Assembly (NCBI GenBank): GCA_030390025.1 | Contig: CM059431.1 | Location: 120,778,001 to 120,842,000, forward strand | Source: Squalus acanthias | Lineage: Eukaryota | Reading direction: 5' to 3' | DNA length: 64,000 bases | Shown here: in pieces, positions 1 to 64,000 of the stretch | Position numbering within the stretch: the stretch's first letter is position 1 | Layout: every line of letters begins with the position of its first letter | The notes under the pieces: generated by a model | What the model was told of the DNA's origin: nothing | Database searches by the model: none | What the model saw: only the letters and a program-made list of their open reading frames with translations | Translations under genes and position numbers: made by a program

Positions 1-700
1 AGTTCAGGAATAGGGCAGGGGGGGAATCTTTGGGAAAGCTTGGCTTGGTGGGCACGGGAAAGGGATGGATGAAGCAGAGGCAGTTGAATAGATGGTCTCA
101 ATTATAGTGGCAAAAAAGTTCATGAGCTCCTCGCATTTGTTGTTGGAGGTGAATGTGGAGGGGGCAGGGGAGAGTGGTTAAAGGAGATGGTTGATAGTGA
201 AGAGAAGCCAGTGGTTATCTTTGCATTCTAGGCTGATCCTGGAGTAGTGAACATTTCTGGCAGAGGAGAGCAGCACCCAGTGGTGCTTGATGCGATCAAG
301 CCAGATCTGGCAATGAATGACAAAACCAATGTGCCATATATGTTCAAGTCTGTGCTCCTTAGACGTAAGGGAGCAAAGATGATGGCCGTACCAGGGGGAA
401 TGACCAGGGTGGGAGAGAGGAAATGTTTCACTGGGATCAAGGGCATCAAAGGTGGAAGTGATGGAGTGATTGAGCAGATCAACACCTGCAGATATATTGT
501 GAGGAACAGAGGGCTAAAGGCTAGACAATTAGAAGTTTTAAAGAGAGTGGCAAGATTAGCACCCAGCACGTGCTCTGGGTGGAAAGGTCAGCAGGTGAGG
601 AGGATGGCAGTTGGAGTTGCTGCTCGTAAGGAGGCAGCGACAAGTGCCTCGATGGATAAATGCAAGTCAGAGGACGTCATGACCAAACTGTTCAGTTCTG
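1..700 (-). mobile_element. L2-clade LINE ORF2 fragment (degraded)
   Basis: Minus-strand reading gives HYSRISLECKDN..LLF..INHLL..SNNKCEELMNFFAT, resembling the endonuclease-RT linker of L2 ORF2; multiple frameshifts; boundaries approximate. Confidence 0.55.
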
Positions 701-734
701 GTCACTGAGACACAGAGGAAACATTCAAGCACAG

Positions 735-990
735 GAAATAGTGCAAAATAGAGCTAAAAGATTGATCCCTCGGGCCAATGGTCTAAGTTATGAGGACAAC
801 AGAGAAGCCTGGGTTTTTCTGCCTGGAAATTCGGTGTCAGAGAAATTTATAGAGGTTATAAAAGAAAGTTGAGAGTGGAAAAGCTAAACTCTGAATATTA
901 TTTGAAGTTAAATAACAAGAGTAGGACACAAGAGCATTGATTCAAACTAGTAAAAGGTAAATTTAGATTGGATGAATAGTCTTCATGTAA
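735..990 (+). mobile_element. Old CR1 3' ORF2 remnant
   Basis: VQNRAKRLIP..GLSYED followed by RT..H..KL.K.KFR-like CR1 C-terminal motifs, heavily decayed. Confidence 0.5.
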
Positions 991-1277
991 AACTATCTTG
1001 TAATCTTTGAATCATGGAAAAATCAGTAGGAATCACAAGGATAGCTAATGTGTGAATCGATGTTGGGGAAAAGAGAACAATTTTATAATGCAAAGGAATA
1101 GCTTAAAGTGTAAAATAAAAACTAGTTTATACAACTGGCTTGGGATCAAGGAATGTTTACTATTAAGAATGGCAACCTTTGAATTCAAGGTGGAACCTGA
1201 AGAAAAGTTCTCTGCCTTTGTCACAATATTCCCTTCTACTTTTTAATGCTTTACTATTTCTCTCCTTGAAATTTCTC

Positions 1278-3434
1278 ATCCGTGGCTAAGTAAAGAAATT
1301 AAGGATAGTATTCGACTAAAAACAAGGTAGCCAAATCTAGTGGGAGGATAGAGGATTGGGAAAACTTTAAAAGACAGCAAAAAATAACAAAAAGATTGAT
1401 TAAGAAAGGGAGGATAGATTATGAAAGTAAATTAGCAAAAAATATAAAAACAGATAGTAAGAGTTTTTATAGTTATATAAAAAGAAAAAGGGTGGCTAAA
1501 GTAAATGTTGGTCCCTTAGAGGATGAGACCGGGAAATTAATGGTGAGAAATATGGAGATGGCAAAAACACTGAATGAATATTTTGTATCAGTCTTTACAG
1601 TAGAGGACACTAAGAATATCCCAACACTGGACAAACAGGGGGCTATAGGGGGGGAGGAGCTAAACACGATCAAAATCACTAAGGAAGTGGTACTCGGTAA
1701 AATAATGGGACTCAAGGCGGATAAATCACCTGGACCTGATGGCTTACATCCTAGGGTCTTGAGGGAAGTGGCGGTAGGGATTGTGGATGCATTGGTAATA
1801 ATTTTCCAAAACTCCCTGGACTCAGCAAAGATCCCGGCAGACTGGAAAACTGCTAATGTAACACCCTTATTTAAAAAGGGCAGTAGACAGAAAGCTGGAA
1901 ACTATAGACCGGTTAGCCTAACATCTGTGGTAGGTAAAATTTTGGAGTCCATTATTAAGGAGACAGTAACGGGACATTTGGATAATTATAATTTAATAGG
2001 ACAAAGTCAGCATGGTTTTATGAAGGGGAAGTCATGTTTGACAAATTTGTTGGAGTTCTTTGAGGAAGTAACATACAGGGTGGATAAAGGGGAACCAGTG
2101 GATGTGGTGTATTTAGACTTCCAAAAGGCATTTGACAAGGTGCCACACAAAAGATTATTGCTCAAGATAAAAAATCACGGGATTGGGGGTAATATTCTGG
2201 CATGGATAGAGGATTGGCTATCTAACAGAAGGCAGAGAGCTGGGATAAATGGTTCATTCTCAGACTGGCAATCAGTAACTAGTGGTGTTCTGCAGGGGTC
2301 AGTGCTGGGTCCCCAACTCTTTATAATCTATATTAACGATTTGGAGGAGGGGACCGAGTGTAACATATCAAAGTTTGCAGATGATACTAAGATGGGAGGG
2401 AAAGTAGTGAGTGAGGAGGACATAAAAAATCTGCAAGGGGACTTAGACAGGCTAAGGAAGTGGGCAGAGATTTGGCAGATGGAATACAATACTGGAAAGT
2501 GTGAGGTTATGCACATTGGCAGGAAAAATAGTGAGCAAGTTATTATCTAAATGGCAAGAAACTGGAAAGTACTGAAGTACAAAGGGATCTGGGGGTCCTG
2601 GTGCACGAAACTCAAAAGGTTAGTATGCAGGTGCAGCAAGTGATTAAGAAGGCCAATGGAATGTTGGCTTTCATTGCTAGGGGGATAGAATATAAAAATA
2701 GGGAGGTATTGCTTCAGTTGTACAAGGTATTAGTGAGACCGCACCTGGAATACTGCGTACAGTTTTGGTGTCCATACTTAAGAAAAGGCATACTTGCTCT
2801 CGAGTCAGTACAAAGAAGGTTCACTCGGTTAATCCCGGGGATGAGGGGATGGACATATGAGGAGAGGTTGGGTAGATTGGGTCTCTACTCATTGGAGTTC
2901 AGAAGAATGAGAGGCGATCTTATTGAAACATATAAGATTGTGAAGGGGTTGGATCGGGTGGATGTTCCCGATGATGGGTGAAACTAGAACTAGGGGACAT
3001 AGTCTTAGAATAAGGGGCTGCTCTTTCAAAACTGAGATGAGGAGGAACTACTTCACTCAGAGGGTGGTAGGTCCATGGAATATGCTGCCCCAAAAAGCTG
3101 TAGAATCAACATCATTACATAAATTTAAAAAAGAAATAGACAGTTTCCTAGAAGTAAAGGGAATTAAGGGTTACGGGGAGCGGGCAGGAATTTGGACATG
3201 AGTCTAGGTTCGGATCGGTCAATGCCCTGTGGGTAGCGGAGCGGGCCCAGGGGCCGTGTAGCCTGATCCTGCTCCTATTTCATGTGTCCAATTATGTTAG
3301 ATTCAGGAGATGGTTCTGTGATAGTAGATTGGCGGTTGGGATCAGATCAGCCATGATCTTATTGAATGGCGGAACAGGCTCGAGGGGCCAATTGGCCTAC
3401 TCCTGCTCCTATTTCTTATGTTCTTATGTTCTTA
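1278..3434 (+). mobile_element. 5'-truncated CR1 LINE (RT region, frameshifted)
   Basis: ORFs 1396-2550, 2601-2981 and 2962-3201 with [46 protein letters not shown]; 3' tail (TTCTTATG)n ending ~3434. Confidence 0.95.
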
Positions 3435-3487
3435 AAAAGCAGTCAGGGTAATTTTAACATTGAATGATAGTGTAAAATTGGCAAAAT

Positions 3488-4710
3488 CATAAGAACATAA
3501 GAACATAAGAAATAGGAGCAGGAGTAGGCCATTCGGCCCTTCGAGCCTGCTCAGCCATTCAATGAGATCATGGCTGATCTTCTGCCTCAACTCCATTCAC
3601 CGGCCCTATCGCCATATCCCTTGATGCCTTTACTAGTCAGAAATCTATCGACTTCTGTTTTGAATATACCCAATGACTGAGCCTCCACAGCCCTCTGGGG
3701 TAGAGAATTCCAAAGATTCACCACCCTCTGTGTGAAGAAATGTCTTCTCATCTCAGTCCTGAATGGCCTACCGTTTATCCTGAGGCTGTGGCCCCTGGTT
3801 CTAGACTTCCCAGCCAAGGAAACATTCTCCCAGCATCCACCCTATCAAGCCATGTAATAATTTTGTATGCTTCAATGAGATCCCTCTCATTCTTCTGAAT
3901 TCAAGAGAATACAGGCCTAGTTTACTCAATCTCTTCTCATACGACAGTCCCGCCATCCCAGGACTCAATCTCATGAATCTTCGTTGCACTCCCGCTATGG
4001 CAAGTATATCCTTCCTTAGGTAAGGAGACCAAAATTGTACACAGTACTCCAGGTGTGGTCTCACCAAGGCCCTATATAATTGGAGTAAGACTTCTTTACT
4101 CCTGTACTCAAATCCTCTTGTAATGAAGGCCAGCATACCATTTGCCTTCCTAATGACTTGCTGCACCTGCACATTCACTTTCAGTGACTCATGTACAAGG
4201 ACACCCAGGTCCCTTTGAGCATCTGCATTCCCGAATCTTTCACCATTTAGGAAATACTCTGCCTTTCTGTTTTTATCTACCAAAGTGGATAACTTCACAT
4301 TTATCCACATTATATTCTATCTGCCATGTTCTCGCCCCCTCACTGAGCCTGTCGAGATCCCCTTGAAGCCTCTTCACAACTGACACTGCCACCTAGCTTT
4401 GTATCATCAGCAAATTTGGAAATGTTACATTTAGTCCCCTCATCCAAATCATTGATATAGATTGTGAATTGCTGGGGCCCAAGCACCGATCCTTGCGGTA
4501 CCCCACTAGTCACAGCTTGCCATCCTGAAAAAGACCCGTTTATCCCTACTCTTTGTTTTCTGTCTTTTAACCAATTCTCAATCCATGCTAGTATATTACC
4601 CCCAATTCCATGTGCCCTAATTTTGTTCACCAACCTCTTGTGTGGGACCTTATCGAAGGCCTTCTGAAAATCCAAATACACCACATCTACCGGTTCCCCT
4701 TTGTCTATCA
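3488..4710 (-). mobile_element. 5'-truncated CR1 LINE
   Basis: (CATAAGAA)n tail at 3488; minus ORFs 4340-4711, 3801-4310 and 3587-3817 with CR1 RT motifs. Confidence 0.95.
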
Positions 4711-7021
4711 AATTTGCTGCCCATCATATACCCGCCGAGTGATTTCCTTGTTCTATAATATAACATTTCCTCTTTGATCTCCACAGATACAGAACTGTGC
4801 AACCATTTTCTGGTTTCTTCTTTTTCTCACTACCATGTCGAGTTCCCAATAATCTTAATTAGAGAAAGACGGAAGAGGAAATTTCTGGAAAATAATCCAA
4901 GGAAAATTTTAATTTTATTTATAATTTTTCCACTTTTTTAAAATCTCAGTCATAGATTTCTTGCTTTGAGCGGAGAAAGCTTTCTATCAACTTTATTTTT
5001 CTATACTTTTGTATGACTGTTTCCTGTTAACTGACACGGCTTTGATAGTTTTCAGTCCTCAGTGCTGCATTTTTCCATTCAAAGAATCCAGCTGGATACC
5101 TCGACAATCTACAGTGCAGATGGTACAATTTAAAATAACAACCCCTCGACTGCCCTTTTCTATGCCATCTGGTTACTATATATCTCTTCCCACAGTTCTG
5201 TACCCAAATTTCAGTAGTAACACTTTGAATTCATCAATTTGTTTTTAAATTTCAAAATCATACCATCCATCACTTTGTCTTCCATTCATTAAGAACAAGC
5301 AAAGCTAGAACAATACCACACCCAGACAGTTATTGGATTACCCATTACATGATGATGGATTGATCACTGTGCAAAGTGATCCTGCGATGTGCTGCACGGA
5401 CCCAGTTTACAAAGTGCTTCCAGGTGAAAGAAAAGGAACAAAATTACACCATTCGCTCGCAAGAAATAGAAAGCTGCTTGAAATATGGTGCTGGGTTATA
5501 ATGGGACAGATAGGTGCATGCTAATGGAATTCTTCTGTACTCTCGGCCTGAAGTAATAATGCTTGTTTTATAAGAATTCAGAGTCATCATCCCTCAGGAT
5601 AATATTGTTGCTTGCCATCAAGGAAAGATCTGGTGCTTCTCTGCTTGCACGTGTTGCAGATGGTTGACTAAAATGCTTGCAGCCAAGTTCTGAAATAGGG
5701 GCATCAGTCATCTTCTGATCACGATACGCTGGGTTATTGCAAAGATTAAAGCAGCAGCATCATGTCCTTTTCCTGCATCAGAAGATGGGTGCAGTCAAAC
5801 ACACTGGGGTAATAAAAGCTGATGGTCTTCAGCTGATGTTTAAGTGACCTTTAAGAGGTATTGATACTTATGTAGATTTAACAATGTGAATTTTATCTTC
5901 AGGTGTTAAGGTTTGAGTGATGGTTTGCAATTGCATTTTGAACCCTGATCTGAAACTTTAATAGACCTGAATTTGGTAATACTCAGGCATTTTGACTTTA
6001 CTGTTACATCTATTTTGTTTGGTACCAAAAACAATTTACTGTAGGTAATAATATATACATGACGGTTGGTCATGATTCAATGGCAAGCTTTAATAAAATA
6101 TTTTTGTAACTGCTGGGCAGCCCTCGCGTTATATAGCAGTCCCAGAGAGACTCTGGAATTGAAAAACAACTTTTTTTAAAACAATGCTTTATTTAGGTTC
6201 TATTATTTACTGTTGGTTATGACTGTAATGGAGAGTGAAAATTGATAAATTTGCTTTATAGCATGCATTTTATGCAATTTAATGTCATTCACTAGTTTAT
6301 AACCAACTGTTCCCCAAAATATATAATCTATGAAGTGTACACTTTCTTTTCATGACTCATGTCATAATGGTCCTTCATGAATTAATTTAGTCCTTCATCT
6401 CAGGTAAATTATTTCTCAGTATTTGTCAAAAAAATGTCACTTTCCACTTGGCAAAATTGAGTTCAGTGTGGTTAGTGATTCAAGCATTCAGTCACACTGT
6501 AAATTATATAACTGCATGATTATGTGAAAATTGCTTTGACAGTCACTTTTATTAGAGTGATACACACAATAAAAGGGATATTATTCCTTCATGGTCAACA
6601 CCATTTCAGGAGAACATCCTATACATATATTGTTGTTTATTAACTGCCGACCCATTATTGTCATTTGCTTCCTTTACAATCTCTGCCCATAGGAAGACAG
6701 ACAATCTCATTAATCCGAAATGTGTAGAAGTGCAGAGAGGATGTAGAACTGACATTTCAAAGTCAGCATGTAACTAATGAGGAAAAGAAAAAACTTGTTC
6801 CAATTCATATAGCTTACCATCCACAGTCACTAATTTAAAATGAGCTTTTCATTAAATACAAACTCTTAACTTCACCCAAAGTGGATGTTAGAAAGTCAGC
6901 AAAATTAACTTAATCTTAAAAAAATGCAAATAAAATTTCTAAGCGGCACAGGCCAACAGTTTGCACAAAATAAGTCATTCAGCGAATGGATAATAGCATA
7001 CATACCTCAACATTGATAGTG

Positions 7022-7622
7022 AACAACAACAACAACAACAATAACTTGTATTTATATAGCACCTTTGACATAGTAAAATGTCCCAAGCTGCTTCACAGGA
7101 GTGTTATAAGACAAAAAATTGACACTGAGCCACATAAGGAGGAATTAGGGCAGATGACCAAAAGCTTGGTCAAAGAGGTAGGTTTTGAAGGGGGTTCCCA
7201 GGAGTGTGTCAGTATTTGAAGAGGATTCCCAGGAGTGTGTCAGTATTTGAAGGGGCTTCCCAGGAGTGTGTCAGTATTTGAAGGGGATTCCCAGGAGTGT
7301 GTCAGTATTTGTCTGGGATTCCCAGGAGTGTGTCAGTATTTGTCTGGGATTCCCAGGAGTGTGTCAGTATTTGTCGGGGATTCCCAAAAGGAGGAAAGAG
7401 AGGTAGGGAGGCAGAAAGGTTTAGGAAGGGAATTCCAGAGCATGGGCCTAGGCAACAGAAGGCATGGCCACCAATGGTTGAGCGATTATAATCAGGGATA
7501 CTCAAGAGCGCAGAATTAGAGGAGTGCAGATATCTCGGGGGGGTTGTGGGGCTGGAGGAGATTACAGAGATAAGGAGGGGTGAGGCCATAGAGGGATTTT
7601 AAAACAAGGATAAGAATTTTGA
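7022..7622 (-). mobile_element. L2-type LINE 3' end
   Basis: (AAC)n tail then CTTGTATTTATATAGCACCTTT..; colinear with a second copy at 45153-45555. Confidence 0.7.
7184..7385. repeat. 31-bp minisatellite, ~6.5 copies
   Basis: Unit TTTG(AAGG/TCTG)GGATTCCCAGGAGTGTGTCAGTA repeated head-to-tail. Confidence 0.95.
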
Positions 7623-8190
7623 AACACAAAATAAGCCATTGAGTGACACAAACTGTATAGTCACAGGAATTGTAACATCCACCAGCTGAGTGGTTTTATT
7701 TTGCACATTAAATCCCAGCACACAATGTAAATCCAATTCACAGTTCTGATTTCAGTTAAATTAATCTGGGGATTGTTAAGAGTTTAGATGTAATGAAAAT
7801 AGAACAGTTAAACTCCTTCAAAACAAACTTTATCATAATAATTTAGAATGAAAAGGCATATATTAGGAGTAGATCGGTTATAAACAAACTGCTCGTCTAA
7901 AAATTTCAAAAAACAAAAGTTGTATTTGTACCTCTGCAAATATTACTACTTGTAAAATTGAAATATGTTGTACAAAAATAATTTATGAACTCCTTTTCAG
8001 TTGCTTCTGCCTAATTCCATTCCCTCTGCAGGCCACTGAAACCATTACTGTGCACTTGTGTTAAAACTGTGGTTTGATGGTTGGGAATCCAATGTACTTA
8101 TAAGCTGCACTCTTGCTGAATCTGCAGTTATCTCGAACATGTTTGGTGTTGAACACTGCAATACTACACAGTGCAAGTCACTAGCTGGTT

Positions 8191-11100
8191 AAAGAAATAC
8201 AAGAAAAACAAGGGTGTGGCGAGAATGAGGAACTTAAAGAAATACGAGAAAACCAAGGGTGTGGCGAGAATGAGGAACCTAAAGAAATTATTATTAGTAA
8301 AAAAACAGTACTAGCAAAATTAATGGGAATAAAAGTCGATAAATCCCAAGGACCGGATGACCTACATCCTAGGGTTTTGAAAGAGGTGGCCATTGGGATA
8401 CTGGACGCATTGGTTGTCATCTTCCAAAACTCTATAGATTCTGGAATGGTTCCTGCAGATTGGAGGATAGCAAATGTAATCCCGCTATTTAAGAAAGGAG
8501 GGAGAGAGAAAACGGGGAACTACAGAACTGTTAGCCTCACATCAGTAGTTGGGAAAATGCTGGAATCTATTATAAAGGATGCAATAACTGTGCACTTAGA
8601 AACTAATAGTAAGATTGGGCAGAGTCAACATGGATTTATGAAAGGGAAATCCTGTTTGACAAACCTATTGGAGTTCTTTGAGGATGTAACTAGTGGAGTA
8701 GACAAAGGGGAACCGGTAGATGTGGTGTATTTGGATTTTCAGAAGGCCTTCGATAAGGTCCCACACAAGAGGTTGGTGAACAAAATTAGGGCACATGGAA
8801 TTGGGGGTAATATACTAGCATGGATTGAGAATTGGTTAACAGACAGAAAACAAAGAGTAGGGATAAACGAGTCTTTTTCAGGATGGCAGGCTGTGACTAG
8901 TGGGGTACCGCAAGGATCGGTGCTTGGGCCCCAGCTATTCACAATCTATATCAATGATTTGGATGAAGGGACTAAATGTAACATTTCCAAATTTGCTGAT
9001 GATACAAAGCTAGGTGGCAGTGTCTGTTGTGAAGAGGATGTGAAGAGGCTTCAGGGGGATCTCGACAGGCTCCGTGAGTGGGCGAGAACATGGCAGATGG
9101 AATATAATGTGGATAAATGTGAAGTTATCCACTTTGGTAGAAAATACAGAAAGGCAGAGTATTTCCTAAATGGTGAAAGATTGGGGAATGCAGATGCTCA
9201 AAGGGACCTGGGTGTCCTTATACATGAGTCACTGAAAGTGAATGTGCAGGTGCAGCAAGCCATTAGGAAAGCAAATGGTATGCTGGCCTTCATTACAAGA
9301 GGATTTGAGTACAGGAGTAAAGAAGTCTTACTCCAATTATATAGGGCCTTGGTGAGACCACACCTGGAGTACTGTGTACAATTTTGGTCTCCTTACCTAA
9401 GGAAGGATATACTTGCCATAGAGGGAGTGCAACGAAGGTTCACGAGATTGATTCCTGGGATAGAAACATAGAAGATAGGAGCAGGAGTAGACCATTCGGC
9501 CCCTCGAGCCTGCTCCGCCATTCGATGAGATCATGGCTGATCATCCAAACTCATTACCCTGTACCTGTCTGCTCTCCATATCCCTTGATACCTTTAGCTT
9601 TAAGAAATATATCTAACTCATTCTTGAATATATTTAATGACTTCGCCTCAACTACCTTCTGTGGTAGAGAATTCCACAGGTTCACCACTCTCTGGGTGAA
9701 GAAATTCTTCCTCATTTCTGTCCTAAATGGCTTACCCGTTATCCTTAGATTATGACCCCTGGTTCTGGACTCTCCGACCATCGGGAACATTCTTCCTGCA
9801 TCTAGTTTGTCCAGACCTGTCAGAATTTTATATGTTTCGATGAGATCCCCTCTCATTCTTCTATACTCCAGCGAGTATAAGCCCAATCGACCCAATCTCT
9901 CCTCATATGTCATTCCTGCCATCCCAGGTATCAGCCTTGTGAATCTTCGCTGAACTCCTTCCATGGCAAAAACATCCTTCCTCAGATAAGGCAACCAAAA
10001 CTGCACACAGTACTCAAGGTGTGGTCTCACCAAGGCCCTGTACAACTGCAGCAGGACATCCCTGTTCCAATACTCAAACCCTTTCGTTATGAAGGCCAAC
10101 ATACCATTTGCCTTCTTCACCGCCTGCTGCACCTGCATGCTTACTTTCAGCGACTGGTGCACAAGGACACCCAGGTCTCGTTGCACTTCCCCTTCTCCCA
10201 ATCTATTGCCATTCAGATAATAGTCTGCCTTTCTGTTTTTGACACCAAAGTGGATAACCTCGCACTTATCCACGTTATATTGCATCTGCCATGCTTCTGC
10301 CCACTCACCCAACCTGTCCAAATCATCCTGGAGTTTCTCGGTATCCTCCTCGCAGCACACACTCCCACCCAGCTTTGTGTCATCTGCAAACTTGGAGATA
10401 TTACATTTAGTTCCCTTATCTAGATCATTAATGTATATTGTGAATAGCTGGGGTCCAAGGACCGATCCCTGCAGTACCCCACTAGTCACTGCTTGCCACT
10501 CGGAAAAAGACCCATTAATTCCTACTCTCTGCTTTCTGTCCGCCAACCAGTTCTCAACCCAAGTCAATACCTTGCCCCCAATCCCATGTGCCTTAACTTT
10601 ACCCGCTAATCTCTTATGCGGGACCTTATCGAAAGCCTTTTGAAAGTCCAAATACACCACATCTACTGGTTCTCCCTTATCTATTTTCCCAGTTACATCC
10701 TCAAAAAATTCCAGTGGATTAGTCAAGCACGATTTACCTTTTGTAAAACCATGTTGACTTTTTCCGATCCTGTCACTATTTTTCAAGTGCTCAGCTATTA
10801 CATCCTTTATAATGGACTCTAGCATTTTCCCACTACCGATGTCAGGCTTACCGGTCTATAATTCCCCGCTTTCTCTCTACCACCCTTTTTGAATAGTGGG
10901 GTAACATTAGCTACCCTCCAATCCATGGGTACAGTTCCAGATTCCATCGAATGTTGGAAGATGATCAGCAGGCGGGACTGTCGTATGAGAAGAGATTGAG
11001 GAAACTATGCTTGTATTCTCTTGAATTCAGAAGAATGAGAGGTTCTTCCCTTGGCTGGAAAGTCTAGAACCAGGGGCCACAGCCTCAGGATAAACAGTAG

Positions 11101-11375
11101 GCCATTCAGGACTGAAATGAGAAGAAATTTCTTCACACAGAGGGTGGTGAATCTTTGGAATTCTCTACCCCAGAGGGTTGTGGAGGCTCAGTCATTGGGT
11201 ATATTCAAAACAGAAGTCGATAGATTTCTGACTTGTAAAGGCATCAAGGGCTATGGCGATAGGGTCGGTGAATGGAGTTGAGGCAGAAGATCAGCCATGA
11301 TCTCATTGAATGGCGGAGCAGGCTCGAAGGGTCGCATGGCCTACTCCTGCTCCAATTTCTTATGTTCTTATGTTA
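8191..11375 (+). mobile_element. CR1 LINE (5'-truncated), split by a nested antisense CR1
   Basis: ORF 8323-9471 (RT); host sequence ATTCCTGGGAT|GGCGGGACTG resumes at 10971; ORF 11051-11281 and TTCTTATG tail. Confidence 0.95.
9462..10970 (-). mobile_element. Nested CR1 LINE with uninterrupted RT C-terminal ORF
   Basis: ORF 9554-10825 (423 aa) with FADD and RPHLEYCVQFW; tail AGAAACATAG at left junction. Confidence 0.95.
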
Positions 11376-11689
11376 AGAATTCTGTAACTGTAATTTGTAC
11401 ATTCTGAAGTTGCATAATGCAGATTATAAGAGCAGGCTCGAGAGGCCGTACAGCCTACTCCTGCTCCTATTTCTTATGATATATTAAGATGTAATTTTCA
11501 AATTACAAAAAGGATTCTAGCTGTTTGTAAGATAACAAAAAAAACTATCTTCCGAAGTTCAACTACATTCTTAATATTCTCCACAATCCATTCCTGCTAG
11601 CCTGATGTGCAGAATAACCCTCTACCCATTCCTTATGTTGGGAATTTATCATTTTGCTTGATCTCTTGTTGCGGAATCCTTCCTGGTTA

Positions 11690-12460
11690 CGAACATACGA
11701 AGTTGACGGGCGGAAAATGACCAGCTGGATCATCTAGCCTGCCCCATACCTCATGATGGCTAGAGCTGCCTGACTAAACACTTACCCAACCCCCTGCACC
11801 AACCCCACAGCCATGTAATCTCCGGGGAGAGAAAAACCAGGGGCAATAAGGGAAAAAATACTCTCCGAATTTCCTCTCCGACCCGCTCAGGTTATCAAAA
11901 CCAATCCAGGAGATCACATGGACCCAGTGTTATCTATAAAAACACTTGCCTTCTGTATGATGCAATCTCTGTCCCATTCAAGAACTGGTCCAGTTCCATC
12001 TTGAAGGCATTCAGAGAGTCAGCACCCACCACACCAGAGGCACACTGCTCTCTGGGAAAAGGACCACCTAATGTCTACTCCTACTCTTACATAGTTTAAA
12101 CTCATGTCTCCTGCTCCTCCCCAGTCTGTTAAACTGGAATAATCTATCAATAGGCACGCTCTCTAGCCCTTCAATTATTTTTATAGATCTTTATCAAGTC
12201 GCCTCTAAGTCTACACTGCTCTAAAGTAAATAGATCCTTAAGCCTTAGTAGCTGAGGTTTTATAAGCTAAGAATCATTCTCGTAGTTCCCCTTTGGACCT
12301 TTTCCAAGGCCATTAAATCACCCATCATGTGAGGGGACTAAAACTGGGCACAGTACTCCAGATGAGGTCTGACCTGCGACTTGTATACAGACCAAATGGT
12401 GTCCTTTGATTTATACTGAACGGTTCTATTATTATTCCTCATTACACCCTTATCTTTGCC
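11690..12460 (-). mobile_element. Older CR1-like LINE 3' part
   Basis: Reverse strand reads RPHLEYCAQF.SP-like motif (CAGTACTCCAGATGAGGTCTGACC); similar to 15859-16230. Confidence 0.6.
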
Positions 12461-14359
12461 TTCTGGTATTAAAAATTTCCAATATCATAATATTGTATGA
12501 ATTGATCCATCTCACAAGACTGGAAAAAAACAATGCATGAATTTTGCTCCACCTGTTGTGCTGGTGAAGAAGCAACTAGCATCATGCTGCCAGGGCAAGG
12601 GAATGAAGGTAATGAGGAAATAAGTGAGCATATGCACTAAGGGAGCCGATAGGAAGGGAGATTTCTGACTCTGGATATTGCTTGGAGGCAGAGGAGGAAC
12701 AGAAAGATCTTGCAGGAACAAAATGACAAGATATCAGATACATGAAAAAGGCAGGGGAAATATAAGAGGTGCAAAAGACAGTGAAAAGCATCTCTTAGAT
12801 ACAGAGAGGGTAGGACTCATAGGAATGTATCTGAGACATATAACAGCAAAGGCAAAGGCAAAATGGAGTTACCAAGGAAACATCAGACTGTCAGGAACCT
12901 TATAACCTTACAGGATGGCGTGGGGAATTTCAGAAATATGAGGGCAGCAGGGAAGGTCATCATGTTAGAAATGGAGTGAGTAGAAAGGAGCGGGAATCTT
13001 ACAAGCATTGAATAAGCATAGGGAAAAAAGAAAGGGATAACAGATACTGAGCTGTTGAGCTGGATATTTCAGTCTGGGCTGACTAGGGTCAGCTGTTCTT
13101 ATCTAGTTAAGACAACAAATTAATTATTCTATGCTGCATTGAAAAACAAAGTAACTTGAAAGCCTTCAAATAATTATGATCCTGGCTTCATCTTCTAGCA
13201 CTGGAACACAAAATGGCTGAACTTTTAGTAAATCAAGAGAATAAATGGAATAATTTAATGTGGTGTTCATATGACAAAGCTTACACAGATTATGAAAGCT
13301 CAAAAGAAACGATTTATACAAATCGAAACACTATCAGAAAAATTTCTCCAAAGGGAAAGCCTTATTTATTTTTCCAATTAGCTTTTGCACACTTCTGTTG
13401 GAAAACGGAGCTGTTAAGCAGATAAAGTCGCATTCTTCAAGCACATTGTGCTGGAGAACACACTATCTTCCAAAATATGATTAGCCCATATGCTCTGGAT
13501 TTGCCCATTTAAATTCCCCCATCTGATTGCTATTAGTTGAGCAATGTGGCTGCCACCTGCAATCTTACAAAGCCATTTGAACAATATTCCATTTATTCTC
13601 TTGATTTACTAAAAGTTCAGCCATTTTGTGTTCCAGTGCTAGAAAATGTTTTCAGTCTGATACATTATTACCACAAAATTCTTACTTTAATTTAGAAAAT
13701 TGACCTGATAAAGAAATAAATGCACCCTTGAAACTTAAAATTATAAGTGCAGAGTGACAACAGACAAAGGAACAATAGCAGCAAACGGAGAAGAAAAAGA
13801 AATGAATGAAGGAAGGAAAGATTGAAGATGAAGCCAGGATCATAATTATTTGAAGGAATTCAAGTTACTTTGTTTTTCAATGCAGCATAGAAAGTAACTC
13901 ACTCAGGATTAGTTGACAGTTTGAGTTCTCCATCCCTTCAATCTTCTCTACTATTACAGGACAACATTTCAAAATCTATTAACATTAATGCCTGTGAAAA
14001 AACACAAACTGACTTTCCATGTGAAACGGAAGAAAAAGATTGATTTACACCACCAGATGCTCAAAATACTCATATGATTAGATTTGTATTTTCTGTTTAT
14101 TTTTCTTCTTTTTGTCTTGGCTCACTGAGATGAAAGGTTGGACAATTGAATGTTCTCTGCATGTTGTCCTCGGTGTCGAGAATGCCAGCTGCACCAACAC
14201 ACAGGACCATACCAGTAATCATACACTAGAGGGTGTAAGTGTCAGATGTTAAGGGATTCTACAGCAAATACTATCCCAATCTGCATAGAGTTTTATGGGA
14301 ATGGTAAATTTTCTGGCAAGTTATGCATGCTTTTTGCAGCATGTTCCTAAAAAAGCATA

Positions 14360-15858
14360 GGGGGGAATTTTACGGGGGAATCAGCGGCTCGATCAGTGGT
14401 GGGTCGGGTGGGAAAATGTTTTATTTTGACAGCGGGCCGCCTCGCACCTTTACCAAATGTCGGGTCTGCCAGCGCTGAGCAGACCCGACATGCAGCGGCG
14501 GGGGAGGCAATTAAAATCATTAGTGGCTTGTTTGCAGCCACTTAGCAATGCTTTTTTCCCAGCTTTTTGATTTTGACAGGTCGCCCACCAGTTTCCCACT
14601 GTACCTAGACCTCGTCTGTGAAGCTGAGGCGGGAGGTCATTGGCCATTGTTTCAGCTGATGGGTTGACAGCTTCAAATGTTAAGTCAAAGCTCCCAGCTG
14701 ATTCAGATATCTTCCCTTAGCCACTAGCTTCTCTAAACTGCCTTTCCACTACAGATTCAGAATGCTGTAAGTCTCTACACAAGTCTCCATCCAGTCTGAC
14801 CTCATTACCTGTCCCACCATTGACAGTTCGCTTCTGTCATCTCTACTTCACCTGCCATCTATTCCATCAGCATCAATACCATTTAAGCTCTCTCACCTTG
14901 GTCCTCAGAATCCCAGCACGATCAGCTCAAACACCAGCATCACCAGGCACACCACATAAAACAAATCTGCTCCACAATCAACTGAAGCTACACAGGACAC
15001 AGGGCATCAGCACCCGACCACATTTGTGCCTGGGAGGCCAGGGATGGCCTCACCATAGCCAGATTTACATCACTTGATGCTGTATACGCTGGCTGTCACA
15101 TGGTGTGCCAGGTTGGCACCACCCCACACCAACACAATTAAGCATCCCTACAATGCCCAAGCCATTCTTTTCACACTCATCACCATTGCGGGGGCTACCA
15201 TTATGTCTCACCATTCACTGCAACTCACTAAGCCACTTCCAAAGGTGCACATAAATCTGGCCAAGAACGCAAAGTGTTGAAAATAAGATTTCAATGTTTG
15301 ACACCACAGTCACAGAAACTTTACATGAACATTGCATAAAAGACCCAAGTGCCTACCCTTGTGTGTTGTTAGTTGGTATGATTGGAGTAAGATGAGGGTG
15401 AGTGTGAGGAGTAGCTAGTGAGATGGGAAAGTGATAATGTAGATAGAGAGGGATGGGTGAAGGTGCAAGGTAAGTTTGTGTGAGAAAGGATGTGCAGGGG
15501 TAGGGTAGGGAAGAGTAGGGAAGGCAGAGTGATGGGCATGTGATGAGTGGAACTGCAGGATGTGGTTGAGTGTGGATTTGCAGTAACATTTTGTGATCTA
15601 CTGAGATCATTGAAAGGTTTGTGCCACTGCAGCCTGGTCCTCCTGACGCCATCCCTGCTTGTGTCCTCCTGTGCAATGTGCAACCAGGCTGCGTTTGTCT
15701 CCTGGGGGGGTCTCTTCTGCCCATTGGAAGGGAAGAGAACCTCCCTGCATGCTGTGACTCCCTCCTTAAGCATATGGAGGGAGTGATGGGAGAGCCTGGG
15801 TGCAGCCCTGCACCTCTGTGTAGTGATTGTCAGTGTTTGCAGCACCTCAATGACACTT
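14360..15858 (-). mobile_element. Harbinger-derived non-autonomous element with Myb/SANT exon remnant
   Basis: End GGGGGAATTTTAC resembles TIRs of the other Harbingers; minus ORF 15369-15845 has EVLFPSNGQKRPPQETNAAWLHIAQE..RTRLQWHKPFNDLSR (Myb-like); similar to 50835-51385. Confidence 0.7.
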
Positions 15859-17270
15859 AAGCTTATCTAAGTAGCTGAGGTTCTTTAGGTTAGGAATCAT
15901 TCTCGTAGCTCTCATCTGAACCTGTTCCAAGGCCACTACATCACCCACCATGTGAGGGGACTAAAACTGGACACTGTACTCCAGGTACTGTCTGATCAGC
16001 GACCTGTGCAGCGACAAAATGGTGTCCTTTGATTTATATTGAATGGTTTTATTAATACAACCCAATATCATGTCAGCTTCAGCTACAGCTTCACTATATT
16101 GGTCATGAACCTTCAATGATCTGTGCACAATAACACCTAGATCTTTTTCTCTCTAAGTATTGTTCCCTGGAAATGATACACGTGTTCTGTGTTGGTCTGA
16201 CCAACATGCTTGACACTACATTTGTCCAAGTCTTTCTTTTTATTCGTTTATGGGATGTGGGCGTTGCTGGCAAGGCCAGCATTTATTGCCCATCCCTAAT
16301 TGCCCTCAAGAAGGTGGTGGTGAGCCGCCTTCTTGAACCACTGCAGCCCATATGGTGAAGGTACTCCCACAGTGCTGTTAGGTAGGGAGTTCCAGGATTT
16401 TGACCCAGCGACGATGAAGGATCGGCGATATACTTCTAAGTCAGGATGGTGTGTGACTTGGAGGGGAAATTGGAGGTGGTGGTGTTCTCATGCGCCTGCT
16501 GCCCTTGTCCTTCTAGGTGGCAGAGGTCGCGGGTTTGGGAGGTGCTGCCGAAGAAGCCTTGGCGAGTTGCTGCAGTGCATCTTGTAGATTGTACACACTG
16601 CAGCCACGGTACGCCGGTGGTGGAGAGAGTGAATGTTTAAGGTGGTGGATGGAATGCCAATCAAGCGGACTGCTTTGTCCCAGATGGTGTCTAGCTTCTT
16701 GAGTGTTGTTGGAGCAGCTCTCATCCAGGCAAGTGGAGAGTATTCCATCACACTCCTTACTTGTGCTTTGTAGATGGTGGAAAGGCTTTGGGGAGTCAGG
16801 AGGTGAGACACTCGCTGCAGAATACCCAGCCTCTGACCTGCTCTTGTAGCCACAGTATTTATGTGGCTGGTCCAATTAAGTTTCTGGTCAATGGTGACCC
16901 CCAGGATGGTGGTGGGGTATTCGACAATGGTCATGCCATTGAATGTCAAGGGGAGGTGGTTAGAAGCTCGCTTGTTGGAGATCGTCATTGTCTGGCACGT
17001 GTGTGGCCTGAATGTTACTTGCCACTTATTAGCCCAAGCCTGAATGTTTTCCAGGTCTTGCTGCATGCGGACACAGACTGCTTCATTTGATTTGCACTCC
17101 TCTACTGTCTTAACCCTTGCACAGATTTGAGTGTCATCTGCAAACTTTCTGACCATACTCACAACACCTCTGTCCAGGACATTAATAAAGACAGTGAATA
17201 GTAGCGGGCCCTCAGACCGATCCTTGGGGGACACCACTAGTAAGGTGTATCCAGGCTGTACCATATCTGT
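15859..17270 (-). mobile_element. Older CR1-like LINE interrupted at ~16232-17085
   Basis: LEYSVQF motif near 15975 and GPLLFTVFIN..KFADDT at 17086-17270. Confidence 0.6.
16232..17085 (-). mobile_element. CR1-group LINE 3' fragment (second family, poly-A-like tail)
   Basis: MQQDLENIQAWANKWQVTF..LGVTIDQKLNWTSHI..YKAQVRSVMEYS; same family as 25106-26032. Confidence 0.85.
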
Positions 17271-17813
17271 TAACTCCAACTATGCCCATTTAAATTGGAA
17301 ATCAGGGTCCTCTGACATCAATAAGACCCAAAAATGTCATTTTTGGACTGATCTAGTTGGAGAGTGTGTTGGTGGAAAACGGCGTCTGAGATGAGTGCGC
17401 ACACTTCTGATGGGAAGTTCCACGGACGCCACCTTGGTAAAGGGGTTTGTATGCGCACCTAACGACCACCGGCAGGCAGATTATGATGTCAATCAGTGTG
17501 CAACACTGATTTGATTCCAGTGCTGCTAGTTTCGAATGCCACACTCCAGGCTACACCCTGTTTTAACCTCGCACAGCTGAACACGATGTTAAATGGCATG
17601 AAGGACCCCACCCCCCCACCCCACTCGTGCTACTTAAAGGGATCATGAACTACTTACAGGTTAGTTGCTGGATTATTTATTTTGGATTCTGGTGCAATTG
17701 AGCTTTCCTATACTTGCCTAAAGTTTCAATAATCTACAGGGAGTTGTCTGGCTGGTGCCAAAGTACTTTTTTGTTGATTTAAAACTTTGTGCTGAAACAA
17801 GCTGCTTCCAGAC

Positions 17814-18794
17814 ATGGGTGGCCTGGTAGGGCTTCCTCTTGGAATTGAGCATGACTGGGAGAATGAAAAGAGGCTTCACAGAGCAGGATAAGCTGCTAGA
17901 AGAGGGAGGAGGAGGAGGGGGAGAAGGGCTCTCAGCAGAAGGCCATATCCACCGAGGGTCTGATGGGGAACAATTGTTTTACCTGAACTTCAGCGACAAC
18001 CAATGCATGAGATGTCTTCGCTTCAGTAAAGAGGTCTTGACTGAAATCTGCCAAAGGGTGCAGCCACAACTGCAACCTCAATGCAGGGCTAGGACAGCAT
18101 TCGATGTGGCTGTCAAGGTGACAGTGGCTCGTAACTTTTATGTATTTGGCTCCTTCCAGGCTGCTGCTGGAGATATAAGCAGTCTCGCAGTTTGCATACT
18201 GAGGTGCTCCATATATACAGAGACAGCTTCATCCCATTCTCTCTTGCCAGAGACAAGCAGGCAGAGCGAGCACGAGGGTTTGCATGGATTTCAGGCTTCC
18301 CCATGGTGAATGGTGCCATTGACTCCACGCATATTGCTTGTGTGCTCCTCATTTGAACTCGGCCATTTTGATGAACTGAAAGGGATTCCACTCCCTCAAT
18401 AGGCAGTTGGTGTGCGACCACAAGCAACACCTACAATGAGAGCTATGCTGCCACAAGGAACATTATAGAGCACGCCATCGGTGTCCTGAAGCAACGTTTC
18501 CGCTGCCTGGACCATGCTGGAGCAGCCCTGCAGTACTTAGCTGAGCAGGTATTAAGATTTGTGGTAGTATGGTGCATGCTGCACAACCGCGTCATGATGA
18601 AGGAATAGCGGTTGCCACCACCTATCAGGCAAGAAGCTGAGGAGTAGGAGCACGAGGGAGAGGAGGAGGAGGCGGAAGAGGAGGAACTGCAACATGAAGT
18701 GGAGGAACAGGAAGAGGAAGGGGGGCTACAACGTAGAGAGCCACTTTCTGCCAGGGCTCTATGTGATTAAATAATTAATAAACGATACCAGTAA
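17814..18794 (+). pseudogene. Harbinger DDE transposase pseudogene
   Basis: YLNFSDNQCMRCLRFSKEV, FYVFGSFQ, GAIDSTHI, KGFHSLN.QLVCD, ES.AATRNIIEHAIGVLKQRFRCL motifs across frames. Confidence 0.85.
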
Positions 18795-19696
18795 CCTCAA
18801 CCTTACCTCCCCATTCACCAACAGTCCCACGCTCCTTACCTTTCCTCTATCACTGGCGCTCACATCGTCCTCTTTCCAACAACACAAAAATAAAAACCAA
18901 CAGAGAAGGCACATTGCAATCCAAATTTATAAATTCAATCATTACATAATGCTTACCAAAATAAACTAATTACTTTTGTGCATTCCTTAGTGCCTGTCTT
19001 CCCCAGTGGCTGCAGCATAGGTGGGGGAAGGCTGCTGACCTCCAATTGAGGAGACTGCAGATGGCCTTGGAGGATGACCTCGAGCAGCTCTGGGCCTAGA
19101 AGGCCCGGCAGGTACAGCAAGCAATTAGGAAGGCAAATGGTATGTTAGCCTTTATTGCAAGGGGCAGGAGTGTAAGAGTAAGCGGCCTAGAAATTCGGTT
19201 CCGTAGCGCCTGTTGCTTGGGTACTTCGGGTGCCGAATGGGGACCAAAATGGCTTCTAAGCAGCACGCACACACTTGTGGTGCGGGCCACGCCGGATACC
19301 ATCTTGGTGAGGGCGGTAGGGTGGCCGTTAGGCGCGTACGCTAGAAGTATGGTAAGTAGGCAGATTGTGACATCAATCAGCATGCAATGCTGATTTGACG
19401 CCAGCTCTGCAATTTTCATCATCATCGCTGAAATTAACGCCCTCTCCTAACTTTGCACAGCTGAACATGTGTTCAGCATCGGGAAGGAACCCTCCACCCA
19501 TGATATTTAAAGGGATCATCACCAACTTTCAGGTAACTTGCTTTTTGATTTCTACTGGCTCTGTGTTAGATTGTGGAACTGATTGGAGATTTCTAGAGTT
19601 GTTTAAAGTTGGTGAGGTGACAGGGAGTGGTGCTGCAAGTGGAGAAGGCCTTGCTTCTGAATTCAAGGGTTCTGCTCAGACCACTTGCTCCCAGCC

Positions 19697-20733
19697 ATGG
19701 GTGCTCTAATTGTCATCCCCCTTGGCCTGCAGCATGACAGGGAGATGGAGCAGAGGCAGCAACGAAGAGGACAAGCTGCTCGCAGAGAAGGAGGGGGGGA
19801 AAGGCTCTCAACAGGAGGCATTACCCACCTAGGGTCTTCCGAGAGCAATTCTCTTACCTCAGCCTGAGCCAGGAGCAGTGTGTGAGGTGACTGTGCTTTA
19901 CGAAGGAGGTGCTCACAGAACTCTACTACCACTTGCAACCAGACCTGCAGCCTCACACCAGGGCAAGGACAGCGCTGCCAGTGGCTGTGAGGGCGACTGT
20001 AGCCCTGAATTTCTTTGCATCGGGATCCTTCCAGGCTGGAGCAGGCGACATCTGTAACATCTCCCAGTTCGCCGTCCACTGCTGCATAAGAGAGGTGACA
20101 GAAATTCTTTATGCCAGGAAAAGGGATTTCATTGTCTTCTCTCTGACCAGAGAGAAGCAGACAGAGCATGCACGTGGCTTTGCCAGGATAGCGGACTTCC
20201 TCATGGTGCAGGACACCATCGACTGCATGCACGTGGTTTTACTGGCACCGTATATAAAGGCTGAGATGTACCACAACCGCAAAGGTTACCACTCGCTGAA
20301 TGTACAGTTGGTGTGCGACCATGCTCAGGACATCATGATGGTGAATATCCAGTATCCTGGCAGCAGTCATGATGCTTTTATTCTGCACCAGTCCGCTGGT
20401 CCCTCAGTCTTTGAGCACCAAGACAAACCAGAGGGTGGCTACTGAGCAACAAGGGCTATCCCTTGACCACCTGGCTCATGACTCCCCTCCACAACCCAAC
20501 CACATGTGGGTAGCATGCTTACAACGAGAGCTGAGCTGCCACATGAAATGTCATAGAGCAGACCATTGGCATCCTTAAACAACGCTTCCGCTGCCTGGAC
20601 TGCTCTGGAGGAGCCCTACAGTACTCACCAGAGCGTGTGTCCTGATTAGTCGTGGTCTGCTGTATCCTCCACAACCTGGCTATCATGAGGGCACAGCCCT
20701 TGCCACCGGGGATACAGCCACCAGCTCAGGAGC

Positions 20734-20766
<33 letters not shown>

Positions 20767-20780
20767 CGGAAGCAGGAGAC
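19697..20780 (+). pseudogene. Harbinger DDE transposase pseudogene
   Basis: ORF 19909-20445: ALNFFASGSFQ, DTIDCMHV, NRKGYHSLNVQLVCD, YPGSSHDAFIL; later VVCCILHNL; several stops and frameshifts. Confidence 0.9.
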
Positions 20781-22545
20781 TGCAGATGGCCTTGCAGGAC
20801 GACCTCGAGGAACTCTAGGCCCAGCTTTGGACTGCACCACCTTGGCATGGGCGGCAGCAGTCTGGGCTGGTTGGCTGACAGGCAACAACAAGCGCACTGG
20901 TGGAGTGGCTGTGGTGGGAGGCCACCAGCTGTCATCCTGAGAGAGGACAGCAGGGTCGGCCTCCATGGATCCATTACCACTCCCCAGAGGCAGCGCCTCA
21001 GCAATCCCAGTAATCTGCTGGAGTACAGACTGCTGGACTGCTGTGACACCCTACAAGCCCCTTTCCACACTGGTAAACCCAGCCATGATGGCAGCAGTCT
21101 GTGCTTGCATGACTTCAGTCTGAGCTTCCATTGTAGCACTCAGACATTGGGTGGCTTGTGCTTGTGCTGCAATGGAAGCTGACACTTCAGCCATCAGGCG
21201 CTGTATGATGGTTGGATTCACAAGTGCATTAATGGATCTGCCCAGCCCTTCCCTGCTGGAAAGGTTGGGCTCCAAGCTCTGCCCAAAGCCCTGTGCAAGG
21301 CTGGAGCTGGACACCTCCATGCTCCTTGACATTGCATTCAGGCTTTCTAGCAGACCTGCCAATGCATCAAGCATTTCATTGTGCATACATATCAGCTTTC
21401 CTTTGCCGGCCACCGCATTGAGGTCCTCATCTGAGTCCTGTGCAGCAGAACTCGTGTGCGACCTCGCCCACCGGGGGAGCTGGCACCTGAGCTACCTTTC
21501 TCCCTGCCCTGGCTATAGGCCACTCATACCCAGTGTCTCACCACGTTCACATACTATCTAACTTATCCTCTAAAGTACCCACAGTGTCAGTATCTGAGCT
21601 GGTGGCTGGGAGTCTGACATCGAGTGACGGTGTTTCTTTTTCTTCTTCTGGCCTCTCCTCTCCCTCTTTTTCCTCGACCATTGGCTGGGCAGGCTGCAGT
21701 TCTTGTGTGTCTGAAATGAGGAAGGCACAAGGTTAGGGCCGTTGTGAGGGGTGGGGGTGGTGGGGTGGGAAAGCAAGAGGTGCGTGATTACACCATGTGC
21801 CAATTGTAAATCAGAAGAGATTGCGGGATGAGAGGAAAGTGAGAAGTGAGGATGAGGATAATGTATGAGGATACGAGCTTCTTGTATTCCTTCAGCCCCT
21901 CCGCTGGCCACGGGCTCAGCCATGCCCCTGGCAAGAATGGCCAGCACCGTCTCCTCCAAGGGGGTGAGTTGATGCAGACGAGTCTGTCCCCCACCGGTTA
22001 AGGTCTGCTGCCTGCGATTATGCGCCAATTTTTCCTGCAAGAGAAAGGGAAGTGTGTCAGTGAGTGTGGTGCAATGTGTTTGAGTGAAGTGCCTGTCATG
22101 GTTGAATTGCTGACACTGTGTTCAAGCTGTGAGATGTGGGTGTGAGTCTTGCCGCAGTGGTAAGTGTGTGCGGGTGAGGTGAAGCTATGAATGTGAGGTA
22201 TGAGTCGTGTTTGATAGATATCATTGTTAGGTGAGTGATGGGGTGTGGTGCACTGAGCAGTGTGTGAGGCTAGTGATGCAGATGGTGGGATATAGCATTT
22301 GAAGATGAAGTCACTGACCTTGACCACACGTGTGATGTCATTAAACTTCTTCCTGCACTATGTCCAGGTCCTTGGGGCTACACTGCTGGCATTGACCACG
22401 TTGGCTATCTGCTCCCACTGCACTCTTGTGTGATGCCCGGAGGGCCTCCTGGCCCCCTGTGGAAAGAAGTCCTCTCTCCTGGAGTTGACCTCCTGGACCA
22501 AGGCATCCATTGCTGCATTGGAGAATCTTGAGCCATTACTCAATG
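20780..22545 (-). pseudogene. Harbinger Myb/SANT-like gene (3 exons, decayed)
   Basis: RFSNAAMDALVQEV..WEQIA..VNA..PRTW.. (exon 1), EKLAHNRRQQTLTGGG (exon 2), low-complexity exon 3. Confidence 0.8.
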
Positions 22546-25105
22546 TTGTGTCTCTAATAACAGCCTTCCACCACCTGTTACAGGCAGAAGGCACCTCTCT
22601 TTTAAGAGGTGCAGACTGCCTTTAAGTAGGGCAGGCTAGCTTTAATTGGAGCTAGCCTCACACGAACTTGGGCCCCCTGCTGAGCGCCCAGCCACTCAGC
22701 AGTACGTTCAGCACTTGTCTGAATGCCGCAATCATGCAATGAAGCAGGCAGCACAAATTTTAAGTGCTGCCTGCAGTCCTCCAAATGGGCACGGGTTCCT
22801 ATTGCACTGTGATCCTCACATCCGTTTTTAGAGCTACCGAATTTCTCGGCCCTGAAGTCTTACTGCAGTTACATAGGAATTTGATGAGGCCACGTCTGGA
22901 ATACGATGTACAATTTTGGTCACCTTACCTAAGGAAGGATATATTTACCTTAGAGTGGGTGCAACAAATAATCACTAGATTGATTCCTGGGATGAGAGGG
23001 CTCTCCTATGAGGAAAAATTGAGTAGAATGAACCTAAGGAGACATTTCAACAGGATTGAGTGACGGTGTCTCTTCATCTTCACTGTGTTCTTCCTCTTCT
23101 TCCACTGACTGGGAAGGCTCCAGTTCTTGAGTATCTGAAAAGAAAAAGGGACAGGGTTGGGTTGTGGTGAAGGGAGAGGAGAAAGTAAGAAGTGCGTGCT
23201 TACACCATCTGCAGCATCTAATTCAGAAGATATTGTGGGATGCGGGAGCAGTGAGATAAGAGGAGGATTAGGTATGCAAATATTCTCATCATCTATCATT
23301 TCAGCCCAGCCAGTGGCCACGGCCTCAGTGATGCCCCTTCACACGATGGCCAGCATTGTCTCCTCCATGGGTTAAAACATGCAGGTGTGCTTGTCCTACA
23401 CCAGTTCTTTGCTGCTGCCTGCTGTTATGCACCACCTTCTCCTGCAAGTGTCCTTCAATATGTTTCGGTGATATGGCTGTCTTGGTTGAATAGTCGCCAG
23501 TGTGTGCAAGCTGTGAGCTGTGGGTGCGAGGCTTGTGTGAGGGTGAGGTAAAGCATATGAATTTTAGGGCTGAATACTGACTAATAGAGATTGCTGGTCG
23601 ATGGGTGATGGGGGTGTAAAGAATTGAGCAGTACACGAGGCTAGAGGTAGCATATGCCATTTGAAGATGAACTCACGCACCTTAACAAATTGTGTCAGAT
23701 CGTTCCTGCGCTGCATCCAGGTTCTTGGAGCAACACTCATGGCATTGACCTCCACTGCTACATGTATGCACTGCCTCCTGAGCATCTAGCTAGATGACCT
23801 CTTGCACCCCCCTATGGATACAGGACGTCTCCCGTTCTTTCTACTGCTTCCCCCAAGACCTCCAGTGGATGTATGAAAACTTTGGTGCTCCCTTTCAAAA
23901 AAACTCCCACCACAGTCTTGCAGCCACAATGTACCTCCCCTTTAAGAGGTGCAGGCTACCTTTAAGTAGCGCCAGCCACTCGCGATATTGGACCCCCTGC
24001 TGATGCGTTCAGCCAAGGAACAGCACGGGTAGCTCTGGTACCAGGGTAAAGGACATCTCTGAGAGGATGCAGAACATTTTGAGGGGGAAAGTGGAACAGC
24101 CAGAAGTTGTGGTCCATGTGGAAACCAATGACATAGTAGGAAAAGGGTTGAGGTCCTGCAGTCAGAGTTTCAGGGGCGAGGAAGGAAGTTAAAAAACAGG
24201 ACCTCAAAGGTAGTAATCTCAGCATTGCTCCCAGTACCATGTGCTAGTGAGTGTAGGAATAGTAGAGTAAAACAGGTTAACACATGGCTGGAGAAATGGT
24301 GCAGGGGCACTGGGACCAATTCTGGGGCAGGAGGGACCTGTTCAAGGTGGACGGGTTGCACCTCAACAGAGCTGGGACCAATGTCCTTGTGTGAAGGTTA
24401 AATGGTACTGTGGGGGAGGGTTTAAACTAATTTGGCAGGGGGTGGGCACCAGGATGAAACATTAGAGAGGAAAAACAAGGTGCACAGAGAACTGGGAGAG
24501 GCAAACAGCACTAGAGTAAAGAATATTTCAGAAATAGGAGGGATCAGATAGGGGACAAATGCAAAGCAGTCTAAAATGGATTGGGAGTGCATGTGCGTAA
24601 ATGTACGGAGTGTGGATAATAAGGTTGGTGCACTGCAGGCACAAGTTGCCACATGGGACTATGATATAGTGGCAATAACAGAAACCCTGGCTCAAAGAAT
24701 GGGAGGATTGGGAACTTCAGTATTCCTGGCTACAAGATTTTCAGGAAAGATATGGGGAATAAAAGGAGGGGAGGTGGCAGTATTGATCAAAATAAACTAT
24801 TATATCACAGGAGAGGGATGATGTAGTTGAGGGGTCAAAGACAGAGTCTATTTGGTTAGCAATAAGGAACAATAGAGGAGCTATTACGCTACTGGATGTA
24901 TAATATAGGCCACCAAATAGTTGGAAGGAAATAGAAGAGCAAATTTGTAGTCAAATTGCAGAAAGATGCAAGGACTACTGAGTAGTGATAATGGGGGACT
25001 TTACTTATCCTAATATAGACTGGGATAGTAACAGTGTAAAGGACAAAGAGGGGGAGGAGGTCCTAAAATGTGTACAAGAGAACCTTCTTGATCAGTGTGT
25101 TTCCA

Positions 25106-26032
25106 GCCTTATCATAAGCTCAGAAGTGGGGATGTTCGCTGATTGCACTGTGTTCAGTTCCATTCGACACTCCTCAGATAATGAAGCAGTCCATGCCACA
25201 TGCAACAACACCTGGACAACATTCAAGCTTGGGCTGATAAGTGGCAAGTAACATTCGCGCCACACAAGTGCATGACAATGATTATCTCCAACAAGAGAAC
25301 GTCTAACCATCGCCCCTTGACATTCAATAGAATTACCTCGTTGAATCCCCCACCATCAACATCCTGGGGGTTATCATTGACCAGAAACTTAACTGGACTA
25401 GCCACATAAATACTGTGGCTACAAGAGCAGGTCAGAGGTTGGGTATTCTGAGGCAAGTGACTCACCTCCTGACTCCCCAAAGCCTTTCCACCATCTACAA
25501 GGAACAAGTCAGGAGTGTAATGGAATATTCTCAACTTGCCTGGATGAGTGCAGCTCAACAACACTCAAGAAGCTCAACACCATCCAGGACAAAGCAGCGC
25601 TCTTGATTGGCACCCCATCCACCACCTTAAACATTCACTCTGCCACCACAATTGCACCGTGGCTGCAGTGTGTACCATCTACAAGATGCACTGCAGCAAC
25701 TCACCAAGGCTTCTTCAACAGCACCTCCCAAACCTGCAACCTCTACCACCCAGAAAGACAAGGACAGCAGGTACATGGTAGCACCACCATCTCCAAGTTC
25801 CCCTCCAAGTCACACACCATTCTGACTTGGAAATATATCGCCGTTCCTTCATCGTCACTGGGTCAAAATTCTGGAACACCCTCCCTAACAGCACTGTGGG
25901 AGTACCTTCACCTCACGGACTGCAGCCGTTCAAGAAGGCTGTTCACCACCACCTTCTCAAGGGCAATTAGGGATGGGCAATAAATTCTGGCCTTGCCAGT
26001 GACGCCCAGATCCTGTGAGTGCATTAAAAAAA
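25106..26032 (+). mobile_element. CR1-group LINE 3' fragment (second family) nested in CR1
   Basis: MFAD..QQHLDNIQAWADKWQV..; 3' end CACCACCTTCTCAAGGGCAATTAGGGATGGGCAATAAA then A-tail. Confidence 0.85.
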
Positions 26033-26391
26033 TTACGAGGAAGGATGCAGTGCTGGATCTAGTTCTGGGAATGAAATGGGCTAAGTGGAGCAAGTTTCAG
26101 TGGGAGAGCATTTGAGGAGCAGTGCTCATAATATCATCAGGTTTAGAATAGTCATAGACAAGGACAAGATGCAATCAAGCATAAAATACTTAACTGGAGG
26201 AGGGCTAACTTCAGTGAGGTTAAAAGGGATCTGGTCCAGATAGACTGGAATCAAAAATTGGTAGGTAAAACAGTAATTGAACAATGGGAGGCCTTCAAAG
26301 AGGAGATGGTTCAGGTACAGGGCAGACACATTCCTATGAGGGAGAAAGGAAGTGCATCCAAAGCTAGAGCTCCCTGATAACTAAAGAGATA

Positions 26392-27234
26392 GAGCTGGAT
26401 TTTCTGAATGGGAAGCTTTTGGAGGCGGGACTGCTGCTTGCCTGGTTTCCGTCCCGTCTCCATCAGCTTCTGGCCAACCAGCGAGAATTTCCCCTGATTG
26501 ACCTTGTTAAGCCCGCCCGGTGGGCTCAGCGGGCCAATTAGGGGGAAGTCAGTGATAGAGCACGTCAACGTATGACGTGTCATCTGTCAAGAATTTTGAA
26601 AGAAGAAATGTCATCATTTGACAGCTCTGTGAAGCTGTCAAACACTGACATTCTGTGTAGTTTGATGAGGCCTTGAGTTCAGGACTCATCAAACCTTTCT
26701 ACTTTGCAGCAATCAGATGACTGTTGGATCGGAGGATGCAACAGCCAGTCTGTGACCTCTACAATGGAGATGTCGGGGACTGGCTCCACAGCGGCTGAAG
26801 GCTGTAGGTAGAAACAAAGGTAAGTTAACATTTTCTAACACTTTACACACACCTCACATACTTACCACTCCACACTTGCACCCATCACTCACCTCTACAT
26901 TGCACTTTCAGACTCCTCTGACACCCGCAGACCTCCTACTCGTCTCTTACACCCTGGCGGGGTTCCCCGAGGTCGGGAAGCCCGCACTTCAGCATGAAAA
27001 ATGGGAATAATCCTATTTCCTGCCTGTTAACTACCTGTTAACAGGCAGTTAATAGGCTTTAATCCCTTTCTGCCTCCAAGGAGACGGGACCCGGGGCAGG
27101 ACGGCTTCCCGCCTCCTGGCAAGAGGGCACGGAGGAGGGTTGGGGGCGGGTTTGCCACCCGCCCCCAAATTCTGCAACTTTCCTGGCAGTCCCGCCTCCA
27201 TTCCCGCCTCCTCGGGGCTAAGAAAATCCAGACC
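26392..27234. mobile_element. Harbinger-type MITE
   Basis: TIRs GAGCTGGATTTTCT / AGAAAATCCAGACC (12/14) with 3-bp TSD ATA/ATA. Confidence 0.85.
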
Positions 27235-27878
27235 ATAAAGATTAAAATGAAACAGAAACAGCAGGCTTATGACAATTGTAAGGTTCAGAATACAGTAGAG
27301 AACCATGATGACTATAGAACATACAGAGGAGACCTAAAAAGGGAATAAGAGGGGCAAAGAGAAAGTATGAGAATAGATTAGTGGCTAACATAAAAGGGAG
27401 CCAAAATTCTTTTTATAAACACCTAAATAGTAAAAGGGTAGTCAAAGGAAGGGTGGAGCCGATTAAGGACCAAAAAGGAAATCTTCTTGTGGAGACAGAG
27501 GGCATGATTGAGGTACTAAGGGGGCGAAATTCATTATAGCCCAGTAATGGACGCTAACTTCTGAAAAGTTTGAGATTTAGCGCCAGGCGCTAATGAATCT
27601 CGCTGCACACAAAATTCAGTGTCATCGCTCAAAGAAAGGATGGGAGCGCTGAATCAAGCGCTAATGACCGAGCTCAGTGGAGTTAGACTCAAAGCGCGAA
27701 GCAATTTCAGGTGCAGTCTAATCGCTAGTCATCATTGCCACAGGCTCTTTCCAGTTCTTAAAGGGGAGGTTCAATCATGCTGCAGAACCTCATTCTCAGC
27801 ATTGCTGGTTCTGCAGCTGTCTCAGCAAGAATCAGAAGGCCCAGGAGAAGGAACCGGACCACTGAAGGAGGTGTCATT

Positions 27879-29778
27879 ATGGCAGATCAACGGCCCAGGG
27901 AGAGAGCTCGCAGATTCTGTGATCAGGCATTGGAGGCATTGGTCTTCACTGTGGCGAGACGGAGGGCGGTGCTGTACCCGGCAAGTGGCAGGAGGCCCTC
28001 ACCGCAAGTCTTCCGCGCCATGTGGAGGGAGGTAGCCCAGCAGGTCTCGGGCAGCACTGTGGTCCCCAGGACCCACACACAGTGCAGGAAGAAATTTAAT
28101 GACCTCACTCAGGTGGTCAGGGTGAGTCAATGCCTCAACAAATGCTACATACCACCATCTGAACCACAGTCTGCACACACTGCCCAATGCACCACACCCC
28201 CAGCACTCACCCACCAACAATCTCTACCTACCAACACTCACACCCACATCTCACACATTGCACACAATGACAGCTATTCAACTATGGCAGGCACATCTCC
28301 CAAACACATTGCTCCACACTCACTCACACACTTTCCTCTCTCTTGCAGGCCGAGGTTGCTCACAACAGGAGGGAGCAGGAGCGCACAGGCGGGGGACAAA
28401 CCGACACCCAACCACTGTCTGATCTGGAGAATAGAGTGCTGCAAATCATTGGGCGACAGGTGGTGGGCGCGTGGCCACCTGTGACGTTGATCCCCTCGGG
28501 GACAACAACGGTACATTTATCCCTGCTCCTTCTTCTCACATCCCACTTCTCTCTCACCCCACAAGCCTTTCCCACTTTCCAGCTAATCTTGCTGTATGCA
28601 TGCCTTTCTCCCTTCCTGCCCCTCTCCCCTCACCTTAACCCGACTCTTGTGCCTTTATGTTTTCAGATAATGAGCAAGCACCTGAGCAGCCTGTCCCTGA
28701 GGGCACCATGGAGAGCGAGGCGGGAGAAGAGGAGGAGGAAGAACACACCACGTCACTGCATGTCTCACCCACAGGCACCAGCTCAGATACTGGCACTATG
28801 TGCTCTTTAGAGGCTCGTATAGTAGTGGGATATGCACAGGGTGAGGCACCTGGGAACGAGCGGGCTGCAGCAAGGTCAGGGGAAAGGGTAGCTCAGGACT
28901 CAGCTCCCCGGAGGGCGAGTTCGCATGCGTGTTCTGCTGCACAGGACTCAGATGAGGATCTCGATGGGGAGGCCTTTAGAAGAAGGGTGATGGGCATGCA
29001 CACGGAGATGATAGGTGCAATGGCAAGGGTGCCCGACAGCCTCTCGGCAATGGTAAGGAGTGTGGAGGAGTCCGCCTCCAACATTGCACAGAGCTCTGCG
29101 CACACCATGGAACCCATTATTTGCAGTCTGCAAAGGGTGGTGGACTCCCAAAGAGACTGAGGTGACACAGACCTCATGCCGAGTGTGATGGGCGAGGTCG
29201 CAGCTTCCATTGCAGCACAGGCGGAAGTGACGCAACGTCTTAGTGCTGTAATGCAGTCTATGCTTGGTGCCATCGATTCTCAAACTGCTCTCAAGCAGTC
29301 TCAGCTTGACGCTGCTTTGACTGCTGCCATCGTGGCTGGGTCAACCACCATCCACCGGGGCTTTCACAGTGTCGCATCAGGCCAGCAATCTGTGCTCCAG
29401 CAGATTGGTAGTGATGCTGAGGTGCTGCCCCAGGGCAGTGCCAGTGGGTCAGTGGAGCAGGAAGCTGCTGTCCTCTCTCAGGATGACAGCATTCCTGCTC
29501 CCACCACTGGCACTCCGCCATTGCCCTTGTCGCTGCCTGTCATCCAGCCAGCCCAGACTGCTGCCGCCCATGCTGAGGTGGTGCAGTCTACAACTAGGCC
29601 TTCCAGGCCCAGAGCTGGTCAAGGGTGTCCTGCAAGGCCATCTGAAGTCTCCCGCACGGACACTCAGCAGCCTTTCACCCGCCGTGCTGCAGCCACTGGG
29701 CCAACACCTCGTAGGAGCATGAGCGCAGGCAAAGGCACTGTAACAAGGGGCACAAAGGGATTGCACAAGGGTGAATAG
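27879..29778 (+). pseudogene. Harbinger Myb/SANT-like protein gene, exons ~27879-28121, 28349-28510, 28667-29778
   Basis: MADQRPRERARRFCDQALEALV..WREVAQQVS..PRTHTQCRKKFNDL; GTGAGT donor 28122, TTGCAG acceptor 28348, TTTCAG acceptor 28666; exon-2 frameshift and in-frame TGA at 29158. Confidence 0.85.
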
Positions 29779-29943
29779 CTAATATTGTTGTTGTAAATAT
29801 GTGTTCACTGATTATTGATACATTTATTAATTGGCTTTGGAATATTTTGTGGTTTCTCTCAATTCAGCTTTGCGCTGCGATATGGCCTGCGACAGGGATG
29901 GAATGATGGGGATGTGGTGAACAATGGGGATCTGGGGTTTAAT

Positions 29944-31058
29944 TTATTGGAACCGTAGTCTGATGAGGACCACCCTTCCAGAAGGCCAATTGAGTGGCTA
30001 CCTCCTCCCTCACTTCAGTTCCTCCTCCTCCTCCTGCTCATCTTCCTCTTCCTCTCCCTCTTCCTCCTCCTGAGGTGGTCCAGCAATCCCTGGTGGCAAG
30101 CGCTGGGCCCTCATGATGGCCAAGTTGTGGAGCATGCAGCAGACCACGACGAAATGGGACACCCGCTCCGGCGAGTACTGGAGGGCTTGAGCACCCCGAT
30201 GGTCTGCTCGATGATGTTCCTGGTGGCAGCATGGCTCTCATTATATGAGTGCTGAGCAGGAGGGCTGGGGTTGTGGAGGGGAGTCATGAGCCAGATGGAG
30301 AGCAGATAGCCCTTGTCTCCGACCAGCCAGCTATGAGCTTGCTGTGGCGGCTGGAAGAGTGCTGGCAAACCGGTCTGGCACAGGATGAAGGCATCGTGGC
30401 TGCTGCCAGGATAGCAGGCATTCACATTGAGGTCGCACACCAACTGCACATTAAGTGAATGGTAGTCTTTGCATTTACAGAAGACCTCAGGATTGTTATG
30501 CGGTGCCCACAAAGCCATGTGGGTGCAATCAATGGCGCCCTGCACCATGAGGAATCCCGCTATCCTGGCAAAACCACATGCGCGTTTGTCCTGCTTCTCT
30601 CTGGTGATGGGGAAGGAAATGTAGTCGGTTCTCCTACTGTAGAGAGCCTCTGTGACCTCCCGGATGCAGCAATGGACGGCGAACTGCGAGATGTTCGCTA
30701 TATCTCCTGTTACAGACTAGAAGGAACCGCTGGCAAAGAAATTGAGGGTGACGGTGACATTGCCTGCCACTGAGAGAGCCGTGGTCGACCTGATCTGAGG
30801 CTCGAGGTGTGGTTGCAGGAGGTGGCAGAGATCGGTGACCACATCCTTGCTGAAGCGGAGCCGTCTAATGCACTGCACCTCGCTTAATTGAAGGTAGGGG
30901 AAGTGCTCTCGGAATACCCTAGCGGGGTAAGGCCTCCTGCTGAGAGCCCTGATGGCTCTCCTCCTCCCTCTGGCCACATCTTGCAATCTTTCTCGCTGCC
31001 TCCGCTCTCTCCGCCGTGTATCCTAGAGGACGAGGTCGATTGCCAGTACAGCCCCCAT
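29944..31058 (-). pseudogene. Harbinger DDE transposase pseudogene
   Basis: ORFs 30717-30986 and 30111-30548: RLRFSK, NFFASGSF, VQGAIDCTHM, YHSLNVQLVCD, PGSSHD, GDKGY, HAATRNIIEQTIGVLK. Confidence 0.9.
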
Positions 31059-32779
31059 TAATGAAACGATGTGTAGCACTTTGAAATTTTGTCAGAATAA
31101 TAGTAACAAATTTTTATTAGCCACAACACTCCTGATACTAAAGAACCTTTAAATGACTGAATTAAACACCTGCACCATCGCAAACTGACAAAGAAGCAGT
31201 GAAACAGCACTAACCTGACAGCTGCGACTGATCCCTTTAATTAGCACCCCTGAAGCTGCCATCCGCCTGCTTCACGCCTCCTCTTCCTGTTGTTGATGAG
31301 GCGAGGCACTCAGGTGGGACCAATAATCAATTTGGCAGATCGGGCGCTGAGTGAGCATTGCACGCTCACTGACGTCACGATCTGCCTGGCGCTAAAGCCC
31401 CAGGCGCTGTTAGCAGCGGCGCTAAGGGACGACTGAATTTGGCTTGCAGCGCTGGATTCGCCTCGCCCCAGCGCTACTTCATTAGCAGCCCGTTAGCGCC
31501 CCCACCAGGCATCAACATGGGGGTGCTAACCAACCGAATTTCTCCCCCTCAATGACTACCTTGCATCTGTCTTCACTAAAGAAGAGAATGCTGCCAATGT
31601 AGCAGTAAAGGAGGAGAGAGTAGTGATATTGGATAGGATAAAAATAGATAAAGAGGATGTTCTTAAAAGGTTGGCAGTTCTCAAAGTCTGGGTGGAATGC
31701 ATCCTAGTTTACTGAGGGATGTAAGGGTGGAAATTTCAAAGCCTCTGACCACAGTCTTCCAATAGTCCTTGGTTATGGGGGTGGTGCCACAGATTGGAGG
31801 ATTGCAAATGTTACACCCCTGTTTAAAGAAAGGGGAGAGGGATAAACCTGGCAACTACAGACCAGTCGCCTAATGTCAGTGGTGGGGAAACTTTTAGAGA
31901 CAATAAACTGGAACAAAATTAATTGGTATTCGGAAAAGTATGGGCTAATAAATGAAAGTCAGCACAGATTTGTTAAAGGAAAATTGTGTTTGACTAACTT
32001 GATTGAACGGAAGTAACGGAAAGGGTTAATGAGTGTAATGTGGTTGATGTTGTGTATATGGACTTTCAAAAGGCGTTTGGCAAAGTACCACATGATAATT
32101 TTTTTAGCAAAATTAAAGCCCTGAAATTAAAGGGACAGTGGCAGCATAGATACAAAATTGGCTAAGGGACAGAAAGCAGGGAGTAGTGGTGAGTGGATGT
32201 TTTTCAGACTGGAGGGAAGTACACAGTGGTGCTCCCCAGGGTTCGGTATTAGGACCACTGCTCTATTTGATATATATTAATGACCTGGACTTGGGTATAC
32301 AGGGCATAATTTCAAAGTTTGCAGATGATATGAAACACAGAAATATAGTGAACAATTAAGAGGATAGCAACAGACTTCAGGAGGACATAGATAGACTGTT
32401 AAAATGGGCAGACATGTGGCAGATTAAATCTAACGCAGAGAAGTGTGAAGTGATACATTTTGGTAGGAAGAATGAGGAGAGGCAATATGAACTAAATGGT
32501 ACAATTTTAAAAAGGGTGCTCAAAGAGAGAGGCCTGGGGTTGTATGTACACAAATCTTTGAAGGTGGCAGGACAAGTTGAGAAAGCTGTTAAAAAAGCAT
32601 ATGGGATCCTTGGCTTTATAAATCGAGAAATAGAGTACGAAAGCAAGGAAGTTATGCTTAACCTTTATAACACACTGGTTAGGCCTCAGCTAGAGTATTG
32701 TGTTCAATTCTAGGCGCCACACTTTAGGAAGGATGTCAAGGCCTTGAAGAGGGTGCAGAAGAGATTTACTAAAATGGTA

Positions 32780-32873
32780 ATAACAACAGAAAACACTGGA
32801 AAAACTCAGCAGGCCAGGCAGCATCCGTGGAGAGAGAAACAGAGTTAAAGTTTCAGGTCGAAGACCTTTCGTC
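32780..32873 (-). mobile_element. Short Penelope-type terminal fragment inserted in CR1
   Basis: 94-bp insert flanked by ATGGTA direct repeats (32774-79, 32874-79); minus strand has a partial hammerhead-like GACGAAAGGTC.TCGACCTGAAAC. Confidence 0.6.
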
Positions 32874-34235
32874 ATGGTACCAGGGTTGCGGGACTTCAGT
32901 TACGTGGAGAGACTGGAAAAGCTGGGGGTGTTCTCCTTAGAGCAGAGAAGGCTAAGGAGAGAATTAATAGAGGTATTCAAAATGATGAGGGGTTTTGTTA
33001 GAGTGAATAAGGAGAAACTGTTTCCAGTGACAGAAGGGTCGGTAACCAAAGGACACAGATTTAAGGTGATTGGCAAAAGAACTAGAGGCAACATGAGGAA
33101 ACATTTTTTCTACACAGCAAATTGTTGTGATCTGGAATGCACTGCCTGAAAAAGTGGCGGAAGCAGATTCAATTGTATCATTTAAAAGAGAAATAGATAA
33201 ATACTTGAAGGGAAAAAAATCTACAGGACTATGAGGAAAGAGCACGGGAGTGTGATTAATTGGCTAGCCCTACCAAAGAGCTTGTTCTATAATTCTATGT
33301 AACTAAACAATTTAAAGAGAAGGGGAACAGGTTCATAATACATCTCTACAGCCTGGGGAATGGTGCATTGCAGGATGAGATGATTTGTGAAAGAACACTA
33401 GTGGGACTAGAGTACAGAAACTTGTTGAAGAGATTCCAGGTGGATGTTGTGTACATAAAGCAATGAAGCGAGCATACTAAAATGAGGCAGTAAAAAAAAA
33501 AGATTGCATTGCCGACAAAATGGTTCTCAGGAGCAAAAGGATAAGGAAGTAAGATAACACAAAAAAATAAGTAGCCCGGAGGATAAATAAAAGTTGGTGA
33601 GAGTTCATATTTCTAAAGGTGAGAAATTGCCTGAGTGGTCAATAGTACCCTGGGGAAATCAAAGATTCTAGATGATTGAGACTAATGCAAATATTAGTCT
33701 AATATTAGGGATCCAAAATGAGTAACAAGAACTATACATCGACTTTTACAACTTGACAAAGCAAATGTCTTTTATAAAAATCAGAAGTTGCTATAATTAC
33801 TCTGTGTAATATATTTCTGCATAAGACTAGAAATGTAGTTTATTGTTGTGGATGAAAATGGGGGAGTCATCTTATACATAAATCGTTGTGGTGGATGCTA
33901 CTGTACCTCAGTCCGTGAGAGACTCCTGGCCCTGTCCCTGTGTCCTGTCGATTCTAGATTCTCCAGCACAGCTCACCTCTCTCCAGATCTCACTTGCCCA
34001 TTGGCATCTCTCAAGCTCTTTCCTTTCTGTCTCTTAGTGACCTGTTCTCCTGTCTGCTGACTGTGTGCAGCTGTGGCAGCACACAGAAAAGTTGGTGCAC
34101 ATTAAAATCAAATTTACCACACTCTAGGGAGCTATGCTGACTGATAGGTAATGTAATAAGTGGGCCAGAGATTTTTATTCTGACGTTTTTTTGGCACGGT
34201 TGCCTTATATGCAAGTGCATACAGTATATATCAGC

Positions 34236-36187
34236 TGTAAGGTTTCCAAAATTTGCAGATCCCCAAAAACCTAAGGAAAAAGGACTTTGGAACCACCTCA
34301 GAGTGATAAAATTGCATTTGGGCCTAACCTAAGGAATTTAAGACCAAAAACCAAGTTTTGGCATTTTAAAACTATGTCTGGGCCTGTAAAGGGACAAGGA
34401 GGTGGGTACAACCTCTGTAAAAGCAGTTTTGGTTATTGCAGTTAATTGCACTGTCTGGGGAACCGGGATGACCCCACTCAAGCCCCAGCAGAAATTAACA
34501 TTTGAACAATAGACCCCGGGAGAAGACAGTCCCACCCAAAGACAGGCCCCATCAAAACCAATTACAGGGCCCATCAGAAACATGCATGATAAAACCCACT
34601 CAGGACCATTCAATAGAAAGATTGAGTCCAGCCTAGAAACCCAAACACGAAATCAATCACCAGTGATCAACCAAGGAGATCGACAGGATGCAAGCCATCC
34701 CAAAAGCCATTTGACACTTACAGAGCAGTTACTGGTAACAGGCCCGCCAAAATCAGACAATGAATTGAGCAGATTTGGCGGGTAGATAAGGCCATGTTCA
34801 ATGGGTGAGATTGAAGACCTGTTAAAAAAACAGTTAACACGCTAGTAAGTCGTTACCGATTAACGAGCCCGCCAAAACCAGACAATGAACTGAGTAGATT
34901 TGGCGGGTAGATAAGGCCACTTCAATTCAATATAATTGAAGGCCCGTTAAGCAGTTCAAGGTCGGTGGTCATCAGAAGAAGAAACCAGGAAGAAGTCAAG
35001 CCGAACTGGAAGCGAGTCGGCATCGCTCACCACCCAGACACACCTGAGTCCAGCTCGTGAAGATACCACCTCGACGGACCTCGACGGACCTCCAACAACG
35101 GTCCCAACACAGTCACCCGGAGCAACAAGCAGCAACAAGTCACCGACGGCTCCACGAGGTCGACCGACACACTAGACAAGGCCTAAAACCATCGCGGAAA
35201 CCAAAGGCCTCAAGTAACCAACAACCGCATATTACCCCCAACGGACTGGGTAATAGCAGGCCACCGCGACCAACAAAGACCAACTCAAGGGAAGAAAACC
35301 CGAAGAACCGCAAAGTTTCCACTCTACAATCTACTCCTGACTTACCCCATGGTAAGATTTTCCCCAAAGATTCTAAACCCTACTGCTAAACCAAAGAAAT
35401 TGGGTACTCACCAGATAAATCCAGAACGACATCCTACCGCATCAGCGGACTCGCGAAGACTGACCAGATACGCAGGTGAAGTCCTCTACCACGTACGGGG
35501 TACGGCAGACACTAACCACCATAAAGAGCGAACCCCAAAACCGCGATTTAGCCCAACTGTCAAAGGATTGGTGAGCATTATCCCTGGTCCTTCAAAACCT
35601 AACTTAACTAGTAAAGTGGGGTTGGGAGGGGTGAAGTATTGTTCTACTGTCATTTCCCTCGCTTGTACCGAAGTGTTCCCCACCTTTAGAGTAGAGTGTT
35701 ATTATTTTATGTTTTACCTTTTAATAAAGATTGAAGTTCTTTTCACCAAACTCAGTTGTCTGCTGCACCTTTTGTCACAACCCCCAAATAAGTCCAAGGT
35801 CTAGAACCAAGGGAGTGGGAGCGATTCGAACCGCTCAGAAGTCACAGAATCCCCACAATGCAGATAGAGGCCATTTCGGCCCATCGAGCCTGCACCGACA
35901 CATATCCCACCCTATCCCCGTAACCCCACGTATTTAATCCCCCTAAGGGTCAATTTATCATAGCCAAATCAACCTAACCCGCACATCTTTGGACTGTGGG
36001 AGGAAACCGGAGCACCCGGAGGAAACCCACGCAGACACGGGGAGAATGTGCAAACTCCACACAGACAGTCATCCGAGGCCGGATTCGAACCCGGGTCCCT
36101 GGCGCTGTGAGGCAACAGTGCTAACCACTATGCCACCGTGTTGCCCGAAGTCAGAGGTAAAGCTAACACAAACCACCACCCCCTACA
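34236..36187 (+). mobile_element. Solo LTR related to the downstream provirus
   Basis: TGTAAGG...CCCTACA termini, 4-bp TSD CAGC/CAGC, GTGAGC 35571, AATAAA 35723, shared GTCTAGAACC..GAG(C/T)GATTCGAACC(G/A)CTC motif. Confidence 0.85.
35845..36146 (-). mobile_element. HE1-like V-SINE (tRNA head, V domain, CR1-type tail)
   Basis: Minus strand: A box TGGCATAGTGG, B box GGTTCGAATCC, V-domain TCTCCCCGTGTCTGCGTGGGTTTCCTCCGGGTGCTCCGGTTTCCTCCCACAGTCCAAAGA; TSD GAAGTCA (35838-44, 36147-53). Confidence 0.9.
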
Positions 36188-38831
36188 CAGCTAAACTTCA
36201 CCAGTCATTCTTTGATCACATATCCAACAGAAACACCGCACAGTGGAGGAGACAAACAGAAAATGAATGGCATATTTAATACCCGTTCCAACATTTATCT
36301 CTGGGGCTGCCAAAAGCAAAAGGAGCAGAAGCCAAATCTTATGCTATAAATAATAAGACTGCTGAGCAATACATGTAAGTTTATCTAGTTGCATGTTTCT
36401 TGGGATAATCTTGGCCTTTTGGGAGACCATGACAGGGATTGTTCAGACTTGCAGTTCATTATAATCTTTTAGCTTCAGGATTTAATGGCCTAGCTGGAAC
36501 ATAAACACTAAAATTGTAGGAAATTTAATAATTATAATAACATTACTTGGAGTGTTTAAATTAACCCATATCCTACCAAATATGTTTTTCCACAATGAAT
36601 GATTTCCATAGGGTGAAAAGTTTTGGCGCTAGGTAACTAAGGAGTAATTCTCAGATGTTAGTGAGTATTTTCAGTATGGAGCTCTTTAAGAACAAAAGAA
36701 AAATGCAGGGATTGGGCGGGGAAGACAAGAAATTCTATTTTGCTTTAAATGAGAAACAAAGGACCATATTGTAGGACACCACTAAAGCTGCAGACAATAA
36801 ATGGGAAGATCAGGTAAATGGGGAAGTAATGAATTCATGACACCAAGCTTAGGTTTTCAAAGCTTGAAGATTGTAGGAGGACAGAGTTAGTGGGAGGTAA
36901 GGAGTTCTGCATTTCTGGGGTACTGACTGGCTGCAACATTTAATAAATAGCGAACCTTCACACAAAATGTTGTTTAGTGGAGTGACTGCAACACTGACTA
37001 GAATGGAAAACAGCTTTTTTTAAACACAGAAAAATGTTATAAGGCACTATAGTTTCTCTTCAACATTTCTAATAAAATGGTATCCAGATGTAGAAAGTAT
37101 AAATAAGTGCTGTTATACTGTATTGGACTTTTTTAAAATTTAAGTCACAACATCCCTTCATTTCCTCACTGCTTAACTCTTAATTCTTATCTTTTCAACT
37201 AAGATAAAATTCTCAATGTTTAAAAGCAGGATACACCTGCTTCTTGTTAATGGACACAACTGTAAGTTCTTAAGAAGGAGTCGCTGTGAAGTGAAAGTCT
37301 CCAGCACAGACAGCGGCCACATGGCCCACATTTCCACTTCATCCAATCTCTTTGTACTATATTTATAAAATTCTTTGTGCTTGGTGTAATTACAAACAAA
37401 TTGTTCGGGAACAGCTGAACAGAGTTACTGAGTGAACTAAGACCATCAGCCCCAATGACGTTTTAAAAAATACATTCTACTGTTTGTTTGAAAATGATTA
37501 AATCAGTCACTGACTCTAATCAAATCATTTGGTATTAAGCAACGTGATGGACCATTATAAGTGATAGATATGAAACAACGTGAGCTTTTCTTTTGCTGCT
37601 GAAAACGTACATGTACACCTTTAAAGTATAAGAGTACAGCTTTGAGACATTGTTGCCTGGCATCTTTTTTTTCTCTCTTGCATATTTCCCCTAAAGCTGA
37701 TGATTTCTTGCTGGGGTATAGTTCTTCAGATGTTATTCGCCCTCTGGTGTCTTGCCCAGATGGCCATTATTTATGTAGAAGCCTTCACAGCTGCATGTAA
37801 GAAGACTTTTTAACTGGAGGAGTTTCACAGCCAAACTTGGTCTTCATGCAACGTCCATAAATTCACATTCCCAGTAGGAGTTTCTAGGCAATGGTCAGAT
37901 GCAATTCAGGCACCTCTACTGCCACCTGGCTAACCTTAGCTAACTCAACACAGACCAAGGATCAAACTTGGGACCATCTTAGCCTGTGCATTCAGTTACT
38001 CAATGTATAACCCTGCTAAACCATTAATGGAACCCAGAATATTGTTTACATTATTAAACAGTAGGCAGTTCTGAGTAATGTAAAAATTAACATAACAAAT
38101 GGTAATCTTTGATTTATTTATAATAAGGAAAACAATACCAAAATACAGCACAGTCCAAATGCTCCTGTCTACCCTTGTTTCTTTAAGACACCACTTCCTG
38201 TGGTTACTGTTTTCATGTCCTTCTCCTTACATTTCATTTTGGTTTAACGTATCTGTTTGTTTATACTTTAGTTTCCTGATTCATGCCCTTTTTTAATGTA
38301 ATATCTTCTCTCTTTCTAATAAACTCTACTTTACTAGTTCTCCAGGATTATTTTTAGCTCTTCAACTTTTATTTTTCTTTACTTTGTTTCTTTCTGCTCT
38401 TTCCTTTGATGTGCTCTTTGATCTTTCTGAGATTAGTAACATCTCCTAAACCTCTCTTGTGGTTTCCATGCTGTGCATAGATAGCAGGCTTCATTACATA
38501 AAATATAGGTTTCTTTACTTTTCCTTCTATTAGCAATCGACTTCTCTCCTATTTCTTTCTGAATTACAACTCACTTCTCTCTTTACTATGTATTAAGAAT
38601 TTCTTCAGTTGCTTTTTCTGGAGATTTACCCCGAGTGTTCTAAGCTTTTTTCTGTTTTCTTCTTTCTGAGCTTGCTGGCTTTCAGTTACCCTCACCTTCC
38701 TATTTTACTAACACACTAGTATTAAGGCGGATATTCTGTGAGTGCTTGCATCAATGTTCCTCTGTGGAACCTGCCTCTGAGCTCTCCAGCCATTTGTCCT
38801 GGGAAATATTTATCCCTGAACCAACATCACT

Positions 38832-39483
38832 AATGTGAGAAGTCGCACAACACCAGGTTATAGTCCAACAGCTTTATTTGAAATCACAAGCTTTCGGAGC
38901 GCTGCTCCTTCATCAGGTGAAGTGAAGAGATGCATATAGGCACAGCATGTATAGTCAGAGAACACTGCCAGATGATTACAGTTAATCTTTCTAACTGCCC
39001 TTTATCACACCTCGGCAGAGAGATAATCACGGCAATCAAAGGTGTGGATGGTGTCCAAACAGGTCAGTCAGGAAAACATTACATCAAAGACAATGAGGTG
39101 GGGTCACAAGGGGTCAATTGTGGCAGATGCTGGGGTCTGTGTGGAAAACAAAAAACAATTGACCCCTTGTGACCCCACCTCATTGTCTTTGATGTAATGT
39201 TTTCCTGACTGACCTGTTTGGACACCATCCACACCGTTGATTGCCGTGATTATCTCTCTGCCGAGGTGTGATAAAGGGCAGTTAGAAAGATTAACTGTAA
39301 TCATCTGGCAGTGTTCTCTGACTATATATGCTGTGCCTATATGCATCTCTTCACTTCACCTGACGAAGGAGCAGCGCTCCGAAAGCTTGTGATTTCAAAT
39401 AAAGCTGTTGGACTATAACCTGGTGTTGTGCGACTTCTCACATTTGTCCACCCCAGTCCAACACCGGCATCTCCACATCATGG
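38832..39483. mobile_element. Penelope-like element remnant: inverted pseudo-LTR pair plus 3' tail extension
   Basis: 290-bp arms 38832-39121 and 39155-39444 (about 3 mismatches), 33-bp spacer, ~40-bp tail, flanking direct repeat CAACATC(A/G)CTAA. Confidence 0.8.
39356..39392 (+). ncRNA. Minimal hammerhead-ribozyme-like motif (mirror copy on - at 38884-38920)
   Basis: TCAC-CTGACGA-AGGAGC(AGC)GCTCC-GAAA-GCTT-GTGA: core CUGANGA/GAAA, stems I and II, palindromic AAGCTT in place of stem III. Confidence 0.6.
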
Positions 39484-40129
39484 CAACATCGCTAAAACAG
39501 ATTATCTGGTCATTATCTCATTGCTTTTTGTGAGACCTTGCTGGCTCAAATTGACTGCTGTGTTTCCTACATTACAACAGTGACTACACTTCAAGAGTAA
39601 TTCATTGACTGTAAAGCGCTTTGGGATGTCCTGAGGTCATGAAAGGCACTATATAAATGCAAGTCTTTCTTTCTTCTTTCTTTCTGAAGGGCTCAGAGGC
39701 CCAAACCACTGTAAAACATTGTCATCAGACCTCGTTGAATGATCTCTCATTTGACTGGGACTGTTTGCGAATGAAGCATGCTATAAACCAAGATACAAAA
39801 AAACTGCATAAACAGAAAATACTGGAAACATTCAGCAGATCAGTCAGCATTGTAGAGAGTACAGCAATTTAGACCCTTCATCCAAACTGACAGGTTTTGT
39901 TTTATGTTGAAAACTAGCAGCCTGAGCATTTTTTACATTCTTCAAGTCACTGCCAACACCCAGATCATCACTATCCCCAAGGTGTTCCAGCATTATTACC
40001 CAAAGAAGGACTGCTTTGGCCTCTAAACACTCTCCTTGTTCAAACAAGTGTAGGAAAAAAATTGCCAAAGATGATATTAAAGGAAAGCCTTGGGATGTTC
40101 ATTGGCTTGTCGTTCATCATGTATAAATA

Positions 40130-40645
40130 ATATGAGGTGGCAAAGCAAATAGCATGCTGGATTATATTGCCAAATCAGTTGAGTTCAAATCCCCAGAGAT
40201 CATACTGAATCTGCACAGTGCCCTGATCCAGCTACATCAAGAGTATTGCATACCATTTGCCGTGACATAATGGAGCCATCCAGGCCCCAAAGACAGTGCA
40301 GAGAAGAGAAATGAGACTTATCCCTGATGTTGGAGGGAAAAGCTCGAGAAACAACTGAAAAAGCTAGGGCTCTGCAGCCTTGCAAAGAGATGTCTCAAAG
40401 CTAACCTTGTGACATTATAAAGGTATACAAGATACTTAATGGAGAAAGTAAAGGCACAACAATACATTTAAGTGGAACTGGACAATAGGGCACAAGTTTA
40501 GGGTTCTGAAGTGGAAATTGAGGACTGACATCAGGAAGTACTTCTTTACCGAGAGGATGAACAGCAGCTGGAGCACATTGGCAGGACAGGTGGACAAGCC
40601 CAGGACACTGGATTCACTTGAGAAGCAGTTAGTGGCGGCAATGGA
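40130..40645 (+). mobile_element. Old CR1 3' remnant
   Basis: KANSMLDYIAKSVEFKS.. and GHKFRVLKWKLRTDIRKYFFTER motifs. Confidence 0.6.
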
Positions 40646-40649
40646 AATA

Positions 40650-41170
40650 TGGTAGGGTAGTTGGCGGGGGGGGGGGTGCAAATGGTAGTCAGGGGTGCCC
40701 GATCGCTGGGGCGGGGAGCAGATGGTGGTGGGGAGGGTCCGATGGTGGTTGGGGGGTAGCAGACAGATCGTGGGGGGTAGGGGTGTGTTTACTGGGTAAC
40801 TTGTTGAGCCTGGAGGAAGCACTCCTGCTCCTCCTGGCACACAAGCAGTGCTGTAAAGGTACTTACCTCATGGATTCAGCCCTTCTCACCTTCTTTCACC
40901 TGTTGGGTTTCCCGAGGCTTGGGAAACCCAGCCAAAATGAGTTAAAAATAGAACGACTGTTAAAAATGAAGGCGGGCAGCCTCATTATAATATTTAAATG
41001 ACCAACACACTTCCCGTGAGCGGATTGGTCGCCCGCCCCTCGTCCCACCTCCGTTAAAACTGGAAATGGGCGGGTTCGAGGCATGTCGGGTTCCTGTTTC
41101 AGATTTTTTTGCATTTTGACCTCTGACACGGCCCCAACCTACCCATTTTTGGGAGTTAAGATTCAGCCCC
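40650..41170. mobile_element. Partial Harbinger-type MITE
   Basis: Right end GTTAAGATTCAGCCCC resembles the GGG(C/G)TG(G/A)ATTTT TIR family; GC-rich subterminal region. Confidence 0.5.
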
Positions 41171-41859
41171 ATATCTTTCAATGCCCTGGCACAGTCTGCC
41201 AATACGCTGTAACCCTTTACTTTTAAAGAGGTGAATTGATTTAAAGACAGGTGAAAAAATTCTCCAGTTGAACCAGTTGTAAGACCATTGACAATAAATA
41301 AAATTATTGATATTCGGGCTTTGCATCATTGGGGTGGTGCTGATTATTAAAAAATAAAACACACAAGAAGCAATCCAATAAAATGCGTAATTTTTGAAAG
41401 CAATAAAGCATCACAAAGATATTTTTTATTTGCAACAGAGAGTAGGATTACTTAATAAGGTGATTTCAACAAAACATGTTCCGATTTGTTTGAATGATAT
41501 AATGCACTGTAATTCGACCTGCCACCTATTTGGAGCTGGCAGTCAGTGCTATTGTGTTTATCATGGTACTTGTATAAATTGAGCTGACGTAAAGCAGCAG
41601 CTGAACAGGAATGGAGGGATTCATGAGTGCTGGCACTAGGTGTTAGAATGATGAATATCGTACTTTAAAACCAATCATGGTCTTACTTGCAATCATTTGT
41701 CACCCTTTAAAACTGGGAAGTACCACAAATGAAAGACTAGGGAATATTTGAAGTTTTACTTTTTAACTATCCTGCAGTTGAATAAAGACAAGCTTAAATC
41801 CAGACATTGTGTCATTTTGATGCAGTACTCTTTTGTTATATCAGTAAGAAAATAATTAA

Positions 41860-44712
41860 GGGCCTGAAATTCCAACAGTGACGTTGTGCTGCCAGAAGTG
41901 AGACCTCATGGGGTCATAGTACAGGGCCTGGCATAAATTGCGCAGTCTCTTGATAAATGTGACACTTCTTTGTTCATTACCCTCACAGTGCACGAGGATG
42001 GTACTCTGATCACGTTTTCCCATCCCCTGTCACCTGCTACCTGTCCCTGAATATAAGGAAGACACTGATGGAGGCGAAGAAGAAGAAGACACACTGTCAC
42101 TGCATCTGACACTCGCAGACACCAGCTCAGAAACTGGCAGTGCGTGGACTTTAGAGGGAAGTGCAGAGGTGGGATCTGCATGTGATGAGCCACTGGGCAC
42201 AAGTGGGCTGCTGCTAGGCCGGGGGAAAGGGCAGCTCGGGTGCCAGCTCCTCGGAAAGCGAGTTCGCGCTCGAGTTCTGCTCCACAGGACTCAGACGATA
42301 ACCTCAATGGGGCGGCCTTCAGAAGAAGAGTGATGGGCAAGCACACGGAAATGCGAGGTGCAATGGCAAGCATGCTAGAGAGCCTCTTGTCAGTGTCAAA
42401 AAGCATGGGGGAGTCCGGTTCTAACATTACACGGGGTTTTGCGCAGAGCTTGAGCCCATGATTTCCAGGATGGAAATGATGAGCAACTCCACGAGACACC
42501 TTGTGGACCCAAATATGCTGGTGGGTGTGATGGGCGATGTCACAACTTCCATTGCACCACAGGTGGAAGCGACCCAACATCTCAGTACTGCAGTGGAACC
42601 TCAGACTGCTGCCATCGTCATTGGGTTTACGAGTGTCGAAAGTAGATGGCAGGGTGTCGCAGCAGTCCAGCAATCTGTCCTCCAACAGATGATTAGGATT
42701 GCTGAGGCACCGGCTCTGTGGAGCAAGAACCTGCTGTCCTCTCTCAGGGTGATAGCATTCCTACGCCCACCACTGCCACTCTCCTTGCAGCTGCCTGCCC
42801 AGACTGCTGCCACCATTGCCAAGCTGCTCAAGGTCTTCCTCCAAGGCCATCTGAAGTCTCCCCCACGGAAACTCAGAAGCCTTCCACCAGCCATGCTGCA
42901 GCCACTGGGGGAGCACTTCGTAGGAGCACTAGAGCAGGAAAAGGCACCCAAACGACAGGCACTGTGGGATTGCACAAGGGTGATTAGTTGACGTTGTTCT
43001 TTTGATTTGAATTTGATAAATTTTGTTTGGAATGTGTGTATCTCTCACTTCAGCTTTGTGCCCAGGAGGATGCTGTGATGTTCCGTGACAGAGGGATGGT
43101 ATGATGGGGATCTGGGGTTTCATTCACTGGAATCGGAGTCTGATTTGCCTGCCACCTCCCTTCATCCTTGTCTTGAGGTGGAGCTGAACCCCCTGGTGGC
43201 AGGGGCTGCGCCTTCATGATGGTCAAATTTTGGAGCATGCAGCAGACCACCATGAAAAGCGAGTACTGGAGGGCTCATCCCAAGCGATCAAGGCAGCAGA
43301 ACCATTGCTTGAGCACCCCGATGGTCTGCTCGCTGAGGTTTATCGTGGCTTTCATTATATGAGGGCCGGCCATGAGTGGTATGTTGCAGAGGGGAGTCAT
43401 CAGCCAGGTGCAGAGTGGATAGCCCTTGTCACCTCAGGTTTGACATGGTGACTGGAAGATTGCTAGCACTCTGGACTGGCGCAGGATAGCGGGCATGTCA
43501 CCATCATGATGCGCTGGGTGTGGTCGCACAACATCTGTACATTAATTGAGTTGTAGCCTTTGCAGTTACAGGATGGGTATACGTGCCCGCAAAGCATCGT
43601 GTGCGCAGTTGATGGTGCCCTGCACCTTGAGAAGGTGGTGGTGGTGAACTGCTGCTGTCTTTGTAGCAGTTTGTTACAACTGAGTGACTTGCTAGGCCAT
43701 TTCAGAGGGCAGTTAAGAGTCAACCATGTTACTGTGGGTCTGAAGTCACATATAGGCCAGACCAGGTAAGGACGGCAGATTTCCTTCCCTAAAGGACATT
43801 AGTGAACCAGATGGGTTTTTACAACAATCTGGTAGTTTCCTGGTCACCATTACTGACACTAACTTTTTATTCCAGCTTTATTTAATTGAATTTTAATTCC
43901 CCAGCTGCCGTGGTGGGATTTGAACACGCATCACCAGATTGTTAGTCCAGGCCTCTGGATTACTAGTCCAGTAAATAACCACTATGCTACCGTGCCTCTG
44001 TGACCACCTCATTGGCGGAGCCTCCTAATACACTGCTCCTGTCTTAGGTGCAGGTAGGAGAAGTGCTCCCTGCAGACCCTATGTGGGTAGGGCCTCCTCC
44101 TGTTCCTCCTCCTCCTCCCTCTGTGAGCATCTTGTCCTCTTCTTCGCTGCCTCCACTCCATCTCCCTATCATACTCGAGCACAAGGGGGACTGCAAGTAG
44201 AGCCCTCATGACTGTGAGCAAGTGGTGTGAGCAGAACCCCTTAAATGAGAAGCAAGGCCTTCTCCACTTGCAGCAACACTCCCTGTTTCCTTAGCAACTT
44301 TAAACAACTTTAGGAAGCTCCAAACAGTAGCACAAAAGTAGACAGAGCCAGTAGAACTGAAAAAGCAAGTCAGCTGCATGTTGTTAATGATCCCTTTAAA
44401 TAACGCTGCTGGGGGCTCCTTCCTGCTGCTGAATGCATGGTCAGCTGGTTGTGATTAGGAGAGGGCGGTAAATGGAGCAGTGACGTCCAAAAATGGCAGA
44501 TTGTGCGTCAAATCAATGTTGCACACTCATTGATGTCATGATATGCCTAATCTAAATATCTGGAGAGAGCACTGGCAACAGCAGTGCTACCGACCTCCGC
44601 AAAATGGCGGCTACCGTGAGACCCTCCGGATGCGAGCAGAAGCGAGTCGGCCGCCATTTTTTCATCAAAACCGGCCTTAACAGCTGGCGCTAAACCCCCG
44701 AGTTTCGTGGCC
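41860..44712. mobile_element. Decayed PIF/Harbinger transposon
   Basis: Left end TAA|GGGCCTGAAATTCC; Myb-gene exon-3 remnant on + (42030-42990, ends LHKGD); transposase remnant on - (44209-43124); right TIR weak. Confidence 0.75.
43626..43998 (-). mobile_element. tRNA-headed SINE with tail of the second CR1 family, inserted in a transposase
   Basis: Minus strand begins GAGGCACGGTAGCATAGTGG..GTTCAAATCCC; ends CACCACCTTCTCAAGG; sister copy at 51385-51720. Confidence 0.75.
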
Positions 44713-45152
44713 ACAGTTGCTTCCGTGTCTCCTTAATGAACTGTTGCTTCCTTAAGTAGATTTCTCCTGAGATAGCACTGAGGGAGTAATGCGTAGACTC
44801 TAGTGGCAGGCTAACAACCCAGTTAGTTGTCTTCTCTTTCAGAGTAGTCTTATCCGGCACACCTGTCTCATTTCCTTTTGCTCCTATTCTGCCTTCATCA
44901 TAAGGACTTATATTGGAATGGCCATAGTGAACCCCATGATAAGGGCTCCATGACAGAAGGGTGGGAATTAAAAGATTTCCATGACTGAAACTGAAGAAAG
45001 GCAGTTTGCAAAATCCTTTCTTAGTAGCATAGCTGAGAGCAGATTTTTCTGATTGCTTCAGTCAAAATTAATATTTCAGTCAAGGTTTGTACACATTCAA
45101 AGCATTTATCAAACACCTCCTGGTTTGACAAATCATGCAGGTAATTTACAAA

Positions 45153-45555
45153 AACAACAACAACAACAACAAGAACTTGTATTTATACAGCGCCTTTAAC
45201 GTTGTAAAACATCCCAAGGTGATTCACAGAAGCGTTATCAAACAAAATTTGACACTGAGCCACATAAAGAAATATTAGGGCAGGTGACCAAAAGTTTGGT
45301 TAAAGAGGTAGGTTTTAAGGAGCATCTTAAAAGAGGTAAAAGAGATAGAGAGGTTTAGGGAGGGAATTCCAGAGCTTAGGGCCTTGGCAGCTGAAGGCAC
45401 GGCCGCCAATGGTGGAGCAATTAAAATTAGGAAGGATTGTAGGGCTGAAGGATATTACAGAGATAGGGTGGGGCAAGGCCATAGAGGATTTGAAAACAAG
45501 GATGAGAATTTTAAAACCGAGGCGTTGCTTAACTGGGAGCCAATGTAGGTCAGCG
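45153..45555 (-). mobile_element. L2-type LINE 3' end
   Basis: (AAC)n tail, colinear with 7022-7622. Confidence 0.7.
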
Positions 45556-47125
45556 ATTTACTCTTTTTTACCACAGGCTTACCTTAATCAAGTGCAATTC
45601 TGGTATAAATTTCTGGAACAGCAGGTTTTGCCCTAATTATCCTGTCATTTTCATACATACACCACTTTGCGTTGGCTGCATCTTTTGCTATCATGCAGTT
45701 CCAGCAAAATTTAGCATGTATTTTAGAATGGATGTAACTCTGGCATATCTGATTTGCACCCCAAATTCAGAACTACACCCCTTTCCCCCACCCTCCAAAT
45801 TGTGCTCTAACATTTTTAAATAGCATGTAAAGCAAAGATTTGCAGATATACTTACACCATTTGTGTATGCTGCGTTCCATCAAAGACACACAGATTTAAG
45901 ACCTTCCTAATTGAAGAATCTTGTCCATCTTATTTCATACGTGGAAAATTCTATATAACACACAGAGAGAGAAACTTGTGAACAAAACGTCATTGGGAAA
46001 ATGCATCTGTATATAATTGATGTCCCCTGTCTACAATTTGAATATCACAACAGTAAACTGCTAATGACCACTGTGGTAATAAAACCCAAGTGTTTGACAA
46101 GATATAATAATACTTTCTCCTTCTGTGCAGTAGCACAGAATCCATTAGCAGTGGTAGAAATACAGACAGAGCTGGAGATCCGGTGAAATTCTGGCTTGTC
46201 TTTTCTCAATGTCCTGCAAAAGGTTCTGTTATAGCACCAAATGACTTTTTCATTAACAACTCTGAATAGTTATGTCCCTTAAGCACATATTTTGCCACTA
46301 TATTAAGTATGCAACATTAGTTAAACAATATCCCAGCTGCAATACTTTTTCTTGGCTATTATAAGCTCTACTAGCAAGAATCATGTCTAAATAGGTAATC
46401 TCCAAGCACTGAGTTCCAGAGTCATTTCTGTCACTTGCTCATCACATTTGCCCTAATGCAGTGGTGGTTGAGGATATTGTTATTCAGGTCTTGCTCACAG
46501 GCTGATAAGCTACGATGTAATTATGCTCAACTGTCATCTATGGCCAATATGAGCTGGTAAATCCTTGGAGAAGGCTCAATCTGTCATCCTTGGATTCTAT
46601 CTTCTATTCAAACCCACACAGCTCTTACTTGTGAACAGAATCCTTCTGTCCAGTAGCGTAGCATCCATTATCTAATATTAGATAGGTTCTATGGCATTAT
46701 TCAACTAAGCACTGCTGATGCAATGTTTTTTCTGTTGCTGGTTGTTCTGAACAATCTGTTCCCTGGAGACTCTTGTCTCCTAATTTTTATCTGTTTTTAT
46801 TCTGCAATACAACAGTGACTATGGGCTGGATTTTCCCAGCGAAGGCGGGATCGCAGCAGGAGAGGTAGTTGGCGGGTTCCGGTCTCGCTCTCGGCTGCAG
46901 CCGCTCTGTCAAAAGGATTTTCCAATAATAGGGCTTGTTAAGCCAGCCCTGCGGGGTTCCCGGCCAATTAAAAGGAAGCGGGTCTGATGACGTCATTTGA
47001 TGATGCATCATCAGCCAGTTTCCTTAAAGGGACCATATCCAAATTAATTTTGACAGTTCTGCTGTCAGTGTTCTGCAGCACTGAGGTGCTGCAAACACTG
47101 ACAAGCACTGCACAAAGGTGCATGG

Positions 47126-47573
47126 GGATGGGGGATCTTAGCTACAAGGACAGGTTAGAGAAGCTGGATTTGCTTTCATTAGAGCAAAGAAAGTCGAGGG
47201 GTGATTTGATAGAGGTGTACAAGATTATGACTGGTTTGGATAGGCTAGACGGGAAAAGGCTGTTCCCGCTAGTTGATGGTACAAGGACTAGGGGACACAG
47301 ATTTAAGATTTTGGGCAAGCAATACAGGGAGGACGTGAGGAAAAACTTTTTTACGCAGCGAGTGGTGATGACCTGGAATTCACCGCCGACGGAAGTGGTG
47401 GAAGCAGGGACACTCAATGTTTTCAAGGGGAGACTGGATAGGCACGTGCGGGAAATAAACTTGCAGGGCTACGGGGATAGAGTGGGGGAATGGGACTGAC
47501 TGGATTGCTCTACAGAGAGCCGGCATGGACTCGATGGGCCGAATGGCCTCCTTCTGTGCCGTTATAACTCTAT
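47126..47573 (+). mobile_element. CR1 3' fragment
   Basis: LSYKDRLEKL..RGDLIEVYKIM..TRGHRFK..FFTQRVV; tail ACTCTATG continues at 50824. Confidence 0.9.
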
Positions 47574-50500
47574 GGGCAGAATTTTCATTGACCCGTGGAG
47601 GCGGGTTTGGAGGCGTGTGGGGGGTTAAAATTGCGAAAACTGGCGGGCGAGCACAAGCCCGTCTCCATCCCGCCTCCACGCAATTTTCATTAAATGGTGT
47701 CTGTTGGTCCCGACTCCGTCCCGCCTCCAAGAGGCGGGATAGGCCGTTAAGGCCCTGAACAAGCACTAAATTGCCTCTATAATGCCATTTTGAAAGGCGT
47801 TTGTGATTTTAACCCTTTTTCCACATGAAGCACGCCTGTTCTGAACCACGAATGTGAACCCTGACGGTAGCACATTTGGATTGCTGACTATCAGCTGCAG
47901 CTCAACCATGAAATAGGAGATGTGATCAGCCATCATTTGCAGTTGGCAGGACTTTGTTGTCTGAGGTCTGGGGGAACTTTTATATGGCATAACCACAGCT
48001 ATGGAAGTTTGGAGCCTGACACCCATCTCCAGTGTGACCTCCTGGGAAACCCTTCTCGCCACCTTGACTGAGCGCTTCCTCAACTGATGCATATACCAGA
48101 AGCATGGGAACAATTTATTTCCTTTCCTCCTGGACATCAGATTCGGACGAGGACCAGCCGTGGCAGCAGGAGAACCATGAACAACAGCACCACTAGCAGC
48201 AGCAGCATCAACAGGAGTGCCAAGCTGCTCCTCACCCACCAGAAGCTGCACAAGCCAGAAGGCACCAGCGCGCGACCACATTGCTGCCCGAGATGCAAGA
48301 GACGCACTTGACCAGATTTGCTTAGCCTGCACAATCAAACACTTTTGCCTCGCACCTTCTTATCAGACCATCGACAATGGCCAGGAACATGCGGATTCCT
48401 ATCAATCTGACCACCATACTGACAATTGCAAGTCATCCTAAGCCCTCAATGTGGAAGTCCCATTTGCGAAATGACAGATGCCACAACTTCAGCAGTTTGC
48501 CAGCAGAATTTTTAATCACACCAAGCAAGTGCTGGCATTTCAAGATTAAACACATTACACCCAAGTGACTACCCTTGTGACTACTTGTGCATTATTTTTC
48601 TTTTATGCATCCTCCTACGTGGTGCTTCCCCTGTGGCTTCAGCAGATGTGGAGGCCCCTTGCTCACTTTCTTGCTGCTCCTGCCTCGACACCTTTGGCGG
48701 GCGTCCTCTGGGGTTGCGAGCCTGTGAGGGCTCGGCAACAGTCTGCTGCTCCTGCGGCTGTGCAGGGGTTGAGACGCCCATCTCAGTTGGGTGGGGATTC
48801 TGGTGGGGCTCTGACCGAGGGCTTTGCAGTGGCTTGGTCGTGTGAGCGCTTGGAGAGGAGCCCCCACTTCCTTGTTGTCTGCCACCAACATCCCTCTCAT
48901 GGGTCAGCCCCACCTCAGCGTTTGCAAGTGGATTGCGAGCACCTTGCTGCACATCAGGGGGGGCATGGGGACCCGTATCTGCACTGGAGGTCCTGCTCAG
49001 AAGGACTTCCATGAAGGTCTGGTTTCTGTGTTCAATAGATGACCATCGCTCCTCAAGAGATGCCAGTCTATTCTGAACAATGACCATGTTTTCTACACTC
49101 TGGCGACTTATCTCCTCCATAGCAATAGCCATCCTCTCCTCTACTGTAGCCATCCTTCCCACGGAGGTTGCCATCCTTTCCGTGGTGATGCGTTCATGCG
49201 CCAATGACTCCACAAAGGCTGTGCTCATGTTCGCTATGGACTCCTCCATTCGCTCCACACTCACAGCGACCCTGGAGACAAAACCTGCCAGAGACTCCTG
49301 CATCTGTTCCTGGAGTTCCAGCACCACTGATCTTATGGATGGACCCAGAGGCAGAGGGTCGACATGCAGCTGAGCCAAGCTGGGAGAGTCCTGCGCCCTC
49401 CGACTAGGACTCTCCACTGCTGTCCCTGTTTCCACTATCTGCTGATGCTCACTTGTGAGCTGTGATACACCAGGTGACAACATTACTCTATCTCGCGATG
49501 TTCCCTCCGAGGTGTGAGTGTCTGCGCTGGTGCTGGGTGCGCTGAATTCTGCTGACGTGGCGCCCTCAGAGGTTGCAGCTTCCTCTGAGGAGTGGTGAGG
49601 CTCATGCACTTCCACCTGGACGGTGGGGACGGCTGCTCGCGATGGTCCTGGGGGGAGTAAAGGAAAGAGTCAGAGATGTGAGTCCAAGGTTACATGCACA
49701 TTTCAAATTGCAGATGATCATAAGTCAGTCTGCTGGAGCATCAGAATCATTATCAGTGACTCATGCAATGTCAATGAGAGAGATGATAAACTATTCAGTC
49801 ACCAGCTTGCTCTGATGCACCCGTCTGTCCGTCCCCCACTTGCGCATCCTCCTCCACTCCCATGATCTCCAGGACCAACTCCTCCCAGGTGGTGAGCTGG
49901 GCTACTGAGGGTGGCCCTCCTCCTGTCCTTGCTCTTTCCCTCTTATTGTGAGCTCTCTTTTCCTGCAATGAGGGAGACAAGTGGAGTTTGAGTGAGAATG
50001 AAGGAGTGAGTGTAGAGAATCTATATCATTGATGGTTAGAAGGAGACAAATTCGGAGTGAGGTGGCAAGACCATGGGCCCTCCCTGTGTGTTGTAAGTTG
50101 TTTTCATAGCATCACAGCGATAGGGAGTGTGAGGGCTGCATAGTCGAATAGTTAGGTGAATGTGACCATACAGAGAGAGGGAATGGGTAAGGGTGCAGGG
50201 ATGTCAGTGTCAAGTGGGATGTGGAGGAAGAGGTTGTCAAAGCTGAGTGCTGGTGAGGAGAGGCTATGGGGATCAGATTGAGGGTGATGGGAAATTCATA
50301 CTCACTTTTCCAGTGCGCAGCAGGTCATGAAACCTCTTCCTGCACTGAAGCCAGGTTCTGCGGGTTATGGACAACGAGTTGACCTCCTCTGCCACCTGGA
50401 TCCACACAGCCTTGGTTTGATGGGAAGGCTTCTTCCTCCCTGAAGAAGGGAAGAGCACCTCCTTATTAGCTCTGGCTCCTCAATTAAAACTTGCAGGGCG

Positions 50501-50823
50501 ACGTCATCAAATCGAGGTGCAGACCTAGGTCTCTGGCTGGCCATTCTTGCTGCAGGTGCCTCGAACATGCAAAGGCAGAAGCTTGGCAGTCTGCAGAGGA
50601 AGCAAGGCTTGTTGCAGACCTTAAATGCTGCAGTAATGATGGCGTCATCGGAATCGACTTTCAGACTGGAAAAACTCACTGGCCATGGGTTCCCACACGT
50701 TGGAACTCAATTGGCCAATTATGTTAAAATCGCATCAATCTCCCACATCGATTTAGATTCGGGTGGCTAACATGAAATGCGGATTACACAACCTCAGCCC
50801 GCCCCTGAATCAAAATCCAGCCC
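47574..50823. mobile_element. Harbinger derivative retaining the Myb gene, transposase essentially deleted
   Basis: TIRs GGGCAGAATTTTC / CAAAATCCAGCCC, TSD TAT/TAT inside the CR1 tail. Confidence 0.8.
48581..50544 (-). pseudogene. Harbinger Myb/SANT-like gene (3 exons)
   Basis: MASQRPRSAPRFDDVALQVLI../LFP..WIQVAEEVNS..RRTWLQCRKRFHDL (frameshift in exon 1); EKRAHNKRERARTGGG; open 344-aa exon 3 (48581-49615). Confidence 0.8.
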
Positions 50824-51384
50824 TATGACTCTATGGCTGCACCCAGGCTCTCGCATGACTCCCTCCATATGCTTATGGAGGGAGTCACAACACGCAGGGA
50901 GGTTCTCTTCCCTTCCCATGGGTGGAAGAGACCTCCCTAGGATACCAACGCAGCCTGGTTGCACAGTGCGCAAGAGGGCAAAAGCAGGGATGTCGTCAGA
51001 GGACCAGGCTGCAGTGGCGCCAACCTTTCAATGATCTGAGCAGATCACGAAACGTAACTGCCAAGCCACACTCAACCTCATCCTGCTGTGCCACTCGTCA
51101 CATCCCCATCACTCTGCCTTCCCTACCCTACTCCTGCACATCCTTATTCACACCAACTTACCTTGCACCTCCACCCATCCCTCTCTAGCTACATTATCAC
51201 TTCCCATCTCACTAGTCACCCCTCACACTTACCCACATCCTACTGCAAACATACCAACTAACAACACACAAGGGTAGGCACTTGAGCGGTTTAGCCAAAG
51301 TTCATGTGAAGTTTCTGTTAATGTGTTGTCAAACATTGAAATCTATATTTTCAACACTTCACCTTATTGGACAGATCTGTATCA

Positions 51385-51720
51385 GTAATGGTGGCTATGA
51401 AACTACCGGATTGCCAGAAAAACCCAACTGGTTCACTAATGTCCTTAAGGGAAGCAAATCTGCCGTCCTCACCCAGTCTAGCCTATATGTGACTCCAGAC
51501 CCAAGGAATGTGGTTGACTCTTAACTGCCCTCTGAAATGGCCTAGCAAACCACTTGGTTGTACCAAACCGCTACGACAAAGTCAATGTGGGAGTTCCTTC
51601 GCCACAAGCACTGCAGCCGGTTCAAGAAGGCAGCTCACCACCACCTTCTCAAGGGCAATTAGGGATGGGCAATAAATGCAGCGACGCCCACATCCCGTGA
51701 ACGAATAAATAAATAAAAAT
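51385..51720 (+). mobile_element. 5'-truncated SINE (family of 43626-43998)
   Basis: Colinear with the reverse complement of 43626-43860; ends AATAAATAAATAAAAA. Confidence 0.75.
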
Positions 51721-51799
51721 ATTGTTTTCAGGGAAGGAGAAGGAAAATTTTCACTAATGGAAAGTGTAGAATAATAATCATCCAAGCTTGGAGATCTAT

Positions 51800-52650
51800 G
51801 CAACCAAGATTTTGTGATCGGTGTCGGGATGGGTGCAGGACAGCTGGTTTCCAGGTTCCGGTCCCGCCCCCAGCTGCCTCCGCTCCACAGAGGTGATTTT
51901 ACCTTGATTGACCTTGTTAAGCCCGTCCTTACCAGCCAATTAACAGGAAGCGGGTCTGATGACGTCATTTGATGACGCGTCATCTGCCAGTTTTCTTAAA
52001 GGGACCACGCACAATTTTATTTTGACAGTTGATTTCTCAGTGTTTGACAGCATTGAGGTGCTGAAAACACTGACAATCACTGCACAAAGGTCAACTCTTA
52101 CACCCAGGCTCTCCAATGACTCCCTCCATATGCTGTAGGTGAGGTGACAGAAGCGATCTGTCACTGGTGAGAGAGGTTCTCCCAATGAGGTGGCACTGGA
52201 CATATAGTTGGATTTAAAAACTTGTAAGCTAAAGAAATCTGTATATGTTTTAAAAATGCAGTAACCAACATGTTCTTTGCTCTGAAACTCACCATGTGCA
52301 ACATTGCATCCTTCACACCACTTCTGCAGCTGATATCTTTTCACAAACATTACAGCAGACTCACAACACGCCACACTTACCTGGCGTGGTGTCCGGACGT
52401 CGGGAAACCCGACCCAGATGTGGGAAAATCCAAAAACATGCTGAAACCTACTGACAAGTACCTGTTAATAGGCAGGAAATTGCCTTTAATCCATTTCCCA
52501 CTGCTAGGTGTCGGGTCCATTCGCAAATCGGGGACCCAACACTTGGGAAAGCTGTTTGGAGGTGGGTTGATGGCGGGTTTGGGACCCGCCGCCAATCAAC
52601 AGCACTTTAACCCCTGACGCGGCTCTCTGAGCGCCGGTAAAATTGCGGCC
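51800..52650. mobile_element. Harbinger-type MITE
   Basis: Shares CCTTGTTAAGCCC..CCAATTAA..GGAAGCGGGTCTGATGACGTCA with 26392 and 46823 elements; right end GTAAAATTGCGGCC. Confidence 0.6.
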
Positions 52651-52741
52651 TAAGTCTCTGACTTCCCAAAGATTTTGAAGATGTATGTCAGGGCCTAGTG
52701 TCTTTTCCACTTTGAGTTCCATCAACTTCTCTCAGTACTTA

Positions 52742-52907
52742 ACATAGAAACATAGAATCATAGAATGATACAGCACAGAAAAAGCTCATTCAGCGCATCA
52801 TGCCTGTGTCGGCTCTTTAAAAGAGCTATCCAATTAGTCCCACTCCCATGCTCTTTCATCATAACCCTGCAATTTTTTCCTGTGAAAGTATTTAGCGAAT
52901 TCCCTTT
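52742..52907 (-). mobile_element. CR1 3' end, interrupted by the provirus
   Basis: (CATAGAA)n tail then CR1 3' UTR and ORF2 end, cut abruptly at the TG of the LTR. Confidence 0.8.
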
Positions 52908-53925
52908 TGTAAGGGGTTTTGTGTCGTGCTTGTATCGCAGACGGTGCTGGTACGGGGTTAGGCCTTTGTTGCCTAATACTATTGCTTGCTCTGGTCTCTG
53001 TCCAGCCTTGTTGCAATAAGCACCTGTGAGTGGTTCGACCCACTCGCCCTTACGGTTCTAACACTGGACTCAGGTGCGAGAGCAGTAATGCAGAGAAAAA
53101 CTCAAATAGACTCGGCTGAATAGTACGAAATGGAAATCTTTATTGCATAGCGTCCAAGATCATGAAGTACATGTCATAGGCGCAAATTAACGAGAGTACA
53201 AGTATACATACATTCATAAAGCTTGGTCTATGGTAATGAAGAACACACGGCACATCGTAAAAAGGGGAACACATTATACTTTATCCTTAATAAAACCACC
53301 CTCCCTTATCAATACCTACACTACATCTAGATTTGTAGGATCGGGAAACATGCTCACCACTCGTGATACTGTAGAATTCGCAATATATCGCGATTTGATT
53401 AATGAGGAGAAAACACAAGTTTCGTTCAAACAGCTTTTATTTCAGCAGAATGCTGGCAGGTTTAAATTGGACACAAGCAGCCTGTAAAATGGCCACCGCA
53501 CCTCGTGACAGAACATTCTAGACTTTTCAACAGGCAGACAAGATGGCGTTCCAATAAACATTTGTGCAAGATCGATTAAGATGCAGCACAGTGAAGATAA
53601 TACACGAGACATTATGGGTTTGCAGTATAAACATAGATACTGGAATCGGTCTCCCAGGTACAAAGGAAAGCCATTGTACCGAGTAATCAAGGGCCCATCC
53701 AAAGGACATTAATATGTAAAATCCCAACGACTCTACGATGAGAGAGCCGTTAGCAGGTAGTTATACAGGACACTTGGAAGCCCCAAACCCCTCCAGGGAG
53801 AACACCGACCGATTTAACAATGGGAGAAATATTAACAGGTACTCAGACATTTACGAGTAGCCCCGAAACCCATTAAGAACGGAGATCACCCATACAAGAC
53901 ATTTGGGCGCCAAACCCTAAACAAA

Positions 53926-53999
53926 AGAATGGACATTATAGTTGGGCGGGAAACGGAAGATTTTTGCACTATAATTGCAGGCTCCAAACCGTCCATTCT
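53926..53999. promoter_or_regulatory. Candidate bidirectional core promoter at LTR centre
   Basis: GTCCATTCT on - (53926-34) and + (53991-99); ATTATAGT / ACTATAAT inverted pair (53935-42, 53968-75) around GGCGGGAAA (E2F-like) and CGGAAG (ETS-like). Confidence 0.5.
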
Positions 54000-54207
54000 C
54001 TCTCTTGCTCTTGCATTCGCTCGCTTGCTCCTGTGTTTTATCCGGTCGATTCGTAACCTCGTGGCTGCTCCTGTGTACTCGTAGTTGGGCTTCTGCTTGC
54101 CCGTTGCCTCTTCTGAAAAGACTGTTGAACTTTCTGATCCGTTCAGATCTACCTCGTGTCGCGTAACGAAGACCTATGTTGGTAACTGGCAGCGGAACCA
54201 AAGGCCC

Positions 54208-54236
54208 GAGATGAGATGAGATGAGATGAGATGAGA
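54208..54236. repeat. (GAGAT)n microsatellite within LTR
   Basis: Five-plus GAGAT units. Confidence 0.9.
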
Positions 54237-54782
54237 GGAGAAGAGAGGAAGACCATATCCATCGCCACGGTCAGTAAATCCCGACCGCGCCTGTAGGTCG
54301 ATCAGCCAAGTTTTCCTCGCCAGGAAGATTTCTATTTTGAACTTTTAACAAAACATATTGCATCGACGATAACGGGACTGTGTCTAAGGAGACTGGTACG
54401 TGAAACCAACCAACAGAGATCTTCATCACAGCAGACGGTCCAGCCTACTAGCCGGAGCAGCAGAAGCAAGTAAACAAGTGGGACCAGGAGATCTCCTGAC
54501 CGACACGTGGGTGCTGCGGTGAAAAACATCCGATCAGCTATTCGGAATTTCTCCGAGTTATCACGAGTGGTGAGCATGAGTCTCGAGATCCTACGAAGCT
54601 AGTTTAGGATAGATATTGATAGGGGAGGGTTTAAGGATTAAGGATATTTGTAATGTGTGCCCCTATTTACTTTGTGCCGTTCGTTCCTCGTTTCCCTAAG
54701 ATCGACTATATAACTGTTTGTAAGATTGTACTGTCATTAATCTGTGCTTATGACATGTATTTCATAATTTTAAGTATCATGC

Positions 54783-54788
54783 AATAAA
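54783..54788 (+). terminator. LTR polyadenylation signal (mirror copy on - at 53139-53144)
   Basis: AATAAA ~250 bp before LTR end, conserved in both arms and in the solo LTR. Confidence 0.7.
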
Positions 54789-55043
54789 GATTTTCCATTT
54801 CGTACCTTTCAAACCAAGTCTACATGAGTTTTATCTCCATTACTGCTCTCGCATCTAAGTCCAGTGTCTAGAACCGTAAGGGAGAGTGATTCGAACCACT
54901 CACAGGTGTGTCTAGTGTTCCCAGACTGGCTGGAGACCAGAACAGGCAACCAGGCCTAGACCCGCACTGACATACAGGCTGCACAGAGCCGCGTGAATCT
55001 CACAGGCTGCGAGACACGCAGGGTCAGGAATCCCTTACAGAAA

Positions 55044-56854
55044 ATGGCGACCGCGGCAGGACACTGGCAGCGAGAGGGTAGTGTGTTAGATTTTGGAATG
55101 ACTGTACGAAATGTTATGCAGGAAAAGATAGCGGATTATGTGTTTGGAAAGGTTAATCTAACCAAGAAATGGATAAGTGAATTGTTAGCGGATAAGAGCC
55201 CACTAGAGGCAGCTGAAAGGTGGACAGATAGTAAAGAACATAGAAAGACACTTGAGAAAGCAGTCTGGCTTATGTGCTACAAAAGGCAGGTTCAGATTTC
55301 AAACCAGACCATTACAGCGCTAGTAGCTCGAATCAGTCATTTAGAGGGAGAAATGGAGGAGAAGGTTTCTGGAGGGGAGGTGCTCATTAAGAATTTAAAT
55401 GAGTTACACCAGGAAAGCCAGGAAGTCTCCAGTCACCTTAAAACAAGGATAGAGTATCTCGAGTGCCAGGTCACTGAGGCAAAATTGAATGAGAGCAGGT
55501 TAAAGGAAAGATGTAACCGCCAAGCTGCCCAGATAAGAACTCAAGAAGAGAGCTTAATGGGGGTTAGGTCGGCATATAAGTTGGCCCTTGAGGATAAGTT
55601 TCAGGGAGCCGACCATAGCGCCTGCCAAAGGGAGATAGAGAACCTCAAAAAGGCCGTGAACATTGCGAACGGCATGGTGTGCCTTATCAATCCGTCGGCG
55701 CACCAGCCGCTAGTAAATGAGAGATTTAGAAAATCCCCACCAAGTAAAGCAGAAGAAGTAGTAGCCACTGCGCCCTCCGCGCCACCCAGCTATTCAGAAA
55801 CCTGGGTTAGGGAGGAAGCAATGGAAGAAACAAAAGAGCCCATTGAAAAGGAAGTAGAAAAGGGATCGCTGTATCCAGTAACGGGTATTAAAAGGGGCCC
55901 AAGCAGAAACGGTGGGAAGAACCGGGGGATCTCCTCGGACAGCTGGTGTTGCCTCACAGTTCACATCAGCTGAGAGCTATGATAAATCACGTACGGAAGC
56001 TGACCGAGATAGACGACCCTTCCGTACATTTCAGAGAAGTTGAGCAAGCCGCAGCCATTAACGGCTGCGATGATGGGGAGACAGCAAAAATGCTGCTGTT
56101 CTCATTAGACAGCTCGGTCCTTCAGTGTCTCTCAGGCGAGAGCAAGAGGGGAAACAAGAGTTATGAGGAATTAAAGAATGAGGTCCTAGAAGTGTTGGGG
56201 GCGAACGACGAAGGTCCGTTTGCTAGAGTGGGACAGACAGTGCAGATGGAGGGAGAACCCCCGAAGGTTTTTGCCGACAGGCTGTGGCCAGTATATGAGC
56301 GCAGCTGTCTAGGTGCGCCCGAGCGCGAAGATGTGGAAGGCGCCGCTTTAACTCATTGGCTTAGGTGCATAATAGCCAACAGTTTACCAGCCGTTAGAGA
56401 GCAGGCAAAAGCATGGTTTGATCCCAATGACCTCAACCTTACGGAAGAGTCGGTCTTGAATCGACTCACGTTAGGTTATCGTAATATAAGGGGTATGACG
56501 ACACGTCCCTTTAAGGGAAGAGTACATGAGGTACGACCCGCAGCCCCGTATCAAAGAGAGTGGCATCAGGAGGGTAATCGCGCCCCACAGGCAAGTAATG
56601 CTTGTTACGGGTGTGGGAAGACAGGGCACTGGCGCAAGCATTGCAGGAACCCTTGGAAGGATTCCAAGGATAAAAATCCCGCGGTCCGAGCCCAGGCGCC
56701 TGTCCCGGCTAAGGAAGCCAAGACACCCACCCCTCCCGACGACCTCGAAGCAGTGTTAGGAGCCATGCGCAAGCTGGTCTTGAATGCGCGTGGACAGGTG
56801 GCGGTCGCAACCGGCCCCGTAGGTGCCGCAGGACCGTCTAATAATGCCCCATGA
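55044..56854 (+). CDS. gag: Gag (split by one -1 frameshift near 55915)
   Basis: ORFs 54993-55973 (coiled-coil-like, PSAPPSY) and 55946-56854 (CA-like, CYGCGKTGHWRKHC knuckle at 56603-56644); true start may be ATG 55044, 55098 or 55116. Confidence 0.85.
55045..55062 (+). promoter_or_regulatory. Primer binding site, tRNA-Arg(UCG)
   Basis: TGGCGACCGCGGCAGGAC is the reverse complement of GTCCTGCCGCGGTCGCCA, which I recall as the 3' 18 nt of vertebrate tRNA-Arg-TCG. Confidence 0.85.
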
Positions 56855-59800
56855 CTAGAACCAGCACAGCCCGTCTACCTGTGTCCGCTTAGCTATGATG
56901 CGTGGAGGCGACCTGTGGTGGAGATGGAGGTAGAGAAACAGAAGGGCAGTTATTTGTTGGACACGGGAGCTTCTTGCACCATAATCCATACAGATGACCC
57001 TTTTGACTCGCCGCTATCTACCAAGGTCCCATTCACGTTGGCAGGGTTCACAGGAAAAGAACAGGCTGGCACGTTTTCCCTTCCGCTATCCATTCGTTTA
57101 GGAACACTTCGCCTTAAGTGGAAGTGTATACTGATGGCATGGCAAAAGGGGGGTGGAAGAGGTATTCTCGGGTCCGATCTCCTAGCGGGACACGGGATCC
57201 TCGTGGACCTCAGAAATCACTGTCTCTGGGGGGCTAAAGGTGAAAAAGGCGAGGTAATAGTGATTCCGGGGGAGGAAGAAACAGGGGTCCTGTGTACCGT
57301 ACAGCCATCCGGAGGCTACGACCTCAGGCTTATGGTCGCAGATGTCCCAACGGACATGCAAACGTACGTGTCAGATAATATGCACGCGTTTGCAACCCAC
57401 AAGCACGATTGTGGGAGAGTGGTCGGGTTTGAGGTCAGCGTAGATGGGGACCCCATGACCCGACCCCAAAAGCAGTATAACTTCCCCAAAGAAGCAGAAC
57501 CCGATATGGAGACAGCAATGTCTTCCTTGGTGCAGCAGGGCGTGTTAAGGCCGATAGCCACACACGTGAACTCCCCATTATGGCCGGTTAGGAAGCCGGA
57601 TGATTCGTGGAGAGCCACGGTGGACTACAGAGTCCTTAACAGTAACATTCCCGCCTGCGCGCCCACAGTAGCAGCAGTTGCTGACCTAATAGGGAGCATC
57701 CCAGCGTCCGCGACCACGTTCACGGTGCTGGATATCTCGAACGGTTTTTGGTCCATCCCGCTGCGGCGAGAGGACCAGTACAAGTTTGCCTTTACTTTCA
57801 AAGGGCAACAGTACACGTGGAACTGTCTGCCACAGGGTTTCCACAATAGCCCCAGTATTTTTCATCAGTGTATGGCAGGAAGTTTAAGGGAGTTTAGTCA
57901 GCCCAATCAGATAGTACAGTATGTGGATGATTTGCTCCTATTTACGGACTCAAGGGAGGAGCACGGACCACTGCTGGGCGAGTTATTGGAGCTGTTAGCG
58001 AGAAAGGGTTTTAAAATAAACCCTAAGAAAGCACGTATCGGTCAGCGGGAAGTAAAATTCCTGGGACTGACCATACGCGCTGGGGAAAGAGCCATAGACA
58101 AAGCAAGGAGGGAGTCGGTGCAAGAATTACCGATTCCCAACAACGTAAGGGGTGTGAGGTCCTTCTTGGGACTGACCGGTTACTGCAGGGATTTTATCGA
58201 AGATTATGCGGCCACAGCGGCGCCGCTCCTCCGACTCCTCCATAAGGGGGTGGAGTGGTTTTGGGACGAGGGCTGCCAAGCAGCCTTCGAGAAGTTAAAA
58301 AGGGATCTGCAGACCGCGCCAGCCTTAGGGGCCATAGATGGGGGGAAGGAGTTTTTCCTGGAGGTAGCTGCCAGCGGAGACAGCTTAAGCGCCGTGCTGC
58401 TCCAAGAGCGTCACGGCAAGCTGAGGCCGGTTGTCTATTCATCCAGGGTATTAACGGATGTGGAGAGAAGTTTCTCCAATTGCGAAAGGCACCTTTTAGC
58501 CACGCATTGGGCTGTGAAAAGATCAGCGATCTTCACAGGGCTCTCTCCCATCACTCTCCTCACACATCACACACCAACTAAGATGCTTCTGGATGGGAGG
58601 ATTAAAGACGGGACCGTAAGCAGCGCACGCATTGCGCGTTGGACCCTTCTTCTCTCCCAGTTGGATCTTAGAGTAAAAGGTCTTTGCGAGCCCAGGCTTG
58701 CGGCCAATTTGGTATACCCCGGTACAGCCCACCGGTGTTCGGTGGAAGGGGTGTGGGACGTCAACATAGGTTTACGGGCCGGGATACATCCCACTGGGCG
58801 CGAGATTTATGTTGATGGGTCTAGCACAGTGTCTGCTGGCGAGCGACTCACAGGGTGTGGAGTTTATGACCCTGCGGCAGACCTTGCCCTGGCGATCAAG
58901 CTCCCTAGCACCATGAGCGCGCAGCAGGCTGAGCTGTCTGCCGTGGTGTACGTTGTGACCCACCCAGACATTTTCCCAACCCCATACACGATTTGCTCGG
59001 ACAGTATGTTCACCTGCAATTCGTGTACGGAATACCTGGCCATTTGGTCCCGCCGCGGATACACCTCCGCGGACGGGCGACCTTTAACGGTGAAGCCCTT
59101 GCTGGAAAAGATCTTAGCAGCAGCAGTAGGGGAGGAAGGAGAGATTTTCATCCATAAGGTGAAAGCTCACTCCTCCACAGAGCCCCGTGGGGAGGGCAAC
59201 CGGCAGGCGGATGCGCTAGCCAGGGAGGGTGCCCGCGACGGCACTTTCTGGAACCCCTACAGGACCGGACCCATAGCAGCGGTCCGAGGCGGGGACGGGA
59301 ATACCGGGAACACCAGGGTAGCATTGCCCCTAGACCTCAAAACCGTCCAAGCCCAGGATCCCGCCCTAAAAGCAGTCCTAAAAACGATTGCTGAGGGGAG
59401 GCAGGTAGAAGGTCCGTACAGTACGGCAACCCTCTCAGTTAAGGAAGGCATGCTGTTCCGCGAGGAGCAGTGGGTTGTGCCGCAGCAGCACAGGAGGGAA
59501 TTCCTCCAGTTGGCTCACGAGGGACCAGGGGCAGGGCACCCCGGGCCCGAGGTTACCTGGCAACGGGTAGAGCAAGCGGGATGGTGGCCAGGGCTCAGGG
59601 AACAAGTCCGCGAGTTCTGTGCAAACTGTCTTGTGTGCGCCGCAAACAACCCAGACCCCCAGAAAAGGAAGGTGCCCATGGGACACGTAAGAAGGGTAGA
59701 GGGACCATGGCAGTCGATACAGATCGACTATATAGGACCCCTGCCCACCACCCAGGGAGGTTATAAGTACTGCCTCGTCCTGGTGGATGTGTTTTCCAAG

Positions 59801-61378
59801 TGGGTGGAAGCCTTCCCTTGTCGAACAGCTACAGCACTGGGTACAGCAAAAATCTTGGTCCGGGAAGTGTTCTCGCGGTGGGGACTTCCCCGTTTTGTGG
59901 AGTCAGACCAAGGGAGTCATTTCACCGGCCAGGTGATGCAGAACACCCTCATGCTTTTGGGCATTGAAGGGAAGTGGCACGTAGCACACAATCCCCAGTC
60001 ATCCGGGATTGTTGAACGTATGAACCGGACCCTGAAGGAGAAATTGAGGAAAGAGACTAGGAACTCGCCCCAAAAATGGGCGGAAGTTCTGCCTTTAGTC
60101 CTCATGGGGGTCCGGGCCAGTCAGTCAAAAAGTACGGGGTACTCCCCGCACGAGGTAATGACTGGGAGGCTCATGCGAACCCCCACCCATGTGCTAGCGC
60201 CGGTGCTCACTGAGGGTCAGCTCCAAGAGATAAGCAGGGACAAGTTCGCCCAGACTCTCTTGGAGCGCCTGAAGCAAGTTTATGAGCAGGCGGCTGGGAA
60301 CATGGGAAGGCAGCATCAGGGCAATCGCTTGTTGCTGGAACCCCGCAAAACGCGGGAGTGGGAAGTAGGAGACCAGGTCATGGTCAGAAACTACGCCAGA
60401 GTAGGGAGTCTGGAACCACTGTATATGGGACCCTACAACATTGTAGACAAGGCGAGTCCCATGGTTTACGCCGTAAAAGTACCTCGGCGCACTAAGTGGT
60501 TCCACATAAACCAATGCAAACTGTACCAGCCGGGTGCGCAGGGGAAAACTACAGGGGTAAATCCCGCCAATGGGAAAGCACAGCCCCAGGTAGGACCACA
60601 AGGCACACAGGCAGGCATAGCAGCTTGCATCAGGGGAAGGGACATCCCGGACGATCATGCAGCGTTTTTCTGGAGTTGGGGGTTAGATGAGGAAGAACCC
60701 AGGGTACCCTGGTCAGATGAGGATAGTGCAGATGAGCATAGTGATGATGACGGGTGGTTCCTGAGGAACGGTCTGGAGGGAATGGGGCCTATAGGTAGAG
60801 ACCCACACAGAGTGGACACACAAGCTGCAGGTCCCGAGGACAGGAGGGAGGAGCTAGAGGAGGCAGGGCCAGCCGCTATAGGAGCACAGAGAGTACCGAT
60901 GTGGCTCCCAGAGATGTGGCCGCCCGCTTTGAACGTCCAGTCCTCAGGGGAGGCAGAGATCACGAGTGAAGGGCCGCCTGCTGGGCCGAGCAGGGCGGAG
61001 CCACGAACTGCCAGCCCCGAGGTTAGGGAGGCGGAGTCAGCGGAGGCGGAGCCGGCGACTGTGATGGAACCCCAGGTCATCCCGTTGGAGGTCTCGGAAC
61101 CCGGTCCGTCCGTCACGGAACCCCCGCCCATAGCAACTCCCCGTAGGTCAAGTAGAGAACCCCAGCCCAGGAGGATGTGGTCATGTCCCCAGACTGCCCC
61201 AAGGCGTAGACTTCAGGTTAAGATAACCCGGGTACAGACCGGCCACATCGCAGCAGTAACAGGCTGCGGCAGATCAGAGGGAAGGGTCAGCGCAGCAACA
61301 GGCTGCGGCAGATCAGAGGGAAGGGTCAGTGCCCTCCCACCGTCGGGAAGAGCTCGCAGCAGCCTTCTCAGAATTTAA
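56855..61378 (+). CDS. pol: Pro-Pol: protease, RT, tether, RNase H, integrase with GPY/F module, C-terminal extension
   Basis: LLDTGA (56960), LPQGFHNSP, YVDD (57920), YVDGS..SAQQAEL..SDS..GNRQAD, H-H-C-C, IDYIG/SDQG/VERMNRTLK, MGPY; open and in frame with gag from 56855. Confidence 0.97.
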   Translation, partial: LEPAQPVYLCPLSYDAWRRPVVEMEVEKQKGSYLLDTGASCTIIHTDDPFDSPLSTKVPFTLAGFTGKEQAGTFSLPLSIRLGTLRLKWKCILMAWQKGGGRGILGSDLLAGHGILVDLRNHCLWGAKGEKGEVIVIPGEEETGVLCTVQPSGGYDLRLMVADVPTDMQTYVSDNMHAFATHKHDCGRVVGFEVSVDGDPMTRPQKQYNFPKEAEPDMETAMSSLVQQGVLRPIATHVNSPLWPVRKPDDSWRATVDYRVLNSNIPACAPTVAAVADLIGSIPASATTFTVLDISNGFWSIPLRREDQYKFAFTFKGQQYTWNCLPQGFHNSPSIFHQCMAGSLREFSQPNQIVQYVDDLLLFTDSREEHGPLLGELLELLARKGFKINPKKARIGQREVKFLGLTIRAGERAIDKARRESVQELPIPNNVRGVRSFLGLTGYCRDFIEDYAATAAPLLRLLHKGVEWFWDEGCQAAFEKLKRDLQTAPALGAIDGGKEFFLEVAASGDSLSAVLLQERHGKLRPVVYSSRVLTDVERSFSNCERHLLATHWAVKRSAIFTGLSPITLLTHHTPTKMLLDGRIKDGTVSSARIARWTLLLSQLDLRVKGLCEPRLAANLVYPGTAHRCSVEGVWDVNIGLRAGIHPTGREIYVDGSSTVSAGERLTGCGVYDPAADLALAIKLPSTMSAQQAELSAVVYVVTHPDIFPTPYTICSDSMFTCNSCTEYLAIWSRRGYTSADGRPLTVKPLLEKILAAAVGEEGEIFIHKVKAHSSTEPRGEGNRQADALAREGARDGTFWNPYRTGPIAAVRGGDGNTGNTRVALPLDLKTVQAQDPALKAVLKTIAEGRQVEGPYSTATLSVKEGMLFREEQWVVPQQHRREFLQLAHEGPGAGHPGPEVTWQRVEQAGWWPGLREQVREFCANCLVCAANNPDPQKRKVPMGHVRRVEGPWQSIQIDYIGPLPTTQGGYKYCLVLVDVFSKWVEAFPCRTATALGTAKILVREVFSRWGLPRFVESDQGSHFTGQVMQNTLMLLGIEGKWHVAHNPQSSGIVERMNRTLKEKLRKETRNSPQKWAEVLPLVLMGVRASQSKSTGYSPHEVMTGRLMRTPTHVLAPVLTEGQLQEISRDKFAQTLLERLKQVYEQAAGNMGRQHQGNRLLLEPRKTREWEVGDQVMVRNYARVGSLEPLYMGPYNIVDKASPMVYAVKVPRRTKWFHINQCKLYQPGAQGKTTGVNPANGKAQPQVGPQGTQAGIAACIRGRDIPDDHAAFFWSWGLDEEEPRVPWSDEDSADEHSDDDGWFLRNGLEGMGPIGRDPHRVDTQAAGPEDRREELEEAGPAAIGAQRVPMWLPEMWPPALNVQSSGEAEITSEGPPAGPSRAEPRTASPEVREAESAEAEPATVMEPQVIPLEVSEPGPSVTEPPPIATPRRSSREPQPRRMWSCPQTAPRRRLQVKITRVQTGHIAAVTGCGRSEGRVSAATGCGRSEGRVSALPPSGRARSSLLRI

Positions 61379-61690
61379 AGGGGCCGCCCTGAGAACGGGC
61401 GGCACTGTAAAGTTATAGTTCTAAGTTTTAAGTTTATAAGTAACAAGGTTAAGTTTTAAGTTTATAGTTCAAGGTTAAGGTTGTAATTTTAATAAGGCTA
61501 AGTTTGTAGTGTTTTTAACAGAAAACGATAAATGATGGGAGTTTTAAGGTTAGGTTTAGAGGAAGTTTATTCAGCAAACGTTGAAGCTTACGTGAGGCGA
61601 GGTCAGGGGACCCGCTCACCCTTCACAAGAGCCAGAGACTCTTGCGAGGCTGGCTACCTCATTCTATCTGATCACAGGAACCAAGGAAGG

Positions 61691-64000
61691 ATGGAACGAA
61701 TTCTAGTATTGCTCGTGGCAATCGGATGTGGATTGGCCTATCGAGGCCACACCAAGGATGTCGTGGTGTTTGGATGTTCCGGGGACACGGCCCCCATCGC
61801 GGTGGACGGGACCGGAAGACGGAAGGCAGAGGGGACCAGCACCTATTTCCACAAGGGAAGGTGGCCAGGATGGCTGGGAACGAACTCAACGGAGTATTCC
61901 AGCACATCGGGGTTTGCCTACCAAGAGACTTCTTTACTGTGCCCCAAAGTAAGGATCATCGCACCCAGGATCAGCGTCACCGTCGGCAAACGGATTTGTT
62001 TGACTTGTAGTGGGAAGGTCCCATTGAGCCGATGGTGGTGGCTGCGAAAGCTGAGCAAAACTATGAGAAACTCTTCGGTCGAGTGGGAACGACTGGGTAA
62101 TAATACCCATCGGACAATTACGGGGACAGACGGACAAGTGAAAGTCTGTTGGGACAAATGGTGGGAACCGGATGAGGGGATTTATGTATGTATGTGGGGG
62201 TCAAAGTACGTTTGCCCCAAAGGCATCTCCATATTTTTTATTAATCAATGGCAGGATAACGGACAGGGGATGAGGTGGGATGCGAGCACCAGGGGGTGCG
62301 GAGCCCCATTCTCCCCGATCCCAGTAAATGCCACTGAACTCATTATGCGCCCACGCAAAGCCCCGCCCACGATTCCGGTGGTTCTAGCTGAGGAAGAAGG
62401 GTGCCCTAAAACTAGTAAGGGACCCGGGAATGGTTTGGTACTGGTCCCCACAGACCAGATACTCTTTCAGGGGGTACATTACGCGGTGGCCTCGGTGATT
62501 TTAAATCTCACTGAGGTACGGTTACCAGAGTGGTGCCCCAAAAAGACGGAACAGTTGTATCAGGTCCTGTTGACCAAGATGTTCAGACAATTTTACGAGT
62601 TTGATTTTGCAGAAATTGATAAGACAAGTTTGTACACCGCACCGCAGGAAGTTTTGGATCAAGTAGGGAGGCAAAGAAGGGGTTTGGTGAACGATGCGTT
62701 CACTGCTTTTAACACAGGGACATCTGTGGTCAACGCTCTAGACAGTGTGGAGCTGCAGACCCAGATTAATGGTTTAAAAACACAGTTAAAAGACATTCTA
62801 ACAGATGAGAATAAAGTGGTAGGGTCAGGTCTACACGAGGACCAAGCCATGACTCTCCATTTAAAGGAAATTATAGCAGAGCTGGAGAAACATGCGCGTA
62901 CGGTAAATGCCCTGATCAGGGAAGATCGGAATGCATCCGATCAAGCTGCGCAGAACGAGGTGTGCGTGCTTTACGGGGCGTGGTTACTGGGCGAGGGCCG
63001 CAGTAATTTGGAGGATTTAAAACAAGGTTTGGTTCCGTCCTGGATAAGTAACAAACACCTACGGGCGCTCCACCCTTTTCAGAACGCATTAAGTCCGTGC
63101 CAGCTCAGGCTAGCTTCAGAAGCTTACCCAGTCCCCGTGGACTGCGGACGATCAAACCATACTATTATGGGAATAGTATTACGCATGCCGGTTTTGGGCG
63201 ACACAGCAAAGCCCGCCCCGGTATATCGGGTAGAGAACATTGGTGTCATTCAGGGGGGAGCCCACGTTCGTTATGCAGCGGTTCCACCTTACGTCATCCG
63301 CTGGGAGCAAACGATGACAGGTACAGATCTCTCTGGTTGTCGTGGCAGGGGAGCACACATAATACTGTGCCCCCAGCACTTGAATGCCTTTTTAACACCA
63401 CAGTGCGGGTTCAGAACGGCTGGCGCCAAGTCCATGAATTGCACCATGGAGGCAATGGCACAAGATCATGTGCCTCCGCAGGTAGCATACATCGGGGGTG
63501 GAACATATTGTGTTACCACTGCAGCGCAACACTACCAGCATGGAAACCGTAGCCGGTGTCCGGTGAGTGACAGCAGTTTCTGTTTTAAACCCAGGGCTGA
63601 AGTTCAAGTAGCACAACAGCGAATTATCCCAATCCCTGAACCATCCACTGTTCATCTCACAGTAAAAGAGAATTTCACCGACTTGCAGCGATTTGTCGCG
63701 CATTTTGGATACCTCATTCCCCCTCTCCCTGAACACTTAACCAAACTTCTGAAAGCCGTCGCGGTATCACAGAAACATTTTTATACATTAGAGCAGAAAA
63801 CTGTCGAAATAGGAACAGACATTCTGGACATAGTAGTTCCACCGTGGTGGAATCTGTTCACTAATATTGAAGTGCCTTCATGGATCAGAATAGCCTCCCA
63901 CATTTTAGTCGTATGTCAAGTGTTTATCGTAGTGTACCTATTGGTCATACATTGTAAAAGAGACAAACGCCTCACCAAGCATGAAAACACGGGAGAGTGG
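61691..64000 (+). CDS. env: Env, F-type class I fusion glycoprotein (at least 770 aa, runs off window)
   Basis: Own translation, no stop: signal peptide MERILVLLVAIGCGLA, NxS/T sites, furin RQRR (62669-80), fusion peptide GLVNDAFTAFNTGTSVVNAL, heptad region, Cys-rich region, TM ILVVCQVFIVVYLLVIHC (63902-55), basic tail. Confidence 0.93.
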   Translation, partial: MERILVLLVAIGCGLAYRGHTKDVVVFGCSGDTAPIAVDGTGRRKAEGTSTYFHKGRWPGWLGTNSTEYSSTSGFAYQETSLLCPKVRIIAPRISVTVGKRICLTCSGKVPLSRWWWLRKLSKTMRNSSVEWERLGNNTHRTITGTDGQVKVCWDKWWEPDEGIYVCMWGSKYVCPKGISIFFINQWQDNGQGMRWDASTRGCGAPFSPIPVNATELIMRPRKAPPTIPVVLAEEEGCPKTSKGPGNGLVLVPTDQILFQGVHYAVASVILNLTEVRLPEWCPKKTEQLYQVLLTKMFRQFYEFDFAEIDKTSLYTAPQEVLDQVGRQRRGLVNDAFTAFNTGTSVVNALDSVELQTQINGLKTQLKDILTDENKVVGSGLHEDQAMTLHLKEIIAELEKHARTVNALIREDRNASDQAAQNEVCVLYGAWLLGEGRSNLEDLKQGLVPSWISNKHLRALHPFQNALSPCQLRLASEAYPVPVDCGRSNHTIMGIVLRMPVLGDTAKPAPVYRVENIGVIQGGAHVRYAAVPPYVIRWEQTMTGTDLSGCRGRGAHIILCPQHLNAFLTPQCGFRTAGAKSMNCTMEAMAQDHVPPQVAYIGGGTYCVTTAAQHYQHGNRSRCPVSDSSFCFKPRAEVQVAQQRIIPIPEPSTVHLTVKENFTDLQRFVAHFGYLIPPLPEHLTKLLKAVAVSQKHFYTLEQKTVEIGTDILDIVVPPWWNLFTNIEVPSWIRIASHILVVCQVFIVVYLLVIHCKRDKRLTKHENTGEW

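Follow-up and report, generated by a model that had tools for sequence, protein, structure and literature searches.

A predicted UGA-CUAG readthrough junction with a long 3' hairpin between gag and pol of a probable snakehead retrovirus-like endogenous retrovirus of Squalus acanthias

Among retroviruses, readthrough of the gag stop codon has been shown experimentally only for gammaretroviruses, which combine UAG with a pseudoknot (PMC13517186). In MoMLV and WDSV, gag and pro-pol share one frame, interrupted by a single stop codon that lies after the zinc knuckle and before the DTG motif; the junction is UAG-G, and in MoMLV it is followed by a 50-nt pseudoknot. Readthrough is also ascribed to snakehead retrovirus (SnRV), with the junction UAG-GGC (PMC13517186). 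UGA is found at the junctions of SSSV (UGAAGA), ZFERV (UGACGA) and a Rhinella marina ERV (UGAAGU), with readthrough assumed; none of the three is UGACUA, and section 4.1.2 of PMC13517186 reports no stimulatory structure for any of them. XtERV-S has TGA at its junction as well (PMC8278194), and a 2026 review lists no retrovirus with UGA-CUA. Type II readthrough is defined by UGA followed by CUA or CGG (PMC13517186), and its Beier-Grimm type II representatives are the nsP3/nsP4 junctions of the alphaviruses Sindbis, o'nyong-nyong (ONNV) and chikungunya, which carry UGA-CUA, extended to UGA-CUAG in ONNV (PMC13517186). There, an extended stem-loop starts at +9 to +16 and spans 126-177 nt, and the signal controls the dose of polymerase (PMC13517186 Table 1; PMC3159437). 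On its own, UGACUAG yields readthrough of at least about 1.3% (PMC13517186), and a 3' stem-loop after a spacer of 8-12 nt raises readthrough at UGA-CUA or UGA-CGG up to 10-fold (PMC3159437). The vertebrate genes AQP4, LDHB and MDH1 use UGA-CUAG (10.64898/2026.07.14.738498), and the background on these genes and on alphaviruses given with the original prediction was correct (10.64898/2026.07.14.738498; PMC13517186).

The window analysed here is a stretch of 64,000 nt from Squalus acanthias, and all features described lie on its forward strand. Gag ends in CCA TGA CTA G (56849-56858), the TGA at 56852-54 closing the gene and, together with CTAG (56852..56858), forming a type II leaky-stop context. 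The 3' piece of gag (55892-56854, 320 codons), which contains the capsid region and a single CCHC zinc knuckle (about 56600-56647; a weak match of residues 237-252 to PF00098, E 0.045), shares its frame with pol (56855-61378), which runs for 1507 codons without a stop. Pol begins LEPAQPVYLCPLSYDAWRRPVVEM...LLDTGA, just as quoted in the original prediction, and by frame and domain matches comprises protease, RT, tether, RNase H, integrase and a long acidic, proline-rich tail; the Pfam RVP match starts at Pol residue 17. The 7-mer TGACTAG occurs nine times in the window against 7.96 expected, no rarer than chance, so its weight rests on its place and not on its rarity. By plain arithmetic with equal base frequencies, a given TGA is followed by CTAG with a probability of about 1/256.

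The element is an endogenous retrovirus that does not belong to the gamma/epsilon group; it most resembles SnRV and is probably a member of clade Huo (class III). It has the order gag-pro-pol-env, a tether with a second RNase H, and an RT within the retrovirus clade (100/99) and outside the class I clade (96/95; nine rows assigned to class I by Pfam content and names). Its best solved relatives are the MLV-type p80 RT and the foamy PR-RT. The junction is not the UAG-G of gamma- and epsilonretroviruses, nor does pol start in another frame as in foamy viruses. A hand count against the published row gave about 114 of 263 identical RT residues with SnRV (about 43%) and about 32% with SFV, and 41-44% was also reached by P0011, P0014, P0015 and P0017. 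RT motifs agree with those of SnRV, and SnRV-like ERVs are known from one cartilaginous fish, the elephant shark (CmiERV lineage I; PMC4422223). The closest relatives found were 'NYNRIN-like' gene models of frog and coelacanth, 50-53% identical in RT. In the trees the RT was placed between lokiretroviruses and class I, which gives a position only and no branching order among these rows. Assignment to the lokiretroviruses themselves was considered and dropped after the trees: the best tree separates the two at 100/99, although a union with the Loki clade was not rejected by the AU test (p 0.12). Dual RNase H is common to both; RT identity is 34-36%, the lokiretroviruses lie in the sister clade of the best tree, and in six cartilaginous-fish genomes none was found (PMC7947760). 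No mention of readthrough was found in PMC9040795, PMC5512871, PMC5210030, PMC10435555 and PMC6001957, nor in PMC9447858 for this lineage.

Further upstream, gag carries a frameshift in this copy (between 55892 and 55973), a defect overlooked in the original prediction; there, the 3' piece overlaps in a different frame with a 5' piece (54960..55973, stop to stop) that holds a coiled-coil-rich N-terminal half, by eye like that of P0122/P0123. The copy is therefore not intact, and conservation of the junction needed testing. Such damage would be in keeping with a formerly single Gag-Pol frame into which decay of the copy introduced the TGA as a nonsense mutation, as would the fused Gag-Pol of 10 of the 24 published lokiretrovirus consensus sequences and of P0005, a more distant coelacanth relative annotated, as a gene model only, without the stop. 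The relatives speak otherwise. In seven of the nine close-group relatives examined (P0122, P0123, P0208, P0209, P0124, P0210 and P0211; three clusters, representatives 44-57% identical), Gag ended within one residue of the same site, a comparison of protein ends that locates the end of Gag and says nothing of the stop codon or context used. The distance from the AxG motif to the Gag end was 12-13 residues in these seven and 12 here, while in P0207 and P0125 Gag ended early, elsewhere. Other copies were compared from 4 of the 24 listed runs, from four organisms, and TGACTAG was retained in two contigs of other organisms: X10 record 7 (56816-56973, three differences) and X18 record 21 (56847-56995, two differences), the latter starting only 5 bases before the stop. 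All differences in the two contigs were matched to rows outside the motif, depths included. The best 40 of 274 variant rows included changes at -8, -6, -2, +15 and +39, and none within 56852-58. Two proteins, both Gag only, came up when longer versions of this Gag (561-2000 aa) were sought, which is weak as evidence of absence, and two viral-contig scans found no relative. Since Gag terminates at a matching site in most of the relatives and TGACTAG is kept in two contigs from other organisms, we consider, from these sequence comparisons, that the TGA is inherited and not damage. The nonsense mutation, which the original prediction had named as one of two findings that would overturn it, is already largely refuted, also by the otherwise stop-free pol, and we hold it to be very improbable.

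The other such finding was a spliced pol mRNA, and with it a separate start of Pol. The first in-frame ATG past the stop (56924..56926) lies 69 nt downstream in good Kozak context, with G at -3 and +4, and the catalytic Asp (56960) follows 12 codons later. Pol could be made from it by re-initiation or from a spliced message, with CUAG present by chance; foamy viruses do have a separate pol start, but their pol is in a different frame from gag (PMC8278194), and here the frame is the same. The Met is retained in the closest relative, P0001, alone among the seven rows reaching that column, and is missing from the six more distant ones. Between stop and ATG lies a conserved N-terminal motif of the protease, PL..D..xRP.V (56885..56920), which was recognized in protein relatives: PL..D..GRP.V precedes the position of the ATG in P0005, P0137, P0141 and P0142, and partly in P0144 and P0009. 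Because this conserved protease start sits there, the stretch from the stop to the first ATG should be translated, and a start at 56924 would remove the conserved first protease strands. No site of pyrimidine tract plus YAG was found by a simple pattern search of 56401-57000, and the ATG would be buried in a predicted stem. A separate start of Pol is thus disfavoured, and we regard it as improbable. A motif given as a loose end for 56886 was absent from the window.

Directly behind the stop, folding predicted an unbranched stem-loop of 219 nt with 82 pairs (56858..57076), which is new for this junction and resembles the arrangement in alphavirus type II readthrough. Numbered from the U of UGA (+1), it covers +7 to +225; helices +7..+10 and +13..+25 form the base of the predicted rod, with the main stem from +13. 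The predicted energy was -93.0 kcal/mol against -65.7 +/- 4.3 kcal/mol for shuffled sequences (z -6.4, 0 of 500 as low), 82 unbranched pairs were reached by none of 300 shuffles, and a second folding test gave z -5.1 (0 of 200); the opposite strand of the same region gave z -2.5. The original prediction had proposed folding the downstream 150 nt. When only the first 60-150 nt were folded, the result was weak (z +0.9 to -1.9). The ends of the hairpin were picked after seeing the fold and the scan grid included this picked window, which had the lowest score among 98 (z -5.95). A window in RT that had not been picked came to -5.85, so the junction is not alone in being strongly structured. All pairs are preserved by the 13 listed variants that fall in the hairpin; nine of these (A>G, C>T) can never break one, and for the four informative ones the chance of this outcome is 0.015. 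Two-sided compensatory changes were not seen among the listed variants. In alphaviruses the conserved stem consists of 10-12 pairs closing a looser loop, in contrast to the 82-pair rod predicted here, and the signal serves nsP3/nsP4 rather than gag-pol.

These folding results bear on whether the hairpin has a part in readthrough. UGA-CUAG might suffice alone, the hairpin serving packaging, export or protection from nonsense-mediated decay, or being a by-product of a structured genome. Other windows in pol fold almost as strongly, a second long rod is located in env, and downstream structure is only conditionally needed for UGACUA (PMC13517186). Set against this, the hairpin start at +7 to +13 has the spacing of known stimulators, and a hairpin beginning at about +12 is likewise predicted at the Loki-type locus L001 (z -3.2 to -3.6, 0 of 200). 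Readthrough from UGA-CUAG alone is a variant within our preferred explanation, and that the hairpin contributes nothing to readthrough appears to us possible, if somewhat doubtful. Some selenocysteine sites also pair UGA with a nearby 3' stem-loop (PMC3159437), and decoding of the UGA as selenocysteine would fit this. A search of 53000-64000 with Rfam gave no match at gathering level, and no selenocysteine-type family at E up to 1 (three weak unrelated matches), in a window that ends before the 3' end of the element. We consider this reading extremely improbable.

The preferred explanation is that Pol of this ERV, taken as SnRV-like (clade Huo, class III), is made by UGA readthrough aided by CUAG and the hairpin, and we hold this to be highly probable. 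The junction combines the type II context, conservation, a conserved in-frame downstream ORF and a predicted 3' stem-loop. Readthrough, its rate, the inserted residue and the role of the stem-loop are what we infer. On the unspliced RNA most ribosomes would terminate at the UGA and release Gag, and a minor fraction, probably of a few per cent, would decode it by a near-cognate tRNA and give Gag-Pol. The residues normally inserted at UGA are Arg, Cys and Trp. Termination would be weakened by the CUAG that follows, and ribosomes are most likely slowed by the long stem-loop that starts 7-13 nt into the junction, with a higher rate of readthrough as the result, as happens in alphaviruses. The original claim of Pol synthesis by UGA readthrough is supported to this extent, neither of the two opposing findings having materialized. 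Its description as unusual for a retrovirus holds for CUA(G) with a long stem-loop; for UGA itself it was overstated, since UGA gag-pol junctions are already described in fish and frog retroviruses (SSSV, ZFERV, the toad ERV, XtERV-S).

A parallel case was met in the lokiretroviruses. In the published consensus set (PMC7947760) the gag stop is defined for seven, and all seven have TGA-CTA, followed by G in Ofa, Cne, Pyo and Sau and by A in Bsp, Dcl and Lro; Tfu reads TGN-CTA-A. The motif goes unmentioned by Wang and Han (PMC7947760), where the pol genes are begun at downstream TTG, CTG or ATG codons and not at the junction. Among 78 loci from a metagenome scan, the one examined in full, L001, was Loki-type, not a close relative, and reads TGA-CTA-A. 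As a rough control, among the 16 of 78 loci with a protease-plus-RT frame and a readable upstream stop, TGA-CTA occurred only in L001. We judge the chances even that this alphavirus-type cassette, UGA-CUA with a stem-loop from about +12, governs the Gag:Pol ratio both in SnRV-like retroviruses of cartilaginous fish and in many lokiretroviruses. If true, the cassette either arose independently two or more times or represents an ancient mode of Pol expression predating UAG readthrough and frameshifting, lokiretroviruses being the sister group of all retroviruses, and the 82-pair rod would be an unusually long stimulator. Shared with vertebrate host readthrough genes, UGA-CUAG would be a third design for the Gag:Pol ratio and a short, easily tested RNA element. 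In annotation, such elements are taken to have gag and pol separate, or are discarded for a premature stop.

No 3' LTR and no tRNA genes were found inside the window. Env (61532..64000) is open to the window end, with an RQRR cleavage-like site, a C-terminal hydrophobic stretch and a weak Ig-like domain (Ig_3 E 0.093, below cut-off). It had no match to PF00523 at E up to 0.1, whereas the env of L001, used as control, matched at 1.2e-5; pairwise comparison gave only a faint likeness (E 0.007). Single-sequence structure prediction of env reached a pLDDT of 35.5, and comparison with the Atlas pointed to one chordate cluster at 0.84, as a lead only.

The gag frame of the element, comprising the capsid half and one zinc knuckle (55892-56854), ended at the TGA of CCA TGA CTA G (56849-56858), and pol continued in the same frame from 56855 to 61378, 1507 codons without a stop, through protease, RT, tether, RNase H and integrase. 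The junction and the frame open into the protease were thus as originally described, and Pol is very likely made, as the original prediction proposed, as a Gag-Pol protein by predicted readthrough of UGA-CUAG. The TGACTAG 7-mer was found 9 times in the window against 7.96 expected, which is not above chance; its significance lies in its position directly at the gag stop, not in its frequency. After the integrase, Pol carried an acidic, proline-rich tail (60530-61378) about 280 residues long, in which a short stretch near 61255-61330 was duplicated in tandem. Env started at 61532 and continued beyond the window end.

The first ATG after the stop, at 56924, was in good context 12 codons upstream of the catalytic Asp. 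Five to six relatives, about 30% identical, shared a PL..D..xRP.V motif located upstream of this ATG; among the relatives compared, the Met was retained only in the closest one, and the match to the Pfam retroviral protease model also started upstream of it. A protease initiated at 56924 would be without its first strands. Expression of pol from a spliced mRNA had been named as an alternative, and a simple pattern search of 56401-57000 gave no splice-acceptor-like site. Since the protease motif precedes the first ATG and no such site was seen there, the sequence favours a single Gag-Pol chain in which the stretch after the stop is translated.

Gag of the window copy was not intact, being split into two overlapping frames at 55892-55973, and a TGA arisen by nonsense mutation in a damaged copy was therefore a real risk and was tested. 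The length of the 55892-55973 stretch differed from the window in all four sequencing runs compared, and the break looks particular to the window copy or the assembly. Gag relatives were obtained by protein search (P0122, 52-54%; skate P0123, 56-57%; P0124, 44%; and their cluster members), the named ones coming only from a skate and a catshark, which points to a shark or ray as the probable host. Contrary to a nonsense mutation, seven of the nine close-group Gag proteins compared at their ends stopped 12-13 residues past a shared AxG motif (12 in the window element); the other two, P0207 and P0125, terminated early, at other places. Two further catshark Gag proteins (25%), too distant for end alignment, were left out of the nine.

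At least half of the words of 56000-58000 were contained in 20 of 24 listed runs (9 studies, six coded organisms), and four runs, each from a different coded organism, were compared at DNA level. The best 40 of 274 variant rows from these runs held changes at -8, -6, -2, +15 and +39 (U of UGA being +1) and none in TGACTAG. Two contigs from other organisms carried the motif unchanged, which likewise argues against a nonsense mutation: X10 record 7 (56816-56973, 3 differences) and X18 record 21 (56847-56995, 2 differences, starting only 5 bases before the stop), all differences of both being placed outside TGACTAG by depth matching. Differences in X11 contigs across the junction were only partly placeable, and motif retention was read from the X10 and X18 contigs. 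The stop is thus conserved in at least these two other copies, and a sense codon at this position is contradicted by both Gag ends and contigs. Contigs from three of the four runs (X10, X11, X18) matched the element until 32 nt past the stop (56886) and then passed into related foreign sequence, likely a gag-only deleted family with the stop and without pol and hairpin; the window sequence has no GT donor at 56886.

Folding of the 150 nt downstream, suggested as a check, gave only weak structure over 60-150 nt (z +0.9 to -1.9), while longer sequence gave a strong one. A single unbranched rod was predicted from +7 to +225 (56858-57076), with the main stem beginning at +13; mean pair probabilities were at least 0.9 for helices from +13 onward and 0.76-0.94 for the basal helix at +7 to +10. 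The rod, whose ends were chosen after inspection of the fold, had 82 pairs, -93 kcal/mol and z -6.4, and none of 500 shuffles was as stable; an unbranched stem as long was seen in none of 300 shuffles, and a second folding program gave z -5.1. In a scan of 98 windows the rod window reached z -5.95 versus -5.85 for an unchosen RT window. None of the 13 listed variants inside the rod broke a pair, nine being of types unable to do so (p 0.015 on the remaining four), and no two-sided change was seen among them. A second long unbranched hairpin (71 pairs, 62380-62630, within env) was predicted outside the 12 best z-scores and could be an export element.

Among the 24 lokiretrovirus consensus sequences in the part of Data set S1 of PMC7947760 available, gag ended at TGA-CTA in all seven with a defined stop, followed by G in Ofa, Cne, Pyo and Sau and by A in Bsp, Dcl and Lro. 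Outside this count, the Tfu junction was TGN-CTA-A, ten sequences were annotated as fused Gag-Pol and six as without gag. By eye, six junctions were in frame with the annotated pol (published Bsp and Tfu shift frame further on), and for Ofa, Pyo, Sau and Bsp the stop seemed to be followed by a hairpin whose four-base loop was similar among them. The main text and the first 300 of 318 supplement pages hold no mention of readthrough, stop codon or frameshift. An independent Loki-type metagenome locus, L001, had TGA-CTA-A in frame with the protease (junction region 2598-2680) and a predicted hairpin beginning near +12, with z between -3.2 and -3.6. UGA-CUA junctions are a wider pattern spanning two deep lineages.

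The nearest Pol protein was at 84%, followed by frog and coelacanth gene models named 'NYNRIN-like' at about 40%. In the RT tree (32 rows picked from 122; 58 in a quicker tree) the element was outside a 96/95 clade of class I-like rows, and two Loki-type rows were sister to a 100/99 clade containing it. By its sequence the element is a retrovirus outside class I. A lokiretrovirus identity was not shown: the element stood apart from the Loki rows in the tree, and its env had no PF00523 match, unlike Loki env and the control L001; union with Loki was not rejected by the AU test (p 0.12). By-eye counts on RT rows from the accessible PMC7947760 supplement gave about 114/263 identities, with shared motifs, for snakehead retrovirus (SnRV) and about 83/260 for simian foamy virus. 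The snakehead likeness is a lead only, because other RT rows also reach 41-44%; on sequence grounds the element is most likely SnRV-like. According to the text available, SnRV-like ERVs are known in elephant shark (PMC4422223) and form clade Huo (PMC6001957). Toward its N terminus, env had a weakly matched Ig-like stretch (61950-62190; Ig_3, E 0.093), and the frog relative P0004 also ended Ig-like by eye.

Readthrough is experimentally shown in gammaretroviruses (UAG-GGA), alphaviruses (UGA-CGG, UGA-CUA), a coltivirus and a triatovirus, as stated in the accessible part of PMC13517186, which lists UGAAGA in SSSV, UGACGA in ZFERV, UGAAGU in a toad ERV and UAGGGC in SnRV; XtERV-S has a TGA junction (PMC8278194, in part). 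UGA as such is therefore not new in retroviruses, and what stands of the "unusual strategy" is UGA-CUA(G) with a long stem-loop, which was not found in print in a search outside of which lay the SnRV, SSSV and ZFERV genome papers, Repbase and closed preprint supplements. The background given for AQP4, LDHB and MDH1 was borne out, UGA-CUAG being common to all three human genes in the available text of 10.64898/2026.07.14.738498. Alphavirus readthrough is raised up to 10-fold by a 3' stem-loop (PMC3159437, in part). Every testable feature of the alphavirus type II class was found in the element, which would work alike: ribosomes are predicted to read through UGA-CUAG at the gag end to give Gag-Pol, and, granted readthrough, the modelled long 3' stem-loop probably helps.

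Just upstream of gag were two inverted LTR-like copies with an AATAAA signal (52982-53368 and 54559-54949), 77% alike over 395 nt. A TGG-starting 18-mer at 55044-55062 resembles a primer-binding site; it overlaps an ATG, and P0123 and P0124 are annotated with a similar MAT.. start. By eye, decayed LINE-type reverse transcriptase frames were seen at 1309-10855 and 16488-17279, in several copies and both orientations, and Harbinger-like pieces with Myb/SANT-like and DDE nuclease-like frames at 27762-30716 and 42193-44214, repeated about 13 kb apart. A near-perfect inverted repeat (38829-39447) had 293-nt arms, 99% complementary, with a spacing of 33 nt, and a tandem array of a 31-nt unit was located at 7153-7431.

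What the first reader, a model, noticed from the sequence alone, without database searches (positions are those of the whole stretch)
61943..62245. Immunoglobulin-like domain in the Env surface subunit
Seen: Env residues ~85-185 read PKVRIIAPRISVTVGKRICLTCSG..SRWWWLRK..WERLG..RTITGTDGQVKVCWDKWWEPDEGIYVCMW. This matches the V/I-set Ig signature: V-x-x-G-x-x-(V/I)-x-L-x-C (C106), a C-strand Trp about 10 residues later, and D-x-G-x-Y-x-C (C167), with 61 residues between the cysteines and a possible extra C103-C153 pair. A Pro-rich linker separates it from the F2-like core. Known: neither F-type fusogens nor classic retroviral SU normally carry an Ig-superfamily domain. Inference: a captured host Ig domain used for receptor binding or immune mimicry.
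Basis: partly seen in the sequence, partly recalled or inferred. Interest (0 to 1): 0.85.

Follow-up and report, generated by a model that had tools for sequence, protein, structure and literature searches.

The report
Ig-like domain on F-type retroviral Env
The envelope gene of an endogenous retrovirus in what is probably a cartilaginous-fish genome very likely carries an immunoglobulin-like domain ahead of a paramyxovirus-F-like fusion core; it is inherited within this virus lineage, probably binds the receptor, and no host donor gene was found.

Summary
Env residues 85-186 (window 61943-62248) carry the Ig signature in the right order and spacing: G99-x-x-I-x-L-x-C106, W117, D161-x-G-x-Y-x-C167. 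A strict pattern hit only this site in the window's six frames and 0 of 20000 shuffles of Env.

Every independent test points to an Ig fold, but none is strong.
- Pfam Ig_3 is the top hit in the window copy and in 7 of 7 older sub-lineages (best E 5e-4, 21 bits; cut-off 30).
- A 12-sequence profile hits the CRTAM IgV domain (E 0.0055).
- The nearest named protein-language-model clusters are all Ig families.
- A low-confidence AlphaFold model (pLDDT 49) is all-beta, and its best 50 matches in two fold searches are Ig-type chains.

The rest of Env is an F-type class I fusogen (Foldseek to hPIV3 F, E 7e-10).

The domain is not special to this provirus. It is conserved in skate and shark relatives and in older sub-lineages of the same genome (52-65% identity, dN/dS about 0.2). 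No host Ig protein was among the 50 hits of a search of 1.8 billion proteins, so recent host capture is unsupported.

Most likely it is the built-in receptor-binding module. This is a new variant of a known kind, of moderate interest.

The parts
61691..61747 (+). Env signal peptide (residues 1-19, MERILVLLVAIGCGLAYRG)
   Evidence: Hydrophobic start conserved in relatives; predicted helix 4-12. The cleavage site is inferred, not computed.
61748..61942 (+). Conserved N-terminal stretch of SU (residues 20-84), fold unknown
   Evidence: The motifs GCSG..API and GRWPGWLG(S/T)NS are conserved in skate and shark relatives. pLDDT is under 40.
61943..62248 (+). Ig-like domain (residues 85-186). Inferred strands: A/A' about 86-98, B 102-107, C 115-121, C' 132-135, D 141-146, E 149-154, F 163-168, G 178-183. 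Likely disulfides are C106-C167 and possibly C103-C153; the C-strand Trp is W117.
   Evidence: Motif statistics; Pfam Ig_3; PDB profile hits; protein-language-model neighbours; AlphaFold strands; fold searches; conservation and dN/dS.
62249..62425 (+). Pro-rich, probably flexible linker (residues 187-245), with sequon N213 and conserved C203 and C238
   Evidence: 9 Pro in 59 residues; sequon list; pLDDT under 50 over 172-234.
62426..62680 (+). F2-like core of SU (residues 246-330), ending in the furin-type site RQRR (327-330, window 62669-62680)
   Evidence: pLDDT is 88-95 over 241-300; the full model matches paramyxo-/pneumovirus F; site coordinates.
62681..64000 (+). F1-like fusion subunit (residues 331-770 seen): fusion peptide, long HRA helices 333-376 and 383-444, beta domains about 477-645 (including the F-type domain II region), helix 679-713, membrane anchor from about 732. 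The frame is cut by the window end.
   Evidence: Secondary structure and pLDDT; Foldseek against PDB and BFVD; weak profile hit to foamy virus gp130.
56915..61378 (+). pol of the same provirus (protease, RT, tether RNase H-like, RNase H, integrase)
   Evidence: Pfam hits to RVT_1, RT_RNaseH and RT_RNaseH_2, RNase_H, Integrase_H2C2 and rve; PDB hits.
54993..56854 (+). Two upstream ORFs of the provirus: a coiled-coil ORF (54993-55973) and a gag-like ORF with one CCHC knuckle (55946-56854)
   Evidence: ORF list; only a weak zf-CCHC hit, E 0.042. Context only.

Best explanation
Window 61943-62248 encodes a real but divergent immunoglobulin-superfamily-like beta-sandwich. It is I/V-type, about 100 residues long, with a core disulfide C106-C167 packed on W117 and probably a second, surface disulfide C103-C153 across strands B and E.

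The domain sits near the N-terminus of the surface subunit of an F-type (paramyxo-/pneumovirus-F-like) class I envelope protein. The provirus has gag, pol and env and is 'loki-like'. A Pro-rich linker joins the domain to the F2-like core.

Paramyxoviruses carry a separate attachment protein, and foamy viruses have a receptor-binding domain inserted before the furin site. This Env has neither. The N-terminal extension, with the Ig-like domain as its only recognisable folded unit, is therefore most likely the receptor-binding or attachment module, and engagement would release the F-like fusion machinery.

The domain is inherited within this virus lineage (skate, sharks, several older sub-lineages in the same genome) under purifying selection, with variation concentrated in the loops. 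It was not captured recently by this provirus, and its ultimate origin (old host capture or viral) is open.

Shown: the motif, its conservation and the F-type core. Inferred: the fold (about 0.8), the disulfides, and the receptor-binding role (about 0.5).
For: Motif:
- The strict Ig pattern matched only Env 99-167 in the window's six frames and 0 of 20000 shuffles.

Profiles:
- Pfam Ig_3 is the only Ig-family hit. It spans profile positions 5-74 of 78, with E 0.029 on the 130-residue piece.
- It is the top hit in 7 of 7 older sub-lineage copies (E 5e-4 to 0.015, positions 2-74 or 2-75 of 78) and in the relative P0010 (E 0.0085).
- PDB hits grow stronger as the profile deepens. The single sequence gave a JAM Ig domain at E 1.5. 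Three sequences gave CRTAM IgV at 0.05. Twelve sequences gave CRTAM IgV at 0.0055 over the whole domain, and 9 of 13 listed chains were Ig-superfamily.

Protein-language-model features:
- The nearest named clusters are all V-set, I-set or ig families, with scores 0.90-0.93.

Structure:
- The AlphaFold model of Env 71-200 is all-beta, with strands where B, C, C', D, E and F are expected. The full-length model adds strand G at 178-183.
- The Foldseek top 50 rows are entries with antibody, TCR, VNAR or embigin chains (E 6e-3 to 2e-2).
- The index-free VIA search gave mostly plain Ig-fold entries in its top 50 (Z 5.2-6.0, 73-104 residues aligned, model 18-117 = Env 88-187). These include antibody VL, catshark CD8alpha, TREM-1, obscurin and titin.

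Conservation:
- Identity is 75% to a skate protein and 54% to a sawshark protein, with all the motif residues kept.
- The 24 open segments from 28 loci of older sub-lineages are 52-65% identical and visibly keep the Cys/Trp motifs. C103, C106, C153, C167 and C175 are invariant in the 12-sequence alignment.
- dN/dS is 0.19 and 0.20 in the two quoted unsaturated pairs.
- Column entropy is 0.58 in predicted strands against 0.90 in loops (p = 0.01).

Context:
- The full-length model matches hPIV3, RSV and Langya F (best E 6.7e-10; 239 chains at E <= 1e-3).
- Only about 24 residues separate the F2-like helix from the RQRR site, which leaves no room for an inserted receptor-binding domain.
Against: - No Ig profile reaches Pfam's gathering score (best 21 bits against 30).
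- 11 of the 14 relatives scanned whole had no Ig-family hit at E <= 1.
- The AlphaFold confidence for the domain is low: mean pLDDT 48.7 alone and 45-67 in the full-length model.
- No Foldseek hit reached E <= 1e-3. VIA Z scores of 5-6 are below the level (8) at which the tool says a match is more than a common arrangement. PDB is also rich in antibodies, so beta-sandwiches tend to land there.
- The PDB profile searches also gave a non-Ig hit of equal strength, the ArfGAP1 zinc finger (E 0.04 and 0.0097), driven by the CxxC stretch.
- The disulfide geometry could not be inspected because no coordinates were returned.
- Nothing tests receptor binding directly.
Confidence: 0.65

Rival explanations
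1. Recent or traceable host capture: the domain was taken from a host Ig-superfamily gene and serves receptor mimicry or immune mimicry.
For: The best solved-structure matches are cellular adhesion or immune receptors: CRTAM IgV at E 0.0055, CD8alpha at 0.093, a DIP at 0.097 and a JAM Ig domain at 1.5. From recall, Ig domains are far commoner in animal hosts than in viruses, so a host origin at some time is a fair prior.
Against: - 0 of the 50 hits (E <= 1e-3) of the HMMER search of 1.84 billion representatives was matched through the Ig stretch alone. All 50 matched Env-family regions, and the 23 that were named are ERV-like or uncharacterised proteins or chimeric gene models.
- The domain is shared by skate, shark and older sub-lineages with saturated synonymous divergence, so it is old within the virus lineage.
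- Identity to any solved Ig domain is low, and no donor family stands out.
Confidence: 0.15
2. Not an Ig domain. The stretch is a Cys- and Trp-rich stretch of SU with a different or novel fold, and the Ig signature is a chance resemblance.
For: All profile hits are below curated thresholds. Model confidence is low. The profile-profile comparison with the N-terminal modules of other Env lineages is null. The CxxC stretch also draws zinc-finger hits.
Against: - The full motif was found in 0 of 20000 shuffles.
- The same family is the top hit in 7 of 7 sub-lineages, with near full-length profile coverage.
- Independent methods agree: language-model features and two fold searches on a template-free model.
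- Hydrophobic periodicity and the invariant residues fall on the expected core positions.
- From recall, a zinc finger is unlikely in a secreted, glycosylated ectodomain.
Confidence: 0.12
3. Internal duplication: the N-terminal Ig-like domain arose by copying the Ig-fold domain II of the Env's own F-type core.
For: F-type proteins do contain an Ig-superfamily-fold domain II (PMC11468914, passages). BLASTP showed a short echo between Env 618-630 and the stretch after strand F of the skate relative (E 0.19).
Against: The profile-profile comparison of the 12-sequence Ig alignment with a 10-sequence alignment of the domain II region gave probability 1.5% over 11 columns, outside the Ig core.
Confidence: 0.03

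Closest known systems
Lokiretrovirus Env (Wang & Han 2021, PMC7947760; passages and section 5 read)
   Same: A gag-pol-env element with a tether plus RNase H. Env has a signal peptide, a furin-type site, a fusion peptide, a coiled coil and a membrane anchor, and is F-like. Relatives occur in coelacanth and frogs, which belong to host classes listed in the paper.
   Different: The paper describes no Ig-like domain ('immunoglobulin' occurs 0 times) and lists no cartilaginous-fish hosts. This Env has no Pfam PF00523 hit at E <= 10. Its F-likeness rests on the model. Membership by RT phylogeny was not tested.
Paramyxo-/pneumovirus fusion protein F (for example hPIV3 F 1ztm, RSV F 3rki)
   Same: The core fold of the full-length model matches (E 6.7e-10; 239 chains at E <= 1e-3). 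It has a furin-cleaved F2/F1 layout, and an Ig-fold domain II lies inside the core (PMC11468914).
   Different: The high-confidence core of this Env starts near residue 240, behind an N-terminal extension of about 225 residues that holds the extra Ig-like domain. From recall, F starts almost directly with the core and relies on a separate attachment protein (HN, H or G), which this provirus does not encode.
Foamy virus Env gp130 (8rm0, 8rm1; PMC11468914)
   Same: A retroviral Env with an F-like core. It gave a weak profile hit at E 0.0083 and ranked 50th in BFVD.
   Different: The foamy virus receptor-binding domain is a large module inserted after helix HRC and before the furin site. Here that gap is about 24 residues, and the extra module is N-terminal and Ig-like.
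Epsilonretrovirus Env (walleye epidermal hyperplasia virus 1, walleye dermal sarcoma virus)
   Same: It is the best BFVD structural match of the full-length model (E 1.7e-15, and rank 10).
   Different: These proteins are much longer (1317 and 1159 residues) and the TM-scores are low. Whether they carry an Ig-like N-terminal module was not examined.
Cellular IgV/I-set domains of adhesion and immune receptors (CRTAM, JAM, CD8alpha)
   Same: They are the best sequence-profile matches, and they align over the whole domain with the B-strand Cys, the C-strand Trp and D-x-G-x-Y-x-C in register.
   Different: The E-values are marginal (0.0055 at best). The Env domain has extra Cys (103, 153, 175) and an unusual Trp-rich surface (WWW 115-117, W154, WW 157-158).
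Ig-like cores in other viral receptor-binding proteins (herpes simplex gD, murine leukaemia virus SU receptor-binding domain): recalled, not tested here
   Same: A beta-sandwich of Ig type is used as the receptor-binding scaffold of an entry glycoprotein.
   Different: They sit on different fusogen classes and show no sequence relation. Those cores lack the classical V/I-set sequence signature seen here (recalled).

Membership tests
Immunoglobulin superfamily domain (Pfam Ig clan: Ig_3, I-set, V-set) | B-strand Cys and F-strand Cys about 55-75 residues apart, in the contexts h-x-h-x-C and D-x-G-x-Y-x-C | tested here: met
   I102-C-L-T-C106 and D161-E-G-I-Y-V-C167 are 61 residues apart. The pattern is unique in the window and matched 0 of 20000 shuffles. 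The residues are invariant in 12 of 12 lineage sequences.
Immunoglobulin superfamily domain (Pfam Ig clan: Ig_3, I-set, V-set) | Invariant C-strand Trp 10-15 residues after the first Cys | tested here: met
   W117 aligns with the conserved Trp of a JAM Ig domain and of CRTAM and is invariant in 12 of 12 sequences.
Immunoglobulin superfamily domain (Pfam Ig clan: Ig_3, I-set, V-set) | Profile HMM score above the curated threshold | tested here: not met
   Ig_3 scores 15.3 bits for the window copy and 16-21 bits in 7 of 7 sub-lineages; the cut-off is 30. It is the top hit but sub-threshold.
Immunoglobulin superfamily domain (Pfam Ig clan: Ig_3, I-set, V-set) | Two-sheet beta-sandwich of 7-9 strands with Ig topology | tested here: inconclusive
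   The template-free models are all-beta with strands at the expected places, but pLDDT is 45-67. The best 50 matches in Foldseek and in VIA are Ig-type chains, yet E >= 6e-3 and Z <= 6.0.
Immunoglobulin superfamily domain (Pfam Ig clan: Ig_3, I-set, V-set) | Core disulfide between strands B and F | not testable with these tools
   No model coordinates are returned, so this needs disulfide mapping or a solved structure.
F-type class I fusion glycoprotein (paramyxo-/pneumovirus F-like) | Core fold (domains I-III, HRA, HRB) like solved F proteins | tested here: met
   Foldseek of the full-length model gave hPIV3 F at 6.7e-10, RSV F at 1.2e-9 and Langya F at 3.4e-9, with 239 chains at E <= 1e-3. 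The core pLDDT is 85-96.
F-type class I fusion glycoprotein (paramyxo-/pneumovirus F-like) | Sequence membership in Pfam PF00523 (Fusion_gly) | tested here: not met
   There is no PF00523 hit at E <= 10 for the 770-residue Env.
Lokiretrovirus | gag-pol-env with tether plus RNase H and an F-like env | tested here: met
   Pfam domains of pol, upstream ORFs and the F-like Env.
Lokiretrovirus | RT groups with lokiretroviruses, sister to other retroviruses | not tested
   No reference sequences were at hand. The only hint is that pol scores about equally to Ty3 (243 bits) and MLV/XMRV-type RT (237 bits) in PDB. The best BFVD Env match is an epsilonretrovirus.
Host-derived (captured) Ig domain | A host protein with specific, significant similarity to the domain | tested here: not met
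   0 of 50 hits at E <= 1e-3 in 1.84 billion representatives is a host Ig protein. Word-based searches found only Env relatives.

The most novel reading that the evidence does not exclude
An N-terminal Ig-like module may be the ancestral, built-in receptor-binding domain of the whole loki-like F-type Env family (skates, sharks, frogs, coelacanth). It would have been taken long ago from a host Ig-superfamily adhesion molecule of the nectin/CRTAM/JAM kind, and it would engage a host Ig-type adhesion molecule by the same V-domain-to-V-domain pairing that such molecules use.

Its fast-evolving loops would set host and cell range, and this would explain how an F-type fusogen works without a separate attachment protein. 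The differently sequenced N-terminal modules of the other Env lineages also show G-x-x-V-x-I-x-C, W and G-x-x-x-C motifs. One of them is auto-named Ig-like and one has a V-set hit at E 0.045. On this reading they would be diverged copies of the same module.
Probability: 0.2. Interest if true: 0.75.

Novelty: new variant of a known kind. Interest (0 to 1): 0.5.

Why it matters
F-type fusion proteins of paramyxoviruses need a partner protein to find the receptor, and foamy viruses solved this with an inserted domain of novel fold. A classical-looking Ig domain appended to the N-terminus of an F-type retroviral Env would be a third solution. It would give a concrete, expressible candidate for the receptor-binding part of a virus group whose entry biology is unknown.

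The same genome holds many near-identical copies and several older sub-lineages. This makes it a natural series for studying how such a domain evolves: conserved framework, variable loops. The finding does not show host gene capture, and the fold still needs a solved structure.

Tried and rejected
- Host donor search. The full-Env HMMER search of 1.84 billion representatives gave 50 hits, none a host Ig protein. Word-based searches gave 3 hits among 7999 candidates and 1 hit among 9, all Env relatives.
- Metagenome scan. Using the conserved peptides, 115 stretches matched a pattern but none was confirmed.
- Earlier findings of this scan. Nothing was found by place or by sequence.
- Common origin of the N-terminal modules of different Env lineages. 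hhalign gave probability 0.3% twice, so this is not shown. Pfam found no Ig family in 0 of 5 P0013-like segments from the genome. The PDB profile of that lineage gave only 2 hits, both antibody V domains, at E 0.66 and 1.2. The frog Env module had language-model neighbours in Ig families at only 0.82-0.84, below the tool's 0.9 line.
- Internal duplication of domain II. hhalign gave probability 1.5%, so this was rejected.
- Deeper alignment to lift AlphaFold confidence. Adding own-genome sub-lineages and 50 relatives (65 rows) still left the Ig region at pLDDT 45-67.
- Zinc-finger reading of the C-L-T-C stretch. The ArfGAP1 and Zn_ribbon_11 hits cover only the CxxC neighbourhood. I set this aside because the stretch lies in a secreted ectodomain.
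- LTR search. No direct repeats of 40 bases or more were found in window 50000-64000. The 3' end of the provirus lies outside the window.
- SMC-like gene reported for some lokiretroviruses. The coiled-coil ORF at 54993-55973 has no significant Pfam hit.
- Literature. A search for 'lokiretrovirus' together with 'immunoglobulin' returned 0 papers. 'Immunoglobulin' or 'Ig-like' occurred 0 times in PMC7947760, PMC9040795, 10.1101/2023.10.26.564294, PMC13709493 and 10.1101/2021.11.23.469661 (passages only). In PMC10072453 'Ig-like' refers to CD4, not to Env. Supplements were not opened, and subscription journals are not in the library.
Full report
**What is at the coordinates.** The window's last 9 kb hold a provirus. 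It has two upstream ORFs: a coiled-coil ORF at 54993-55973 and a gag-like ORF with one CCHC knuckle at 55946-56854. A pol ORF follows at 56915-61378, with protease, RT, a tether RNase H-like domain, RNase H and integrase. An env frame then runs off the window end. Env starts at 61691 (MERILVLL...), and 770 residues are visible.

**Is it more than chance?** The stretch has, in order:
- G99-K-R-I-C-L-T-C106
- W115-W-W117
- V152-C-W154-x-x-W157-x-x-x-D161-E-G-I-Y-V-C167

A strict regular expression for this Ig signature matched Env 99-167. That was its only match in 127,996 six-frame residues of the window, and it matched 0 of 20000 shuffles of the Env sequence. A looser form matched 3 of 20000 shuffles.

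**Sequence-profile tests.**
- Pfam gave Ig_3 as the only Ig-family hit. It aligned residues 88-167 to profile positions 5-74 of 78, with E 0.029 (15.3 bits) on a 130-residue piece and 0.45 on the whole Env. The gathering score is 30, so this is sub-threshold.
- The same family was the top hit in 7 of 7 older sub-lineage copies from the same genome (E 5e-4 to 0.015, 16-21 bits, profile positions 2-74 or 2-75 of 78).
- It was also the hit for the relatives P0010 (0.0085) and P0006 (0.58). The other 11 of 14 relatives scanned whole had no Ig-family hit at E <= 1, apart from V-set at E 0.045 for P0034.
- Against PDB sequences, the single Env gave a JAM Ig domain at E 1.5.
- A 3-sequence profile gave CRTAM IgV at 0.05 and 0.095, a TCR gamma chain at 0.68 and neurotrimin at about 2. 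It also gave an ArfGAP1 zinc finger at 0.04 and 1.3. In all, 5 of 7 hits were Ig-superfamily.
- A 12-sequence profile gave CRTAM IgV at 0.0055 and 0.0096, aligned from strand A' to strand G. It also gave CD8alpha at 0.093, a DIP at 0.097, and VEGFR1, VEGFR3, MXRA8 and neurotrimin. In all, 9 of 13 hits were Ig-superfamily. The other 4 were ArfGAP1 (twice) and MOG1 (twice).

The signal strengthens as the profile deepens, but it stays marginal.

**Independent methods.**
- Protein-language-model features of Env 80-190 had V-set, I-set and ig families as their nearest named clusters (scores 0.90-0.93). All ten best family-bearing hits were in one clan. The tool notes that a third of shuffled proteins also achieve that.
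- A template-free AlphaFold2 model of Env 71-200, built from a 10-row alignment, had mean pLDDT 48.7. It was all-beta, with strands at Env 102-107, 115-120, 132-135, 141-145, 149-154 and 164-168. These are the places expected for strands B, C, C', D, E and F.
- In the full-length model (65 rows), the region had pLDDT 45-67 and an added strand at 178-183 (strand G).
- Foldseek of the small model found no hit at E <= 1e-3. Its best 50 rows were entries holding antibody, TCR, VNAR or embigin chains (E 6e-3 to 2e-2, TM to target up to 0.57).
- The index-free VIA search of 48,161 chains gave mostly plain Ig-fold entries in its top 50, among them antibody VL, catshark CD8alpha, TREM-1, CD79b, obscurin, titin and FGFR2. 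Z was 5.2-6.0 and rmsd 2.8-4.6 A over 73-104 residues, covering model 18-117 (Env 88-187). The tool warns that Z under 8 may reflect only a common arrangement.

Taken together I put the Ig-like fold at about 0.8.

**Type and disulfides (inference).** There are 61 residues between the core Cys, with one C' strand and one D strand predicted. This fits an I-set or short V-like domain. My placement against the antibody light-chain framework is recalled, not computed. In that register C103 takes the outward-facing position three residues before the core Cys on strand B. C153 takes the outward-facing position between the two core hydrophobics of strand E, directly across from C103. C103, C106, C153, C167 and C175 are invariant in 12 of 12 lineage sequences, whereas C84 is replaced in the sawshark relative. 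The models' coordinates are not returned, so I could not check the geometry.

**What the rest of Env is.**
- The full-length model has a high-confidence core (pLDDT 85-96 over about 240-310 and 400-650).
- It matches paramyxo- and pneumovirus F: hPIV3 F at 6.7e-10, post-fusion RSV F at 1.2e-9 and Langya virus F at 3.4e-9, with 239 chains at E <= 1e-3.
- In the viral model library the best match is the Env of walleye epidermal hyperplasia virus 1 (1.7e-15). Glycoproteins of arli-, lispi- and chu-like viruses, baculovirus F and paramyxovirus F0 follow. Feline foamy virus gp130 ranks 50th. In all, 61 matches reached E <= 1e-3.
- By sequence there is no PF00523 hit. A family profile weakly hits foamy virus gp130 (E 0.0083).
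- RQRR at 327-330 is followed by a fusion-peptide-like stretch and long helices.

F-type proteins already contain an Ig-superfamily-fold domain II (PMC11468914, passages). That domain lies in the C-terminal part of the chain. The N-terminal domain shows no profile similarity to that region (hhalign probability 1.5%).

**Distribution.**
- The Ig-like stretch is 75% identical in a skate protein and 54% in a sawshark gene model. It is also present in a whale shark protein and in two metagenome proteins.
- In the window's own 3.7-Gb assembly, all 150 scored matches to Env 71-200 were 99-100% identical, out of 5630 first-look candidates.
- Of 20 fetched copies, 15 keep the env frame open to the end of the fetched stretch, and 5 are cut short.
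- Older sub-lineages exist too. From 28 loci, 24 open segments were 52-65% identical to the window copy, and the printed sequences keep the Cys and Trp motifs.
- Synonymous sites are saturated between the window copy and these sub-lineages. In the two quoted unsaturated pairs, dN/dS was 0.19 and 0.20.
- Column entropy is lower in predicted strands (0.58, n = 34) than in loops (0.90, n = 59; one-sided Mann-Whitney p = 0.01). The most variable sites lie in strand A, the B-C loop, the C-C' loop, the D-E turn and the F-G loop.

This is the pattern of a conserved framework with variable loops, maintained by selection while the viruses diversified.

**Other Env lineages.** More distant full-length relatives match this Env only from about residue 221-237 onward. 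They come from bamboo shark, smooth-hound, two frogs and an unnamed source. Their own N-terminal 140-180 residues differ in sequence. By eye they carry G-x-x-V-x-I-x-C, W and G-x-x-x-C motifs at the same place. One (P0013) bears the automatic UniRef name 'Ig-like domain-containing protein', and one (P0034) has a V-set hit at E 0.045. The window's genome also holds copies of this P0013-like type next to integrase-like ORFs (39 matches). Profile-profile comparison does not show homology between these modules and the one in the window (probability 0.3%). A shared origin therefore remains a hypothesis.

**Origin.** None of the 50 hits of the whole-library HMMER search was a host Ig protein. No donor can be named. 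A capture by this provirus or its close kin is not supported. An ancient capture cannot be excluded.

**Likely function (inference).** This provirus shows no separate attachment gene between pol and env. Only about 24 residues separate the F2-like helix from the cleavage site, so it has no inserted receptor-binding domain of the foamy virus kind. The N-terminal extension (residues 20-245) is the only part of SU outside the fusion core, and the Ig-like domain is its only recognisable fold. I therefore take it as the receptor-binding or attachment module on a flexible, glycosylated, Pro-rich tether (9 Pro in 59 residues). My confidence in that role is about 0.5. Immune mimicry is possible but nothing speaks for it.

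**Classification and literature.** The architecture and the F-like Env fit the published lokiretroviruses. Relatives occur in coelacanth and frogs, which belong to listed host classes. The paper lists five vertebrate classes and no cartilaginous fishes (section 5 read in full; term searches). RT phylogeny was not done. pol scores about equally to Ty3 and MLV-type RT in PDB, and the best viral structural match of Env is an epsilonretrovirus. 'Loki-like' is therefore plausible but unproven. No paper in the searchable library joins 'lokiretrovirus' and 'immunoglobulin' (0 papers). The papers I opened do not mention such a domain. Supplements and subscription journals were not seen.

**Verdict.** The Ig-like reading is well supported but not proven. 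The host-capture reading is unsupported, and the claim that F-type fusogens lack Ig folds is inaccurate. An N-terminal, classical-looking Ig module on an F-type retroviral Env is a new variant of known kinds, of moderate interest.

Noticed in passing
window 54993-64000 and the whole assembly (G000): This provirus belongs to a very young, very high-copy family. All 150 scored matches to Env 71-200 are 99-100% identical, out of 5630 first-look candidates. Of 20 fetched copies, 15 keep the env frame open through the fetched stretch.
   Followed up: partly
own-genome loci L040-L067: Older sub-lineages of the same Env type have Ig segments 52-65% identical to the window copy. They all appear to keep the Cys/Trp framework, and synonymous sites are saturated against the window copy.
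   Followed up: yes
own-genome loci L021-L039: Further Env lineages lie in the same genome, downstream of integrase-like ORFs. They have a different N-terminal module, like that of the bamboo shark protein P0013, which UniRef names 'Ig-like domain-containing protein'. Many copies carry stops.
   Followed up: partly
relatives P0002-P0051: By source names, the Env family occurs in a skate, six shark genera, three frog genera and the coelacanth. The 2021 lokiretrovirus paper lists no cartilaginous fishes among its hosts.
   Followed up: partly
full-length Env model (window 61691-64000): The best match among predicted viral structures is the Env of walleye epidermal hyperplasia virus 1 (an epsilonretrovirus; E 1.7e-15), ahead of paramyxovirus F0 and foamy virus gp130. 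This hints that F-type cores are widespread in fish retroviral Envs.
   Followed up: no
relatives P0003 and P0004 (sawshark): Two annotated host gene models ('Niban 1-like' and 'zinc finger protein ZFP2-like') contain pieces of this Env family fused to host domains. They are probably annotation chimeras across ERV insertions.
   Followed up: no
window 61997-62008: C103-L-T-C106 is formally a CxxC motif, invariant in 12 of 12 lineage sequences. It draws weak zinc-finger hits. From recall, gamma-type retroviral SU uses a CxxC motif for a labile link to TM. Nothing here tests such a role.
   Followed up: no
window 61748-61942: Env residues 20-84 are conserved across skate and shark relatives (GCSG..API, GRWPGWLG(S/T)NS) but have no family hit, and pLDDT is under 40.
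   Followed up: no
window about 60300-61378: The pol frame runs about 300 residues past the integrase. The tail is acidic and Pro-rich and ends in a tandem repeat (..TGCGRSEGRVSA.. twice).
   Followed up: no
window 1309-2550, 8185-9471, 9554-10855 (-), 16488-17279 (-), 27762-28484: The rest of the window is rich in repeats. Four long frames carry reverse-transcriptase (RVT_1) matches, and one carries a Myb/SANT-like DNA-binding domain.
   Followed up: no

Follow-up and report, generated by a model that had tools for sequence, protein, structure and literature searches.

The window analyzed here, a stretch of 64,000 nucleotides from Squalus acanthias (GenBank assembly GCA_030390025.1, contig CM059431.1, positions 120,778,001 to 120,842,000 of the forward strand), probably carries one copy of a large multicopy family of endogenous proviruses in a cartilaginous-fish host, from a deep branch of the classical retroviruses (class III or SnRV-like, in the sense of 'clade Huo'). 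Its Env is predicted to adopt an F-type fold, and at the sequence level the family of this Env appears to bridge the previously unclassified Envs of WDSV and SnRV to foamy Env, the latter more weakly. The gene order on the forward strand is LTR-PBS-gag-(TGA)-pol-env, and the window ends inside env. The features upstream of env are:

52911..53428, reverse strand: inverted partial copy of a related LTR, adjoining the provirus, 76.5% identity (390/510 aligned bases)
53483..55039, forward strand: 5' LTR, with a firm 3' end, a TATA-like element at 54707 and AATAAA at 54783
55045..55062, forward strand: primer-binding site (PBS) of tRNA-Arg type, 5 nt past the LTR end, SnRV-like
55044..55973, forward strand: gag 5' piece containing a coiled coil; where translation starts is uncertain, since the primer site overlaps the first ATG
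55892..56854, forward strand: gag 3' piece in another frame, ending in TGA; capsid-like region assigned from its position
56603-56644, forward strand: single CCHC knuckle of gag (sequence motif), inside the gag 3' piece
56855..61378, forward strand: pol, a single 1507-codon frame, in frame behind the gag TGA (context TGA-CTA)

The start of the 5' LTR at 53483 is a best guess from its inverted ends (TGTAA...TTACA), and contigs from sequencing runs support the LTR by reaching from 53500 onward in four out of four runs. No A-to-G excess is seen between the LTR and its inverted copy (14 of 120 differences), and neither tRNA genes nor Rfam families were found in the region. Thirty-nine metagenome loci match the tRNA 3' end that corresponds to the PBS, together with a T-loop motif; a tRNA is called at the match in 27 and not in the other 12, and 24 of the 27 calls are Arg, in tRNAs that are environmental and not those of the host. 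Judging from this site, reverse transcription would be primed by tRNA-Arg. SnRV, which has a similar Arg-type PBS, reportedly uses a tRNA-Arg primer as well, a finding ascribed to Hart in 1996.

In this copy, gag occupies two overlapping frames, a break on which the initial annotation had not remarked. The break is absent from the contigs of other copies (4/4 runs), so either this copy carries a lesion or the assembly is in error here. A programmed frameshift was considered and rejected: inspection by eye showed no canonical slippery heptamer, and other copies do not have the break. With gag broken, this copy as assembled is not replication-competent and makes no Gag-Pol. Expression of Env does not depend on gag, so this copy could still express Env. 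The gag 5' piece weakly matches the coiled coil of SnRV Gag (pairwise E 1e-4), and in the capsid region nothing but the knuckle matches SnRV Gag significantly.

From its N-terminus, pol encodes protease and RT (YVDD), then a degenerate RNase H tether and a second RNase H, and it ends with integrase and ~280 aa of low-complexity sequence. Judged by the RNase H motifs, the first of the two copies has other residues in place of the catalytic carboxylates, as in the retroviral tether, whereas the second keeps them. The catalytic motifs of pol are intact, and the two genes described as intact from the outset are so, pol as one frame of 1507 codons and env as 770 open codons. Pol may be made by UGA readthrough of the gag stop. 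Readthrough stops are UAG in SnRV and UGA in several aquatic retroviruses, according to the review PMC13517186.

To place the lineage, we used relatives among 120 matches listed of 296 Pol matches, four of which serve as Loki proxies and one as SnRV, by motif. Reference viruses came from viral_contigs; the names SnRV, WDSV, MLV, FeLV, REV, KoRV and foamy were assigned where motifs are identical to those in Dataset S2, and the names WEHV, beta and delta are our own inference. Three trees were computed (LG+G4, 265-410 columns, 3-4 Loki proxies, without alpharetrovirus, lentivirus, Odin or fish foamy-like rows): a quick tree of 75 rows, an RT tree of 57 rows (35 Pol matches, 21 references and the window) and an RT plus tether tree of 37 rows, after removal of 21 long or redundant rows. 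In all of them the Pol of the window groups with coelacanth and frog Pols, with support of 95 (75 rows), 97/97 (57 rows, in a 12-row clade) and 96/97 (37 rows), and the split from Loki leaves its RT with the classical retroviruses (99, 99/99 and 100/100, respectively). The AU test rejects a union of the window clade with Loki (p 0.018 and 0.008), with Gypsy (p 0.007) and with six mammalian foamy RTs (p 0.036), but does not reject a union with SnRV (p 0.26) or with ERV-L (p 0.06). Inspected by eye, the RT agrees with the SnRV row and has none of the motifs that mark the Loki rows seen in Dataset S2 of PMC7947760. The proposal that the element is lokiretrovirus-like thus fails on its RT, which sits inside the classical retroviruses (100/100). 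The initial annotation had asked for an RT phylogeny, naming as jointly adverse an RT within orthoretroviruses or ordinary Gypsy clades and an Env devoid of F-protein similarity; the RT proved to lie outside Loki and Gypsy and inside the classical retroviruses, whereas the F similarity of Env is present, as set out below.

Within the classical retroviruses, the position is less sharply defined. In the trees, no starred node unites the lineage with either SnRV or ERV-L, and the name 'clade Huo' is therefore applied by exclusion and by shared features. With SnRV the window element shares, besides the Arg-type PBS, the stop-codon readthrough layout, a coiled-coil Gag with one knuckle, RT motifs and a homologous Env core. 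It differs from SnRV in its stop codon (UGA versus UAG), in the length of Env (770+ versus about 1130 aa), in the absence of an insert between RNase H and integrase, and in an RT that is 43% identical, without a supported sister relation. Since the closest lineage members reach 50-53% RT identity, this value also suits a separate basal lineage of Retroviridae outside SnRV/ERV-L and distinct from clade Huo, which would be the closest classical relative of Loki. Such a lineage agrees with the Gypsy-rooted tree, in which the window lineage falls in the basal polytomy of the classical retroviruses, and with the Loki-like integrase and tether that it kept. Outside its own lineage, the integrase scores 186-204 bits against three of the four Loki proxies (107 bits against the fourth) and 132 bits against SnRV; the tether scores ~100 bits against two of the four proxies and 57 against SnRV. 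Nonetheless, slow evolution can give high BLAST scores, and the AU test does not reject unions with SnRV or ERV-L. In addition, ERVs related to SnRV have been described in elephant shark (PMC4422223) as well as in every major vertebrate lineage (PMC6001957), with a further report in PMC12193657. We regard a separate basal lineage as somewhat unlikely, and an SnRV-like, class III element as the preferred reading. The integrase tree, built without the CGIN1 row, is uninformative for the branching around the window integrase. The pol of the window does contain both a degenerate tether and an RNase H, but a dual RNase H is common to all retroviruses and does not discriminate in favor of Loki.

The env frame (61691-64000, forward strand) comprises 770 codons and zero stops, as the initial annotation had read it, whereas the five remaining frames contain 23-49 stops each; the compositional chance of such a run is ~1e-17. 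It is open from 61532 and continues past the end of the window, so the cytoplasmic tail is cut. In the skate homolog P0005, 16 residues more follow the point that matches this cut. Along the frame, the following features are recognized:

61691..61741, forward strand: Env signal peptide, predicted by eye, with AG acceptor-like sites just upstream
61928..62215, forward strand: probable Ig-like domain, Env residues 80-175 (several weak lines of evidence)
62402..62680, forward strand: F2-like part of the F core, from Cys238 and terminating in the furin site
62669-62680, forward strand: furin site RQRR, residues 327-330 (sequence motif)
62681..63022, forward strand: putative fusion peptide and HRA/HRC helices, residues 331-444 (model and sequence)
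63098..63646, forward strand: Cys-rich beta domains of the F fold, residues 470-652 (pLDDT mostly 70-95)
63722..63949, forward strand: HRB heptad helix (678-714) and transmembrane helix (734-753) (model and sequence)

Several traits read from the letters alone are borne out by counting. The subunit behind the furin site has at least 440 aa (440 residues from RQRR to the window edge) and contains heptads, with an a/d hydrophobicity, in the best register, of 0.82 versus 0.41 background for residues 678-714 and 0.59 versus 0.39 for residues 345-420. A single transmembrane peak starts late, at residue 734. The signature of a gamma-type TM is lacking, as CX6CC is absent and no such Pfam family occurs among the matches listed. 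The Cys-rich stretch holds nine Cys between residues 470 and 631, and the hydrophobicity of the fusion peptide is no more than mild (mean 0.68). Env would be translated from a spliced mRNA and then cut by furin after residue 330. About 215 residues separate the signal peptide from the F core, a region on which the initial annotation had been silent.

As a prediction, the F-type fold over Env residues ~238-755 is secure. The AlphaFold2 model, computed from a 36-row alignment, has a mean pLDDT of 60.9, with high values across much of 240-300 and 420-650. It shows the F core across both subunits, with furin site, fusion peptide, HRA, Cys-rich domains, HRB and TM. Searched against the PDB with Foldseek, the best match is hPIV3 F (E 1.2e-10), and every match listed is a paramyxo/pneumovirus F. 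VIA-align places NDV F on top (Z 10.3, rmsd 20.8, 350 aligned residues) and gives a Z of 8.1 both for hMPV F (rmsd 6.0, 285 aligned) and for foamy Env (rmsd 12.0, 290 aligned). In the ESM Atlas, the first match of Env is Fusion_gly (0.93; 205 shared features). Against BFVD, the model matches WEHV-1 Env (E 9e-14) and WDSV Env (E 6e-11), with feline foamy Env also among the matches. The F-protein type proposed for this Env is therefore upheld by structure comparison and ESM Atlas features. Sequence searches returned no F similarity, neither in Pfam (PF00523 included) with Env or its 36 aligned members, nor in the PDB by phmmer or profile search with Env. With foamy Env (PDB 8RM0/8RM1; PMC11468914) and paramyxo/pneumovirus F, the model has in common the three-domain class Ib fold with both subunits in the core, yet identity in the structural alignments is 8-16%. 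Foamy Env further differs by a long leader and an internal RBD, and paramyxovirus F by having no N-terminal module. Membrane fusion may proceed as in paramyxovirus F and foamy Env, with fusion peptide insertion followed by formation of an HRA/HRB six-helix bundle.

The region in front of the F core likely has an Ig-like fold. Residues 80-175 display the Ig-like pattern Cys106...Trp...Asp-x-Gly-x-Tyr-x-Cys167, and family member P0016 is named 'Ig-like domain-containing' in UniRef. Pfam Ig_3 matches the window Env at E 0.45 and Ig families match relatives at E 0.0085-0.045, all of them below the curated thresholds; a phmmer search of the PDB with Env returns JAM-A at E 1.5. In the ESM Atlas the N-terminal region scores 0.79-0.80, with the best family matches in one clan (10/10). 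With the full Env model, VIA-align yields a Z of 5-6 to obscurin and titin Ig domains. An isolated model of the Ig region (pLDDT 48) matches V domains in Foldseek at E ~0.01 (best 0.0095), and its best VIA-align match is to bacterial pilin Ig-like folds (Z 6.2). No Ig chain was recovered from the PDB with the A3 profile or with P0037, and no Pfam Ig domain was found in the Envs of SnRV and WDSV. The region may instead be another beta-sandwich, or may shield or space the core rather than attach the virion. The subthreshold Ig scores and the low model confidence leave room for this, as do members P0040 and P0050, which lack the N-terminal region entirely. The agreement of independent weak methods on the Ig clan, the Cys106...Cys167 pattern and the UniRef name of P0016 argue against it, and we deem it unlikely.

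Gamma-type Env carries an Ig-like RBD followed by a proline-rich linker (bioRxiv 2024.03.17.585361), and by analogy the probable Ig-like head of the window Env may bind a receptor. The two would share an N-terminal IgV-like module and a proline-rich linker behind it, but differ in the fusion core, which is gamma-type (CX6CC) in the former and F-type in the window Env. Cys238 is the start of the F core in the window Env; several relatives from sharks and frogs have this start at 150-189, and two further relatives have it at 22-23. Tentatively, the Ig-like domain and its linker might form a built-in attachment module seated in an exchangeable slot.

The Env family finds its viral counterparts at the profile level. 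Searched against 259 ORFs from 52 virus records, the family profile gives its highest score to WDSV Env (34.8 bits, E 7.8e-11), followed by SnRV Env (20.0 bits) and then foamy Envs (at most 17.9 bits), versus 5.1 bits for the best gamma, beta or delta Env; among 156 other proteins the best non-Env control reaches 2.5 bits. Alignment with hhalign is colinear with WDSV Env (probability 96.6, E 5.6e-10, 444 columns) and with SnRV Env (probability 90.5, E 1.4e-6). When WDSV and SnRV are added to a 10-row core profile, upon which these two match by construction, 16 of 16 foamy Envs score above all other ORFs, the weakest by a thin margin (5.9 versus 5.3 bits). The link is visible to profiles only: a pairwise BLAST of the window Env with SnRV Env is not significant (E 0.056). 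A search of viral_contigs with Env returned no relative. The Envs of WDSV and WEHV (Epsilonretrovirus) share a colinear core with the window Env, from the Cys-Pro motif through the TM helix, but their Pol belongs to another clade and their N-terminal and cytoplasmic regions cannot be aligned with it. Pol clade and Env family are tied together by the frog gene model P0072, in which a Pol of the clade is joined to an Env N-terminus with 48% identity to family member P0037. Because the profile finds both WDSV and SnRV Env, an F-type fusogen is probably employed by no fewer than two exogenous orthoretroviruses.

F-likeness has been published for the Envs of Loki (PMC7947760), foamy viruses (PMC11468914, PMC12583693) and errantiviruses (bioRxiv 2023.10.26.564294). 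Walleye-virus Env was called 'distinct' and recently acquired, with no fold assigned in the excerpts of PMC9967133, and a survey of anamniote Envs covers gamma- and beta-type Env (bioRxiv 2021.11.23.469661). Foamy Env has been set apart from orthoretroviral Env (PMC11468914). In the literature searched, with subscription journals outside its coverage, no F fold is assigned to WDSV or SnRV Env, and excerpts of PMC12690878, PMC13709493 and PMC10435555 hold nothing further on this point; the novelty is accordingly provisional.

The F-type Env also bears on two other placements of the provirus. A foamy-like ERV of cartilaginous fish would agree with the F fold of foamy Env (PMC11468914), matched here by structure and profile, and such ERVs exist in cartilaginous fish according to a title cited in the same source. 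This placement is very unlikely given the AU rejection with mammalian foamy viruses and the short signal peptide of the window Env, which has no long leader with TM1. The window gag has a CCHC knuckle and its pol lies in frame behind a stop; foamy viruses are not known to have either trait. Least probable of all, and hardly credible, is a lokiretrovirus that would extend Loki to cartilaginous fish: the F-type Env, the dual RNase H, the high integrase similarity to Loki proxies and relatives auto-named 'NYNRIN-like' speak for it, and it would be new, as Wang and Han found Loki in none of six chondrichthyan genomes (PMC7947760), but both AU tests oppose it, the RT motifs are unlike those of every Loki row seen, and Loki Envs start their F core ~25-35 residues in and have a hydrophobic fusion peptide (by eye), compared with a start at residue 238 here. 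The provirus does resemble Loki (PMC7947760) in having gag-pol-env between LTRs, tether plus RNase H, an F-type Env with a furin site and an integrase that scores high against Loki proxies. It differs in an RT outside Loki, in an Env that is ~215 residues longer N-terminally and in the absence of the smc gene from the part of the element within the window.

The origin of retroviral Env has been left open among four scenarios (PMC7947760). We put forward as a possibility, rather than as the probable course of events, that retroviral Env was ancestrally an F-type (class Ib) fusogen, retained in Loki, foamy viruses, SnRV, walleye epsilonretroviruses and the shark/coelacanth/frog lineage, that gamma and beta Envs are later replacements, and that the N-terminal slot of this lineage repeatedly took up Ig receptor-binding heads. 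If true, an ancestral F-type Env would favor scenario 1 or scenario 3 among those of Wang and Han and would overturn the published view that orthoretroviral Envs have no similarity to foamy Env. The Env family bridge makes the question of retroviral Env ancestry testable by an Env tree.

Sequencing runs reveal many copies of the provirus. Twenty runs, from nine studies and with six organism labels, hold 57-76% of the words sampled from it, and the run contigs comprise many variants that are 0-3% apart over long pieces; many near-identical variants across runs imply a multicopy family. The observed/expected CpG ratio is 0.71 over the provirus versus 0.36 in bases 1-52000. The young age initially given to the provirus is kept in a relative sense only, with CpG retained and copies ~98-99% alike, but not as a date, since shark clocks are slow; at an assumed shark rate, LTRs that are 3.3% diverged would be 75 million years apart (PMC4422223). 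With Env, 50 matches came from a search of 1.84 billion representatives. The Env relatives point to a cartilaginous fish as host: the closest belong to skate and sawshark (59-75% identity), and more distant ones to other sharks and frogs (of ten looked up, eight carry names).

The region ahead of the F core, the paramyxo/pneumovirus F-like part of the window Env, varies among its public relatives (P0037, P0072, P0022, P0051, P0016, P0015 and P0040). This slot is occupied by a Cys-free V-set-like type, Cys-bearing Ig-like types or a Cys-rich type without a match, or it is absent altogether. In the N-terminus of the env of snakehead retrovirus (SnRV; L001, 6131-6550), Cys...Trp...Tyr-x-Cys-Met-Trp patterns are seen by eye that are like the Ig-like region of the window Env, and on which Pfam makes no call. 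Paired His-x-Thr/Ser motifs, which we take to resemble 2H phosphoesterase, are found in SnRV pol between RNase H and integrase as well as in the env tail of a second virus record, L076. The window Pol, in contrast, lacks an insert of the SnRV type that bears these motifs.

The frog Mantella aurantiaca carries 16 near-identical Env-family genes in a cluster (P0056-P0069; mostly full length, 677 aa), which suggests that a relative has recently multiplied in this species. Env-family fragments are also fused to Niban, zinc-finger, cadherin and F-box genes in public gene models (P0006, P0007, P0014 and P0043), and these fusions are probably annotation artefacts from intronic proviruses.

Features in and around the provirus
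38829-39447: inverted repeat, 293 nt, 99% complementary, spacer of 33 nt
52911-53428, (-) strand: inverted partial LTR copy related to the provirus LTR, 76.5% identical
60527-61378: Pol C-terminal tail, ~280 acidic/proline-rich residues
61532-61690: env frame upstream of the signal-peptide ATG, open over 53 codons

The Pol tail has no Pfam match and contains a short duplicated stretch near 61250-61335. The open frame upstream of env holds two AG acceptor-like sites, one ahead of each ATG. The inverted LTR copy (CpG o/e of 0.89) adjoins the provirus back to back and has the TTACA end in common with the provirus LTR; probably, one family member inserted into or beside another.

The window is repeat-rich from 1 to 52000, with no evident host gene. 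Besides the inverted repeat, this flank contains what we presume, by eye and from recall, to be fragments of CR1-like LINE RT (e.g., 1309-2550, 8185-9471) and of Harbinger/PIF-like nuclease (e.g., 19891-20445, 30111-30716).
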